Shown: piece by piece, positions 1 through 54,429 of the stretch
Layout: each line of letters starts with the position of its first letter
Numbering within the stretch: the first letter of the stretch is position 1
Source of the DNA: Phycisphaerae bacterium
Lineage (GTDB): Bacteria; Planctomycetota; Phycisphaerae; FEN-1346
DNA length: 54,429 nt
Assembly (NCBI GenBank): GCA_049678285.1
Contig: JBAUDW010000018.1
Location: 1-54,429 of the forward strand
Reading direction: 5' to 3'
Notes under the pieces: generated by a model
Database searches by the model: none
Seen by the model: the letters and a program-made list of their open reading frames with translations, nothing else
What the model was told of the DNA's origin: nothing
Translations under genes and position numbers: made by a program

Positions 1-1724
1 CCTTCGACAGGCTCAGGGCCGTGAGCATGGTCGAACGGCTCGGGGCCGCCCTGAGCCTGTCGAAGGGCGGCCGGGCGATGGCGCACGAGGGTCCGGCCGT
101 CCAGATTCGGCGGCACAGGTCGGCCCAGGAGGTCCAGCAGCGTCGGCACGACGTCCACCGCCCGGACGGGTCCACGGTGGCGGAGGTGCGGCACGCCGGG
201 GCCCGCCATGAGGAGCGGCACGAACATGTCCTCGGGCCCGAGTCCCCCGTGGCCCGCCTTCAGGCGGGTCCCGAAGTCCCAGCCGGGGGCGGCGAAGACG
301 GCGAGGTCGCCCGCGAGCGGCGCCTCGAAGTAGGCGAGGATTTGCGGCACGAGGTCGGGATAGCGCGTGTCGACCGTGGCTTCGAGCCAGAGTTGCGAGT
401 CGTACCCTTGGCCGAGGAGCATCTGGGGCGGCACGGTGTCGCCGTAGGAGAGCGGATCGTTGCCCCGGACGACGCGATAGGCACTCCTGCGGCCGTCGCC
501 GGTCACTTCCGCCATGCCCTTTTTCGTCACAAGGTGGATCCGTCCGGGACCCGCCCGGTAAGCGACCAGGTCCACGGCCTCCTGGCTGCGGAGCGTCTCG
601 ATGAGGTCGACGCGCCGGCCGTCGCGCCCCGGGTACGCGCGGAGGTCCTCCGGCGAAGGCCGGGGCAGCCAGTTCTCGAACTCGGGTTTTTCCGCCCCGT
701 CGCGGGGGGGCCGCGGCTTGCGGAGGTGGACGGTCCAATACCGGTCGCCGGAACCCGCCAGGACGCAGGAAAACTTGCCGTAGTAGTTGAGGCGCCTTTC
801 ATATGGGATGTCCTCGGCGTAGCCATCGCCGGCGACCGCCAAGCGCACCTCGTTGCGGAGAAACTTCTCGATGGGCCAGTGATGCCGGATGTCCGTCATG
901 CCGTGGTCGCTGACGAGGACGAGGATGAGGTTCTCCAGGAGGCCGGCCTTCTCGTAATCGCGGAGGATGCGGCCGATGTGGGCGTCGGCGTGGACGATGG
1001 CCTCGCGGTAGGCCTCGGACGAGACGCCGGAGCGGTAGGCTTCCATGTCGGGCGCCAAGAGATACGCGACGACGAGGGCGGGCATTTCGCCCCGCCGGCG
1101 TGAGACCTCGGCCACGATGTCGAACCGCCACAGGGCGATGCGGTCCACGAACTGGTACCAGCCGAAGAAGTAGGGCGGGCCGGCGCTCATCCAGTTCTCG
1201 GCGAATTTGGTCGCGCCGCGGTGGGCCTGAAAAAAGAGGCTGAAGGTCGTCTCGTCGGCCAGGTACTCGAAGATCGTCCGGGCGGTATAGTCGCCGTCCA
1301 GCGTGTTCTTCTGGTTGACCTCCTCGTAGTCGCGCGTCATGAGCCGATTGCGGTCGAACCAGTTGATGCCCGTGATGCCGTGATGGCCCGGAAAGAGGCC
1401 GGTCACGAAACTGGTTTCGTTGGCGAGCGTGACGCTGGGGACGTTGGCGACGCACCGCTCGATGGTGCAGCCGCGGTCGGCGAAATACTTGCGGATGTTC
1501 GGCAGGCTTCCGGCGTCGAGGAGTTCCAGGAAGACCGTCGGGCTGACGCCGTCCACGAAAAAGACGACGGCGGCGGGTTCCTTGGGCGGCGCGGGAAGGC
1601 GGAAGTCGATGCCGAAGGTGGCGCGCCGTTCGTCGGGCATGGCCGCGCAGCCGACCGAGAGCATCGGCGCCGCGAGGGCCGCCAGGAATCCCAGGAGAGC
1701 CGCCCGCCTGCCGCGTCCGCTCAT
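1..1724 (-). CDS. alkaline-phosphatase-superfamily protein (type I phosphodiesterase/nucleotide pyrophosphatase-like); 3' end runs off the window
   Basis: Absent from the ORF track because it has no in-window stop. The minus strand from ATG 1724..1722 is open down to position 3. It reads MSGRGRRAALLGFLAALAAPMLSVGCAA (lipoprotein-like signal) ... FFVDGVSP ... LVLVSDHGMTD ... KAGHGGLGPEDMFVPL. The ATGA overlap with the upstream stop suggests coupling. Confidence 0.75.
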   Translation of the reverse strand, partial: MSGRGRRAALLGFLAALAAPMLSVGCAAMPDERRATFGIDFRLPAPPKEPAAVVFFVDGVSPTVFLELLDAGSLPNIRKYFADRGCTIERCVANVPSVTLANETSFVTGLFPGHHGITGINWFDRNRLMTRDYEEVNQKNTLDGDYTARTIFEYLADETTFSLFFQAHRGATKFAENWMSAGPPYFFGWYQFVDRIALWRFDIVAEVSRRRGEMPALVVAYLLAPDMEAYRSGVSSEAYREAIVHADAHIGRILRDYEKAGLLENLILVLVSDHGMTDIRHHWPIEKFLRNEVRLAVAGDGYAEDIPYERRLNYYGKFSCVLAGSGDRYWTVHLRKPRPPRDGAEKPEFENWLPRPSPEDLRAYPGRDGRRVDLIETLRSQEAVDLVAYRAGPGRIHLVTKKGMAEVTGDGRRSAYRVVRGNDPLSYGDTVPPQMLLGQGYDSQLWLEATVDTRYPDLVPQILAYFEAPLAGDLAVFAAPGWDFGTRLKAGHGGLGPEDMFVPLLMAGPGVPHLRHRGPVRAVDVVPTLLDLLGRPVPPNLDGRTLVRHRPAALRQAQGGPEPFDHAHGPEPVE

Positions 1725-3289
1725 TTACCGGTCTCTCTGCGCACGGGCGGCCAGGGCTCGCCCGTCAGTCGCTCGAGGGCCTGAGGGATGTCGCGGCTGC
1801 GCAGGGGTCCCGGCAGCAGTCCGGCGGTGGACATGATGAAGGTCGTGCTGCTCATGCGCCCCAGGTCGCCATGCGTGCTGGCCGCCGAGTTGAACCACGT
1901 GGCCCGTGTGGCGGCGCCCGCGTAGTAGCCGTCCGAGAGGTCCGCGATGACGTCGGGGACGTTCTCGGCCATGCCGGTGAAGGCCCGCCAGAGCCGATCC
2001 AGCGGATCGGGGTAGCGGTGGGCGGCGGTGGCGAGGAAAAGGTCGCGGTCGGCGACGAACCCGTCGGCGTCCACCTTTCCCTCGGCCTTGAGGCGTTCGA
2101 GGATCGGAGCGAGTTGGAGCGGGTCGCCGGCGGACGCGCGGTAGCGGTAGCGGTCGTCGCGGCGCTCGATGCGGGCCTCGCCGTCGCGGGTGCGGACGAC
2201 AATGGCGCCGCCCTCCTGGTACAGGGTGAGCCGCACGCCGTCGTGCTGGAGAAGGTCGGCGGCCAGGGCGGGGCGGTTGTGCGCGGCGAAGGAGGCGTAG
2301 GTGATCAGGCCGAACTCGACCGGGGCGACGTCTCGCGGGCCGTTCAGGCGGTCGGTGACGCGCCAGCCCTTGTCGCTGAGGAACTTCCGGAAGTCAATGT
2401 GCTCGCACCGCTTGAGCGTGTGGCCGTGGTCCGCCAGCACGGTGATCTTCACGAGGCCGCGCGACCCGGCGACGAGTTGATGGCTGAGGCGATCCACCGC
2501 GTCGAGGGCCTTTTCGATGCCTCGGGCGCCGTCGCGAGTGGCGAGGCCGGCCGTGGAAACGAAGTATCCGATGACGTGGCGCCGGTCGCGCCGCGCCAGG
2601 AGGTTCGTGAAATCGTCCAGTTCCCGGTCGAAGGCGTAGTTGGGATAAAGGTAGGCGATGGGGTCCAGAAGCGTCCCGGCGCGGTAGTCCACCACGCGGG
2701 CCCAGGCCCCGTTCTTGAGGCTGAGGTAGTCGCCGCTGCCGCCGGCAAGGCGATTCGCCCGGTGGTCGTAGTAGAGCGACTCGAAGCCGAGCGGCTTCGG
2801 GCTGACGAAGACTTCGGCCAGCGCGAGATCCGTCATTGAGGGGTACGTCGAGATGACGCGCGCGGGCGGATAGAACAGCCGCAGCCGGCCCTTCGCGCGG
2901 AACGCCTCGACGAGGTCGTACGGGATGCCATCGAGGACGATGACGACGTGGCGGCAATCGTCGAAAGGAATGTCGTCGAGGTTGACGAAGGCATCGGCGG
3001 CGCCGTCGCCTGTCGTGTCGTAGCCGATGCGGAACTCGCGGCCCTCGGCATTGCGCGTCAGGAAACAGTCCGCCCGCTTGTCGCCGTTGGTGTCATAAGC
3101 CTGCACGAGGCCGAGGTGGGTTTCCTTCTCGGCCAGGGGCACCGACGGAAACCGCAGCGGCCCCCCGCAGCCGGCAATGATCGCGAACGCGAGCAGCAGG
3201 AACAGCCCGCCTGCCAGCAATTTGCGGTACGGCTCCGGGAGGGGGTGTTTGGCGCCGGGAGCCGGGGGAAGGGACCTATTGTCTTGCAT
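1721..3289 (-). CDS. alkaline-phosphatase-superfamily lipoprotein with N-terminal Ca-binding-like DxDxDG repeats
   Basis: 522-aa ORF. Lipobox-like LLLAFAIIAGCGG. YDTNGDKRADCF and YDTTGDGAADAF repeats. VIVLDGIPYDL and ITVLADHGHT metal-site style motifs. Confidence 0.75.
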   Translation of the reverse strand: MQDNRSLPPAPGAKHPLPEPYRKLLAGGLFLLLAFAIIAGCGGPLRFPSVPLAEKETHLGLVQAYDTNGDKRADCFLTRNAEGREFRIGYDTTGDGAADAFVNLDDIPFDDCRHVVIVLDGIPYDLVEAFRAKGRLRLFYPPARVISTYPSMTDLALAEVFVSPKPLGFESLYYDHRANRLAGGSGDYLSLKNGAWARVVDYRAGTLLDPIAYLYPNYAFDRELDDFTNLLARRDRRHVIGYFVSTAGLATRDGARGIEKALDAVDRLSHQLVAGSRGLVKITVLADHGHTLKRCEHIDFRKFLSDKGWRVTDRLNGPRDVAPVEFGLITYASFAAHNRPALAADLLQHDGVRLTLYQEGGAIVVRTRDGEARIERRDDRYRYRASAGDPLQLAPILERLKAEGKVDADGFVADRDLFLATAAHRYPDPLDRLWRAFTGMAENVPDVIADLSDGYYAGAATRATWFNSAASTHGDLGRMSSTTFIMSTAGLLPGPLRSRDIPQALERLTGEPWPPVRRETGK

Positions 3290-3330
3290 GACCGCTTATC
3301 CGTATACCTGGGCAATCCGCGGGAGGCAAT

Positions 3331-4404
3331 TTACCGGAGTGGACCGTTCTCCGCCACGATTTTTTCCGGCCGGGAGGCGGGCGGACCGCCTCCCGGATCG
3401 CCCGCGGCCGAGTTCGGGGCCAGGCTCAGGCCTTTGCCGGTCGACGGTTCGGCGGGCTTTTCGTCGCCACCGGCCGTGCCGCGACACTCGCGAAGGCGTT
3501 TCGCGACCCACTCGGCTTCCACCTTCATTTCGTGGCTTTCGTAAAACGCCTGCAGGGCCTCGTAGCGGGCCACTACCTCAAAGCCGATGTTCCAGCGGAA
3601 CTTTTTGAGGCACTCCGGGCAAAGATGGATCGGGCGCGCGTCGGACTCGCGGAGGCTGTTGCACCCGTTCATGACGCACTCGTAGGTCTGGCAGTGGTGG
3701 ACGCCGAACATGTGGCCGACCTCGTGGACGAGCGTCTGGAGGCTGCGCTTGAGGCCGAGGCGTTCGGCGGCGTCGGTCCGCTCGTCGCCCCAGAACTCCG
3801 GGTAGAACCGCACGAGGCTGTACACGCCGACGCGGTGCGTCAGCCACGCCTGCCCGAAAACGTAGTTCCACGATTCCTCGGGGTATAGGTCGTCCGTCGT
3901 GACGCCGAGCACCGCGAACGTGCCGATCTTGACGCGCGGCAGGAGCATGTTCTGAAGGATGTCGCCGGTCAGGTACTGGCGGAACGTGCGTCCGTAGAGG
4001 TCGCGTTCGCGGCTCTTGACGTTGGCCATGGGGATCCACCCGCCGGTCCGGACGGGCAGGGCATAGTAGGCGGCGAGAAACGCGCGGAACGTTTCCATCC
4101 GGTCGCGCGTTTCCGGCGTCATCGTGCCGACCGGCTGAAGGACGATCCAGTGGCGGACTCTCCGCGGCCGGTTCGGGCCGGAGCGGACGTAGTCGGCGAA
4201 GGAATGGGCAGGCTCGGGGTGGGCGGCCATCCAGTCGCCGGGCTGCGGCTCGCCCATCTTTTGGAAGAGGGCGTCGGAATAACAGGCGGGCGGGTCGCGC
4301 GCGACGTTGGCCTGGGGATTCAAGAGGGGGTCGGCGTCGTCGTCGATCTGACGCGGCAGAGCGAGGGCGAACAGGAGGCCGATCGCCAGAGTCCCCGTTT
4401 GCAT
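3331..4404 (-). CDS. archaemetzincin-like zinc metallopeptidase (M54 type) with signal-like N-terminus
   Basis: HEVGHMFGVHHCQTYECVMNGCNSLRESDARPIHLCPEC fits the archaemetzincin signature HExxHxxGx3Cx4CxMx16-17CxxC. The N-terminus MQTGTLAIGLLFALALP is hydrophobic. Confidence 0.8.
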   Translation of the reverse strand: MQTGTLAIGLLFALALPRQIDDDADPLLNPQANVARDPPACYSDALFQKMGEPQPGDWMAAHPEPAHSFADYVRSGPNRPRRVRHWIVLQPVGTMTPETRDRMETFRAFLAAYYALPVRTGGWIPMANVKSRERDLYGRTFRQYLTGDILQNMLLPRVKIGTFAVLGVTTDDLYPEESWNYVFGQAWLTHRVGVYSLVRFYPEFWGDERTDAAERLGLKRSLQTLVHEVGHMFGVHHCQTYECVMNGCNSLRESDARPIHLCPECLKKFRWNIGFEVVARYEALQAFYESHEMKVEAEWVAKRLRECRGTAGGDEKPAEPSTGKGLSLAPNSAAGDPGGGPPASRPEKIVAENGPLR

Positions 4405-4436
4405 CGTCCACTCCCGGCCGTGGGACCGTCAATGCC

Positions 4437-4464
4437 TTGACAGCGGCCCTTTCGCCGCTAGTAT
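4437..4464 (+). promoter_or_regulatory. sigma70-like promoter for tRNA-Leu(CAG)
   Basis: TTGACA (4437-4442), 16-nt spacer, TAGTAT (4459-4464), about 30 nt upstream of the tRNA 5' end. Confidence 0.45.
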
Positions 4465-4494
4465 AGGGTAGCGGTGAGTGGCTGACAACATTGT

Positions 4495-4582
4495 GCGCTC
4501 GTGGCGGAACTGGCAGACGCGCTAGGTTCAGGTCCTAGTCCGGCTCAACCGGGTGGAGGTTCGAATCCTCTCGAGCGCACCA
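4495..4582 (+). tRNA. tRNA-Leu(CAG), class II with long variable arm, CCA encoded
   Basis: Acceptor GCGCTCG/CGAGCGC. Anticodon stem CTAGG/CCTAG with loop TTCAGGT. Variable arm CCGG-CTCAA-CCGG. T arm GGAGG-TTCGAAT-CCTCT. Ends ACCA. Confidence 0.9.
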
Positions 4583-5840
4583 GATTTATCTGCATATCTG
4601 CGCAATCGCCTGTAGCGGCCTGTAGAACCGCTTCGGGCGATTTGCTCTTTAGAGCATTGCGCGGCATTTCTGGCGACTGCTGCGCCACATTCTGCGCCCC
4701 CTCTTGCACCCCCTCAGTCGTCGCCCGCAGGAAGTGCGCTTCGGTCGTCTGAAGATAGTGCTTCGCCGCAACCGCCGGCGAGTTGCCGATCCACGAGCAC
4801 ACCACTTGAACCGGGTAACTCTCGGCCAATTCCGTTTCCCGGCTCGCCCGGCAGTTCTGAAAGAGTTTCGGCCAGGGCTTCACGCCGGCCCGCGCCATGG
4901 CCTGCAATACCACCTTGCGATACATCTGCCCGCAGAAGTTGGCCGGATACTGCGGGCAGCAGGAAACCGCGCCCGGCTCGGCCGCCTCGAAGGCGTCACG
5001 GAATAGCGGGGCCAACTCGGGGAAGATCGGCACCACCCTGATTCCGGCGTCGGCATAGTGCTCAGTCTTGACCGCGTGCACCGTGAACCGCTCCCGCTTC
5101 GGCTCCCACGAAATGTCAGACCACTTCAGGCCGGCTATCTCCGACGGGCAACGCAGGCCGCCGTAGCGGGCCAGGGCAAAGGCTAACCTCCACTTGGCAT
5201 CAGGCAGGGCCGCCAGCACCGCCGCCGTATCCGCGCGGCTCACAAAGGCCATACGCTTCGGGTTCGCACGGGCCGACACCGCTTGACCGTCGAAAGGGTT
5301 CTCGGCCAGCAACCTGCGGCGGACGGCCGCCCGGAAGAATTGCTTGGCAATGCCCATGCGCCGCCGGGCCGTGCTATCGGCCAACTTCGCGCTGGTGCGT
5401 AGATGCACCGCGAAGCCGTCCACCTCGCCGGCCGTGATGCTGTCCAGCGGCCTGTCGGGCGCGAAGTAGTCCAACAGGTTCCGCCGGACATCGCCGTAAA
5501 TGCCGCGGGTCCGCGGCTTCACGTCGCCCCGGCCCCGGGTGTACTCGTCAAGCCATGCCTTCAGCGTCGGCACGGTGGCCCGCGCGCGGCCTTCGGCAAG
5601 CCCACAGAGCACCAGGCGCGCCCGTAGCGTGTCGGGTACTGCCCCCAACCATTCCGCCGTGCTTGGCGCCAATGGCGATCCCGTGTCCCGGCAGGCGGCT
5701 AGATGTTCAACGTGCCGCTGAATGTCCTCGGCCTGTCGTGCCGTCACCCTGCCCAAGCGAATCCGGCGGCGCTTGCCGTCGGGGCAGATCACCAGCAGCA
5801 CCCGAAGCCCCGTCTTTCTGTTGCGGGAAATGCTCGCCAT
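4545..5840 (-). CDS. int: tyrosine recombinase / phage-type integrase
   Basis: 431 aa. The C-terminal catalytic region includes GLRCPSEIAGLKWSDI, NCRASRETEL and AAKHYLQ (Tyr nucleophile context). The 3' end of the ORF reads into the tRNA gene, typical for tRNA-targeting islands. Confidence 0.85.
   Translation of the reverse strand: MASISRNRKTGLRVLLVICPDGKRRRIRLGRVTARQAEDIQRHVEHLAACRDTGSPLAPSTAEWLGAVPDTLRARLVLCGLAEGRARATVPTLKAWLDEYTRGRGDVKPRTRGIYGDVRRNLLDYFAPDRPLDSITAGEVDGFAVHLRTSAKLADSTARRRMGIAKQFFRAAVRRRLLAENPFDGQAVSARANPKRMAFVSRADTAAVLAALPDAKWRLAFALARYGGLRCPSEIAGLKWSDISWEPKRERFTVHAVKTEHYADAGIRVVPIFPELAPLFRDAFEAAEPGAVSCCPQYPANFCGQMYRKVVLQAMARAGVKPWPKLFQNCRASRETELAESYPVQVVCSWIGNSPAVAAKHYLQTTEAHFLRATTEGVQEGAQNVAQQSPEMPRNALKSKSPEAVLQAATGDCADMQINLVRSRGFEPPPG
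4566..4582 (+). repeat. attL core (inside the tRNA-Leu 3' end)
   Basis: 17-bp perfect match to 34458-34474. The extended match is 4558-4582 vs 34450-34474, 23/25 identical. Confidence 0.8.
4681..4698 (+). repeat. 18-bp arm repeat, copy 1 (TGCGCCACATTCTGCGCC)
   Basis: Identical 18-mer at 34377-34394 in the same orientation. This copy lies 98 nt inside attL, within the int 3' coding end. Confidence 0.6.
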
Positions 5841-5866
5841 ACGTCACCTCTCTTTCCCTTGTCGCC

Positions 5867-6325
5867 CTACGGGGCGGTCCAGATCGCCTTGCCCGCCTCG
5901 TCGTACAGGCCGAGCACCGGCCCGTTCGCGTGCACACCCAGCGCCGCGCGGGTCTTGTTGTTCTCGTCGGCTAGGTCCAGCACTGGCCCATCCTTGGTCA
6001 CGGCCAGCACCACGCGCACCTTGCCAGCCGCGTCGTGCAGGAGCAGCACCACCCCGTCCACGGTATCCACGGTCAGGCCCGCGCGCACCTTGCCAGCCGC
6101 GTCGAGCAGAAACAGCCCGGGCTCGTCCGCAGCCACGGCCAGCATCGCACGGGGCGTGCCGTTCTCGTCGCCCAAGATCAGTTTCGGCACGCCACCCTTT
6201 TCCACGGCTAGCCAGGCGCGGGGCGTGCCGTTCTCGTCCAGGATGGTAACTTGACGGGTCCGCATCTCGTGTTGCAACTCCGCCAGTTCCCGCTCCACGT
6301 TCGCCAGCCGTTCCTCGGTCGTCAT
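5867..6325 (-). CDS. hypothetical repeat protein (coiled-coil N-terminus, ~19-aa D-x-x-G-K/T-x-R-A beta-like repeats), paralog of 16852..17415
   Basis: 152 aa. ERLANVERELAELQ, then DENGTPRAWLAV / DENGTPRAMLAV / DAAGKVRAGLTV / DAAGKVRVVLAV / DENNKTRAALGV. Ends GKAIWTAP, where the paralog ends GKVIWSAP. Confidence 0.65.
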   Translation of the reverse strand: MTTEERLANVERELAELQHEMRTRQVTILDENGTPRAWLAVEKGGVPKLILGDENGTPRAMLAVAADEPGLFLLDAAGKVRAGLTVDTVDGVVLLLHDAAGKVRVVLAVTKDGPVLDLADENNKTRAALGVHANGPVLGLYDEAGKAIWTAP

Positions 6326-7146
6326 TGCGTGTCCCCTTCGTCCGCTTGCGTTTCGATCTTGGGGGGCGTCGTGGCTGAACCGCTCCCTTGCGAAACTTTC
6401 AATTCCTTCTCCGGGATTGGACGGGCAACGCCTCTTCGCCCGAATGTCGCCTTTACTCGCCGGGAAAACAAGAAATAGGGAACCCAGACTGCCGCAACAC
6501 CAAAAGCATTTCCAACGCCGCCCCCAGATCTATCCATTGCCAGCAGTACAACAAGGGCCATTGCCCCATTGGCGAGCAACAAGGCGATAACCATTGCTGG
6601 TGCATGCGCCTTCTTCGTGAAGAACACGAAAGCAACATACATCAGAAATACGCTGAGCCCTATCTGTAAGAGCGTTCGGGGATTCAGTAGGCCTGCGGGT
6701 CCTTGATCGGCCACATGCCGTATGGCGGCCGACAGGGGACCTGGGCCGATGGTGCCGTCGTCGGATACGCCGAATAGGAGAGAGGTCATCGAAAAGACTA
6801 GTGCCATGGCAAACAAGAAAAGCCAGCCGCCGAAGCGTCGGATCCCGATAAGGGAAACCTTTCCGCAGGATGGGCATGTCGCCCTTTGCCCCACCTTCAC
6901 GCCATCGTGCAGGATCGGCGGCGGCATGACGGGGGCGCTCATGACCTCGTCGCAGAATGGACACTTGAGATTGATGCTTTCTTTGCGCTCCTCCAAGCGG
7001 CGGCGGATGCGCGAACGGCGCCGCCATCCCAGGAGCAAGAGGACCCCCAGGATGAGGGCTATCATAATGAGTAAGTTGTAGTTAGCGCCCGGCTGCTCCT
7101 CCTGGCCCCACGGCTCGGCTTCGGCAATCAAAGCGCAGGTTTTCAC
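6322..7146 (-). CDS. membrane protein with cytoplasmic Zn-ribbon (CPFC...CPSC) and several TM helices
   Basis: I prefer the GTG start at 7146, which makes a GTGA overlap with the stop of the 7143..7388 ORF. The 411-aa track version overlaps that ORF. TM segments include LLIMIALILGVLLLLGW and WLFLFAMALVFSMTSLLF. ATGA overlap with the next gene at 6322-6325. Confidence 0.6.
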   Translation of the reverse strand: MKTCALIAEAEPWGQEEQPGANYNLLIMIALILGVLLLLGWRRRSRIRRRLEERKESINLKCPFCDEVMSAPVMPPPILHDGVKVGQRATCPSCGKVSLIGIRRFGGWLFLFAMALVFSMTSLLFGVSDDGTIGPGPLSAAIRHVADQGPAGLLNPRTLLQIGLSVFLMYVAFVFFTKKAHAPAMVIALLLANGAMALVVLLAMDRSGGGVGNAFGVAAVWVPYFLFSRRVKATFGRRGVARPIPEKELKVSQGSGSATTPPKIETQADEGDTQ

Positions 7147-7388
7147 CTTGATTTCCTTTTCGGCTTTTGCCCCGGCTTTCGCTTCCTCGGACGGCCCCCC
7201 TGGTCCAGCAACCTGATCCCGTAGCGCCGCGCTGCGTCGCGGACACCTTGCGGCGTCGGCGCATGATAGGGCGTCGCCAGGCGCGGCGCAATCGCGCGGG
7301 CCGTCAAACCCTTGGCCGCCAGCGCTGCCAGACGTTTCCGCCGCTTTGCCGTCCAAAACACCAGCCCGGCCATTCCTTCGCCCTCCAC
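7143..7388 (-). CDS. small basic HTH protein (GcrA-N-terminal-like)
   Basis: 81 aa. WTAKRRKRLAALAAKGLTARAIAPRL resembles the GcrA-type N-terminal HTH. Basic C-terminal tail. Confidence 0.5.
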   Translation of the reverse strand: MEGEGMAGLVFWTAKRRKRLAALAAKGLTARAIAPRLATPYHAPTPQGVRDAARRYGIRLLDQGGRPRKRKPGQKPKRKSR

Positions 7389-7535
7389 TTTCCCCCGTCT
7401 GGTGAATCTTACCGTATGTGCTATACGTTGTCAAGCAAAATCCGGCCCGGCCGATCTCGCCCTTGTCAGCACGCATTGCCTGCCTCTTTTCAGGCCCCGC
7501 CAGGGGCCGCCGGTAGATAGTTTCGGCTTTCCTGG

Positions 7536-8024
7536 CTACCTTGGGTCGTTGCCGCAAGAAACACCCCCGTGCGGCTGCGAATTCTTAGGCGCACAGGCCG
7601 GTTGCGAAGCATAACTATCTACCAGAGACATCTTTCGTCGCTTCCATTCTCGCTTAGCGTTGCGGGACGCCGCCCGTCGGCACGAATCACACAGCCGACG
7701 CCGTGACCCGACTTCCGCCCCGCACGCGGCGCAGACGCGCCCGCTCTGCCCGCCCCCTGGCCTGACCGCCTTCTCCCACCATCCGCAGCGCTTGCCGTCC
7801 AGGACGATGCACCGCCCAGACGCGCGCAGGATGCAGGCCCCGGCGGAATAGTTGCAGCAGTCCGCGAGGTCGCGCCGGTGCGGTGCGTCCAGGCTCAGGC
7901 CCCCGTCGCCCTTCGGATCGCCGATGAATCCCGCGCACGCCCAGCAGCGCACGGCCACGGTCTCGACGCCGACAAGGACGTGCCGGCCGCACCGACAGGC
8001 CAGAGGTTTCCTGTTCGTCGTCAT
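7536..8024 (-). CDS. cysteine-rich (about 15 Cys) putative zinc-binding protein
   Basis: 162 aa with CRC, CWAC, CC, CAAC and CDSC clusters. CCNYSAGACILRASGRCIVLDGKRCGWWEKAV resembles the Cys-rich modules of conjugative or phage elements. Confidence 0.6.
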   Translation of the reverse strand: MTTNRKPLACRCGRHVLVGVETVAVRCWACAGFIGDPKGDGGLSLDAPHRRDLADCCNYSAGACILRASGRCIVLDGKRCGWWEKAVRPGGGQSGRVCAACGAEVGSRRRLCDSCRRAASRNAKREWKRRKMSLVDSYASQPACAPKNSQPHGGVSCGNDPR

Positions 8025-8345
8025 GGTCCTCGCCTCTTTTCAGGGCCGCGCTCGGCTATCTACGCCGACTCCCGGCACCCCGGGTTTTCCGCCGGCCGCC
8101 AGCGCCTTCCGTATCAACGCCGCCCCTTTTTTTATATGGCCTCTTTTGGCCTCTTTTCCCGCCGCGCTTCTCATTCAGTTTTCCGGTTTTAGGGCTCCTC
8201 TTTTTGCTCTTTCGCATATCCGTCGCCTCCCGGCGCCCGCGCGCGAGCGCCTAACAAAACTCCCCCGACGCCTCGGCCTTTGGCTCCGATCCCCCGCCCG
8301 TGCAGGTAGTCCCGCATGGCCGCCAGCGTCCGCGCCTTCCGGTCC

Positions 8346-9596
8346 TCATTCATGGCCCGTACCCTCCCCCCGGCCCCGGCGCGCCCGGTTCCGTTCGACG
8401 GCCGCCCGGTACGCGGGTGTCAGGCACTTCGTGAGTCGCTCGATGGTGCTCCTCACGTCGAAGCCCCCTTTGGTCTTCTTCTTCGCGCCAGCGTGCGGCA
8501 GCGCCGGGCGCACCCGGTGCGGCCTTTCCCGCAGCCCCTTGACCGGGCCGAAGTCGGGGAAATACGTGTTGGCCCGGCCCGTCCGGCCCGGCACCCATCG
8601 AAGAAGCCCCTCCTTCCGCAGGACCGCCAGGCACCGGTCCACCGTGGATACGCTGATCCCGGCGAGTTTGGCAATCTCCTCCCGCGTCGGGCAGGCCGTT
8701 CCGCCCTTGTCTTGAAATGAGCCGATGACTGAAAGGACCGCCCACGCCGTCGGGCCGATCCTGGCAATGACACCCGAGCGCATCAGGGCGTGCGGCAGGG
8801 CCGTGAAGCCCGCTGGCCACTTGGTCGGGTATCGGATCGCCTTCTTCTCGATGGCCGCCGCGAGGACTTGTGGGCTGAGGCGGGCCTTATTGACCCACTC
8901 GCGCAAGTCCTTGATCCCCTCCGGCGGGGCCAGGACGCGGCAAGGCACATCGGCAGCAAGTAGCGCGTCGGCCAGGGTCTCGGCCCCGGCGCGTCCAGCT
9001 TCGTCTTCGTCGTTGTCGGCAAGGACACATGGACAAGCGCTCAAGCATTGCCTCACGAACGCGACCGCATCCGCGACGGCCTCCCGTGCCCCTGGCCGCC
9101 CGATGGCCGCAAACCCGAGCACCAGCGCGGCAGCCGTGTCCGACTCGCCTTCGCAGAGAAGTTGCACGTCCCCCAAGGTTACGCCCTCCGGGATAAAGAG
9201 GCCGTTGCGGCTCCCCGGAAGGCTGTACTTGCCCACCGTCCCGCCGGTTTCCTCCCGCGGCCGAAGGCGAAACCCGACGATCCGGCCGTCGGCGTCGCGC
9301 ATGGGGAATGTGTAGCCATGCCCCACGAAGCCGACGCCGAGTGCCTCAAGACTGGCGCCCGACACGCCCCAGGCGTCCGCTAGCGATTGCAGGGAACGGG
9401 GCCGAAGGTTCGCCCGAAATGCCTTAAACTGCTCCTTGGCGCGAGTTCCCTCTCCCCTAAAGACAAGGCCTAAATCTACGAGGTTCTCTTCAAGGGCGCG
9501 CACGGGTGCGTCGCTGACCGCCTCACCCGTGAGGGCCTCCCTCTGACTCCCATCTACAAGGGCCCTCACGGGTGCGTTGTCCGGCGGCCTAGTCAT
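8346..9596 (-). CDS. Toprim-domain (primase-like) protein with C-terminal winged-HTH; candidate island replication initiator
   Basis: LLCEGESDTAAAL (Toprim E motif) and VLADNDEDEAG (DxD motif). C-terminal HTH: TREEIAKLAGISVSTVDRCLAVLRKEGLL. ATGA overlap with the xis-like gene. Confidence 0.75.
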   Translation of the reverse strand: MTRPPDNAPVRALVDGSQREALTGEAVSDAPVRALEENLVDLGLVFRGEGTRAKEQFKAFRANLRPRSLQSLADAWGVSGASLEALGVGFVGHGYTFPMRDADGRIVGFRLRPREETGGTVGKYSLPGSRNGLFIPEGVTLGDVQLLCEGESDTAAALVLGFAAIGRPGAREAVADAVAFVRQCLSACPCVLADNDEDEAGRAGAETLADALLAADVPCRVLAPPEGIKDLREWVNKARLSPQVLAAAIEKKAIRYPTKWPAGFTALPHALMRSGVIARIGPTAWAVLSVIGSFQDKGGTACPTREEIAKLAGISVSTVDRCLAVLRKEGLLRWVPGRTGRANTYFPDFGPVKGLRERPHRVRPALPHAGAKKKTKGGFDVRSTIERLTKCLTPAYRAAVERNRARRGRGEGTGHE

Positions 9597-9853
9597 GGGG
9601 CTGCTACTCCCTCGCGGGCCGCCGTAGTTGTCGCTTGGCGCTGGCGGTCAATGAACGCTGGCACGGCGGCCGGTTGTGCCGCAAGCCAGGCCCGCAGGTC
9701 GGCCACGCGCACCAACCGGCGACCGCCCACTTTGATGGTGGGCAAGCCGTCCCGCTCGGCCAGGATGTAAACCTGCCTCTCGCTAACGGATAGGGCGGCC
9801 GCGCATTGGCGAATCGAGTAGGCCAGCGGTTCCACGAGGGGTAACTCAGTCAT
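9593..9853 (-). CDS. excisionase/AlpA-family HTH DNA-binding protein
   Basis: 86 aa. YSIRQCAAALSVSERQVYILAERDGLPTIKVGGRRLVRVADLRAWL matches the MerR-like excisionase HTH pattern. Confidence 0.75.
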   Translation of the reverse strand: MTELPLVEPLAYSIRQCAAALSVSERQVYILAERDGLPTIKVGGRRLVRVADLRAWLAAQPAAVPAFIDRQRQATTTAAREGVAAP

Positions 9854-10059
9854 GGCCGGCCCCTTTTCGCCTGGAGTGGAGTTCGCCCTTTGCTGGTACG
9901 GCTTTCCATCAGGGCGAGTTTTTCAAGCATCTTCAAACGCGCGAGTTCCACTTTCAGCTGCCGGATTCGCTCACGCACCGCGTTCAGGTTTGGCGTTCCC
10001 ATCGTGTATCGTACCTCCTACCCGCATGGTACGAGACAGGACGGAGGGCGCGAACGGGC

Positions 10060-10092
10060 GAACAATGGAAGAACAACGGAAGAACAACGGAA
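10060..10092. repeat. three tandem 11-bp iteron-like repeats GAACAA(T/C)GGAA
   Basis: gaacaatggaa gaacaacggaa gaacaacggaa, with a degenerate copy at 10052-10059. Located between the 621-aa gene stop and the xis-like start. Confidence 0.7.
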
Positions 10093-10107
10093 GGACTGCG
10101 CTCAGGG

Positions 10108-11973
10108 CTATTCTGGCAGGAGGGTGAGGAGACGGTATCCGTAGCCCGTGCCCTTGCGACTTTCGATTATTCGTTGAACAGGTTTGGGCATGGCCTTGAT
10201 CGTCTTGTCGGGCCGCTTGCCCAAGTCGCGCCCCTGGACCCACGCCCCCTTCGCCGCGATTAGAACGGACAGGACGCACTTTTGCTCATCAGATAGGTCG
10301 TACCACTTTCCCCCCACGCGCACACGTTGCCTCTTGGTGTCAAGTTTCCAAGGCGATTTAGGCTTGGTAGGCTTCCTCGCTCCGACCTTTTCGTCCCGTT
10401 CCTGCCGCGCGCCCCCCGCCGCCCATGCCTTCGTGATTTGCTGTTGCCGTGCGAGTCTTTCGTCGAGCGTCCGACCCCTTACCGTCGCGCTGGGGACATA
10501 GACGGGTTGCGAGGAGGAAGCGAGACCCAGCCGGACAGCCAGCGCCTGCATCGGGCTTCCCACGTGGTCCATTTTGTCCAGGTGCTTACGGGCCTCCGGT
10601 CCCCACGCGACAAACCAGCCACCTTTTTTCTTGGGCGTCCCGAAGGCCAGGTATTGCTTGAGCAGCCCGGCCAGTTCGCGCGCGGCCTTTCTCCGGGCCG
10701 GACTTTCCCGCCGGTCGGCAGCCATATCTTCGGTGCGGTCCGCGAGAGCCGTGTAGTCGGCGCGCCATTTTTTGTCCGCGCCCGCTCTCCACTGGGCGGG
10801 GATCGAACCGCCTGCTTCGATGAAAACGCCGGGCCAGGTCGTGTCGCGGTATTGCGGCGGTTCAGAGAGCACGGGGTCAGCGGCTTCCATCCGCCGCAGT
10901 TCTTCATGATCGGCAGCAGATGACTTGGGTGGCGTGTCGGCCTCGACCTGCCTGCTGTCGGCGGGTTCCCGTTCCAGGCTGCTTGCCCATTGGCCGAGTT
11001 CGTCGGGGAAGGACACGTTGCCGGGAAGGTGTTTGCCGGTCAGGTCGTGCGCCCAGCACCAATAGCCGCCCAGGTCGCTGCCTCGCCTGTGCTCTGCGGC
11101 GGCCGTGCTGAGCAGGTCGAACACCCCCGCGCAGACGACCCCTTCCGCGCAGCCGTATCGGCGGCGCGCCAGGTCGATGATGTCCAGGTTCTTGACGGCC
11201 AGGAGCAGCGCCTGGCGCGCCGCCTTGCGTTCTTCGTCGGGGACCACCGAGGGATTACGGCCCGGCGAACCGGCCTTCCTGCCCCACTCCCGGAGAGCGG
11301 CAGCGACCGCGCGGAGTTTCTGAGCAGCGTTCGTGGGGGCCGTCGCTCGGATTGCGTCAGCCTGCCGCGCCCGCTTGGCGAACGCCGCGCGCAACCAGCG
11401 TAGCGCGGCTGTTGCTTGGCGTGTGAACTTCGTCGCATCAAGGGAAAGTGTCACAACCGGGCTTGTTGCAATCAGAGTCTTGAAGCGTTCTCGGTTCTCG
11501 ACGGGCAAACCTTCAAGCCCCGGGTATTCGGGAGCCGGCGGCACAGGCCGTTTCGCGCCGACCAGATCATCCCATCCCGCCCACAAGGACCACAGGAAAA
11601 CGGGGCCGCTCTGAAACTCCTCGTCCCAGGCACTATCGGAGCGTAGCTGACCTCGACCATCCTTCGCGGGCTTCTTGGGAAGCCGGGGCTTGGGCAATGC
11701 TTTGGTGATGACGGCCGTAGCATCCGCATCCTTGGCAATGGCGTCCAGAACAGGACGGACCCAATCAACGAGCCAGACATGGACCGCCGCCGCTGCGTTT
11801 CGTTGGTCGTCATGCAAGTTGCTGTTCAAGTACCACGGCGGAGCCTCCTCCGTCGTCAAAAAGTAGCCACTGAGTTCCCCGGCATGAAGCAGTTCGCGTG
11901 CTGGCTTATTGAACTCCGTTGGCCGGTGCGTGATAGCCTCGTTTAAGAGGTCCACGTCGAACAGGTCGAACAT
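10108..11973 (-). CDS. large hypothetical protein (621 aa) with C-terminal winged-helix-like tail
   Basis: Long ORF with protein-like composition and no recognisable catalytic motif. The C-terminus KCVLSVLIAAKGAWVQGRDLGKRPDKTIKAMPKPVQRIIESRKGTGYGYRL looks DNA-binding. Confidence 0.6.
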   Translation of the reverse strand: MFDLFDVDLLNEAITHRPTEFNKPARELLHAGELSGYFLTTEEAPPWYLNSNLHDDQRNAAAAVHVWLVDWVRPVLDAIAKDADATAVITKALPKPRLPKKPAKDGRGQLRSDSAWDEEFQSGPVFLWSLWAGWDDLVGAKRPVPPAPEYPGLEGLPVENRERFKTLIATSPVVTLSLDATKFTRQATAALRWLRAAFAKRARQADAIRATAPTNAAQKLRAVAAALREWGRKAGSPGRNPSVVPDEERKAARQALLLAVKNLDIIDLARRRYGCAEGVVCAGVFDLLSTAAAEHRRGSDLGGYWCWAHDLTGKHLPGNVSFPDELGQWASSLEREPADSRQVEADTPPKSSAADHEELRRMEAADPVLSEPPQYRDTTWPGVFIEAGGSIPAQWRAGADKKWRADYTALADRTEDMAADRRESPARRKAARELAGLLKQYLAFGTPKKKGGWFVAWGPEARKHLDKMDHVGSPMQALAVRLGLASSSQPVYVPSATVRGRTLDERLARQQQITKAWAAGGARQERDEKVGARKPTKPKSPWKLDTKRQRVRVGGKWYDLSDEQKCVLSVLIAAKGAWVQGRDLGKRPDKTIKAMPKPVQRIIESRKGTGYGYRLLTLLPE

Positions 11974-12030
11974 TTTCCGCCTGCCTTTCTACGCCCCGCA
12001 GAGGTCCCGTCCGGGAGCCGCCCGCTTCTC

Positions 12031-12735
12031 TCATTCCACGGCCCGCCGCGCGATGTCACGGACGACCTTGCCATGCCACCGCCCCCCGCGCTTGGGACTG
12101 ACGCCAGCGCGCTCTAGGGCGGCAGCAATGCTGCGGTAGGTGTGGCCCTCACGGCGCAAGGTGACGATCCGGCGGACAGCCGCTTGCTCGTCGGGGTTCT
12201 CGCGTAGGCGCACGCCGCCCGGTTCAAGGTCAAAGCCGAAGGGGATGCCGCCGACGCGCTCGCCGATGGCCCGTTTGTGCTGCAAGGCTGCACTCGTCCT
12301 CTCGGCCACAAGATCGCGCTCGAACTCGGCCAGGACGGCCAGCATCTTGAACACCATCTTGCCCGCGGCGCTGGTAGTGTCAATCTGCTCGCTCAGGCTC
12401 ACAAGGTCTGCTCCGGCGCGTGCGAGTCGGTCGGCGATCTCGATGGTGTCGCGCGTCGAACGCGCCAACCTGCTCAGGGAATAGACCACCAACGCCCGGC
12501 CCTTCCTGCAAGCGGCCGCCAGGGCGCGTTGAAGTTCAACCCGGTTGTCGGCCCGGCTGCCGCTCGCGCCGCCGTTCTCCACGAACACGCCGGCGAGGGC
12601 GTATCCATTCGCCGTGGCCCATGTCTTGATCCGCGCGCGCTGGCTGCTGAGGCTGACCCCGTTCTCCGCCTGTCCCTGCGTGCTGACCCTTACGTACCCG
12701 ACAGCGTTTTTTTCCCGTGTGGTGGACATGGGCAC
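12031..12735 (-). CDS. serine recombinase (resolvase/invertase-type catalytic domain)
   Basis: AVGYVRVSTQGQ (catalytic Ser context), VVYSLSRLARS, KMLAVLAEFERDLVAERT, then GGIPFGF and a short HTH-like tail. Confidence 0.85.
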   Translation of the reverse strand: MPMSTTREKNAVGYVRVSTQGQAENGVSLSSQRARIKTWATANGYALAGVFVENGGASGSRADNRVELQRALAAACRKGRALVVYSLSRLARSTRDTIEIADRLARAGADLVSLSEQIDTTSAAGKMVFKMLAVLAEFERDLVAERTSAALQHKRAIGERVGGIPFGFDLEPGGVRLRENPDEQAAVRRIVTLRREGHTYRSIAAALERAGVSPKRGGRWHGKVVRDIARRAVE

Positions 12736-13347
12736 GCCTCCGAAAAGAAGGACCGCCCGAACGCGCTGCTCGTGGAGATCGCCAAGAGGCGGGCTCCGCG
12801 CGCCGGGCGGCCCAAGGTCCGAAGGTTTTGCTTTGGGAACATGACAACCTCCACGAGCGCTTACATGATAGCACCGATCCCATCAAAGTCAAGCCCGCGT
12901 GGTATGCTGGTATTGGAAGCAAGGATGTGCGGGCGATCGACCTGGCCGATGTGATTTTCTGGAGGGTCCGACGATGGCGCGAGACAAGGAAGGGCAGAAG
13001 CAAGCGGACGCGCAGCCGAAGAAGCATCCGGCTGAGGACTTCTATCGTGCGACAAGGGCCGAAAGGGCTTTGCCATCGGGAAGAGTGCCTCTGAGGACCT
13101 TTACGCCGCCTTTGCCGCCGAGAAGATCACCGCCGGCAAAGCCGCAGCCGTAGCCGATGGTGCAAGCCGTACACGCCGCCCGGCCCGCCACGGCGGGTCT
13201 TCGCTGCGTTCCGACACGGCAGGGGGGAAAAGCAGGATTGTGTGGCCGGAAATCGGAAAACCGAAATCAGTGTGGAGTCCCCCGAATTCTTCAGGGACTT
13301 GACAGAGACTTGCTCATAGATGGGTGTCCCCGGAATTCCCCCGGAAC

Positions 13348-14079
13348 TCACCTAGCAGCACTCGGCACGGTTTCTGGCCAGCTCGATGGTCTGTTGTCTG
13401 GTACCCCAACCATGCCCACCATTGAGGGAATGCCAGTCCCGTCCCTCTTGGGATAAGGGCGCGAGTATGGTGTCAGCAAACGCCGCGCTCGTCGAGTCGC
13501 ACCGCCGGGACCAACGACCATTATGTAACGGTACTTCTTCTGGAGGGGAACCACCCGCAGGTCCCCAACAACCCGAGCGAGTTTGCCTCTGTCACGCGTA
13601 CCGTACAGTTTTCGCACCTTCCAACCTGACATAGGCCTGCCGTCGATCAAGTAGTTGGCTTGGCCTTTCGGGTTTGTCATGCCTGTGTAGGTGGCGTTGG
13701 CTGCTTGGTAGACGGTCCCAACCTCCCCAGACTCTGGGCTCGCATACGCCACGACAAGCAGTGGCCCTCTGATACCTGCCATCGCCTTGTTCGCTCGGGC
13801 GATTAAGTAGCTGGCGGTGCCGCGCGGTACCCAAGCGGCCGTTCCACCACGGCACAGCTGTACGACACCACACTTTGCCTCTCGCGCAACCTGTCCAATC
13901 CAGCTCCGCGTCACGGAGAAGCACGTCGTCCCGTACGAAACGACACCCACAAGCTCCCCGTCAAAACTAAGGCCCCAATGCCACACACCCAAACCGAGAT
14001 CGCCCAAGTGTTCGTGTTGCTCCATGAAATGCTGCGCAGCCTTACGCGACACGCGCGCTAACATGGGGCGGTTTCTCAT
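13348..14079 (-). CDS. Mom-like / GNAT-fold putative DNA (adenine) modification protein
   Basis: 243 aa. AAQHFMEQHEHLG...GELVGVVSYGT...VQLCRG...LLVVAYASPESGEVGTVYQAANATYTGMT...KKYRYI follows the layout I associate with the phage Mu Mom family. Assigned from memory, not from a search. Confidence 0.5.
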   Translation of the reverse strand: MRNRPMLARVSRKAAQHFMEQHEHLGDLGLGVWHWGLSFDGELVGVVSYGTTCFSVTRSWIGQVAREAKCGVVQLCRGGTAAWVPRGTASYLIARANKAMAGIRGPLLVVAYASPESGEVGTVYQAANATYTGMTNPKGQANYLIDGRPMSGWKVRKLYGTRDRGKLARVVGDLRVVPLQKKYRYIMVVGPGGATRRARRLLTPYSRPYPKRDGTGIPSMVGMVGVPDNRPSSWPETVPSAAR

Positions 14080-14188
14080 AGGTCATGCCCGAAGCGCGGT
14101 TACCCGAAGCACATAGCAGCAGACATACCACCGACTTTATGCCGAAATACGTACTTATCCTGCGAGCCCGCGGTTCTCGCCTGCACGG

Positions 14189-15343
14189 TTAGAGAAACTT
14201 GTTGCCAAGACAACGAACCATCCCGAGCACCGCGATTACCTGAAGCCCCTCGGCCAGCATCCGGAGCAACAGGAGATGGGCGGCAGCCCAGGACACAAAA
14301 CATTTGTACCACTCCGCCCATTCCGCGCTGGGAGATGAGGCCTGTCCGACAAAATCCATTCCCTTGAAGGCGCTGCAAGCCGCGAAGAGAACGACCAGAA
14401 GAGGAACCCATACGTACACCCCCAGGGGAGTCGAGACCTCGTACCTTATTGCCATTTCAAGGGGCTTGTCATCTTCTTTCGGAACAAGTGGCCAGAACGA
14501 GAACTCCAGACTGCCGGCGGCGTATTCTGGGTGCCTCTTGACGTTGAAAGGAACTTGCTGACGATTCGAGTTGGCGTCGATGGGTACACGGGGATTGCCA
14601 GCTACACGAATGTCCTGCGGGACGGAGAGCAAGATCTCAAGGCCCGCGTGCTTGTGCTCATCACAGCCCACCTTGTAGTACAGGTCAGCAACGTATGTCC
14701 TTCCCCGCAACACGCGGAACAGCGCCTCCTCGCCACGAATTTTCGCCTTGAGGGGCCTGCCTCGGCCTTGTTCCTCAGAGATTTGGCAACGGCAAAACAC
14801 TGGACGACGCTCGGCGCTGGCCTGGAATGCTTTTGTGCCGTAGAGTTGTTGAACCGTCCCATCCCAAGCATCTTCACCCAAAGTGTAGCCTCCGGCGTTT
14901 GCAAAGATATCAGGACCTTCGATGGCATAGTACCCATCGTCTCGGTTTTGCGGATCACCGTCCGTAAGGCGGGGGAGCTCCTTTTTGTGAAGCGCATTAT
15001 GCAATTCCTTGTTGAAGGCGGCGGAATCGCGGGGGCACACGAAATCCTGAAGCGCAACCGAGAAGAACTGGCGTTCGCCAGCCTGGCGCGAGCTGACCAG
15101 CCTGCCCATTCTCAGCGGGATGAACCTGTACCCTCCTTCCGCGAACCTGTCGATGAAGATGACAGCCACACGGGTTCTACGGCTCATCCGTGGTGCCTTC
15201 TGAGCGAGTTCGTCACTTATGTTGCGCCGCTCACCAGTACATCTGTATCTGTACTCATTAGTAGCGCCGGCCGGCAAGAACATGGTTCCCAGAGCATTCC
15301 GTATGTAAAGCGGCTGGTACGCGGAGTTAAATAAGTACAACAT
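14189..15343 (-). CDS. hypothetical protein, large soluble N-domain plus C-terminal TM helices
   Basis: I prefer ATG 15343, which has GGTGGAGG 7 nt upstream. C-terminal hydrophobic stretches VYVWVPLLVVLFAACSAF and LLLLRMLAEGLQVIAVLGMV. Lies in the lower-GC patch. Confidence 0.6.
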   Translation of the reverse strand: MLYLFNSAYQPLYIRNALGTMFLPAGATNEYRYRCTGERRNISDELAQKAPRMSRRTRVAVIFIDRFAEGGYRFIPLRMGRLVSSRQAGERQFFSVALQDFVCPRDSAAFNKELHNALHKKELPRLTDGDPQNRDDGYYAIEGPDIFANAGGYTLGEDAWDGTVQQLYGTKAFQASAERRPVFCRCQISEEQGRGRPLKAKIRGEEALFRVLRGRTYVADLYYKVGCDEHKHAGLEILLSVPQDIRVAGNPRVPIDANSNRQQVPFNVKRHPEYAAGSLEFSFWPLVPKEDDKPLEMAIRYEVSTPLGVYVWVPLLVVLFAACSAFKGMDFVGQASSPSAEWAEWYKCFVSWAAAHLLLLRMLAEGLQVIAVLGMVRCLGNKFL

Positions 15344-15902
15344 GGCCGGACCTCCACCCCTCACGCTAACCGCTTCGGATTACCACGCATCCTGATTCTC
15401 TCGCCCTGCGATCGGCCGAACTCGGCGTGTCCTGCGCTTGCTGCAATGGATGTGCCCCCCGACGGCGCCAATTCAGCCATCTGGAACTCAAGGCTATGGG
15501 CGGACGGAAGTATAGCCGAGAAAATCGGGCGTTGCAAAGGCATTTTGGCCTTCAACCAGGGCGTGCGGTCATGTGCCGCGCCGCTGGCCGGTTTCCGGCG
15601 CGAACCGCCCTACTGCCTCAGCCTCGGCCAGGGTCGAACGCTTCCGGCTCACATGCCGCGTCCGGCGGCGTAGGCCTCGATGCGCTGGACGCGGTACAAG
15701 CGCACCTCGTGGAAGTGGACCCGTCCGAGATCGTCAATCTGTTCGCGGCGGAGGCCGACGAGGCGCTGCTGGCGGCGGACTGACGCGCGGTGCTAACGGC
15801 GGACACGATAGGCCCGCCCGGTCCTCGCGGATCGGCCGGGCCTTCTTGTGGCCCAAGGGCCGCGCGGTCGGGGGGATTGACCAGCGCGGCCCTTAGTGAA
15901 TC

Positions 15903-15925
15903 GCCCGCCGGAACGTCCGGCGGGC
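15903..15925 (-). terminator. GC-rich hairpin just downstream of the 15929 stop
   Basis: gcccgccgg-aacgt-ccggcgggc, a 9-bp perfect stem. No U-tract follows. Confidence 0.4.
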
Positions 15926-15928
15926 TAT

Positions 15929-16774
15929 CTACTCAGGTGCGGGTTCGCCGTCGTGAGATACCTGCCACTTGCCGAAGAGGCATACCCATTCGGTGCTCTG
16001 TCCCGCGTCACAGACAGGGCACGCCGGTAGCGGCGTGTTCTTGCGATCCGGGCCACGATTCGCGAAAGAGCCGGGCTTGAACTCGCCGCCCTTCGCCTTG
16101 CCCTTCCGTATGCAGTTCAAGCAGATAAACACACCGTCGCCGGGCTTGTCGCCTGTCTTGAAGTATTCGCCGGATTCAGCCATGACGTGCTCCTTTCCGA
16201 TAGGGCCGGGGCCGGTCAGCCCGCTAACCAATTCGTTTCTTAGTCTCACGACCGTAAACTCGCCTTCGTAAAGGACTTCGGCCGTGGGGCCGTCCTGCTC
16301 GTTCATCTGCCAGTACTGCTCCGCGGCTTGCCACCACTTGCCAATCGTATCATGTCTGTATATATCGAGATAGCGTTCGTCAGCGAAGTGGTATCTTCCT
16401 ACGCTCGTTCGGACTTCCAGGACGCGGCATCGTCCCCCTGAAAGTCCAAGCCACCTCCTCAATGCCCCCGTGTTGGCGGGCGGAATCAAGTACAAGCATC
16501 GCAAGCGCGACGGCTTGAGTGGAAATTGTTCAAGCCTCACTATCTCCATAACAAGTTCACGAATCATCCGATTGTTGTTTGCCGCGAAACGCGCCGAAAC
16601 CGCGAGGACACCCCCCTCCGCCGCAATACCGGCAGCGAATGCTCCGGTCCCCAAAATGCCCCGCGACAGCATGTAGCGCCACATTGGCGTCTGAGTGGCT
16701 TGCGTCGAATAGGTTTTCCCCAGCTCGAAGTTGCCCTCATCACACTCGCGTTCGAGGTGCAAAAAGACGCACAT
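15929..16774 (-). CDS. hypothetical protein with C-terminal Zn-ribbon (CLNC...CPVC); possible internal start at 16183
   Basis: I prefer ATG 16774, which has GGAG upstream. The motif EIVRLEQFPLKPSRLRCLYLIPP has unknown function. An in-frame ATG at 16183 is preceded by AAGGAGCACGTC and would give an 84-aa Zn-ribbon protein. Confidence 0.55.
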   Translation of the reverse strand: MCVFLHLERECDEGNFELGKTYSTQATQTPMWRYMLSRGILGTGAFAAGIAAEGGVLAVSARFAANNNRMIRELVMEIVRLEQFPLKPSRLRCLYLIPPANTGALRRWLGLSGGRCRVLEVRTSVGRYHFADERYLDIYRHDTIGKWWQAAEQYWQMNEQDGPTAEVLYEGEFTVVRLRNELVSGLTGPGPIGKEHVMAESGEYFKTGDKPGDGVFICLNCIRKGKAKGGEFKPGSFANRGPDRKNTPLPACPVCDAGQSTEWVCLFGKWQVSHDGEPAPE

Positions 16775-16851
16775 AATCAGGACTCCCAAGTCAGGCCGCC
16801 AGCGGCCGGACCTCGCAAGGTGCCCATCGTCAGCCCCTTTCCCTTGTCGCC

Positions 16852-17415
16852 CTACGGGGCGCTCCAGATTACTTTGCCATCCGGCCTGTACAGCAGCAGG
16901 GACGATTCCGGGTAGGTGATGGTCTTGCCATCAGGCGTTTTACCGCGGGCCGCCCCCAGCGTGGCGCGGCCCATTTCCGCCGCGTCGCACAGTTCCAGCG
17001 CCGGCCCGTCCTTGCCCATGAACAGCCCGACGCGGGCCTTGCCGTTCTCGTCGTACAGGTCCAGCACCGGCCCGCCCTTGAACACGACCAGACGGGCGCG
17101 GACCAAGCCGTTCTCGTCGGACAGTTCCAGCACCGGCCTGTCCTCGTCCACGGCCAGCACGGCGCGGATCTTGGCGTTCTCGTCCTCCAGGATGAACCTG
17201 TTCGCGCGGATTATCTTCGGCCCCGCGCCGACCGCGCCTTGGGCCTCGGCCAGCGGCTCGCTTGCCGCCGACGCCCACACGAGCGCCAGCACCCCCAGGC
17301 CCAACCCCAGCGCGGCAAGCAGCCAACGGCTCCGCCGCTTCACGCGAGTGGACTGCGCCTTGGCCTCTGCCAGTTCCCGCTCCACTTTCTCCAGCCGTTC
17401 ATCGATCGTCATCAC
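16852..17415 (-). CDS. hypothetical repeat protein with TM anchor, paralog of 5867..6325
   Basis: ERLEKVERELAEAKAQ, TM RWLLAALGLGLGVLALVWA, repeats DENAKIRAVLAV / DENGLVRARLVV / DENGKARVGLFM. Ends GKVIWSAP. Confidence 0.65.
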   Translation of the reverse strand: MMTIDERLEKVERELAEAKAQSTRVKRRSRWLLAALGLGLGVLALVWASAASEPLAEAQGAVGAGPKIIRANRFILEDENAKIRAVLAVDEDRPVLELSDENGLVRARLVVFKGGPVLDLYDENGKARVGLFMGKDGPALELCDAAEMGRATLGAARGKTPDGKTITYPESSLLLYRPDGKVIWSAP

Positions 17416-17510
17416 CTGCCCCCTTTCCTGTGGTCAGGTCCGCCTGCCCTTCCGTTTCTCCGCCCGCCCAGGCGGGCGTGTCCGATTCAGGTCCGCCGGT
17501 CTTGGCCGTC

Positions 17511-17576
17511 CTACTCATCCAACAGCCGCGCCAGATTGTCGCCGTAGCAGAGCGTGTTCTTCCAATCTTCCGCCAT
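17511..17576 (-). pseudogene. 21-codon stub of a DNA methyltransferase N-terminus
   Basis: GAGGGAGA RBS, then ATG: MAEDWKNTLCYGDNLARLLDE-stop. WKN.L..GDNL..L is the usual N-terminal signature of N6/N4 DNA methylases. The frame then stops, and the paralog gene follows about 95 nt later. Confidence 0.45.
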
Positions 17577-17599
17577 GGCACCCATCTCCCTCGTTATTT

Positions 17600-17857
17600 T
17601 CATTCCCTATCCGGCGGCTTCTTCGAGCCACCGACTTGCTTGCCGAGCCAATAGAGACTATACCCGCCGAGACCGATGGCCGCTCCCAGTCCGATGAACG
17701 GCCCAAGCGTGATCCCCACGGCCGTGCCCGTTAGGGCCACGCCGATACCGCCAATGATGCCATAGACTGCTGCGCCCGCCGCACCACCAACTACCCCCGC
17801 TCCCGCGCACTTCACAGCGTTCTTGGTGCCCTCTTTCATTGCCAGTGCTCCTTTCAC
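17600..17857 (-). CDS. small glycine-zipper membrane protein
   Basis: 85 aa. AGAGVVGGAAGAAVYGIIGGIGVALTGTAVGITLGPFIGLGAAIGLGGY (GxxxG repeats). ATGA overlap with the SNase stop. Confidence 0.6.
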   Translation of the reverse strand: MKGALAMKEGTKNAVKCAGAGVVGGAAGAAVYGIIGGIGVALTGTAVGITLGPFIGLGAAIGLGGYSLYWLGKQVGGSKKPPDRE

Positions 17858-18546
17858 GGTTCATGCGACACTTGGGCATTGCCCCAAAGTCCACGCTTCT
17901 CAGCCTTGGCTTCGGCTTCCGCGATCTCGAAGTCCTCGGCATACCGGCCCCGCCCGTACTTCGTCCAGAACGGCGTCAAGCCCAAGCGGACCATCTCGAC
18001 ATTGACGTTGCGGCCGTCCACGAACACATACGCCAGCAGGCGGCCGTATCGGTCCCGCTCCATCTCGCCCTGGCGCTCAAACTCCAGGACCACCGCGCGG
18101 CCCTCCACAAGGCCCCGCATGGCGACGGCCGCCGCCCCGAAACCCGGCTTGCCGCGCTCCGGCGTGTCGATGCAGAGCAGGCGGACCGGCTCGTCCCGGC
18201 CTTCGTAGCGAACGCGGATCGTGTCCCCGTCCACGATGCGGACCACCGGCCAGGCGTCCACCACGGCCCGCGGCGTGCTTGCCGGCCGGATGCGCTCAAG
18301 TTCGGCCTGTAGCCGTTCGCACTCCTCTCGCGCTCGGGCGGCCTCCTCCGTTTTCGCCCCGAGGGCTTCATGGAAGTATTCGACGGTCCCATGCAGCCTT
18401 CTGACGTTGCCCCGCTCGTTGGCCAGGTTTTGCTCATTCGCAGCGACAATGGTTCGCGCCCACCAGACCGCGACGACTACGATCCCTACTGCCAGGACCA
18501 GCAAGGCGGCCAGGACAAGCGGCAGAATCCATCGGCGGTTCTTCAT
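17854..18546 (-). CDS. membrane-anchored staphylococcal-nuclease (SNase/thermonuclease) homolog
   Basis: I prefer ATG 18546 (MKNRRWILPLVLAALLVLAVGIVVVAVWW as TM anchor). A coiled-coil segment follows, then VDGDTIRVRY...VRLLCIDTPE...DRYGRLLAYVFVDGRNVNVEMVRLG...AEAEAKAEKRGLW. Confidence 0.8.
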   Translation of the reverse strand: MKNRRWILPLVLAALLVLAVGIVVVAVWWARTIVAANEQNLANERGNVRRLHGTVEYFHEALGAKTEEAARAREECERLQAELERIRPASTPRAVVDAWPVVRIVDGDTIRVRYEGRDEPVRLLCIDTPERGKPGFGAAAVAMRGLVEGRAVVLEFERQGEMERDRYGRLLAYVFVDGRNVNVEMVRLGLTPFWTKYGRGRYAEDFEIAEAEAKAEKRGLWGNAQVSHEP

Positions 18547-19160
18547 CGGTTCCCGCTTCCCCGCGCGGCCCCATGCCCGCCGCGTTTTCGTTTCAGCGGT
18601 CGGCCCCCCCATGTTCACGAGCATAACCCCGAATCGCCTCGTCCGTCAAGCCGCACCCCCGGACCATCCCGAGCCGCGCCCGCCACATGGCGCCGACGTC
18701 ACGCGCGCGGTGGCCTCGAGCGCCGGCAAGCGCCGCACGGCCCGCCGCGTCCGCTCAGGCAAGGCGATCCCCCGGTCGGCCGGTCCAGGCGTCGGCCCCG
18801 GAGTCCTTCCCGCCACGAGCCGCCGGCCAGGGCAGCCAGGGGCCAAGAGAATCGCCAGGCCATGCCGCCCATGAAAGCAGCGAGTTACCCGGCGCTACAT
18901 GGGCCCCTCGCGCGTGCGGGCGCGGAGCGTAGTAACGTCTTATGCTATTCCATCCCCTGCATGCCTGAGCAGTACGCCTCATGCCCGGGCCAATGGCAAG
19001 ATGGGCAAGCCCCTGACGACCGAGAGAGATGCGCAAGGAGCACGCGCGGTTCGAGAAAAAGAAGCGAGTCGATCGCGCGCGCGAGCCGGTGGGATCGTCT
19101 GCGTGGTGGGCGCCGCGTTACCAGCCGTCCGGTGGGTTACGGAACCCCCCTGGCTGCTCA

Positions 19161-19454
19161 CTAAAGGCGGCAGCGGGGCCAGCGTTTCTTCTGACGCGGG
19201 CCGTGTCGTCGGCGTGGGCTTGGCTCGCGGGCGTGTGCATCACTGCGGCGGGGTGTGGAGTCGTCGTCATGGACCCAGGGGGAGGCCCCATCGAGCCTCT
19301 GGCGTGTAGCAATCACCTTGCCCGCGTCGAATTCGAGATTTTCAGTTTCAGAATTTTCGCCTTGCCGCAGGGGGCCGGTGAGGGCCGAGGCGAAGGCGGC
19401 GCGGATGCGCTTGCCGAGGCACTCAAAGCCTATGCGCTGCCACAGGGCTACCAT
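19161..19454 (-). CDS. hypothetical small protein (weak call)
   Basis: The start overlaps the metalloprotease stop (ATGGTAG). In 19381-19440 the third-position GC is about 18/20 in this frame. The C-terminal half looks low-complexity. Confidence 0.3.
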   Translation of the reverse strand: MVALWQRIGFECLGKRIRAAFASALTGPLRQGENSETENLEFDAGKVIATRQRLDGASPWVHDDDSTPRRSDAHAREPSPRRRHGPRQKKRWPRCRL

Positions 19455-20008
19455 CCGCCGCTGTCTGCCATCGACAGCCGCCGGCGACTCTCAAGCCAGT
19501 CCCAGTGTTCTCGTGCGGTCATCTTCAGCCGCCTCTCGGCCTTCCATCGGGATGTCACATCAATGCGCTCCAGGCGTGGCCTCGGTCTGAGACAGTCGCC
19601 TACGTTCATCCAGACCCACTCCCACGCAGCGTACCGTTCCGGAGCGATCTTCCGTTCGCGCACCCAGAACTCGGGCGGATGGTTCGTCATGCGGTTGTTC
19701 ACGGCGCGGGCTGGGATCACCAGGTGCAACAGTTCGTGCTTGCAGATGGCCGACATCACTTCGGCGGGCGTCTCCGAGAGGTTCAGCACCTCGTGGACGT
19801 AGATCGTGGCGGCCGTCTCGCCAGGACAGATGCATGCGAGCGGACCTCGCCTCACGAAGTAGAACTTAAGACTGTGACGCTCCTCAGGGAAGAGATCCTG
19901 CCGCACTCGCTCCAGAAGTTCCGGGATCGACACGCGAACGAAGCAAAGACGCGGCTCTACCCGAGCCAATCGTTGTGCCTTCATCAGCCGCAGGTCATCG
20001 ATGATCAT
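19448..20008 (-). CDS. zinc metallopeptidase, DUF45/YgjP- or SprT-like (HExxH)
   Basis: AICKHELLHLVIPARAVNNRMTNHPPEFW contains HELLH plus a downstream H...F-W, as in YgjP-type peptidases that often sit next to R-M genes. Confidence 0.65.
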   Translation of the reverse strand: MIIDDLRLMKAQRLARVEPRLCFVRVSIPELLERVRQDLFPEERHSLKFYFVRRGPLACICPGETAATIYVHEVLNLSETPAEVMSAICKHELLHLVIPARAVNNRMTNHPPEFWVRERKIAPERYAAWEWVWMNVGDCLRPRPRLERIDVTSRWKAERRLKMTAREHWDWLESRRRLSMADSGGW

Positions 20009-20343
20009 AACCGTCCCTACCCCATATAGCTGGGGCCCTGGGTATCAGAGCATCAAGTTCCGGCCGCTCCATTCGTCATCCCTTCTTCTGCCCAAACAAC
20101 GGCCCGACGTGACCGCATGGGGCTGGCCACGCCCGCCCGTCGGCCGCCAATTCTAACGCAGCGAAGTTTACTTGTCGAGCCGCAGCGCCCGGATCTTGGG
20201 TTGCCTCTGGCCTGTGCGGCAGGACGCGTCTTCTGCAATGCGACGACTGCGCCAGCGTTAGTGGAAGGAGCACTGGCCGCGAAAGAGTAGTTACTCTCTC
20301 CAGTTCAGATGCTGGCTGTGACCAGGACGAAGCCCGCTGTTAC

Positions 20344-21738
20344 TCACCCGTAGTGCGTACCGACGAGGAAGCCAGCCCGACCGTGGCAAGGATACCCGTT
20401 CTTGTCCTTGTGCGGTTTGAGTACCATGCTCATCTTGGTTCGGCGGAACGTTTTCTGGCACCAGGAACACTGGATGACGTAGATGATGCCAGTCCTCGCG
20501 GGACGGCCAGCATGTCGCCGAGGCGCCGAACGTGGGTTTGTTGTGGTTGGGGCTGCGTGGATCGGCCCCGAACTGGAGAACTCGATCTTGTAGGCAGGTG
20601 CAAAGGGCCGCGTGGTCACCTCGATGCTCTGAACTCGGTCGATGCGGTACGCTCGTGGCTCGCGCGTAACGACCTTGATGGCGTGCAAGATCAGATTCCC
20701 GTCCTGTGTGCGGCGAAGCGAATAAGGCTCGACTAAACGCTTTGACCCGCCGTAGCCAAGGTTGATGCAAAGATGGTTGGCCGCCGCAAACCTCATTGTT
20801 TCCAGAGGAATGCCCTTGCCCCATGCGTAGATCGTTGGTGGAGGCGACCAGACTCCCGCGGGTTCCTCACCGGCACCTGCCGGGACTGTCTGGAGTTGAG
20901 GCGCAGCGCCAGTGCTTTCCAGCCAGTTGAACAAGGCTGGCAGTTCGGCCCAGAAGGAATCAAACGGGGGCAAGACGGGCAACTGGTGGACCAGCATATT
21001 GGCCCACTCCGATTCAAGTTCGACGCGGACGGGCGACGCTTCAATCACCGCGAATGTCGGGACGGGAATCCCCTTCGCCTGGCACTTCTCGACGAGAATG
21101 GCGCGAATGAGTCTCGGCTCGGCCTGAAGATCGGCGCGTCGGAATAAGTTGATGATGTCGTAGAGGTCACGCGGCCGGCTGCGTTCCCCCATCGCACGTA
21201 TCTTCTCCGCAAACAACTCGTCGAAGGAGTAGCATCTCACCGTCGCGGGCGCCGGCAGGTCGTCCGGGTATGCGTGAGCGATGGGCCGCCGCACCGTCGG
21301 ACGGACGACCTTCTCCGAAGCGCTGAGGTCGAGTCTGATGCTGGCGACTTGGGGAGCGTTGCGGGGACCTTGGTAGTAGATGCGCCCCTCCGTATAAAGG
21401 CCTGACGGATGTGTCTTCAGGACGAAAGGGCGGCCGGAGAAGTTCACGCCCGATTCCTCCGCGACCTTCGCCAAGACTTCGCGGATGATCGGCTCCAGTT
21501 CCCCCTGCCGCACCGGTCCGTCCGGCAGGACGGTGAAGTCCAGGTCCTCGGAGAACCGGTATGTCTCAATGTAGCACTTCTTCAGACAGGTGCCACCCTT
21601 GAACGCCCACGACACAGAGAGCTTGGGGTGTACGCCTATCCCCCAAAGCACCCAACCGAGGACATAGTCCTTCTCAACCACATCTTCGCGGAGTCCCCAT
21701 TCGCGGACGCGCTCCTCCAAGACGAACTTGGAGATCAC
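20344..21738 (-). CDS. abiEii: AbiEii-type nucleotidyltransferase toxin with C-terminal WYL-like domain and Zn-ribbon
   Basis: I prefer GTG 21738, with GGGAAGGGAA upstream and a GTGA overlap with the abiEi stop. The N-domain has EKDYVLGWVLWGI...FKGGTCLKKCY...RFSEDLDF. The C-extension has SKRLVEPYSLRRTQDGNLILHAIKVVTREPRAYRIDRVQSIEVT (WYL-like) and CSWCQKTF...YPCHG. Confidence 0.75.
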   Translation of the reverse strand: MISKFVLEERVREWGLREDVVEKDYVLGWVLWGIGVHPKLSVSWAFKGGTCLKKCYIETYRFSEDLDFTVLPDGPVRQGELEPIIREVLAKVAEESGVNFSGRPFVLKTHPSGLYTEGRIYYQGPRNAPQVASIRLDLSASEKVVRPTVRRPIAHAYPDDLPAPATVRCYSFDELFAEKIRAMGERSRPRDLYDIINLFRRADLQAEPRLIRAILVEKCQAKGIPVPTFAVIEASPVRVELESEWANMLVHQLPVLPPFDSFWAELPALFNWLESTGAAPQLQTVPAGAGEEPAGVWSPPPTIYAWGKGIPLETMRFAAANHLCINLGYGGSKRLVEPYSLRRTQDGNLILHAIKVVTREPRAYRIDRVQSIEVTTRPFAPAYKIEFSSSGPIHAAPTTTNPRSAPRRHAGRPARTGIIYVIQCSWCQKTFRRTKMSMVLKPHKDKNGYPCHGRAGFLVGTHYG

Positions 21739-22556
21739 GAGAGGTTCCCTTCCCTGCCAATGTCCACGTTGACACGGAGATTCCAGCGCTTCACGACGCG
21801 GCCAGGTTGCCTCACCGACGGGTCGAGCTGCGAAAGGCCAGCGCTCTTTCGCTGGACACAACGTGATAGGAGTTCAGGCACGTCCAGTTTGAGCACTTCG
21901 ATCAGATAGCCGAGGCGTTTGAACACGGCTCGATTCCCAAGCCGATCACCGTATTCGACAAGTCGGGCCTCGTCGCAGTGCTCGCTGTCGAAATAACTTC
22001 GCAAGATCTCGGCCACGTTCCGAATCCCGCCACCCAGCCGAGAGTCGTCGAGCATGTCCACAATCGTCCTGGTTGGATCGGAAACCAGCGCTTTTGTCTG
22101 TCCACGCCAGACTGCGTGAAGAGCGAAGTGCCTCGAAGCGTCCATGTGCCTCAAGAGAAACGGCGTGCCTTGAATGGTAACGGACCTCCTGCGTATAGGA
22201 GATGCGGTGACCACAACAACATCGCGGAAGATTTGCTCGGTCAAGTGCCAGTACTCACCGGCACTCCACCCCCCGATGTAGCATGGCGCGAACACTGTCG
22301 TAGCCACGACCCACGGGTCCTCGCGCCATTGCGTTGGGGCTGTCGCACCCAGCGGCACAGGGACATAAAGCCCGCGCCTGACGCGGGCAAGCCAACCGCG
22401 CGCGGCGAGGTAGGCCAAGAGGCGACGACATCTTGGCACGTCGATTGAGAGAATGCTGGCTGCCGAAGCCGCATCAACAGGCCCTCTGGCGTTGCGGTGG
22501 AGCCTCTCCAGCAGTCCCCGGTTTCTCTCGTTGATTCCCGTCCGTTCCAGTGGCAT
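21735..22556 (-). CDS. abiEi: AbiEi-type antitoxin / transcriptional regulator
   Basis: 273 aa. N-terminal wHTH LLERLHRNARGPVDAASAASILSIDVPRCRRLLAYLAARGWLARVRRGLY. The rest matches the AbiEi_4-like layout. Sits directly upstream of abiEii. Confidence 0.75.
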   Translation of the reverse strand: MPLERTGINERNRGLLERLHRNARGPVDAASAASILSIDVPRCRRLLAYLAARGWLARVRRGLYVPVPLGATAPTQWREDPWVVATTVFAPCYIGGWSAGEYWHLTEQIFRDVVVVTASPIRRRSVTIQGTPFLLRHMDASRHFALHAVWRGQTKALVSDPTRTIVDMLDDSRLGGGIRNVAEILRSYFDSEHCDEARLVEYGDRLGNRAVFKRLGYLIEVLKLDVPELLSRCVQRKSAGLSQLDPSVRQPGRVVKRWNLRVNVDIGREGNLS

Positions 22557-22636
22557 GGTATATTGCTCCTACCGGATATTCCACCTCATCAGCAATCCGG
22601 CGGTAGCAATATACCCGGCGTGACGACCTGGGTCAA
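22557..22636 (-). promoter_or_regulatory. abiE promoter with overlapping inverted-repeat operator
   Basis: On the minus strand: TTGACC (22636-22631), 17 nt, TATATT (22613-22608). The inverted repeat is GGTATATTGCT-N4-CCGGAT at 22557-22577 against its complement at 22595-22615 (17/21). One arm covers the -10 box and the other covers the AGGAG RBS. Confidence 0.5.
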
Positions 22637-22724
22637 CTTATTTCACACCGGTCCTTTGCTGGGCGCTATTGGTGATCTCCCGGATGCCGCGAGGCGAGTC
22701 GGCCCTCAGGCAACCTTCGGAAGG

Positions 22725-23216
22725 TCATCGTCGCCTCCTCCGGCCTCTGGCCCCGCTCTTGGTTTCCGGCTGCACTTCCGCGGCCTTCGCGGCAAGGATT
22801 CTCGCCACCTCCCGCCTGCCGAGTTTCCGCAGGGCGACCAAGGCTTCCCGGTTGTGGCCTTCGGGCTTGGCCTTCCCGTACTCCCAGGAACCCACCGCAC
22901 TGCCCGACACGCCGACGAGCATGGCCAGTTCGCCTTGGGTGATGCCGAGCCGCTTGCGGAGTTTCTTGACGAGCAGGGGCGAGAGGTGCGCCACCTTCAC
23001 CTCTTCCGGGGCGGCGGCCAGCCTGGCCCGTTCCGCCGTCCGCTGGACCTGCAATTCGGCCCTGAGTCTGGCCAGGACCGCGACCGTCTTTCGCAGGGCC
23101 GACACGGTTCGCTTCAGGCGGCGAACGTCGTGCGCAAGCGGCAGGTAGGTCGCCCGCACCTGCTTCTTGGCAAGCCGCGTGATCTCAGACTTGAGCATCT
23201 GCTCCATCTTGCTCAT
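22725..23216 (-). CDS. XRE-family HTH protein with N-terminal coiled coil
   Basis: LRKRLGITQGELAMLVGVSGSAVGSWEYGKAKP is a classic Cro/C1 HTH. The N-terminal ~80 aa are helical and charged. Confidence 0.7.
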   Translation of the reverse strand: MSKMEQMLKSEITRLAKKQVRATYLPLAHDVRRLKRTVSALRKTVAVLARLRAELQVQRTAERARLAAAPEEVKVAHLSPLLVKKLRKRLGITQGELAMLVGVSGSAVGSWEYGKAKPEGHNREALVALRKLGRREVARILAAKAAEVQPETKSGARGRRRRR

Positions 23217-23316
23217 CAGGTTCCTCCTCGAAGCCAGTGATAGCCTCGCCTATAATATCGACATCCCCACATCAATTGTAGCCTTGACTTCTCGTGTCAT
23301 ACGTCCATCAAAGCGT

Positions 23317-24099
23317 TCATGGGCGGTCGAACCGCACATCACCGCGACCAGGCAAATGCCGGGCACACTCGCGATTGATCGCCTCGTAGGCCTCGACGAG
23401 CTGGTTGTAGTCCGCACAGAACTGCTTCCATCTCTTGCGTAGTTCAGTGTTGGGTTGCGGCTCGCAGTGAATGCCATCGTCGGTGTCGTCTCGCGCAGGT
23501 ATGTGCTTCTCGCAGGCTTTCACCAACTCCTCAAGTTCCCGGAGGATGAACTGCAATTGCAGAAGAAGGTGCTCCGCTGCCTTAGGGGTAACATTCGAGC
23601 AAACAACCTCAAGTTCTCCTGACATGAAAGAACTCCACTTTCCAAGCAGGCTGAGCAGACCTGCGGTCGAATGGATTGCCTCGAATCGAGCGGCGTCGCT
23701 GGCCAAGCCATCAACGACGGCGGGAAGCGAGTTCTGATAGCCGGTGCGCTCCACGATCCCGTGTAGACGGCCCATGAATGGAGCAAGACCCCGCAGGCAC
23801 TCGCGCAGGGCGTTCTTTGTACGATAGGCCTGCAACGCGGCTCTGCCTCTGGCGGTCAGCCACCTCCACGGCAGGGCTCCGGCCAAACATAGTGCTAGCA
23901 AGCAGAGGACAACTATAAGCAGATAGCGAATCCAGGAAGGACCCGTGGAAGTGCTCCAGCCGACCAAGGCGGCCAGGGCAGCTGAGATGAGACCCGCCCC
24001 CGTGCGTATGGCCTCAAGCCAGGCCCGTCTGCTATCGCCGGCATCGCGGTCGTGTGTAGATGGTGTGCTCACTTGACGTGCCCTTTCGTCCCTCTCCAC
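23317..24099 (-). CDS. hypothetical 2-TM membrane protein, last gene of the hsd transcription unit
   Basis: GTG start 30 nt after the hsdR stop, with GAGGG upstream. TM helices AGLISAALAALVGW and YLLIVVLCLLALCLAGAL, then a helical cytoplasmic domain. Confidence 0.55.
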   Translation of the reverse strand: MERDERARQVSTPSTHDRDAGDSRRAWLEAIRTGAGLISAALAALVGWSTSTGPSWIRYLLIVVLCLLALCLAGALPWRWLTARGRAALQAYRTKNALRECLRGLAPFMGRLHGIVERTGYQNSLPAVVDGLASDAARFEAIHSTAGLLSLLGKWSSFMSGELEVVCSNVTPKAAEHLLLQLQFILRELEELVKACEKHIPARDDTDDGIHCEPQPNTELRKRWKQFCADYNQLVEAYEAINRECARHLPGRGDVRFDRP

Positions 24100-24129
24100 T
24101 CGCCCTCTTTCGTTGCCAGCCTCTGCGCA

Positions 24130-27100
24130 CTACGCGGCAATGTCGGAGCACAGGACTTCTGCCTGTTCGAGAACCGTCTGCGTGGCTTTCTCCTGCTTGT
24201 CCGGTGGATAGCCGTATTTACGCAGGACACGCTTCACCATCGCCCGGAGTTTGGCCCGGACGCTCTCCTTAACCGTCCAGTCGATGGTCACATTCCGCCG
24301 GACCGTCTCGACCAGTTCCTGGGCGATCTTGCGGAGCGTCTCGTCGCCGAGGACTTTAACCGCACTATCGTTTACCTCCAGCGCGTCGTAGAAAGCCACC
24401 TCGTCCTCGCGCAGCCCCAGGCGCTCCCCGCGATTGTGGGCCTCCCGCATCTCCCTCGCCAGGTCGATGAGTTCCTGGATCACGGCCGCAGCCTCGATGG
24501 TGCGGTTCTGGTAGGCCCGAATCGTCCGCTCTAACATCTCGGCAAACGACCGCGCCTGGACGACGTTCTTCCGCCGGGACACCTTGACCTCGTCGCTGAG
24601 CAGCCGCCGCAGAAGCTCGATCGCTAAGTTCTTGTGCGGAAGATTCCGCACCTCTGCCAAAAACTCATCGGACAGGATGGAGATGTCGGGCTTGTTGAGG
24701 CCCGCCGCCGAGAAGATGTCGATCACTTTGTCCGAAGCCACGGCGCGCGAGACGATCTGCCGGATGGCGTGGTCCAGTTGCTCCTCGTCGCGAGGCCCGC
24801 CCCCGCCGTCGCCGCTGATCTTCACAAGAGCGGCGCGCACGGCCTGGAAGAAGGCCACGTCGTCGCGGATGCGTATGGCCTCCAGGTGCGGCACAGCGAG
24901 GGCAAACGCCTTCGAAAGGTCGCCGGCGGCCCGCACCAGCCGCTCGCGCCCGTTCTCCTGGGCCAAGATGTGTTCCTGTGCCACGGGCAGGACCGCGATC
25001 CGCTGCTCCGGCGTACCCGTTTTGAACAGGGACCAGTCGAACCCGTGGAAGAGGTCGCAACAGATTTCGTACTTTTCAAGCATAACGGCAACGGCCTCCT
25101 CCTGGTCGAGTGCTGTCTTGCCTTTGCCGCCGCTCTGGGTGTAGTTGGCCATCGCCTCTTGAAGTTGGGTCGCCAACCCGAGGTAATCCACCACCAACCC
25201 GCCCGGCTTGTCGCGGAAGACGCGGTTCACCCTGGCGATGGCCTGCATCAGGGTGTGTCCTCTCATGGGCTTGTCCACGTACATCGTGTGGAGGCATGGC
25301 ACATCGAAGCCCGTCAGCCACATGTCCCGCACAAGGACTATCCGCAACGGGTCGTTCGGGTCTTTGAACCGATTCGCCAATGCCTCGCGACGAGACTTGT
25401 TGCGGATGTGTTGTTGCCACTCGACCGGATCCGTCGCCGAGCCGGTCATGACAACCTTGATTCCGCCGCGTTCATCCTCGCCGGCGTGCCAATGGGGCCG
25501 CAGCCTCACGAGAGCATCGTAAAGGTCCACGCAGATGCGCCGGCTCATGCAGACCACCAGGGCTTTGCCCTCCATCGCCTCCAGACGCGCCTCGAAGTGG
25601 TCCAGAATGTCCTTGGCCACGAGGCCGACGCGCTTCTGTGCGCCGACCATCGCCTCCAGGCGCGCCCACTTCGTCTTGAGCCGTTCCTTCCGCTCGACTT
25701 CCTCCCCCTCGGTCGCCTCTTCGAAGTCGGGGTCAATCTTCGGCCGCTCCTCGTCTTTGAGTTCGAGTTTCGCCAGGCGGCCTTCATAGTAGATCGGGAC
25801 CGTCGCGCCGTCCTCGACGGCCTGCTGGATGTCGTAGATGCTGATGTAATCGCCGAAGACCGCCTGCGTGTTCTTGTCAGCCAGTTCAATCGGCGTCCCC
25901 GTGAACCCGATGAACGAGGCGTGGGGCAAGGCATCCCGCATGTGCCGAGCGTAGCCGTCGATGAAGTCGTACTGGCTCCGATGGGCCTCGTCGGCAATCA
26001 CGATCACGTTCCGGCGCTCGGAAAGCACCGGGTGGTGGTCGCCCTTCTCCTCGGGGAAAAACTTCTGGATCGTCGTGAACACGATACCGCCGGACGCCAC
26101 ATTCAGGAGTTCCCGAAGATGTGCCCGGCTCTCGGCCTGCACGGGACGCTGCCGGAGGAGTTCGCTTGAGCGGGAGAACGTCCCGAACAGTTGATCGTCC
26201 AGGTCGTTCCGGTCGGTGAGCACAACCAGCGTCGGGTTCTCCATTGCCGGGTGCAGGACGATCTTCCCGGCGAAGAACACCATCGTCAGGCTCTTGCCCG
26301 ACCCCTGCGTATGCCAGACGACGCCGCAGCGCCGGCCCCCATCTGGCCGACTTGCCTCCACCGTCGTGTCCACAGCCTTTCGGACCGCATGGAATTGGTG
26401 GTAGCCCGCGATCTTCTTAGCGACCCTCTCCCGCTCATCCTCAAAGAGCACGAAGTGCCGCACGTACTCCAGCAGACGGTGCTTCTCCAGAAGGCCTGCT
26501 AGGAGAACCTGGAGTTGCGGCATGGCCACCGGCGCCACCTTCTCGCCTTCGACCGTTCGCCATGGCATGAACCATTCGCGGTCGGCCGTCAGCGACCCAA
26601 GCCGCGCCTCCAGAGCGTCAGAGACTACCAGCACCTCGTTGTAAGCGAAGAGCGACGGGATTTCGGCCTTGTACGTCTGGAGTTGCTTGAAGGCCGTCCA
26701 AATGGTGGCCGTCTCGTCGGCAGGGTTCTTGAGTTCGATCACCACGAGAGGCAGGCCGTTGACGAACACGACGACGTCCGGCCGCCGTGTATGCCGGTCC
26801 TCGGTCACCGTGAACTGGTTGACTGCCAAGAAGTCGTCATTCCCGGGTTCGTCGAAGTCGAAGAGCCACACCTTGTCCCCGACCACGCGGCCATCCTCGC
26901 CTCGGTATTCCACGTCCACGCCGTCGGTCAGCATCTTGTGAAACGCTCGGTTCGTAGCCACGAGGGACGGACCATGCACCCGCGTCACCTTCCGCAGCGC
27001 ATCCTCCTTGCCCTCGGCCGGGACGTTCGGGTTCAGCCTGTCAATGGCCGCACGCAGCCGGTCGGCGAGGACCACTTCGTCATAGCCCTCCCGCTCTGCG

Positions 27101-27213
27101 TGAAGTTCCCCCGGCGCGATGTCCGGCCCAGGCAGGACCGTGTATCCCATCTGGGCCAGCCAGCCGAGGGCCGCTTCTTCGACAACCGATTCTGTGACGC
27201 CGACCACCGTCAT
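24130..27213 (-). CDS. hsdR: Type I restriction enzyme R subunit
   Basis: 1027 aa. [20 protein letters not shown] (Walker A), [12 protein letters not shown] (DEAH). Helicase C-terminal motifs TGFDVP and QAIARVNR. Confidence 0.95.
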
Positions 27214-27956
27214 GTGCGTTCTCCCAAAACTTCAACTCCAGATGGCGGCATCTCGGCAAGCCCTATAAGGCACCACTCGACCGCCGTCGCCTCGTAAGTC
27301 TCGATGTCGGCCGGAACATCGCCCTCAACGCCGAGTGCCCGGACGGTCCGGGCGAACTCAGGCAGAACGCCGGGGTTGCACTTCACAAACTCGCTGGCGA
27401 AAACTAGCGCCCGCAAGTACTTCCCTAATCTGGGGTGAGCGCCCGTGCCAATGCCGTACTGCAAGGTGACCATACCCGCTTTCGGAAGGTGATTAAGAAA
27501 CAACTTGCGCCCGAATACACCCTGCTCGACCGCTTCTCGATCAAAGATTATAAAGAGGCGGGGGTTCCAGAAGTGCAGGAACTTCGAGATGGCCATGAGC
27601 GAAGGACCGCGCTTGATCTGCTTGACGTCCTTCAACCGCAGCATAACCTTCCACACCGACGGCCACTCCTCGGGCCCAAGTTCCGATAGACGCTTTCCCC
27701 TCATGTCCTGGTCCGAAGCCATAAGATTCGCATGGATGACTTCAGGTGCCTGAACACTCCCGGCCCGGAAAACCTTCCACTTCCGCAAGCCCTTGTAGAC
27801 CGTATTGAAGTCCGGAAGACTTCCGTCGCCCTGGAATGCCTTCGTTGCTGCTTGATACATCTTCAACTGAAAACCTATGTCGTGAACCCATTTCTGTCGG
27901 CCCGAGCAGAACGCCTCAAAGGCCTGTTCCGTGGCTTCCTCAGACAGGCGAATCAT
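27210..27956 (-). CDS. hypothetical protein embedded in the hsd operon (orf248)
   Basis: ATGA overlaps at both ends (27953-27956 and 27210-27213). The motif [18 protein letters not shown] has unknown function. Visibly lower GC than hsdR. Confidence 0.6.
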
Positions 27957-28894
27957 GGCGTCCCTCCGAATTCCGCCTCGTACTCGTCGATGCCCCATTG
28001 GCTCCAGTCGTGACACTCCTGCTCAAAATCCCGCCACAGGGCTTGAAGCCTATCCACCTGTGACGACGCAATGATAGGCCGCTCAATGTACTGGAACTGG
28101 TCAAACTGCGGAATTGCCAGGAAACCTGGACACGCGTCACCCAACACGTAGCCGGCCACGAAACCCGCGACCTCGCACAGGTGCTGGTGGCCTTGCCATA
28201 GGTGGTTCAGCGTGAGCCCGGCCTCGTCGGCCCCCACAGTAGCCCGACTCTCGGGTGTCGCAGCATGCGCAATGAACTTGTTGACGTGCTCAACTACGGT
28301 CTGGCAGGCCCCTTCAACCTTCTGCTGGAGGTTGACGAATACGCACTCCCTAACCGTGTCCTCAGGCCGCCGGCCTTGCGGCCGTATGCCCGCCAACCGA
28401 TCAACCTGTTTGTGCCGGTTTTCATGCTTGTGCCACTGCAGTTCAGGCGGCACCCAGTACGCCCGTTCCCCAGCCGCCTCCCGCTGTCTTGCGTACTCAA
28501 AACACTTCTGGCGCATCGGCTCGTAGTCATACTCCAAGCCCTCCGCCGCGAAGATGGCCTCTCGCGTGAACAGCTCCCGGTTTCTCAACATGTCCGCAAG
28601 CAAGGCTGACATCGAGCACACCCCCCGGCTGCCCTCGAGGGAGTACTTGTCCGTCAGCCGCCGCACGGCCGCCATGTGGCTTGCGAAGAACGCCCGGTCC
28701 AGGAGCGAATGCATCAGTCCGTTGAGTTGTACGCCGCCGTCCGGGTCGGGCGGCGCAAGGCGTCGGGCTTCGTTGACCACCCGGAACGCGGCGGCATCCC
28801 ACGTCATCTGTGTGAGTTGGCGGACGATGGCGTGCCGATCCTTACCGGAGAGGATTTTAAGCCACTCCTTGCGTTCGTCGGCAAGGCTCCGCAT
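27953..28894 (-). CDS. hypothetical protein embedded in the hsd operon (orf313)
   Basis: ATG with GAAGGGGA upstream. Helical protein with VEHVNKFIAHAATPES (weak Abi/HEPN-like flavour, lacking the Arg). Confidence 0.6.
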   Translation of the reverse strand: MRSLADERKEWLKILSGKDRHAIVRQLTQMTWDAAAFRVVNEARRLAPPDPDGGVQLNGLMHSLLDRAFFASHMAAVRRLTDKYSLEGSRGVCSMSALLADMLRNRELFTREAIFAAEGLEYDYEPMRQKCFEYARQREAAGERAYWVPPELQWHKHENRHKQVDRLAGIRPQGRRPEDTVRECVFVNLQQKVEGACQTVVEHVNKFIAHAATPESRATVGADEAGLTLNHLWQGHQHLCEVAGFVAGYVLGDACPGFLAIPQFDQFQYIERPIIASSQVDRLQALWRDFEQECHDWSQWGIDEYEAEFGGTP

Positions 28895-28939
28895 CAGGCG
28901 TCCCCTTCAACGAACTTCTCGGCGTCCTTGATCCGAATC

Positions 28940-29659
28940 TCACCTCAAGTAGTCAGCCGCAAGAGCCCGAATGCCCTTAATCATGCGGTCCACGTCCTCG
29001 GGCCTGACCTTGTGGCCGTCGCCGTGGGCGCAGTTGTTGCGGATGTCCGCCCAAGCCCGGATTTCGTGGGCCTTGGCCGCGCTGTAGACACCCGCCTTGG
29101 CCAGGTCGTCGTTCGTTGCGTTGATGCCCCTGCGCTCCCCGCTCGGCTTCGTGGTGGCAACGCCTTTCTCATCGCACAGTTTGCGCAACGCGTCTTCGAG
29201 AACCGCCCCGGCAAGCACGGCCGCCGGCACATAATAGCCCTCCGCGTAGAGCACCTCTGCTTGGGCGAGATAGTCACCCGCCAAGTCGGCCCGCATAATC
29301 GCAGCCAACTCGCCGAGGAAACCTTTCTCGCAGTCCTCCTTGATCGCTTTCAGGAGTGCGACTCCATACTCCAGCGAATCCTTCCTTACGACCAAAACGC
29401 TGAACCGCTCGACTTCGGCCCGGTGCGGATGTTGAGCTGGGACCACGTGCGTCAGTAGCGTCTTGGCATTGGTCCGCCACTTCACGAAACGTGGCAAGTC
29501 CATGTGGTGGTGTTCGCTGACGCCCCAAATTGAGCCAGTGATATTGTCGCGCCGTGCGTGGCGAGTCACCGTCGTCGCTGCGTGAAGAGCCTCCCCCTCG
29601 GCTATGAGGTCGTCGAACCGCTCCAGGACTTTCTCCTGAAGTGCACGCTGAATGCTCAT
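28940..29659 (-). CDS. DUF4145/HEPN-like protein embedded in the hsd operon (orf239)
   Basis: The C-terminal domain AAVLAGAVLEDALRKLC ... KAHEIRAWADIRNNCAHG carries an R-x4-H HEPN-type motif. Starts 8 nt after the hsdS stop. Confidence 0.65.
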   Translation of the reverse strand: MSIQRALQEKVLERFDDLIAEGEALHAATTVTRHARRDNITGSIWGVSEHHHMDLPRFVKWRTNAKTLLTHVVPAQHPHRAEVERFSVLVVRKDSLEYGVALLKAIKEDCEKGFLGELAAIMRADLAGDYLAQAEVLYAEGYYVPAAVLAGAVLEDALRKLCDEKGVATTKPSGERRGINATNDDLAKAGVYSAAKAHEIRAWADIRNNCAHGDGHKVRPEDVDRMIKGIRALAADYLR

Positions 29660-29667
29660 GCAGTCAC

Positions 29668-30894
29668 CTACTCAATACACTTCTCCGCATCCTTGATCCG
29701 AATCTCGCCCGACAGAAGTTTCGGCAGCAGCGCGTCGCGGATCGCCGCCAGCGTCGAAGACTCGTTCAAGTTTGCCGTCATCCGTCTGTGCAACGGTTCG
29801 ACCTGCTCCACAAACGCTTTGCGCATTTCAAGAGACGGGACGAGCACTTGAATCGGCCGGAAGTTTCGCTTGCTGATCTCGGCAAAAGTCGTCCCTCCGG
29901 CGTTAGCCTTGATGATCTCCATGTTGACCTCGGTCCAATACAGCACGTAGTAGTTGGGTAAGTCGCCATCGCAGATCATGGCGATGATGCCCTGGTTGAC
30001 CGAAACCGGGACTTCGGTAATAGCCAGATACCCGATGGGCGCCCGCGACGAGAGAAGCACTGTACCGACCGGAAGGCGCCCCGAACTGATCTTCTCGACC
30101 CCCGCATCCGTGATGTGCCGCTCCGTGTCCAACATGACCGGGCTCGTAAGCGTTGACATATCCTTGGGGGTTGCGAACGGATTCGTGCCACCTTGCCAGA
30201 AGCAAGTCTCCTTCGTGCTCGGCGTCGCACCGCCCACGCAGCGGACAGCCTTGCCGATCTCCCTGACATACCAACCCCTCGGAATCGGGCCGAGGGGGGA
30301 GTCCTGGAAGGAATCAGGGAAGAGGGCGGCTAGGTCGGCCGGGAGACTGGGGTCGCGGCCTTCGGCCTTGGCGTGAACGGGGTCGAAGTCCACGAACCAC
30401 GACTTGAAAATCGCCCGCGCCATCGCCTCTAGCGTCTCGTTCATCCGCCGGTTCAACTCGATCTTGTCGTCCAGCGTCCCCAGGATGTGGGCGATGGCCT
30501 TCTGCTCAGCTAGAGGGGGCAAAATGATCGGCAACGGGTGAATATGGTTGCGATTGAGCGTTGGTACGCCACTTCCCGCGTTGAAACGAAGAAAGTCCAT
30601 CGAGAGAATCAGATAATAGCAAAAGCGCCGATCATTTCCCTTGAAATCCTTCACCCAGAGCGTTGTGTTCAGGGGCCAGAAGTCCTGCCGGATGTACTGC
30701 CCACCGCCGAGACTGCCGCTGCGCCCAATCACCACGCCGGGCCCCTTGACCTTGGCCTCATTGTGGTACCCCACGCAGCCAGTGGAGGCTATCACAGGCA
30801 CGTGACCGTCTGCTCGGCGATAGGCTGGCAGGTCGAAGCCACGCTGAAGCGTAAGAGCATCCCCTAAGACCATGTGGGGCCACTCAGTCGCCAT
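29668..30894 (-). CDS. hsdS: Type I R-M specificity subunit
   Basis: I prefer ATG 30894 (MATEWPHMVLGDALTLQRG, GGAG upstream). Two target-recognition halves separated by conserved helices (LPPLAEQKAIAHILGTLDDKIELN ... ALLPKLLSGEIRI). Confidence 0.9.
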   Translation of the reverse strand: MATEWPHMVLGDALTLQRGFDLPAYRRADGHVPVIASTGCVGYHNEAKVKGPGVVIGRSGSLGGGQYIRQDFWPLNTTLWVKDFKGNDRRFCYYLILSMDFLRFNAGSGVPTLNRNHIHPLPIILPPLAEQKAIAHILGTLDDKIELNRRMNETLEAMARAIFKSWFVDFDPVHAKAEGRDPSLPADLAALFPDSFQDSPLGPIPRGWYVREIGKAVRCVGGATPSTKETCFWQGGTNPFATPKDMSTLTSPVMLDTERHITDAGVEKISSGRLPVGTVLLSSRAPIGYLAITEVPVSVNQGIIAMICDGDLPNYYVLYWTEVNMEIIKANAGGTTFAEISKRNFRPIQVLVPSLEMRKAFVEQVEPLHRRMTANLNESSTLAAIRDALLPKLLSGEIRIKDAEKCIE

Positions 30895-30980
30895 AACCCA
30901 CAATCTCCATGTTAGCACGAACAGCCTTCTCCAGCCGCGCCGACTCGGTAACCCGTTCACACAACGTTGCCACAAATCTC

Positions 30981-31835
30981 CTACCTATTGGCGTCATCCT
31001 GAACGGCTGTTTTCTTCAAATGGGACTCGACCTTCCCAAGCAACTCGCGATAGAAAGCGTTGCAGGCTGTCACCAGTTCTTGAACGGGAAGTTTCGAATA
31101 ATCAATTCTGCCACGTTCGTCGAGAACGTCCCACCTCCGCAACTGGGCGAATGTGGTATCGGCATAGTTCCTCTCGCCTTCGGGTATGTAATGCCCATCA
31201 TAGTGTTTGTAACAGTTACTCAGCACGCGAATGGCATTGACAATGTGAAACTCCTTGCATCCATCGAGAACTACGCTTCCCTCCTTCTTCAACAGGCCCT
31301 TGAAGTCCGCAAACTCCCTCGGAATGCTCGCCTCGATCTGCTTAAGAGCCCCTATGCACGCCCGACGCTGCACGTCAGTCGTCTTGCCTTCCGAGAACTT
31401 CTTGCATAGACCCTTCGCCTTTTCGATTTCTTCCTTGCGCTTACCAGTTGCGACTCGACAGCACCCGAGCACGGACCGAAGAAGGTGCTCCATGTCAGCC
31501 CAGATGGAAACCACGAGCGCCCCGTACATCTTTGAGGTGACGCTCTGCGTTTCAGCATGGATATCTGCTGCCCAGTCGCCGGCCTCGTAAAGCCTTGCTT
31601 CGGGGTCAGACGACTTGGCAGCCGAAGCCTCCCATTTCGCAAAGTGCTTCTTGAGCGACCGCTCATCATCATCGTGTCCAGCCCTGATGCGGCCCTCCCA
31701 CCTGTCATAGTGAGAACCGAGATAACTGTCGTCGCCGGGGAAAGCCTCACTGGCCAGACTCTTTATAAATTGCCATTGCATCTGCCAAAGGGGAGGTCTC
31801 TTGTGCTTCTTCCGTTTGGGGTGCTCAGCCGCCAT
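30981..31835 (-). CDS. hypothetical protein embedded between hsdM and hsdS (orf284)
   Basis: The start overlaps the hsdM stop by 11 nt. Sampled 60-nt windows are about 50-55% GC against about 73% in hsd[16 protein letters not shown] is only a loose HEPN-like hint. Confidence 0.6.
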
Positions 31836-33384
31836 AGGCCAGCCCCTTCAGGTTGGCGCGAATAGCCTTCTCTAGTCGCGCCGACTCGGCGAACTGCTCC
31901 TCCAGTCTGGCCACGAGGCGGGGCATCTTCTCCTCGAACGGCTCGCCGTCGTCCTCGACCTCCCCGGCCCCGACGTATCGGCCGGGCGTGAGCACAAAGC
32001 CATGCTCGGCGATCTCGTCTGTGGTCGCGGACTTGCAGAAACCGGGAATGTCCTCGTACTTCCCCGCGTCCTTCTCGCCGCGCCAGGCGTGGTAGGTCCG
32101 GGCAATCCGGTCAACGTCGGCCTGGGTCAACTCGCGGTGGGTGCGGTCAACCATCGTGCCAAGTTTCCGGGCGTCGATGAAGAGCGTCTGGCGGCGGCGG
32201 TCGCGGAACCGGCCATTGCCTTTGCTCCGGGCCAGGAACCAGAGGCACACCGGAATCTGCGTCGTGTAGAAGAGTTGCCCCGGCATGGCGAGCATGCAGT
32301 CCACCAGGTCCGCCTCGATGATCGCGCGGCGGATGTCGCCCTCGCCCGACTGGTTCGAGGACATCGACCCGTTGGCCAGGACGAATCCGGCGATGCCGTT
32401 CGGCGCCAGGTGGTGGATGAAGTGCTGAATCCATGCGTAGTTGGCGTTGCCGACGGACGGGACGCCGTACTTCCAGCGGACATCCTTTCGGATGTGTTCA
32501 CCGCCCCAGTCGCTCATGTTGAACGGGGGATTGGCGAGGATAAAGTCGGCCTTCAGGTCCTTGTGAGCATCATTCAGGAAGGAGCCCTGCTCGTTCCAGG
32601 CGATCTGGCCCTCGATGCCGCGGATCGCCAGGTTCATCTGGCAGAGGCGCCAGGTGGTGTAGTTCGACTCCTGGCCGTAAATGGAGATGTCGTCGCGGCG
32701 GCCGTCGTGGGCCTCGACGAACTCCTCGGACTGGACGAACATGCCGCCGGAGCCGCAGCAGGGGTCGAAGACGCGGCCCTTAAATGGCTCGATGACGGCG
32801 ACGAGGACGCGGACGACGTGGCGGGGCGTGTAAAACTCGCCGCCCAGTTTGCCCTCGGCGGCGGCGAACTTGCCGAGGAAATACTCATAGACGCGGCCGA
32901 GAACGTCCTTTGAGCGGCTCTCCTTGTCGCCGAGGCTGACGCTCGCGAAGAGGTCAATCAGTTCGCCCAGGCGGCGCTTGTCGAGGGCGGGGCGGCCGTA
33001 GTCCTTGGCGAGGATGCCCTTCAAGCGGGGGTTGTCCCGCTCGATGGCGGCCATGGCGTCGTCGATCAGTTTGCCGATTTCGGGACGCTTGGCGTTCTTC
33101 TGGAGGTAGGGCCACCGGGCCTCGGGCGGAACCCAGAAGACGTTTGCGCCGGTGTACTCGTCGCGGTCTTCGGGGTCGGCGTGCGGCTGGCGCTTGAGGT
33201 GCTCCTGGTGATCCAGGAAGGCGTCGGAGATGTACTTGAGGAAGATGAGGCCCAGGGCGACGTGCTTGTACTCGGCGGCGTCCATGTTGCCGCGGAGTTT
33301 GTCGGCGGCCTGCCAGAGCGTCTCCTCGAAGCCTAAGGCACCAGCCGATTGGTTCGCGTTCTTCTTCGCTTTCCTCTTTGCCAT
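31825..33384 (-). CDS. hsdM: Type I R-M DNA methyltransferase subunit
   Basis: HsdM N-terminal domain [35 protein letters not shown] motif [12 protein letters not shown]. Catalytic ILANPPFN. Confidence 0.95.
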
Positions 33385-33457
33385 CGCTGCCCCCCGTCAG
33401 GGCCCGATTCACCTTTCGGGTATGACCCGCGCACAGGCGGGCGGTTGAATCGGTATA

Positions 33458-33486
33458 AGGATAACCGCGCGGCGGGGTTTCTACAA
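33458..33486 (-). promoter_or_regulatory. possible promoter of the hsd operon
   Basis: On the minus strand: TTGTAG (33486-33481), 17 nt, TATCCT (33463-33458), about 70 nt upstream of the hsdM ATG. Confidence 0.25.
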
Positions 33487-33634
33487 GATATACTGTCCCG
33501 GCCAATTGCGTATTCGTGCAGGAAGGCGGCTTCGGCTCAGGACATCGAGGCGGAGGGGTGGGCAGTCGCCCACGAGGGGGAACGGGGCTTGGCGGGACAG
33601 GCGGTGCGGTGGATGTCAAAGCGGGCGGCGGCCG

Positions 33635-34024
33635 TCACCACTCGGCGAACGACAAGCAAAGCCGCCGGGCCTGCTGGATGGTGTGGATGCCCATGCGGGT
33701 CAGACAGCGGGGCGGGCGCAGGCGGCCGGGTTTATGCGTGGAAGGCGGCGTGGTGCAACGGTAGAGGGGTGGCTCAGGCCAGCGGCAAAGGCCGCCGCCC
33801 GGCCTGTGCGGCCAGGCATACGCGGCGCAGGTGCAGGGCGTGACGTTGGCCGGCCGGTCATAGAGAACGCGCTTCGCGGGCAAAGGCCCCCTGTGAAGCC
33901 GCCCGGCATGGGCTGCGCACAGTTGACGTGGATCGCCCCACAAAGCCCAAGCCTTGCACTGCCTGCCGTCGGGGTAGATGTGTCGGCACGCCCGCATCGC
34001 TCTGGCTCGTTCCGAATAGGCCAT
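33635..34024 (-). CDS. small Cys/His-rich phage-like protein
   Basis: I prefer ATG 34024 (GGAAGGAAAG upstream). MAYSERARAMRACRHIYPDGRQCKAWALWGDPRQLCAAHAG ... CTCAAYAWPHRPGGGLC. Confidence 0.55.
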   Translation of the reverse strand: MAYSERARAMRACRHIYPDGRQCKAWALWGDPRQLCAAHAGRLHRGPLPAKRVLYDRPANVTPCTCAAYAWPHRPGGGLCRWPEPPLYRCTTPPSTHKPGRLRPPRCLTRMGIHTIQQARRLCLSFAEW

Positions 34025-34376
34025 CAGTCTTTCCTTCCCTTTTTTGCGTCCACGCTGTGTGTCATAATGTAACATCCCGTCGGGCCTTGTTGCTAAACGC
34101 GGCCCTTGCCACCAGCCTTGACCATCGCCACGATCTCCGCTATGATTGCTGCCAGGCGGTCTAGGAGGGCCGCAGGGCCATGCCGACAAGGTGCTTGGCT
34201 TCCCCGTTTCATTCGTGCCGCCCGTCCTTTGCAGGGACGGCCGCCTTGACGGCGGCCAAGAGGCTTGCCCGGACGGCTTCCGGCAAGGCGGCCAGACGGC
34301 GGGCTAAATCCTCCACGTCGGGGGGCAGGCTCGGCGAGGCCGAGACGGGCGCGGCAGGGCCGGAATCGGCGGAAAG

Positions 34377-34394
34377 TGCGCCACATTCTGCGCC
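34377..34394 (+). repeat. 18-bp arm repeat, copy 2 (TGCGCCACATTCTGCGCC)
   Basis: Identical to 4681-4698. Lies 63 nt inside attR. Confidence 0.6.
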
Positions 34395-34457
34395 GCCTTC
34401 GTCGGGGGGATTTCGTAAGTCCTTATCGGTACAGGGGGTTACGTCTGGCGGTTCGTC

Positions 34458-34474
34458 TCCTCTCGAGCGCACCA
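34458..34474 (+). repeat. attR core (duplicate of the tRNA-Leu 3' end)
   Basis: TCCTCTCGAGCGCACCA. The flanking sequence diverges from the tRNA locus immediately after CCA. Confidence 0.8.
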
Positions 34475-34548
34475 CAGACGATTCGGCGCCGGCCGGCGGA
34501 CAGCGGCCGGCGTTTCCTTTCGACGACGGCGCGGGGAAAGGCTGAACG

Positions 34549-34995
34549 GTGCCAGAAAAACCGAAACCGAAAGTCCTCTTTCTCTGCACGGGCAACGCCT
34601 GCCGAAGTCAGATGGCCGAAGGGTGGGCTCGGCACCTGAGGGGCGACCGGCTGGAGCCCTTTTCCGCGGGCACCAGTCCTCACGGCCTGGATCCGCGGGC
34701 CGTTCGCGTCATGGCCGAGGAGGGCGTCGACATCTCAGGCCAGCGGTCCAAGCACGTTGACGAGGTGTGTCGCATTCCGTTCGATTACGTCGTGACCGTG
34801 TGCGACCGCGCGAGGGACGCGTGCCCGGTCTTTCCGGGCAAGGCGAGGGCCCTCCATGCGGGTTTCGAGGACCCGGCGGCGGCGCAAGGAACAGAGGAAG
34901 AGGTCCTGGCCGTGTTTCGCCGGGTCCGCGACGAAATCCGACAGTTCATCGAACGCCTGCCGGAAACGCTTAGCGCTACTACGCTTCGTTCTTAA
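34549..34995 (+). CDS. arsC: arsenate reductase, LMW-PTP/thioredoxin-coupled type
   Basis: VLFLCTGNACRSQMAEGW (CX5R P-loop) plus TVCDRARDACP (second Cys pair). GTG start with GGGGAAAGG upstream. Confidence 0.85.
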   Translation: MPEKPKPKVLFLCTGNACRSQMAEGWARHLRGDRLEPFSAGTSPHGLDPRAVRVMAEEGVDISGQRSKHVDEVCRIPFDYVVTVCDRARDACPVFPGKARALHAGFEDPAAAQGTEEEVLAVFRRVRDEIRQFIERLPETLSATTLRS

Positions 34996-35188
34996 CGCAG
35001 AGAACGCCGAGAACGCAGAGAACGACCTTTACTGGGTCGAGAGGGGAAAAAGGGCAGTCTGAAGTTGGGGTTGTGGAGCAGCGGCGCGGCCTGGCCGGGG
35101 GATGCTGTGCAACTTGTTGTGAAAGAATATCTTATCTCTGCGATCTCTGCGTTTAAAAAGCGTTGTAGGATGGCTGGTCGGCGAAGGG

Positions 35189-35217
35189 TTGACCCCGGGC
35201 GTGCGGTCGGCTAGAAT
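35189..35217 (+). promoter_or_regulatory. sigma70-like promoter for tRNA-Cys
   Basis: TTGACC (35189-35194), 17 nt, TAGAAT (35212-35217), 23 nt before the tRNA. Confidence 0.5.
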
Positions 35218-35240
35218 TGGCCCGCCTCGGTTTACTTGCG

Positions 35241-35317
35241 GGCGGCGTAGCCAAGCGGACCAAGGCGCCGGTTTGCAAAACCGGTATTCGCGGGTTCGAA
35301 TCCCGCCGCCGCCTCCA
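35241..35317 (+). tRNA. tRNA-Cys(GCA), CCA encoded
   Basis: Acceptor GGCGGCG/CGCCGCC. Anticodon stem CCGGT/ACCGG with loop TTGCAAA. T arm GCGGG-TTCGAAT-CCCGC. Confidence 0.9.
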
Positions 35318-35647
35318 AGCCTGTCTGCGGCCCATTTCTGCCTGTTTGCCCGAAGCGGCATTCCGGAGACGGTTTGACTTTCGCGGATTCTGCGCCATAA
35401 TAGCCTAGGCTTGAGGACTGAAAGCGCCCGGGGGCAGGTTCACAGAGGCCGATGTCCACGGATTCCCGGACGAGTCGCCTTTTGCCCAGGTAGGGTCCGG
35501 CCGCATGGCGCGCAATCGTGCGCTCCGCACCCGCGGGAAGAGGGGCTTCCTCAGTCTGCTTCAGCCGGCATGCCTGTCCGGCCGATAGTCCACGGGAAGA
35601 AAAAGGCGGTCGTTCGACGCAGGGGCGGAAAAGGGAGAATCCCAGCC

Positions 35648-36727
35648 ATGAACAAGCGGCAAGTGGTGCGGGTGGTTATGGGACTCTTGGTCGCCCTGTG
35701 GGCGATGCCCGGGTCGGAAGCGTCAGCGGACGTGTCGGTCACCGACGCGATTCCAACTATCGTGGCGGGCGATCCGGACTACACGGCAGCTCCGGACTTG
35801 CCGGCCTATCGCGTGGACACGAACGACTCGACCTCCGCCTTCGCCGGCGTCGGCAGCCTCGAGATCTCCTATAACAGCAACACGTACACCTGCTCGGGCA
35901 CGCTCATCAGCCCTTGGCACGTCCTGACGGCTGGTCACGCCGTCGATGTGGCCGGCGACGATGGCGTGGTCGACGTTTTGCCCGGGAACGTCACGTTCCA
36001 TCTGAACGCCAGCGGCGACAACTCGAGCAACATCACGGCCAAGAAGATCACGATTCACCCCGATTTCAAGGGGTTCGCCAACCCCGCCGTCAACGACGAC
36101 CTGGCCATCATCACCCTTTCGGAGGCGGCCCCCGCTGGCGTGCCGATCTACGACCTTTACACGCTGCCCGTCACGGCGGCCACGACGCTGACGCTCGTCG
36201 GCTACGGCAGGTCGGGCGACGGTCGCAACGGGTTTTCGACGGGAGCGAGTTACACCGTCAAGCGCACTGGCCAGAACGCTGCCGACTGGTTCGTCATCAA
36301 TGATGAGGATGCCGCGCCGGGGCCGTACAATGACTTCACGGGCGACGATAATCCCGCGGGCACCTTCAACGAGGTGTTCTTCTTCGACTTCGATGCCCCG
36401 CCCGGGTACCTCGATAACGATGACCAGCCGGTGGACGGCATCTGCGGCGGGAACAGCCTCGGAAACCTGGTGGAAACCACCGTCGGCGGCGGCGACTCCG
36501 GCGGGCCGTCTTTCATCTACGACGGCAGCGAGTATCTCATCGCCGGCGTCAACACCTTCGGTTATAAGCCGCTGGCACTGCCGAGTTACGCCCTGTTCGG
36601 CAGCGGAGGCGGCGGGATGCTCGTCCCCGCCTATGCGGACTGGATCAATTCCGTGATCCCCGAGCCGGCTACCGTCGGACTGCTTCTCTTAGGCGGCCTC
36701 TTCATTCTGCGCCGGCGCACGGCGTAG
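35648..36727 (+). CDS. trypsin-like (S1) serine protease with PEP-CTERM sorting signal
   Basis: I prefer ATG 35648 (GGGAG upstream; signal MNKRQVVRVVMGLLVALWAMPGSEASA). TCSGTLISPWHVLTAGHAV (His), NDDLAII (Asp), GGGDSGGPSF (Ser). C-terminus VIPEPATVGLLLLGGLFILRRRTA. Confidence 0.85.
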   Translation: MNKRQVVRVVMGLLVALWAMPGSEASADVSVTDAIPTIVAGDPDYTAAPDLPAYRVDTNDSTSAFAGVGSLEISYNSNTYTCSGTLISPWHVLTAGHAVDVAGDDGVVDVLPGNVTFHLNASGDNSSNITAKKITIHPDFKGFANPAVNDDLAIITLSEAAPAGVPIYDLYTLPVTAATTLTLVGYGRSGDGRNGFSTGASYTVKRTGQNAADWFVINDEDAAPGPYNDFTGDDNPAGTFNEVFFFDFDAPPGYLDNDDQPVDGICGGNSLGNLVETTVGGGDSGGPSFIYDGSEYLIAGVNTFGYKPLALPSYALFGSGGGGMLVPAYADWINSVIPEPATVGLLLLGGLFILRRRTA

Positions 36728-36879
36728 GGAGGGAGACCATCGCCGCTCGCTTCCTATGCCTCAAGCGGCCCTCTCATCGGACGGTCTTCACTTGACCCGG
36801 CTGCGCCCCTCAGGATACCCTGTCTTGGCAGAGAGTGCGGGCGAGTGGCGGAACTGGCAGACGCTAGGGACTTAAAATC
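36596..36879 (+). repeat. left copy of the direct repeat (protease 3' end, intergenic region, tRNA-Leu(UAA) 5' half)
   Basis: About 4 mismatches over the first ~135 nt against 51261-51395. The intergenic part is related, but the right copy carries an extra ~58 nt. The last 41 nt differ from the tRNA 5' half at 1 position. Confidence 0.8.
36839..36879 (+). pseudogene. truncated tRNA-Leu(UAA) 5' half
   Basis: GGGCGAGTGGCGGAACTGGCAGACGCTAGGGACTTAAAATC matches 51562-51602 except for 1 nt. Similarity ends 2 nt past the anticodon loop and no 3' half follows. Confidence 0.8.
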
Positions 36880-37433
36880 GCATACATCCAGATGAGTGAG
36901 ACAGAGCAGGGGCGCGCCAACGTGAGCCAAGACGCCGAAATCGCCCCTTTTCTCTCGGCGTTTGCATATGGTCCTGTGTGACGGCGCGCCAGTTTGTGCG
37001 GTGCGCGCAGCCGAATTCCTGCCCAACTTTCCGGCTGCCGGAGGCGTGGGCCAAGGTGCAGATCGTGGCGATGGTCAAGCCCGCCGATGGACGCCGCCAA
37101 TAGACTAGTAAAGAGGGGGCGAGAAGGTCACCCCGCCCCTAGTGACCTTTCGTAGTCTTTGCGCGAGGCCGAGCCCCCACCCATCTGGAGAAAACGCTCG
37201 GCCCCGAAGCCACAATCCCGCCCGATTGATGTAAGTCGCTAGAAGCAAGGGACTGATGCACGCGAGGTCCTGGAGGTAGGCATGGCCCCAGGGCGGTGGC
37301 CTGCCTTGTACAAAGTATCCTCCTCGGTTATTTGCGTATTTTCTGGTATTCGGCTTTACAGGATCGTGTCTGTGCGGATTTTAGGCATGGATTGTCGGGG
37401 CCGTGTTAGGCGTTTGATGGCGCATGGGGACAA

Positions 37434-37461
37434 GCTAACTCTACCACTGAGTTACGCCCGC
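37434..37461 (-). pseudogene. tRNA-like 5' fragment (acceptor plus D arm only)
   Basis: The minus strand reads GCGGGCG-TA-ACTC-AGTGGTA-GAGT-TAGC. The downstream sequence cannot form an anticodon stem, and no matching 3' acceptor strand is nearby. Confidence 0.35.
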
Positions 37462-37555
37462 CTCATCATCCCTGTCATTATGGGGAGGGAGCCTCGGCTG
37501 TCAACGGCATTCCGCCGGCGGGTAGCGGGGAGCGGGGGGTCGGCATTCTGTGCGT

Positions 37556-37574
37556 GGAAAAAAACTTTTTTTCC
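37556..37574. repeat. perfect A7/T7 palindrome GGAAAAAAACTTTTTTTCC
   Basis: Read directly from the sequence. Lies about 140 nt upstream of the moxR-like start. Confidence 0.7.
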
Positions 37575-37715
37575 CGCCACCACCGCACCAGTGATGGGTT
37601 GAAGGGATGGATAACGACGACAACCGGTCGGCGGGCGGGGGTCGCGGAACGGCCTTCACCCCGCCGCCAATGCAAGCGGGCTTCGCCCGAGCGAAGTCCA
37701 GCAGGAGACAAGCCT

Positions 37716-38780
37716 ATGGCCGAGCCAGCCAAATCCCGCAGCAGCGACCCGAAGGACGCCGCACGCATCAGCCAGACCGACGACATCGAGGCCGTCAAGG
37801 CGCTCAATAGCGCGTACCGGAAAATGTCCGACCAACTGAGCCGTATCATCGTCGGCCAGAAGGAGGTCCTTGACCAGATTCTGGTGGCGATCTTCTGCCG
37901 GGGCCACGCGCGCCTCGTTGGCGTGCCGGGCCTGGCGAAAACGTTGATGATCAGCACGTTCGCGCGGCTGCTGGACCTGACGTTCAAGCGGATCCAGTTC
38001 ACGCCCGACCTGATGCCCAGCGACATCACCGGGACGGACGTGCTGGAGGAAGACCGGACGACGGGCCGGCGTATCTTCCGTTTTATTCACGGCCCGGTGT
38101 TCGCGAACATGGTCCTGGCGGACGAGATCAACCGGACGCCGCCGAAGACCCAGGCCTCGCTGCTGGAGGCCATGCAGGAGCGGATGGTGACGGTGGGCGA
38201 GCAGAACTACCCCCTGCCCGACCCGTTCTTTGTGCTGGCCACCCAGAACCCGATTGAGCAGGAAGGCACGTACCCCCTGCCGGAGGCCCAACTCGACCGC
38301 TTCATGTTCGACATCAAGGTGGACTACCCGAGCGCAGAGGAGGAGACGGCCATCATCAAGCAGGTGACGGGCACGTACGAGGCGGACCTGGAGACGGTCC
38401 TGACGGGGGCGGACATTCTCCGGCTCCAGAGCATCGTGCGGCGGGTGCCCGTGGCCGACCATGTGGTCATCTATGCCCGCGACCTGGCGCGGGCGAGCCG
38501 GCCCACGAACGCCGACTCCCCGGGATTCATCAAGGAACTGGTCCACTGGGGCGCCGGACCCCGCGCGGGCATCTACCTGATTCTGGCCGCCAAGGCGCGG
38601 GCGATCCTGCACGGCCGGTACCACGCGACGACCGAGGACGTCCGGGCCGTCGCTCCGCCGGTCCTTCGGCACCGGGTCCTCACGACGTTCAACGCCGAGG
38701 CGGCGGGCATCACCGCCGACCAGGTGGTGGAGCGACTGCTGGCCGAGGTCAAGCCGCGTGTCGAACAGGCCATCGCCTAG
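37716..38780 (+). CDS. moxR: MoxR-family AAA+ ATPase
   Basis: I prefer ATG 37716 (AGGAG 8 nt upstream). [12 protein letters not shown] (Walker A), [14 protein letters not shown] (Walker B), and the conserved MoxR C-terminal region. Confidence 0.9.
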
Positions 38781-38832
38781 ACTCCGGGCCCCGTGCCGCC
38801 AAGCATCCGTGAAAAGGGAGTGAGCGAACCCC

Positions 38833-39777
38833 ATGGCCGTTGAGCGCGTTGCCCAACCATCCTACATGCGGTTGCTGGACCCCGAAGCGCTGGGCAAGAT
38901 CCACCGCCTGGAGTTGATTGCGCGCGGGCTGGTGGAGGGCTTTTTCTCGGGGCGACACCGCAGCCCGTACAAGGGCTTCAGCATCGAGTTCTCGGAGCAC
39001 CGCCAGTACGTAGCCGGCGACGACATCCGCGACCTCGACTGGCGCGTGTACGCCAAAAGCGACCGCTACTACATTAAGCAGTACATCGAGGAGACGAACC
39101 TGCGGGTGGTGATCCTGCTGGACGCCTCCGGCTCGATGAAGTACACGGGGGAGGAGGCGGCGCGGCACGACGGGCGAAGGCTATCGAAGTTCGAGTACGG
39201 CCAGTTTCTGGCCGCGTCATTGGCGCACCTGATGATCCATCAGCAGGACGCGGCCGGCCTGGTCACCTTCGACACGCGCATCCGGCGATACATTCCGTCG
39301 CGCAGCCGGGTCAACCACCTGCGATTCCTGCTGAGCGAACTCGCCGCCACCCAGCCGGGCAACGAGACGGCCGTCGCGCCGATCTTCCACGACATCGCCG
39401 AACGCATCCACCGCCGCGGCCTGATTATCGTGATCTCGGACCTCTTCGACAACGCCGAGGAGATCCTCCAGGCCCTCCACCACTTCCGGTACCGCAAGCA
39501 CGAGGTCCTCGTGCTGCACGTGATGGCGGAGGAGGAGTTGACGTTCCCGTTCGACCGCTGGAGCCTGTTTCGGGACCTGGAGTTCGACGAGCGGCGGGTT
39601 CAACTGGACCCGCGGTCGGTGCGGGCGGCCTACCTGGAAAAGGTCGGCGACTTCCTCCGCCAGCTTGAAGCCGGCTGCGGTCAGATGGACATTGACTACG
39701 TGCCGCTCTCCACCAAACGGTCCTTTGACGCAGCCTTGGGCATGTACCTGGCTCAGCGAAGGCGTCGAAAGAAATGA
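38833..39777 (+). CDS. DUF58 (VWA-like) protein
   Basis: GRHRSPYKGFSIEFSEHRQYVAGDDIRDLDWRVYAKSDRYYIKQY and VILLDASGSM are the typical DUF58 partner of MoxR. Confidence 0.85.
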   Translation: MAVERVAQPSYMRLLDPEALGKIHRLELIARGLVEGFFSGRHRSPYKGFSIEFSEHRQYVAGDDIRDLDWRVYAKSDRYYIKQYIEETNLRVVILLDASGSMKYTGEEAARHDGRRLSKFEYGQFLAASLAHLMIHQQDAAGLVTFDTRIRRYIPSRSRVNHLRFLLSELAATQPGNETAVAPIFHDIAERIHRRGLIIVISDLFDNAEEILQALHHFRYRKHEVLVLHVMAEEELTFPFDRWSLFRDLEFDERRVQLDPRSVRAAYLEKVGDFLRQLEAGCGQMDIDYVPLSTKRSFDAALGMYLAQRRRRKK

Positions 39778-42335
39778 TCTTCTGGGCCCCCATCATGCTG
39801 GCGGGGCTGGCCGCCGTCGCCATCCCCATCCTCATCCACCTGCTGAACCGCCAGCGCGCCACCATCGTGGACTGGGGCGCCATGCGGTTCCTCCTGGACT
39901 CCCTCACCAGCCGCAAACGCCGCATCCTCATCGAGGAAATCATCCTGTTGGCCTTGCGGTGCCTGGCGATGGCGTTGGTGGCCCTGGCAATGGCTCGCCC
40001 GTTCATTCCCAGCCGCACCACCATCCCCTGGGTCATCGTCCTGCCGGCGATTCTATCGGCAGCGATGTGCGCCGGCGTCGGCATAGCAATGCGCAGCCAC
40101 CGCCTTGCAGGCCGGATCCTCCTCGGCGCCGCCGGGGCCCTGGTGGCCTTGGCGCTCATCACCTCCGCCGTCGAGCATTTTCTCCAGACGCGCCACTGGT
40201 CCCTGAGCGGCGGCGAGAAAGACGTCGCCATCATAGTGGACGGCTCGCGCTCGATGACCCTGACGCTGGACGGCCAGACGAACTTCCAGCGGGCCATCGA
40301 AGAGGCCCAGGCCACCCTCGCCGTCTGCGAACCAGGCGACGGCGTGGCTCTTTTCGTGGCCGGCTCCGTGCCTCGACCCATCATCCAGAAGCCCACGGCC
40401 GACCATAAGGCCGTCGAAGCCGCCTTGGCCGGGCTCGCGCCGACGGGAGGCACAATGAAAGTGCCTGAAGCCCTCGACGCTGCCGTCACCGCCCTGAAGG
40501 AAGGCTCCAACCCCGCGAAGATGATCGTCCTGGTGACGGACGGCCAGGCGCTCGGATGGAACGTGGAGAACGAGGCGCGGTGGCGCTTCCTCGCCGACGA
40601 TGCCAAGAAGTTCCCCACCCCCTTGCGCTTCTTCTGCCGGACCCTCAAACTCCCCGGAACCTTCCACAATGCGACCCTGGCCGACCTGGCGTTCTCCCGC
40701 CCCGTTGTGGGAACCGACCGGCCCGTGAGCATCGCGGTCAAAATCACCAACTCCGGGACCGTCCGCGTCGACCCGTCGGGCGTCAACCTGTCGGTGGACG
40801 GCGAGGCGGTGGGGCGCCAGCCTATCGCCCCGATCCCTCCCGGTGCCGAGGAGGCAGTCCGCTTCGAGCACCGTTTCCGGACGCCCGGCCCGCACGTCGT
40901 CTCCGCCCAGGTTGTCTGTGAGGACGACCTGCCCGGCGACAACAGCGACACCCGCGTCCTGGAGGTCCTGGACGTGCTAAAAGTCCTCGTCGTGGACGGC
41001 GCCCCGTCGCCTTTGCCGCTCGAAGGCGCCTCGGCTTTCGTTGACATTGCGCTGACACCCGGCACGGCAGGCGAAGAGCCCGCCGCCCCCGCCGGGGAAA
41101 CCGACGAGGCCCAGGAACCGGCGCTCGTGGGGCACCTTGTCCTGCCGACGGTGCTCGCGGCCCCGGACATCTCGCGCGCCGGGAACTTGAAGGATTACTC
41201 CCTGGTCATCCTGGCGAACGTACCGATGCTGCCCAAGGACTTTGCCGACAACCTTGCCCAGTTTGTCCAGGAGGGAGGCGGGTTGCTCATCGCCCCCGGC
41301 GATCGTGCGGACGCCGCCTTCTACAACGCCTGGACCGCGCCGGGCGGCGGACCCGTCATGCCCGCGGGACTGGTCACCCGAGAGGCTCGGACCGACGAGC
41401 CCGCGCGCCTGGCTCTGAAGACGCTGACGCATCCGGCGCTGGCCGTCATCGCCAACAGCACCCAGTCCGACGCCGACAAAGCCCTCGTCAGCGCCTGGTG
41501 GCGTCTGAGAGCCCAGGAGAAAGATCCCGCGATCCGGGTCGGTGGTTTCCTGGACACCAATGACGCCGTTCTCGTTGAGCGGAAGGTCGCCAAAGGCTTG
41601 GTGCTGGCAACGGCGATGGCGCTGGACCGGCAGGACTCGAACCTGCCGTCGCTTAAGTGTTTTGTCCCCCTGGTCCACGAGATGGCCTACTACCTGGCGG
41701 CGCCGAGCGTCGTTCAGCGGAACATTCCGGCAGGAACCGATGTGGTGCTGGACCTGGCGCCCAAGCCGGGCACTCCCGCCGCCCCCGCCGGCTCGTTCGC
41801 GGTTGACGTTCAGACGCCCGGCGGGACGACGGCCCAGGCCGAGGCCACGGTCGAGGCCGGCCGCCTCCGCCTTCGCTACACCGCCACCTATGAGCCAGGG
41901 CTCTACCGTCTCCTCTTGCCGGACACGGCCGCCAAGCCGTTCGCCATCCACCTCGCGCCGGGGGGCGGGGTCCCCTTTGTCATGCTCGGCGAGCCGGAGG
42001 AGAGCCGCCTCGCCGCCCTGACCGACATGAACTTCGAGGAGGTGCGGAAGCACCTGGAGATGTTTCGGGCACGGACGACAGACGAACTGACGACGGCCGT
42101 GACCGGCGGCATCCCGGGTGAGGAACTCTGGAAATACCTGGCCGTCGCCCTCCTACTGGGGCTGGTGGCCGAGAACGGCCTGACGCGATGGATCGCGTCG
42201 CGCCGCAAGTACCACTCGGACGCGACCGTTCGTTTCGGCGGGCAGTTCACCGACATGCAGACGTTCCGTCAGCACGCGCAGGAGATCCTGAGCCCATCGG
42301 CCCCCAAGGCGGAGGCGACCGCGAAACCCCGATGA
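39774..42335 (+). CDS. BatA-N-terminal-domain / VWA membrane protein
   Basis: FWAPIMLAGLAAVAIPILIHLLNRQR is the aerotolerance-regulator N-terminal double-TM motif. VAIIVDGSRSM is a VWA MIDAS-like site. ATGA overlap with DUF58. Confidence 0.8.
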   Translation: MIFWAPIMLAGLAAVAIPILIHLLNRQRATIVDWGAMRFLLDSLTSRKRRILIEEIILLALRCLAMALVALAMARPFIPSRTTIPWVIVLPAILSAAMCAGVGIAMRSHRLAGRILLGAAGALVALALITSAVEHFLQTRHWSLSGGEKDVAIIVDGSRSMTLTLDGQTNFQRAIEEAQATLAVCEPGDGVALFVAGSVPRPIIQKPTADHKAVEAALAGLAPTGGTMKVPEALDAAVTALKEGSNPAKMIVLVTDGQALGWNVENEARWRFLADDAKKFPTPLRFFCRTLKLPGTFHNATLADLAFSRPVVGTDRPVSIAVKITNSGTVRVDPSGVNLSVDGEAVGRQPIAPIPPGAEEAVRFEHRFRTPGPHVVSAQVVCEDDLPGDNSDTRVLEVLDVLKVLVVDGAPSPLPLEGASAFVDIALTPGTAGEEPAAPAGETDEAQEPALVGHLVLPTVLAAPDISRAGNLKDYSLVILANVPMLPKDFADNLAQFVQEGGGLLIAPGDRADAAFYNAWTAPGGGPVMPAGLVTREARTDEPARLALKTLTHPALAVIANSTQSDADKALVSAWWRLRAQEKDPAIRVGGFLDTNDAVLVERKVAKGLVLATAMALDRQDSNLPSLKCFVPLVHEMAYYLAAPSVVQRNIPAGTDVVLDLAPKPGTPAAPAGSFAVDVQTPGGTTAQAEATVEAGRLRLRYTATYEPGLYRLLLPDTAAKPFAIHLAPGGGVPFVMLGEPEESRLAALTDMNFEEVRKHLEMFRARTTDELTTAVTGGIPGEELWKYLAVALLLGLVAENGLTRWIASRRKYHSDATVRFGGQFTDMQTFRQHAQEILSPSAPKAEATAKPR

Positions 42336-45300
42336 TCCTCGCGATCCAGAAACATTACATCCTTCCGCCCAGCGTCCCCACGGCCGTGGTGATCCTGATG
42401 GCCGTGGCCGGCGTCGTCGCCTGGGTCGGCCTGCACCGCCTCAAGCGGCGGGCCGCAGGCCGGCAGATGCAAATCGCCCTGATGGCGGCCGGCGCCCTCG
42501 TCGGGTTCCTCGCCCTCTTGGCCGTCGCCCAGGTCCTCCTGCGGGTTATCGTCCTGGCGACCAACTGGTCTATTTGGCCGGTGGCTCTGCTGGGCGCCCT
42601 GGCCGTGGAGGTTATCCTCGGCCTGTTCGATCTGGAACGGCGGACGGTATCGCGCGGCAAGGCGCTCGCCCTCGGGGTCCTGCGGGTCGGGCTGGTCGTC
42701 CTCGTCATCCTGATGCTCACGCAGCCGGTATGGCAATGGGAAAAGGAGCGGCGCGAGGAACGCTTCGTCGCCGTCCTGGTGGATGCCAGCGCCTCGATGG
42801 ACGTGCCGGACACGCAGATGACCCCTGACGAGAAGGTCGCCTTGGCGAATCTGCTGGGGGCAGCGGGCCCGGACGGGATGGACCGCCTAGACAAGGTTGC
42901 AACGCAGCTTCGGCAGGTGAGAGAACTGCTGGCAACCCAGGCGGAGTGGCTTGCGTCGCTCGCGCAGGCCGACCCGAGCACCCGTGCCGCCAAACTGGCC
43001 GACCACCGCGAGACCCTCCAGACCATGCTGCGCGAAGCCGCTGCCGCCGTCGAGCAGCAGACGGCCGCCCTTGCGGCCGCTACCACCGGCAGCGTGACAC
43101 TAAAACCGGAAACCGCCGCCGCCGTCGCAAATCTGAAGAAGCGGCTCACAGATGACGTTCAGGGGAAGCTAACGGAGGCCGTTCAGACCCTCACCCAGCC
43201 GAACGACCAGGCCTTGGCGGGGGCGTACGACAGCCTGCAGAAGTCGGTCGGCGGCGCCGCGGCCGCCTTGGCGGAGGTTCTCCCGGCCGTGGACGACGCC
43301 GCCCACGCCCTCGACGAACTGCTCTACGCCGCACTCTCGCCCGAGGACCGGGCGCGCGTGGACGCCGTCGCCACCCGGACGCGTGCCGACCTGGCGCGTG
43401 ACCTCCTGCTCGGGGCCTCGGTGAAGGCGCCCGGTTCGCGTGCCGCCGAACCGCTGCTCTCGGCCTTGGCCGGGAAGTACACCGTCGCCCTCTACACGTT
43501 CGCCTCAAAGCCCACGAAGGTGGACCGCGAGGCGTATGCTCGGTCGGCTGCGCCGGGCGAGTCGCCCGCGGCCCCGAACGCAGCGGCGTCCCCGGCCGAG
43601 GAACCTGCTTCGGCCGAGCAGGCCGCCACCCTCCTGGACGAGCACCTGCAGACAAACATCGCCGCCGCCCTCGAAAAGGTGACGACAGACCTGGCCGGTT
43701 TAGACCTGGCGGGGGTGGTCCTGGTAAGCGACGGCCGGCACAACACGGCCTCTCCGGTCGAGCCGCTCGCCAAGCAACTGGGCCTCCAGCACGCCCCCGT
43801 CTGCCCGATCGTCATGGGCAGCCGCAATCCCCCCATTGACGCCAGCATTCTGGCGCTCGAGGCCCCCGACACCGTCACGACCAAAGACAAGGTCCTCGTC
43901 GCCGCAGAAGTGAAACTCGACGGCCTGGCGGGACACGATGCCAAGGTGACCCTCTGGGACGGCGACAAGGCTGTGGACTCCAAGGACATCCGCGTGGCGG
44001 TGGACTCGCTGCGGACGCGCGTCGAGTTGGCGGACCAGCCCGGCACGGCGGGCCTCCACGCGTACCGCGTTGAGATCGCTCCGCTCCCCAAAGAGGTCCT
44101 CACGACCAACAACTCCTTCCCCGCCACGGTGAGCGTGACGGACGACCGGACGAAACTGCTGCTGGTTGAAGGTTGGCCGCGGTGGGAGTTCCGCTACATC
44201 AAAAACCTGTTCGAGACGCGCGACTCGTCGGTGAAGTTGCAGTATGTGCTGTTCCGGCCGGACCGGATCGCGGAGGTGCCCTCGCGTCCTGCAATGTCGG
44301 CGTCGGCCACCCGGCCGCCCGAGCTAAGCCAGGCCACCGCCCTGCCCGAGAACCAGGAGGAGTGGAACAAGTTCGACGTGATCATCCTGGGCGACGTGGC
44401 GCCGAGCATGCTCCCGGCCGAGGCCCAGGAAGCCATCACCCAGTTCGTAACCCAGCGCGGCGGGACGCTGGTGGTCGTCTCCGGGCCCAAGTTCATGCCA
44501 CACCATTACGGCAACACTCCCCTGGCCGAGATCCTCCCCGTGCGGTGCGACGCCAGCGACAGCATCTTCCTGGCGTCGCCGGAACGGGTGTTTCGCATCG
44601 GCCTGACGGTCGAAGGCCAGGCCCACACCATCCTGCGCGAGAAGGTGGACCCGACGGAGAACGTTCAGGTCTGGCAATCGTTCCCGCCGATCTTCTGGCG
44701 CCACGCCGTGACGGCGACGAAGCCCGGGGCGACCGTCCTCGCCTATGCCGTGCCGATCCCACCGCCTGATTTTCTCAAACCCGCCGCCTCCGAAGCGGGC
44801 GGCAATGCCCCCAAGGATGGGGACGAGGCCACGCTCCGCCGCCGCGAGGCCTTCGAGCGCGAGAACCCTCTCCTGGCGCTCCACAACGTCGCCGCCGGAC
44901 GTGTCCTGTTCCTCGGCTTCGACAGCACGTGGCGGCTGCGGTACGGCGTGGGCGACACGTACCACCACCGCCTCTGGGGCCAGATTCTGCGGTGGGCGAC
45001 GGCCAACAAGTTGCCGGCCGGCACCGACTTCGTCCGCATCGGGACCGACCGCACGCGCTACCCGACCGGCCAGCCGGTCCAAGTCCGCGCCAAGATCCTC
45101 CGGATCGACTACAGCCCGGTCCAGAGCGACACCGTGGCTGTCAAGATCCTTTCGCCTGATGGAAAAACCCTCCGCCACCCGTTAAAATACATAGAGAGTT
45201 CAAATGGCATGTACGAAGCGGAGGTCAAGGGCCTTCCAGGGGGGACGTACCGGGTGGAACTGGACGCCCCTGCCGCCCAGCCCATGCTCGCCTCCGAGGG

Positions 45301-45586
45301 TCTCCAGACCGTGTGGACGCAGTTCAGCGTGGACCCGGCGTTCCTGGTGGAGACGGCGGAACTGGCGCCGGACCGCGGCCTGATGAGCCAACTGGCCGCC
45401 TTGAGCCAGGGCATCGTCGCCGAGCCGGCCGATGCCGCACGCGTCCTCGACGCCCTCGGACCCGGAACGGTAGTAGAATATGAGCGGCACGAATACGTGT
45501 TGTGGAACTCCTGGCCCCTGTGGCTTGCGATGATCCTGCTGGCGTCCGCCGAATGGATCCTCCGAAAGAAAGTGGGCTTGACATGA
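42332..45586 (+). CDS. large membrane protein with VWA-like and GATase1-like domains
   Basis: ATG 42332 overlaps the upstream stop. N-terminal TM helices. FVAVLVDASASMDV. FDVIILGDVAPSMLPAEAQEAITQFVTQRGGTLVVVSG. Confidence 0.75.
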   Translation: MILAIQKHYILPPSVPTAVVILMAVAGVVAWVGLHRLKRRAAGRQMQIALMAAGALVGFLALLAVAQVLLRVIVLATNWSIWPVALLGALAVEVILGLFDLERRTVSRGKALALGVLRVGLVVLVILMLTQPVWQWEKERREERFVAVLVDASASMDVPDTQMTPDEKVALANLLGAAGPDGMDRLDKVATQLRQVRELLATQAEWLASLAQADPSTRAAKLADHRETLQTMLREAAAAVEQQTAALAAATTGSVTLKPETAAAVANLKKRLTDDVQGKLTEAVQTLTQPNDQALAGAYDSLQKSVGGAAAALAEVLPAVDDAAHALDELLYAALSPEDRARVDAVATRTRADLARDLLLGASVKAPGSRAAEPLLSALAGKYTVALYTFASKPTKVDREAYARSAAPGESPAAPNAAASPAEEPASAEQAATLLDEHLQTNIAAALEKVTTDLAGLDLAGVVLVSDGRHNTASPVEPLAKQLGLQHAPVCPIVMGSRNPPIDASILALEAPDTVTTKDKVLVAAEVKLDGLAGHDAKVTLWDGDKAVDSKDIRVAVDSLRTRVELADQPGTAGLHAYRVEIAPLPKEVLTTNNSFPATVSVTDDRTKLLLVEGWPRWEFRYIKNLFETRDSSVKLQYVLFRPDRIAEVPSRPAMSASATRPPELSQATALPENQEEWNKFDVIILGDVAPSMLPAEAQEAITQFVTQRGGTLVVVSGPKFMPHHYGNTPLAEILPVRCDASDSIFLASPERVFRIGLTVEGQAHTILREKVDPTENVQVWQSFPPIFWRHAVTATKPGATVLAYAVPIPPPDFLKPAASEAGGNAPKDGDEATLRRREAFERENPLLALHNVAAGRVLFLGFDSTWRLRYGVGDTYHHRLWGQILRWATANKLPAGTDFVRIGTDRTRYPTGQPVQVRAKILRIDYSPVQSDTVAVKILSPDGKTLRHPLKYIESSNGMYEAEVKGLPGGTYRVELDAPAAQPMLASEGLQTVWTQFSVDPAFLVETAELAPDRGLMSQLAALSQGIVAEPADAARVLDALGPGTVVEYERHEYVLWNSWPLWLAMILLASAEWILRKKVGLT

Positions 45587-48500
45587 CACGCAACAGCACC
45601 GACAAGAAGGCCGCGGCGCTACCGAACGGACGGACGCCGATCCCCGAAAGCATCGTCCACTCCCTGACGGGCCTCATCCGGCGCCTGCGCACGGTGATTC
45701 TGGTGCGGGGCATCTCGGCGACGCTGGCCACGGCCGTCGGCGCCCTCTTGATGGTTATGGCCATTGACGCCGGTATCATGCTTTTCTCGCTGGCGACGCG
45801 CTGGCTCCTGACGCTGGTGGCCCTTGGCGCGACCGCTTTCGTCGCCGTCTATTTCCTCATCCTGCCGCTCGCCAAGACCTTCACCCTGGCCGGCATCGCC
45901 CGCGCCATCGAAACGCGCCACCCCGAACTGCAGGAACGTCTCAGTTCAGCCGTCGAACTCCTCTTGAGCCGCGACATGCCGCAGATCCGTGGCTCGGAGG
46001 TGCTCATCGCGGAACTGGTCAAGCAGGCCAGCCGCGACGCCGGCCGCGTCCAGCCGACGCGCGAGATCACCCTGCGGACCGCCCGACCGTTCCTCATCGC
46101 CGCCGGCGCAACGGTCCTGGTGCTGGCGGTCCTGATGGCGCTGGCGCCCTCGCAAGCCTTGCGCCTGCTGGCGCGCGCGGTAGCGCCCTATCTGAACTTG
46201 CCTAACGTCTCCGCCGACCAACTCGCGGTCCGCCCCGGCGACATCCGCCTGATCCAGGGCGACAGCCTCGACATCGAGGTCGTCGTCGCCAACGACGCCG
46301 TCGGCGCCGCCGAACTGAGAAAGGTCGGCCCGGACGGTTCCGAGAAGACCAGGGCGATGACTCGCGTCCCCGCGCCGGGCGTCGAGAGGCCGCGCTTTGT
46401 CCTGACGAACTCGTCGGTCAACGAAAGTTTCCGGTACCGCATCCGCGCGGGCGATGCCCTCACCCGCTACTATAGCGTCACCGTCGTCCAGCCGCCCGCC
46501 ATCGCGAGGATCGAGGCCCGCTACGAGTATCCCGCCTACATAGGCCGACCGCCTGCCGAGGGCGAAGCCCCCGCGGGCAAACTCAGCGCGCCGGCCGGCA
46601 CGGCGGTCCGCGTCGTTGCCGTCTTCGACAAGCCCCTGGTCAGCGCCGAGGTGCTCGTGAACGGCGAGCCGGTGGCGGAGGCGCGCGGCCTGGTGGAAAC
46701 CCGCCCCGACGGGTCGCCCGCCTGCGCTTTCCGTCTGGACCTTCGGCCCGAGATGCAGGGCGCCTGGGCGCTGCGAGTCGTGGACCGGTACGGCTTCACG
46801 AGCAAGACCCCCGACTATCCGCTGGAGGTGCTTTCGGACCAGCCGCCGTCGGCCCACATTCTCGTCCCCAAAGAGGACCGCCTGCGCCTGAAGCCGGATG
46901 ACCGGTTGCCCATCCAGTACGCGCTGGAGGACGACTTCGGCATCTCGCGGGCTGAGTTGCAGGTGGAATCCGACGGCCGGAAACTCGAGGCCATCCTCAT
47001 TTCCTTGCCGCCAGCGGACGCCGAAGCCGCTCGGGCCATCCTCGGCGACAAGGTTCTGGACCTCGGCACCCTGCCTCTTCGCGGGGCCCAGCGCCTGACG
47101 TTCCGCCTGCGCACGCTCGACAACCTGCCGGATGACCTCCACGGGCCGCAGGAGGGCCTCTCGGACCTCTTCACGGTCGAACTCGACACCAGCGCCGCCT
47201 CCTATGTCCAGCAACTGCTTTCGGCCGAAGAGAAACAAATCCGCGATACGCTTAAGAAAATCCTCGAGGAACTCCTGGCCGCCAAAAAGGACTCCGGCTC
47301 CCTGAAAGGCGACCTGTTGAAAGTTCAGGCGCTTGACGACGGCCTGGTGCAGCGCATTGACCGCATCCGCAACCACCTCGGCACAGCCGAGGCCACGGCG
47401 CGCGACCTCGCGAACCTCGTTTTCCCCGGACCCTACGAAACAATTTACGTGCCCCTCGCGACCATCGCCGACACCATCCGCACCGCCAACGATGTGACGG
47501 GGCGGACAAAACTCACCGACAACCCTCAGCAGCGCGGACTGTTGGCCGGCCAGGCCGACACCCACATTGACCGTGCCATCGAACTGGTCCAGCAACTGCT
47601 CAAGCAATTTGAGGAACTCCTTAATGCCATGCACCTGGCGGAAAACCTGGATCAGATGGCCATCGAGGAAATGCGGCTGGCGGAACTGATGGCCGCCATG
47701 GAAGCCGCCATCGCTGAACTCGACATGACGCCTGAAGAGTGGGCCAAGGCCCAGGAAGAACTGAACAAGGCCCTGGCGGAGATGCTCCAGCAGAACCCGG
47801 ACACTCTGGCCGCCGCCCTGGCCTCCGCCGCCGAGCAGGCCAAGGCTCTGGCTGAGGAAATCCTGGAACTGAAGGCTCAGCAGGACGACCTCGCCAAGGA
47901 TGCCGGACAACTCAGCGAGGCGACCCAGGCTCAGGCGGCTCAGGCCATGCTTGAGCAACTCCAGGCCCAGCAGGCCCAACTGGCGGCCGAGGCCCAACAG
48001 TTGGCGAATGAAGCGGCAACGGCACAGTCGCCGGCGGCCCCGACGGGCCAACAGGCCGCCCAAAGCGCCCAGCAGGCGGCAGGCCAACTCCAGACCGGGG
48101 ACCTGAGCCAAGCCGCTCAGAGCGCCCAACAGGCTGCCCAGCAACTCGGGCAAACAGCCGGTCAACTCGCCCAGCAGGCGCGCCACGAAGCCGGCCAACA
48201 AGTGGGGCAAATGGCCGGTCAGGAAGCAACGGCCCAGGCCGCTGAAGCCGCCAGGCAGGCCGCCGAAGCCGCTGGACAAGCCGCCGAGGCCGCCAGTCAG
48301 GCCGTCCAACAAGCAGGACAACAGGCCGGTCCGCAGGCAGCACAGGCTGCCCAGCAAGCAGCGCAAGCCGCCCAGCAAGCCGCACAGGCCGCGCAGCAGG
48401 CCGGGCAAATGACCGGCCAGCAAGCAGCACAGGCCGCCCAACAAGCGGGACAGGCCGCCCAGCAGGCAGGCCAAGCCGCCCAGCAAGCGGCACAGGCCGC

Positions 48501-49947
48501 CCAGCAAGCGGGGCAAATGGCTGCCGAAGCCGAGGGACAGGCCACCCAAGCCGCTGGACAGGCCGCCGAGGCCGCGGGGCAGGCCGCCCAGCAGGCAGGA
48601 GGCCAAGCCGCCCAGCAAGCGGGACAGGCCGCCCAGCAGGCGGGACAAGCCGCCCAGCAAGCGGGACAACAGGCCGGTCAGCAAGCAGGGCAGCCTGCGC
48701 AAGCCGCTGGACAGGCCGCCGAGGCCGCTGGACAGGCCGCCGAGGCCGCTGGACAGGCCGCCGCCGGGCAAATGGCCACAGGAGCCGAGGGACAGGCCAC
48801 TCAAGCCGCTGGACAGGCCGCCGAAGCCGCGGGGCAGGCCGCCCAACAGGCGGGGCAAATGGCCGGTCAGGAAGCGGGGCAGACCGCCCAGCAAGCAGGC
48901 CAAGCCGCCCAGCAAGCAGGACAGGCCGCCCAGCAGGCCGGACAACAGGCCGGCCAGCAAGCCGGGCAGGCCGCCCAAGCCGCCGGACAGGCCGCCGAAG
49001 CCGCCGGACAGGCCGCCGAGGCCGCTGGACAGGCCGCAGCAGCCCAAGCAGCGCAGATGGCCGGCCAGCAGCCCGGTCAACAGACAGGCCAACAGGCCGC
49101 GGCCATGTCGCAACAGGCGGCCGGTCTTCAGCAGCGCCAGGAGGCCCTTGCGGAGCAGATGGGCGCCCTCGCACAAGACAACATGCTCGGAGCCATGACT
49201 GCGGAGCAGGCGGGCATCGCCGCCCAAGCCGAGCAACTCGCCCAGCAGACAGCCGGGCTTCAGCAACAGGCTCAGGCCCTTGCCTCGGCCAGCGCCTCCC
49301 AGGCTGCTCAGGCAGCGGCGCAGATGGCACAGGCCGCCCAGTCCGCCTCCCAAGCCGCTTCGCAAATGGGACAACAGGCCGGCCAGCAAGCGGGGCAACA
49401 GTCCGGTCAGCAAGCAGGACAACAGTCCGGTCAGCAAGCGGGACAGGCTGCCCAGCAGGCGGCCTCCCAGGCGATGGCGCAGGCCGCCCAAGCCCTGAGC
49501 GGGATGAGCGAGAGTCTGGCCGCCGCCGCTGCGCCGGCGTCCGGCACGCCTCTGGACAGTGCGATGGCCGGCGCGTATAGCGCTGCTTCGATGGCCGCCG
49601 CAACTCCTTCCACGCCGACGGCCGCCATGGCTGCCAGCGCCATGGCGGCAGCCAGTCAAGCAGCCTCCGCCAGTGCATCCGCCCAAGGCTGGGTGCCGGG
49701 TATGGTGCCGGGCATGTCAAGTAACCCCCGGATGGGCACCGGCCTGCAGGCGGTGGACCCGCGCGTGGCGAAACTGAAGGCGCTCGGCATCACGCTGGCC
49801 GACTGGGCGCGGCTGCCGGGAACGCTTCGCAGCCAGATTCTCCAGGCTGCCGATGAAGGCGCTCCTCAGGAGTACCGCACGCTCATCCAGCGATACTTCC
49901 AGGAGGTCGCCCGCCGCGGCAGCGCCATCCCCGAAGGAAGGAAGTAG
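45583..49947 (+). CDS. DUF4175-like giant membrane-anchored protein with ~500-aa Ala/Gly/Gln low-complexity region
   Basis: ATG 45583 overlaps the upstream stop. Two N-terminal TM helices, a central beta-rich part, coiled coils, then the AAQQAGQ repeats. The C-terminus EYRTLIQRYFQEV is conserved-looking. Confidence 0.75.
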   Translation: MTRNSTDKKAAALPNGRTPIPESIVHSLTGLIRRLRTVILVRGISATLATAVGALLMVMAIDAGIMLFSLATRWLLTLVALGATAFVAVYFLILPLAKTFTLAGIARAIETRHPELQERLSSAVELLLSRDMPQIRGSEVLIAELVKQASRDAGRVQPTREITLRTARPFLIAAGATVLVLAVLMALAPSQALRLLARAVAPYLNLPNVSADQLAVRPGDIRLIQGDSLDIEVVVANDAVGAAELRKVGPDGSEKTRAMTRVPAPGVERPRFVLTNSSVNESFRYRIRAGDALTRYYSVTVVQPPAIARIEARYEYPAYIGRPPAEGEAPAGKLSAPAGTAVRVVAVFDKPLVSAEVLVNGEPVAEARGLVETRPDGSPACAFRLDLRPEMQGAWALRVVDRYGFTSKTPDYPLEVLSDQPPSAHILVPKEDRLRLKPDDRLPIQYALEDDFGISRAELQVESDGRKLEAILISLPPADAEAARAILGDKVLDLGTLPLRGAQRLTFRLRTLDNLPDDLHGPQEGLSDLFTVELDTSAASYVQQLLSAEEKQIRDTLKKILEELLAAKKDSGSLKGDLLKVQALDDGLVQRIDRIRNHLGTAEATARDLANLVFPGPYETIYVPLATIADTIRTANDVTGRTKLTDNPQQRGLLAGQADTHIDRAIELVQQLLKQFEELLNAMHLAENLDQMAIEEMRLAELMAAMEAAIAELDMTPEEWAKAQEELNKALAEMLQQNPDTLAAALASAAEQAKALAEEILELKAQQDDLAKDAGQLSEATQAQAAQAMLEQLQAQQAQLAAEAQQLANEAATAQSPAAPTGQQAAQSAQQAAGQLQTGDLSQAAQSAQQAAQQLGQTAGQLAQQARHEAGQQVGQMAGQEATAQAAEAARQAAEAAGQAAEAASQAVQQAGQQAGPQAAQAAQQAAQAAQQAAQAAQQAGQMTGQQAAQAAQQAGQAAQQAGQAAQQAAQAAQQAGQMAAEAEGQATQAAGQAAEAAGQAAQQAGGQAAQQAGQAAQQAGQAAQQAGQQAGQQAGQPAQAAGQAAEAAGQAAEAAGQAAAGQMATGAEGQATQAAGQAAEAAGQAAQQAGQMAGQEAGQTAQQAGQAAQQAGQAAQQAGQQAGQQAGQAAQAAGQAAEAAGQAAEAAGQAAAAQAAQMAGQQPGQQTGQQAAAMSQQAAGLQQRQEALAEQMGALAQDNMLGAMTAEQAGIAAQAEQLAQQTAGLQQQAQALASASASQAAQAAAQMAQAAQSASQAASQMGQQAGQQAGQQSGQQAGQQSGQQAGQAAQQAASQAMAQAAQALSGMSESLAAAAAPASGTPLDSAMAGAYSAASMAAATPSTPTAAMAASAMAAASQAASASASAQGWVPGMVPGMSSNPRMGTGLQAVDPRVAKLKALGITLADWARLPGTLRSQILQAADEGAPQEYRTLIQRYFQEVARRGSAIPEGRK
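48511..49040 (+). repeat. higher-order tandem duplication (~255 nt / 85 aa unit, 2 copies) inside the AGQ region
   Basis: Unit 1 starts GQMAAEAEGQATQAAGQAAEAAGQAAQQAG at 48511. Unit 2 starts GQMATGAEGQATQAAGQAAEAAGQAAQQAG at 48766. Both end GQAAEAAGQAAEAAGQAAA. Confidence 0.75.
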
Positions 49948-49950
49948 CCC

Positions 49951-51039
49951 ATGCCCGGACCTGTCACGCGAAGTGGACATCGCGTTCTCATCGCCGTTGT
50001 GCTGGCGACGCTGGCCGGTGCGGTGGCGATCGTTCGGCCGGGCGCCACGAGCGCGGATCAGACCTCGCCCCTCCTCGCCCCCTACCAGGACCGCCTCCAG
50101 CAGGCCACGGACCGAGCCCTGGAGTTCCTCGCCAAGAGCCAACTACCGGACGGCTCCTTCCCGACGCAGAAGAACGACACCGCTATCACGTCGCTGTCGG
50201 TCATGGCGTTTCTGGCCTGCGGCCACACGCCGGGACAGGGACCCTACGGCGAGGTCATCAACCGAGGCATCGACGTCGTCCTGGCCAGCCAGCAACCCAA
50301 CGGTCTCCTGGTCCAAGGCACCGTCGCCTCCGGGCCGATGTACAGCCATGGCGCGAGCACGCTGATGCTGCTGGAGGTTTCCGGCATGGTGGACCCCGCG
50401 CGCCAGGCCCGCATTGACGAAGCCCTCGCCAAAGCCCTCAAACTCATCCTGGCCGCCCAGAGCATCCCCAAAGACGACAACAACCGCGGCGGATGGCGCT
50501 ACCAGCCCACGAGCGGCGACAGCGACATCTCCTGCACCGGATGGCAACTGATGGCCCTGCGCTCGGCCCGTAACAACGGCGCCCTTGTCCCTACGGAGGC
50601 CATCGAGGAGGCCGTCAAGTACATCCTCAAGTGCCGACACAAGGACAGCGGGGGGTTCGGCTACCAGCCGGGCGGCGGCCCCAACCTGGCACGCACAGGC
50701 ACCGGCCTTTTGGCGATGGAACTGTGCGGCCGGCACGGCGACCGGACCACCCAGGCGGCCGGCGGATGGATCCTCCAGAACCTCCCCCCGGGCGTCCAGG
50801 TCGAATTCTTCTACTACGGCCTTTACTACTGCTCTCAAGGGATGTTCCAACTCGGCGACAAGTACTGGGAGGGGTGGGCCCAGCGGATGTATGACATCAT
50901 GCTTGCGAGCCAACAGGCGGACGGTTCCTGGCCGGTCGGCGGCGGCCCTGAGAACACGGCCGGCCCCTGCTACTCTACCGCCATGAGCGTCCTGGCCCTG
51001 AGCGTCTCGTACCGCCAGTTGCCCATCTACCAGCGATGA
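49951..51039 (+). CDS. prenyltransferase/squalene-oxidase-repeat (terpenoid-cyclase-fold) protein
   Basis: Repeated QLPDGSF, QQPNGLL, GGWRYQP, DSGGFGYQPG and QQADGSWP motifs. N-terminal signal or TM segment. Confidence 0.75.
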   Translation: MPGPVTRSGHRVLIAVVLATLAGAVAIVRPGATSADQTSPLLAPYQDRLQQATDRALEFLAKSQLPDGSFPTQKNDTAITSLSVMAFLACGHTPGQGPYGEVINRGIDVVLASQQPNGLLVQGTVASGPMYSHGASTLMLLEVSGMVDPARQARIDEALAKALKLILAAQSIPKDDNNRGGWRYQPTSGDSDISCTGWQLMALRSARNNGALVPTEAIEEAVKYILKCRHKDSGGFGYQPGGGPNLARTGTGLLAMELCGRHGDRTTQAAGGWILQNLPPGVQVEFFYYGLYYCSQGMFQLGDKYWEGWAQRMYDIMLASQQADGSWPVGGGPENTAGPCYSTAMSVLALSVSYRQLPIYQR

Positions 51040-51134
51040 GGCGCTGCCCATGAGACGAACTCCACGCATGCGGCCTCGGCCGGGGCGAAGAGCCGCAGGA
51101 ACCGCAGCCTGCCGATGCACCCGGCGGCCTATGA

Positions 51135-51392
51135 AGCCCTAGCGGCGATTCGGGCGGGCCTTCCTTTGTTTTGGTCGGCGGCGAATACCTCCTCGCCGGC
51201 GTCAACACGTTCAGTTTCACGGCCATCTCCTCGCCGAACAAGCAGTTCGATGCGCCGCTCTTCGGCAGCGGAGGCGGCGGGATGCTCGTGCCCGCCTATG
51301 CGGACTGGATCAACTCGGTGATCCCCGAGCCGGCTACCGTCGGACTGCTTCTCTTAGGCGGCCTCTTCATTCTGCGCCGGCGCGCGGCGTAG
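51135..51392 (+). pseudogene. 3' stub of a paralogous PEP-CTERM trypsin-like protease
   Basis: The frame opens right after a TGA and reads SPSGDSGGPSFVLVGGEYLLAGVNTF...GSGGGGMLVPAYADWINSVIPEPATVGLLLLGGLFILRRRAA. It keeps the Ser active-site box but lacks the whole N-terminal ~340 codons. Confidence 0.75.
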
Positions 51393-51602
51393 GGAGGGAA
51401 ACCGTCGCCTGCCGCTTACTTCACCGCCCTTCGACTTTCCTCAGGGCGGCCCCGAGTCCCGACATGGTCGGGATCGAGGGGCCGCAAGCGGCTCTCCGGT
51501 CGGACGGTCTTCGCTTGACCCGGCTGCGCCCCCTAGGATACTCTGTCTTGGCAGATCCCGTGGGCGGGTGGCGGAACTGGCAGACGCTAGGGACTTAAAA
51601 TC
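51261..51602 (+). repeat. right copy of the direct repeat (protease 3' end, intergenic region, tRNA-Leu(UAA) 5' half)
   Basis: See 36596-36879. The two copies are 14,665 nt apart. Confidence 0.8.
51515..51544 (+). promoter_or_regulatory. possible promoter for tRNA-Leu(UAA)
   Basis: TTGACC (51515-51520), 18 nt, TACTCT (51539-51544). The same boxes (TTGACC / TACCCT) are conserved in the left repeat copy. Confidence 0.4.
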
Positions 51603-51650
51603 CCTTGGCCCTTCGGGGCCGTACCGGTTCGACTCCGGTCTCGCCCACCA
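51562..51650 (+). tRNA. tRNA-Leu(UAA), class II, CCA encoded
   Basis: Acceptor GGGCGGG/CTCGCCC (one G-U pair). Anticodon stem AGGGA/TCCCT with loop CTTAAAA. Variable arm GGCCC-TTCG-GGGCC. T arm ACCGG-TTCGACT-CCGGT. Confidence 0.9.
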
Positions 51651-51660
51651 CGTGGGACAA

Positions 51661-51724
51661 AAACGGTGTCAGGAACCGTTTTTCTCAGGAACCGTTTTTC
51701 TGAAAACGGTTCCTGACACCGTTT
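51661..51724. terminator. 22-bp perfect inverted repeat between the convergent tRNA-Leu and oxidoreductase genes
   Basis: AAACGGTGTCAGGAACCGTTTT (51661-51682) pairs with 51703-51724. The loop contains a second copy of CAGGAACCGTTTTT, which allows an alternative 13-bp hairpin. Confidence 0.5.
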
Positions 51725-51728
51725 CTCC

Positions 51729-53003
51729 CTAAACGACGATCTGTTGTTTCTCGGCGTCGAACCGGGCCGTCTTGCCCTGCTTCATGGCCAGATAGCCCAT
51801 GATGAGGGCCGTCTGCACGTGGTACCCGAGTTCGATGGGTGCGTTCAGTTCGTTCTTGCGGGTCTTCGTGCAATCCAAGAGGTTCTTCCAGTGGTCGACG
51901 TTGTTCTCGGCGTGCTCGATGGGGAAGGTTTGGCGCGGCTTCTTGCAACCGTCGGCGGGGGTGAAGTGGATCTCCTTGCCCGAGACCGTCAGCGACCCGT
52001 CCCAGCCGCGGATGACGGGTATCCGCCCGCCGGCGCCGCGGCCGGGGATCCTCGGGTCGTTATTGCCCTGCGTGCCCAGGATCGCCACCGTGATCTTCTG
52101 AGGATAGTCGACGAGCATGTTGAACGTGTCGGGCACCTCGCGCTCGGTGTAGCGGAACATGCCGCCGGTGGCCACGGCGAGGCTCGGGAACGTGACGCCC
52201 AGCACGCTTACGACCGGGCTCAGGGAGTGCGGGAAAAGGTCTGTGCACGGCCCGGCCGCGTAGTCCTCATACATGCGCCAGCGGAAGAAACGGCTGACGT
52301 CGAAATCTCGCTTCGGCGAATCGCCGAGGAACGCCTCCCAGTTGAGGTCCGGCCCGGGCTTGGCGTTCTTATCGTCAATCGGCATGCCGCGCTCGCCCCA
52401 GTCGCCCACGCGGAAGTATCCGCAGTCGGCGTGGATGGGCTGGCCGATGAGGCCGTCCTGCACCAGTTTCCGCATCTGGTGCCACGCCCCGTCGGACATG
52501 CCCTGCGAGCCCACCTGGACCAGGCGGCCGGTCTTCTTCGCCTCGGCCGCAAGTTGCTTCGCCAGGTCAAACTGGCGCCAGTGTGTCAGCGGCTTCTCGA
52601 CGTACATATCCTTGCCGGCCTTGACGGCGTCGATGGCCTGCGGCGCGTGAATGTGGTCGGGCGTGGCGATGCAGACCACGTCGACCTTCGGGTCGGCCAG
52701 GAGTTCACGGTAATCCATGTACCCCGTGCCACCGTGTTCTTTGGCGGCCCGCTCCATACGCGGGCGGTAAACGTCGCAGAACGCGACGAGGTCCACGGGG
52801 TAACTCTTCTGCTCCTTGAGGTGCTTGACCATGCCCATGTGGCTGCCGGCCCGGCTTCCGCAACCGATAAAGCCGACGCCCAGGCGTTCGTTGGCCCCGC
52901 GTGCGGCCCGCGGGGCGCCGCCGACGAAGGCCGTGGCCGCCACCATCGCCGCCGTCTTCATGAAGTCGCGCCGCGTGGCGCCGCTCCCGGATTCCGATGC
53001 CAT
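51729..53003 (-). CDS. Gfo/Idh/MocA-family oxidoreductase with twin-arginine signal
   Basis: I prefer ATG 53003 (AAGGAG 8 nt upstream). ATRRDFMKTAAMVAATAF (Tat motif). LGVGFIGCGSRAGSH (Rossmann fold). Confidence 0.85.
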   Translation of the reverse strand: MASESGSGATRRDFMKTAAMVAATAFVGGAPRAARGANERLGVGFIGCGSRAGSHMGMVKHLKEQKSYPVDLVAFCDVYRPRMERAAKEHGGTGYMDYRELLADPKVDVVCIATPDHIHAPQAIDAVKAGKDMYVEKPLTHWRQFDLAKQLAAEAKKTGRLVQVGSQGMSDGAWHQMRKLVQDGLIGQPIHADCGYFRVGDWGERGMPIDDKNAKPGPDLNWEAFLGDSPKRDFDVSRFFRWRMYEDYAAGPCTDLFPHSLSPVVSVLGVTFPSLAVATGGMFRYTEREVPDTFNMLVDYPQKITVAILGTQGNNDPRIPGRGAGGRIPVIRGWDGSLTVSGKEIHFTPADGCKKPRQTFPIEHAENNVDHWKNLLDCTKTRKNELNAPIELGYHVQTALIMGYLAMKQGKTARFDAEKQQIVV

Positions 53004-53020
53004 AGTTCGCGCTCCTTTGT

Positions 53021-53989
53021 TCAGGGCTTGCCCGGTTTCGTGGACGATTCCTCCGCCTTCGGCGCCACCAGTTCCAGCCAGCGCCGGTACACTTTCTCGA
53101 TCTCCTCGGCCTCGACCTTGCCGTCCCACACCGCCACGCCGTACGTGAGGGCCAGGGGCTTGCCCGCCTCAACCACCAGCGGCTCGCGGTGGAGGTTGAG
53201 CGTGGCCGACAGGTACGCGAACGGCTTGGCCATGATGAACCACCACGCCGGCCGCACGTTCGACGGGTGGCCGAACATGGCGACCGTGACGGGCTTGCCG
53301 TCGGCCATGGCCGTGTAGGCGCACCACGGGCCGGCCGTGAGACGTTCATCGCCGCGCACGACCTCGCCATCGACCGGCCCCTTCGGCGTGAAGAACGGCC
53401 CGGCGGCGTCCATCGACCGGATGAACCGCATGCCGAGACCGTAGTAATGGCTGCCGCCGAGTTGGACGGACGGGTGTCCCTCGGCGGCCTCGAGCCGGGT
53501 CTGCCACGTCAGGAGGGTGGCATCCGGCGCCGCCCCGCGGTAGACCGTGACCGAGCGAACCTCGTGCGCCACGGGCTTGTCCGCCTTCGGGGGTGCCCAG
53601 TCGATTCGCTCGGAGAACGTGGCCGTCGCCAGGCCGTCGCGGGCCTGGGTCCGGGTGTCGCCGACGGACCGGTGGACTTGGCGGCCGCAGGTCTTCGCCT
53701 CGCTCCAGAAGTCCACGCCGTCGATGCCCACGGCGAACATCAAGCCATGATGATGGGTATGGTCGGGCGGGCTGTCCAGCAGCACGTTCACGCCCCCGGG
53801 GGTGAATAGTTGCTTGACGTACGGCTTGAAGAGTTCCGGGTCGTGTACGTACTCCAGGATGGGCCGGTCGGCGTCTTTGATGGTGACCGACAAATCGCCG
53901 GCCTGAATCTGAATCCGCGCGGGGTCTGCGGCCGACGCCGTCGCGGCCAGGACGAGCGCCGCCGCCCATGCCAAGCCAAGGACCTCCAC
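53021..53989 (-). CDS. PmoA-like / DUF6807-family secreted protein
   Basis: Signal peptide MEVLGLAWAAALVLAATASA. DSPPDHTHHHGLMFAVGIDGVDFWSE. Usual partner of Gfo/Idh/MocA genes in PVC bacteria (from memory). Confidence 0.65.
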   Translation of the reverse strand: MEVLGLAWAAALVLAATASAADPARIQIQAGDLSVTIKDADRPILEYVHDPELFKPYVKQLFTPGGVNVLLDSPPDHTHHHGLMFAVGIDGVDFWSEAKTCGRQVHRSVGDTRTQARDGLATATFSERIDWAPPKADKPVAHEVRSVTVYRGAAPDATLLTWQTRLEAAEGHPSVQLGGSHYYGLGMRFIRSMDAAGPFFTPKGPVDGEVVRGDERLTAGPWCAYTAMADGKPVTVAMFGHPSNVRPAWWFIMAKPFAYLSATLNLHREPLVVEAGKPLALTYGVAVWDGKVEAEEIEKVYRRWLELVAPKAEESSTKPGKP

Positions 53990-54034
53990 GGCTCACCCTC
54001 CGTTATGCCTGCGGACCTCGGTGTGCCAAGAGAA

Positions 54035-54120
54035 AAACGGGGACGGGAGTCGTTTTCCCAAAAACCTTGTTTTTTGCGCGCCAGGGCCGTTTTCTGCAGA
54101 AACGACTCCCGTCCCCGTTT
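54035..54120. repeat. 21-bp perfect inverted repeat with 44-nt spacer, related in design to 51661-51724
   Basis: AAACGGGGACGGGAGTCGTTT (54035-54055) pairs with 54100-54120. The spacer ends CCGTTTTCTGCAG, which together with the right-arm start gives CGTTTTCTGCAGAAACG, resembling CGTTTTTCTGAAAACG of the other element. Confidence 0.7.
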
Positions 54121-54429
54121 CCGCCCGACTTGTCCGCCCAAGTCCCGGCCCCAACCCCAACGGGGCAGGCGGGGCAAGCGCGCCGGGATTCCCTCCGCCG
54201 GCTCGGCTCATGCCGGGGTGCACCACAAAAAAGTGGCAAAGTCCACGGGGGGTGCGGCTGCAGATCATGGCCGTGGCTCTTCAGGCCCATTCATGGGCCT
54301 TTGCCCCGCGTTAGCGGGGTGTAGCCCCGCCATTTTACAGGATTTTGCATCTTGCGTGTAATGTCCTTCGCTATCGTCAGTTAGATTGGACGGGTGGCAT
54401 GGCCACGCTGTTTTGCGTGGCCATGCATG

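Follow-up and report, generated by a model that had tools for sequence, protein, structure and literature searches.

Duplicated hsd gene ends bracket cargo genes in a Type I restriction-modification operon of a Phycisphaerae bacterium

Introduction

Why does an operon for a Type I restriction-modification (R-M) system carry four further genes between hsdM and hsdR? The question arises from the window, the whole stretch of 54,429 nt analysed here, in which an initial annotation had seen a candidate composite defence system. Type I systems often hold embedded defence genes, and these are co-oriented in 96.7% (bioRxiv 10.1101/2024.01.29.577857). DarTG2 is located between hsdS and hsdR in EPEC, a site suggested to be a hotspot of recombination (PMC12255303), and TgvAB is embedded in a Type I operon on VPI-2 of V. 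cholerae (PMC11411939). The HEPN families recorded from R-M operons include DUF4145 and AbiU2, and the pairing of HEPN with R-M has been described as a strategy of layered defence (PMC3710099). The arrangement in the window is of this already known kind, a Type I operon with embedded defence genes. Its main new feature is the duplicated hsd gene ends that bracket the cargo. We propose that the operon, which lies on a tRNA-Leu island, is probably a hotspot at which independent cassettes of the abortive-infection type are recombined in.

Results

The minus strand carries, in this order, hsdM, orf284, hsdS, orf239, orf313, orf248, hsdR and an ORF for a protein with two transmembrane segments (2-TM). 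The gene order, gaps and overlaps of the initial annotation matched the coordinates exactly, and every peptide motif it quoted was found in the translations. The Type I methyltransferase subunit HsdM (31825–33384; 519 aa) matched HsdM_N and N6_Mtase of Pfam (the latter with E 7e-105) and MTase_I of PADLOC (E 2.7e-228), and it has the NPPF motif (LANPPFN). The specificity subunit HsdS (29668–30894; 408 aa) matched Methylase_S of Pfam in two stretches and Specificity_I of PADLOC over its full length (E 1.6e-115). A longer, TTG-started hsdS ORF was rejected as an artefact; the true ATG is at 30894. The restriction/translocase subunit HsdR (24130–27213; 1027 aa) comprises the Pfam domains HSDR_N, SWI2_SNF2, T1R_D3-like and T1RH-like_C, matched TIGR00348 (E 1.9e-186) and REase_I of PADLOC (1146 bits), and has a DEAH box and a D...ELK nuclease motif. 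None of the three subunits is truncated, and their catalytic motifs are intact, as expected for the intact Type I system that had been annotated.

At its start, orf284 shares 11 nt with the end of hsdM, the hsdM stop included, and 86 nt separate orf284 from hsdS. The gaps are 8 nt between hsdS and orf239, 45 nt between orf239 and orf313, and 30 nt between hsdR and the 2-TM ORF, while orf313/orf248 and orf248/hsdR are joined by ATGA overlaps. Neither a sigma-70-like promoter nor an intergenic terminator was predicted on the minus strand from hsdM to the 2-TM ORF, which is compatible with a single transcript but no proof of one. As judged from the sequence, spacing and overlaps fit the suggested co-transcription and the translational coupling of orf313, orf248 and hsdR.

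The cargo borders carry displaced copies of hsd gene ends. In the hsdM/hsdS junction, orf284 (30981–31835, minus strand) is followed by a diverged hsdM 3' end (30884–30979, minus strand), which terminates in a stop/start overlap with hsdS. This repeat (D1) has 71% identity over 91 nt to positions 31824–31914, and in tblastn the scar matched the HsdM C-terminus with 60% over 30 aa (E 1.8e-7). The first four codons of orf284 (ATGGCGGCTGAG) duplicate the hsdS start (ATGGCGACTGAG). In the hsdS/hsdR junction, orf239 (28940–29659, minus strand) is followed by a displaced hsdS 3' end (GEIRIKDAEKFVEGDA and the stop codon; 28894–28944, minus strand), and the stop of this copy overlaps the start of orf313 (TGATG). 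The repeat (D6) is short, as is D1, and matches the genuine end of hsdS (29672–29709) with 84% identity over 38 nt; 11/13 aa were matched in tblastn (E 0.002). No hsdR-3' scar was found by tblastn behind the 2-TM gene. The duplicated gene ends directly show that the inserts are later acquisitions, as the initial annotation had proposed from GC content. The direction of that GC contrast was real, but its size was overstated, since hsdM has a whole-gene GC of 0.647 and not 73%. The values for orf284 (0.543) and orf248 (0.566) are lower than those for hsdM and hsdR (0.632), and the same is true for GC3 (0.65–0.68 versus 0.83–0.89), whereas orf313 (0.621) and orf239 (0.615) hardly differ from the hsd genes. 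In the literature searched we found no description of hsd-end scars at cargo borders.

Scars of the same types (hsdS-3' and hsdR-5') also border different cargo in related loci from metagenomes and on a cyanobacterial plasmid. The hsdS-3' remnant recurs in L033, L035, L037, L051, L056 and L076, and in L035 hsdS is followed by three cargo genes with two such remnants between them. Locus L051 consists of an hsdR-5' fragment and an hsdS-3' remnant, then Schlafen/AlbA_2, DUF3800, a 167-aa ORF without family match, AbiJ, an orf248 homolog, a second hsdR-5' fragment, a 371-aa gene and finally the real hsdR. A fusion of hsdR(6-62) and hsdS(371-408) is located immediately upstream of orf248 homologs (L076, protein P0007). 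On the Gloeothece plasmid NC_011737 the orf239 homolog lies between an hsdS-3' remnant and an hsdR-5' fragment, and no hsd gene was found within 7 kb of it. The window had been regarded as much richer than its precedents. Related hsd operons (L067, L051), however, hold three to six embedded genes, and HEPN genes in R-M operons as well as Type I "guilt by embedding" are already in print (PMC3710099; bioRxiv 10.1101/2024.01.29.577857).

Two of the inserts, both predicted RNases, belong to HEPN families, as had been suspected. Homologs of the DUF4145-like Orf239 were found by tblastn in 26 plasmid records, where their annotation reads DUF4145 or HEPN domain protein. IRNxAAHG, with the RNxxAHG motif, is invariant in the family (R207, N208, H212). 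Sub-threshold matches of the homologs were to DUF4145, RiboL-PSP-HEPN, HEPN and Swt1 HEPN; unlike DUF4145 proper, Orf239 and its close homologs score under the DUF4145 gathering cut-off. Orf313 (27953–28894, minus strand) is of the AbiU2 family (PF18734): its homologs P0048, P0089 and P0132 reach 27.9–31.7 bits, exceeding the gathering cut-off of 26.8 bits, while the window protein itself stays below it with 19.3 bits. In contrast to the AbiU2 model, Orf313 is about 120 aa longer and has Lys (K206) for the canonical Arg of Rx4-6H before the conserved His; H210, R217 and R78-R79 are invariant in its family.

For Orf284 a hint of HEPN had also been noted, but profile and structure searches did not support it. 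The protein belongs to a rare family (8 clusters in 5.8e9 proteins) with invariant R203, N207, K210 and H211. Its AF2 model is all-alpha (pLDDT 82) and had no match in the PDB; no fold could be assigned. Orf248 (27210–27956, minus strand; 46 clusters) matched nothing in Pfam, NCBIfam, PADLOC or PHROG. Its AF2 model is all-alpha and confident (pLDDT 93.7, pTM 0.91) and found no fold match in the PDB or among the viral models of BFVD. None of the four cargo proteins matched PADLOC v2 models, including the PDC candidates. The possibility that the inserts are Hsd fragments was rejected, and the four are also mutually unrelated.

The 2-TM gene (23317–24099, minus strand) encodes 260 aa from a GTG start. 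On identical DNA, gene callers gave three different starts (251, 172 or 152 aa); the long form (251–260 aa) is probably right, since homologs align through the hydrophobic N-terminus. Only 6 representative clusters of homologs were found in 1.84e9 proteins, and none occurs in roughly 115 related loci, which does not support its membership in the unit.

The operon is located at the right end of a genomic island of about 29.9 kb (4495–34474) that is integrated at tRNA-Leu(CAG). The tRNA gene (4495–4582) adjoins an integrase-like gene (4545–5840), and the tRNA 3' end is repeated at 34450–34474 (23/25 identical, 17 exact). GC is 0.57–0.64 within the island versus 0.65–0.70 outside. AbiE genes are present in the island, and AbiE and HTH genes lie downstream of the operon.

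Discussion

PrrC, from the Type IC locus EcoprrI, had been named as the precedent. Here as there, and as for RloC, the hsd operon of a Type I system includes a gene of the HEPN superfamily, and the notion of an abortive back-up to restriction applies in both cases. By analogy, one or more inserts could be latent toxins that are held by the Hsd complex and freed by phage anti-restriction proteins of the Ocr, ArdA or Stp type. We consider this unlikely, although the inserts are embedded in the operon and coupled translationally to hsdR, and two of them are HEPN proteins, the superfamily of the PrrC nuclease domain (PMC3710099). PrrC and RloC are fusions of ABC-ATPase and HEPN domains that occur almost only in Type I loci and are kept latent via the R-M complex. 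In contrast, profile searches found the ABC-ATPase domain in none of the inserts, and their families are mostly found outside hsd loci. Among 26 GTDB loci with orf313 homologs, none had an hsd gene or an orf248 homolog within 10 kb, nor was any neighbour conserved. Homologs of orf284 and, on plasmids, of orf239 exist as solo genes, and their control can therefore not need Hsd proteins.

The guardian role is thus unsupported, with the possible exception of orf248. This gene is clearly enriched beside hsdR: of 66 loci with homologs, 14 have hsd genes or scars next to the homolog. Either hsdR itself or an hsdR-5' fragment follows immediately downstream of orf248 in the window and of its homologs in L051, L063, L064 and L106. 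Among the cargo genes, its independence from Hsd is therefore the least secure. On the other side, most orf248-homolog loci with long flanks have no hsd genes (L001, L002, L004, L049, L068, L082, L090, L099). Its cargo partners differ, and orf248 and orf313 occur either way round (L054, L055). The absence of hsd genes is weak evidence where the comparison contigs are short, as most are, and very distant Type I families could escape the phmmer search with a single HsdM/R/S query.

It is even less probable that the inserts are passive hitch-hikers, that is, selfish or neutral genes or decaying relics tolerated at hsd junctions without a role in defence. The lower GC3 of orf284 and orf248 would agree with this, as would the lack of functional annotation of orf284, orf248 and the 2-TM protein in Pfam, NCBIfam, PADLOC and PHROGs. 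However, all ORFs are intact, their homologs are conserved and the structure models are confident. Two inserts fall into abortive-infection HEPN families, the cargo of sister loci is of a kind typical of defence (AbiJ, Abi_C, Schlafen, DUF3800, kinase+TPR), AbiE is present in the surrounding island, and embedded genes are mostly defence-related (Payne et al.).

A single co-evolved multi-subunit machine made up of all the eight or nine genes, with the 2-TM gene among them, is very improbable despite tight spacing, one orientation and the same layout on about 20 contigs. These contigs are 100% identical and so represent one strain. The gene set recurs in no other locus, partners and order differ among loci, 2-TM homologs are absent from every related locus, and the scars show that the set was assembled step by step from different hsd alleles. 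Each insert family is found elsewhere in the absence of the others and in most cases away from hsd genes, which argues against the dedicated composite system proposed initially.

We therefore favour the recombination hotspot. Like the operons with DarTG2, TgvAB, the Campylobacter rlo genes and the guilt-by-embedding candidates, the window has co-oriented, defence-type cargo inside an intact hsdM/S/R set, and they share the cargo slot, mainly hsdS-hsdR. Unlike in these precedents, four single-gene cargos are spread over two junctions, and two of their families are unannotated. The cargo also resembles integron cassettes, being promoterless single genes in one orientation with a resident promoter upstream and a repeat at the cassette borders, and it resembles islands that restore the 3' end of their target gene, where the displaced copy stays behind. 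In contrast to integron cassettes, those of the operon come with neither an integrase nor an attC-like folded site. The border repeat is hsd coding sequence, which points to homologous recombination. The route reconstructed from the scars would be an exchange of cassettes among related hsd operons through conserved gene ends, namely the 3' end of hsdM together with the start of hsdS, the 3' end of hsdS and the 5' end of hsdR. Each exchange would have left a displaced, diverged gene-end copy behind the cargo. The two internal junctions of a functional-looking hsdM-hsdS-hsdR operon would thereby serve as landing sites for single-gene defence cassettes.

The operon would then be expressed as one polycistronic unit, and the coupling of orf313, orf248 and hsdR suggests that cargo is made whenever the restriction enzyme is made. 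The AbiE, HTH and 2-TM genes would be neighbours in a mobile defence island rather than subunits. The R-M enzyme would methylate self DNA and cut unmodified DNA. Orf239 and Orf313 may act as self-contained, latent abortive-infection effectors of the RNase type, a second layer if restriction fails, with Orf284 and Orf248 as additional cargo. All cargo genes would work independently of each other and of the Hsd proteins.

Anatomy of the hsd Operon

The minus strand of the window carried eight co-oriented ORFs between positions 23317 and 33384. The stop codon of hsdM (31825-33384) overlapped orf284 (30981-31835) by 11 nt, and the ATG of hsdS was located at 30894, 86 nt past orf284; the alternative 435-aa hsdS ORF starting with TTG was an over-extension. 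A gap of 8 nt separated hsdS from orf239 (28940-29659) and a gap of 45 nt separated orf239 from orf313 (27953-28894). ATGA overlaps connected orf313 to orf248 (27210-27956) and orf248 to hsdR (24130-27213), and an ORF of 260 aa with two hydrophobic segments (2-TM ORF, 23317-24099) followed after 30 nt. The gene order, gaps and overlaps listed in the initial annotation were all exact on re-reading.

All three hsd genes were full length when compared to Pfam, NCBIfam and PADLOC profiles, with the NPPF, DEAH and nuclease motifs kept. HsdM matched the N6-adenine methyltransferase domain PF02384 (E 7e-105), HsdM_N (E 2e-26) and PADLOC MTase_I (E 2.7e-228), and its translation contained the NPPF motif as ANPPFN. 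HsdS matched PF01420 in two stretches, representing two target-recognition domains, and residues 28-434 of the long ORF aligned to positions 1-399 of the 405 positions of PADLOC Specificity_I. HsdR showed the domains HSDR_N, SWI2_SNF2, T1R_D3-like and T1RH-like_C and reached 621 bits for TIGR00348 (cut-off 284). By sequence, the three proteins are the subunits of a Type I restriction-modification (R-M) system, with predicted methylation and restriction activity.

The initial annotation had also described a strong compositional contrast between the embedded genes and hsdM. The direction of this difference was right, as orf284 (54.3% GC) and orf248 (56.6%) had a lower GC content than hsdM (64.7%) and hsdR (63.2%), but its size had been overstated; orf313 and orf239 had about 62%. 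A consensus scan of the minus strand revealed no promoter-like site and no intergenic terminator inside the operon row, which is compatible with a single transcript but falls short of proof.

Displaced hsd Gene Ends at the Borders of Embedded Genes

The two larger gaps of the operon consisted of diverged copies of hsd gene ends. The 86 nt downstream of orf284 were a copy of the hsdM 3' end, with 71% identity over 91 nt and 60% identity over 30 aa at the protein level (E 1.8e-7). The stop codon of this copy overlapped the hsdS ATG, mirroring the overlap of the true hsdM stop with the orf284 ATG, and the first four codons of orf284 (ATGGCGGCTGAG) duplicated the beginning of hsdS (ATGGCGACTGAG). 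In the related hsd locus L093 (L-numbers denote comparison loci), which had nothing between hsdM and hsdS, hsdM ended with GYGG and overlapped the hsdS ATG, again by 11 nt. The overlapping hsdM/hsdS junction hence probably represents the ancestral state, and the insertion of orf284 was probably a later event.

Similarly, the 45 nt downstream of orf239 were a copy of the hsdS 3' end, reading GEIRIKDAEKFVEGDA followed by a stop codon, with a 38-nt core that was 84% identical to the true hsdS end. Since the stop of this copy overlapped the start of orf313 (TGATG), an earlier operon would have had the order hsdS'-orf313-orf248-hsdR with overlaps at every junction, and hsdS together with orf239 would then have replaced most of hsdS'. 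No scar of an hsdR 3' end was present downstream of the 2-TM gene.

We compared the three gene ends of the window by tblastn to the 108 comparison loci collected up to that point (880 kb) and found isolated hsd-end fragments at the borders of cargo genes. Locus L035 contained an hsdS gene (338 bits to the HsdS of the window) followed by three cargo genes with two hsdS-3' remnants between them, and in L033 a remnant separated an Abi_C gene and the 259-aa gene next to it from an orf248 homolog. In L051 (1-6834), an hsdR-5' fragment and an hsdS-3' remnant were followed by genes for Schlafen/AlbA_2, DUF3800, a 167-aa protein, AbiJ, an orf248 homolog and a 371-aa protein, with a second hsdR-5' fragment between the last two, and then by the genuine hsdR. 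This cargo array thus comprised at least six genes and three hsd-end fragments. Another array, in L067 (6300-16350), comprised three genes placed between hsdS and hsdR, which encoded an orf248 homolog, a protein kinase and a TPR protein.

In L076 (79-312) and in the homologous protein P0007, orf248 homologs were directly preceded by a joint of hsdR residues 6-62 with hsdS residues 371-408. The called ORF of P0007 (327 aa) started with about 50 aa of an HsdR N-terminus, continued with a remnant of the HsdS C-terminus and ended with a complete orf248 homolog. The occurrence of the same joint in L051 as well suggests a recurrent or inherited recombination joint. A single crossover of a circularised fragment with the order hsdS tail-cargo-hsdR head would give such a joint, although this route is inferred.

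The closest plasmid homolog of orf239, a DUF4145 gene of Gloeothece citriformis PCC 7424 (L037, plasmid NC_011737.1, 6911-7910), was flanked by an hsdS-3' remnant on one side (6911-6982, E 8e-5) and by an hsdR-5' fragment, annotated as hypothetical protein, on the other (7773-7910, E 6e-7). No hsd genes were present within 7 kb of this homolog, and it appears to be a cargo cassette that departed from an hsd operon and retained the scars. Given the fragments at cargo borders across these loci, the mobile unit seems to be the cargo together with its hsd-derived tails. When plasmids of cultured organisms were queried with the hsdS tail, the 47 records obtained were nearly all ordinary hsdS ends, with no scar example besides NC_011737; the one unannotated match was an hsdS gene split by IS5. 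The hsd operons of two Acetobacter plasmids with the same type of HsdS tail, NZ_CP021525 (L117) and NZ_CP023190 (L118), harbored a HEPN-MNT pair, a nucleotidyltransferase substrate-binding protein and a nucleotidyltransferase, in the hsdM/hsdS junction, the slot that orf284 occupies in the window.

Proteins Encoded by the Embedded Genes

The assignment of orf239 to the HEPN proteins was correct at the superfamily level. Its 26 tblastn matches on plasmids were named DUF4145 or HEPN domain protein in the PLSDB gene table, and an invariant IRNxAAHG motif was common to orf239 and the plasmid homologs. Within this motif, the Rx4-6H residues R207-N-N-C-A-H212 were invariant in an alignment with three plasmid homologs. 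The orf239 protein itself had no Pfam match at E<0.1; its homologs reached 18.6-21.6 bits for PF13643 (gathering cut-off 23.1), with parallel sub-threshold matches to other models of the HEPN clan.

The same theme had been weakly hinted at for orf313 by its KFIAH motif and was borne out by its family, which comprised about 130 clusters, mostly from Planctomycetota MAGs, many with a precomputed match to Pfam HEPN_AbiU2 (PF18734). The protein of the window scored 19.3 bits, under the gathering cut-off of 26.8, and homologs with 40-69% identity passed it (P0048 28.4, P0089 31.7 and P0132 27.9 bits). By the scores of these homologs, orf313 is a member of the AbiU2 HEPN family. H210 of the motif, R217, R78 and R79 were invariant; the residue four positions before H210 was K206 and not Arg.

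For orf284, the hint of a HEPN protein was not supported. This family was extremely rare, with 8 clusters among 5.8 billion proteins. Its structure model was all-helical (pLDDT 82) and Foldseek found no match in the PDB, the best being a designed helical repeat (E 0.17). The sole HEPN-type profile match was PADLOC RTasHEPN (E 0.032), the invariant R203 and H211 had a spacing of 7, outside the Rx4-6H range, and hhalign gave nothing against the orf313 and orf239 families.

The orf248 family comprised 46 clusters and had no match in the Pfam, NCBIfam, PADLOC or PHROG profile libraries. Its all-alpha model was very confident (pLDDT 93.7, pTM 0.91), with no Foldseek match of E<0.9 in the PDB or BFVD. 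The invariant residues were K125, H128, N131, D139, R64 and Y180, with clustering in a 16-residue stretch. We dropped a reading of the motif SKFLHFWNP...D as an OGG/HhH-type glycosylase, as no such match was found by NCBIfam, Pfam or Foldseek. A search of solved structures gave no sequence relatives for orf248, orf313, orf239 or orf284, and a PHROGs search gave nothing useful.

The 2-TM ORF had five relatives among 1.84 billion representatives. Its two hydrophobic segments were conserved in the homologs and present only in the longest gene call. Since the relatives aligned across the hydrophobic N-terminus, it is a real gene by sequence comparison, despite the disagreement of gene callers on its start. 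In different assemblies (L109-L116), gene calls of 251, 172 and 152 aa were made on 100% identical DNA.

Linkage of the Embedded Genes to hsd Genes

About 20 contigs repeated the full layout of the window, and because their DNA was 100% identical they represent one strain. A wider survey of gene neighborhoods, as proposed in the initial annotation, showed a partial association with hsd genes for orf248 and none for orf313. Hsd genes or scars adjoined orf248 homologs in 14 of 66 loci (63 metagenomic, 3 IMG/VR), an enriched but not exclusive linkage; as most contigs were only 1-5 kb long, this number is a lower bound, far above background. The arrangements included hsdS-orf248-hsdR (L064), hsdM-hsdS-orf248-kinase-TPR-hsdR (L067), hsdM-hsdS-orf248 (L093) and orf248-hsdR (L063, L106). 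Hsd genes were absent from several orf248 loci with long flanks. In L054 and L055, orf248 and orf313 were again adjacent, in reversed order and without hsd genes, and in L102 orf248 was followed by an orf239 homolog.

For orf313, GTDB genomes were scanned with a 13-sequence alignment and the 10-kb flanks of 26 loci were searched by phmmer. None of the 26 contained an hsdM, hsdS, hsdR or orf248 homolog, and no conserved neighbor or partner was found in these genomes. In one subclade (L022, L025, L026 and L027, about 8000-12400), orf313 homologs together with a conserved 126-aa gene were located between gatA/gatB-like genes, as judged from N-terminal sequences, so that a defence-type gene seems to lie inside a housekeeping operon. 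The plasmid homologs of orf239 were solo genes. An orf284 homolog with 41% identity was likewise solo, beside ligase and DnaB genes, and one with 68% identity had only an hsdM-like tail (DLAYGG and a stop) left before its ATG. The 2-TM protein was never present in related loci.

These data bear on the PrrC guardian model, in which a latent toxin is held in check by the Hsd complex and freed by a phage anti-restriction factor. PrrC and RloC combine an N-terminal ABC-ATPase with a C-terminal HEPN nuclease, whereas no ATPase domain was found in any insert by Pfam, NCBIfam or PADLOC. They also occur near-exclusively inside Type I hsd operons, and PrrC was found almost only embedded (bioRxiv 10.1101/2024.01.29.577857); such exclusive linkage was missing for all four insert families. 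The analogy to PrrC drawn in the initial annotation thus failed on both points, and a guardian of this type is a minority possibility, for orf248. HEPN-MNT toxin-antitoxin systems have an adjacent minimal nucleotidyltransferase, unlike the window operon, which lacked an NTase domain. None of the inserts matched the PDC/HEC candidate models of PADLOC-DB v2; only the hsdR C-terminus touched PDC-S15. That the inserts are decayed Hsd fragments or paralogs of each other was rejected, as all-against-all BLASTP gave nothing below E 0.01 and hhalign probabilities between the families were <1%.

A Probable Integrated Island

A tRNA-Leu(CAG) gene (4495-4582) adjoined an integrase-like gene (4545-5840, Phage_int_SAM_5), and a direct repeat of the tRNA-Leu 3' end (GGTTCGTCTCCTCTCGAGCGCACCA, 23/25) was located 29.9 kb away at 34450-34474. 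GC content was lower inside this stretch than outside. The stretch, hsd operon included, has the appearance of a single integrated island of about 29.9 kb, with the operon as right-hand cargo and housekeeping genes (MoxR, DUF58, BatA) on the right flank. Further cargo included a serine recombinase gene (12031-12735) and genes encoding a Mom-family protein (13348-14079, E 2e-17), a protein with DUF2441 (15929-16789) and one with a staphylococcal nuclease domain (17854-18624).

Immediately downstream of the 2-TM ORF, the minus strand carried an HTH_3/MqsA-like gene (22725-23216), AbiEi (21735-22556), preceded by a promoter-like site (22636-22608), and the AbiEii toxin (20344-21861), with a weak WYL-domain match just under the Pfam cut-off. 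These three genes (20344-23216) formed a second abortive-infection module on the same island. A 20-nt sequence at 36845-36864 matched the 5' part of the tRNA-Leu genes exactly (GTGGCGGAACTGGCAGACGC); no tRNA was called there, and it may be a tRNA fragment or a relic of another integration site. The stretch 48001-49000, within a 1481-aa ORF (45502-49947, DUF4175 match), had an extreme AT skew of 0.75 at 73% GC and looks like a low-complexity Ala/Gln/Glu-rich repeat region.

Discussion

The best-supported reading of the locus is a Type I R-M operon that serves as a hotspot at which independent cassettes of the abortive-infection type recombine in. These would be expressed together with the restriction enzyme, and their translation would be forced by the coupling to hsdR. 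The arrangement described in the initial annotation was confirmed, and its interpretation was supported in part. The reading agrees with earlier work. Type I systems often contain embedded genes, most of them defence-related (bioRxiv 10.1101/2024.01.29.577857). DUF4145 and AbiU2 are listed among the families in R-M operons, and HEPN-RM combinations have been regarded as a strategy of multi-layer defence (PMC3710099). Experimental validation exists for the embedded systems TgvAB and DarTG2, and the site between hsdS and hsdR was termed a potential recombination hotspot (PMC11411939, PMC12255303). New here are the particular cargo families, the apparently novel fold of orf248 and the hsd-end scars; full-text searches of the literature found no description of such scars at cargo borders.

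Going further, we tentatively consider a scenario that we regard as rather doubtful: hsd operons of the HsdR lineage with T1RH-like_C would be an integron-like capture platform without integrase. Cargo would move as units with hsd-derived ends, either the hsdS 3' tail and the hsdR 5' head or the hsdM 3' tail and the start of hsdS. Homologous recombination would stack or exchange these units, and they could even leave for sites without hsd genes, as in the case of the Gloeothece plasmid. Within this pool, orf248 would represent an undescribed all-alpha fold functionally tied to HsdR as sensor/guardian or modulator of restriction.

The search among genes embedded in R-M operons has been a fruitful way to new antiviral systems, and the present locus contributes three candidate families that lack annotation. 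Its duplicated ends of hsd genes are evidence, at the level of sequence, of the way in which the proposed hotspot of recombination between hsdS and hsdR works and of cassette exchange. Isolated hsdS-3' and hsdR-5' fragments offer a simple search signature for cargo, including cargo that is gone from its R-M operon. Of most interest are orf248, a candidate defence gene that combines a confident model without known fold with a clear tendency to occur just upstream of hsdR, and the scar signature, a search handle on cassette exchange in hsd operons.
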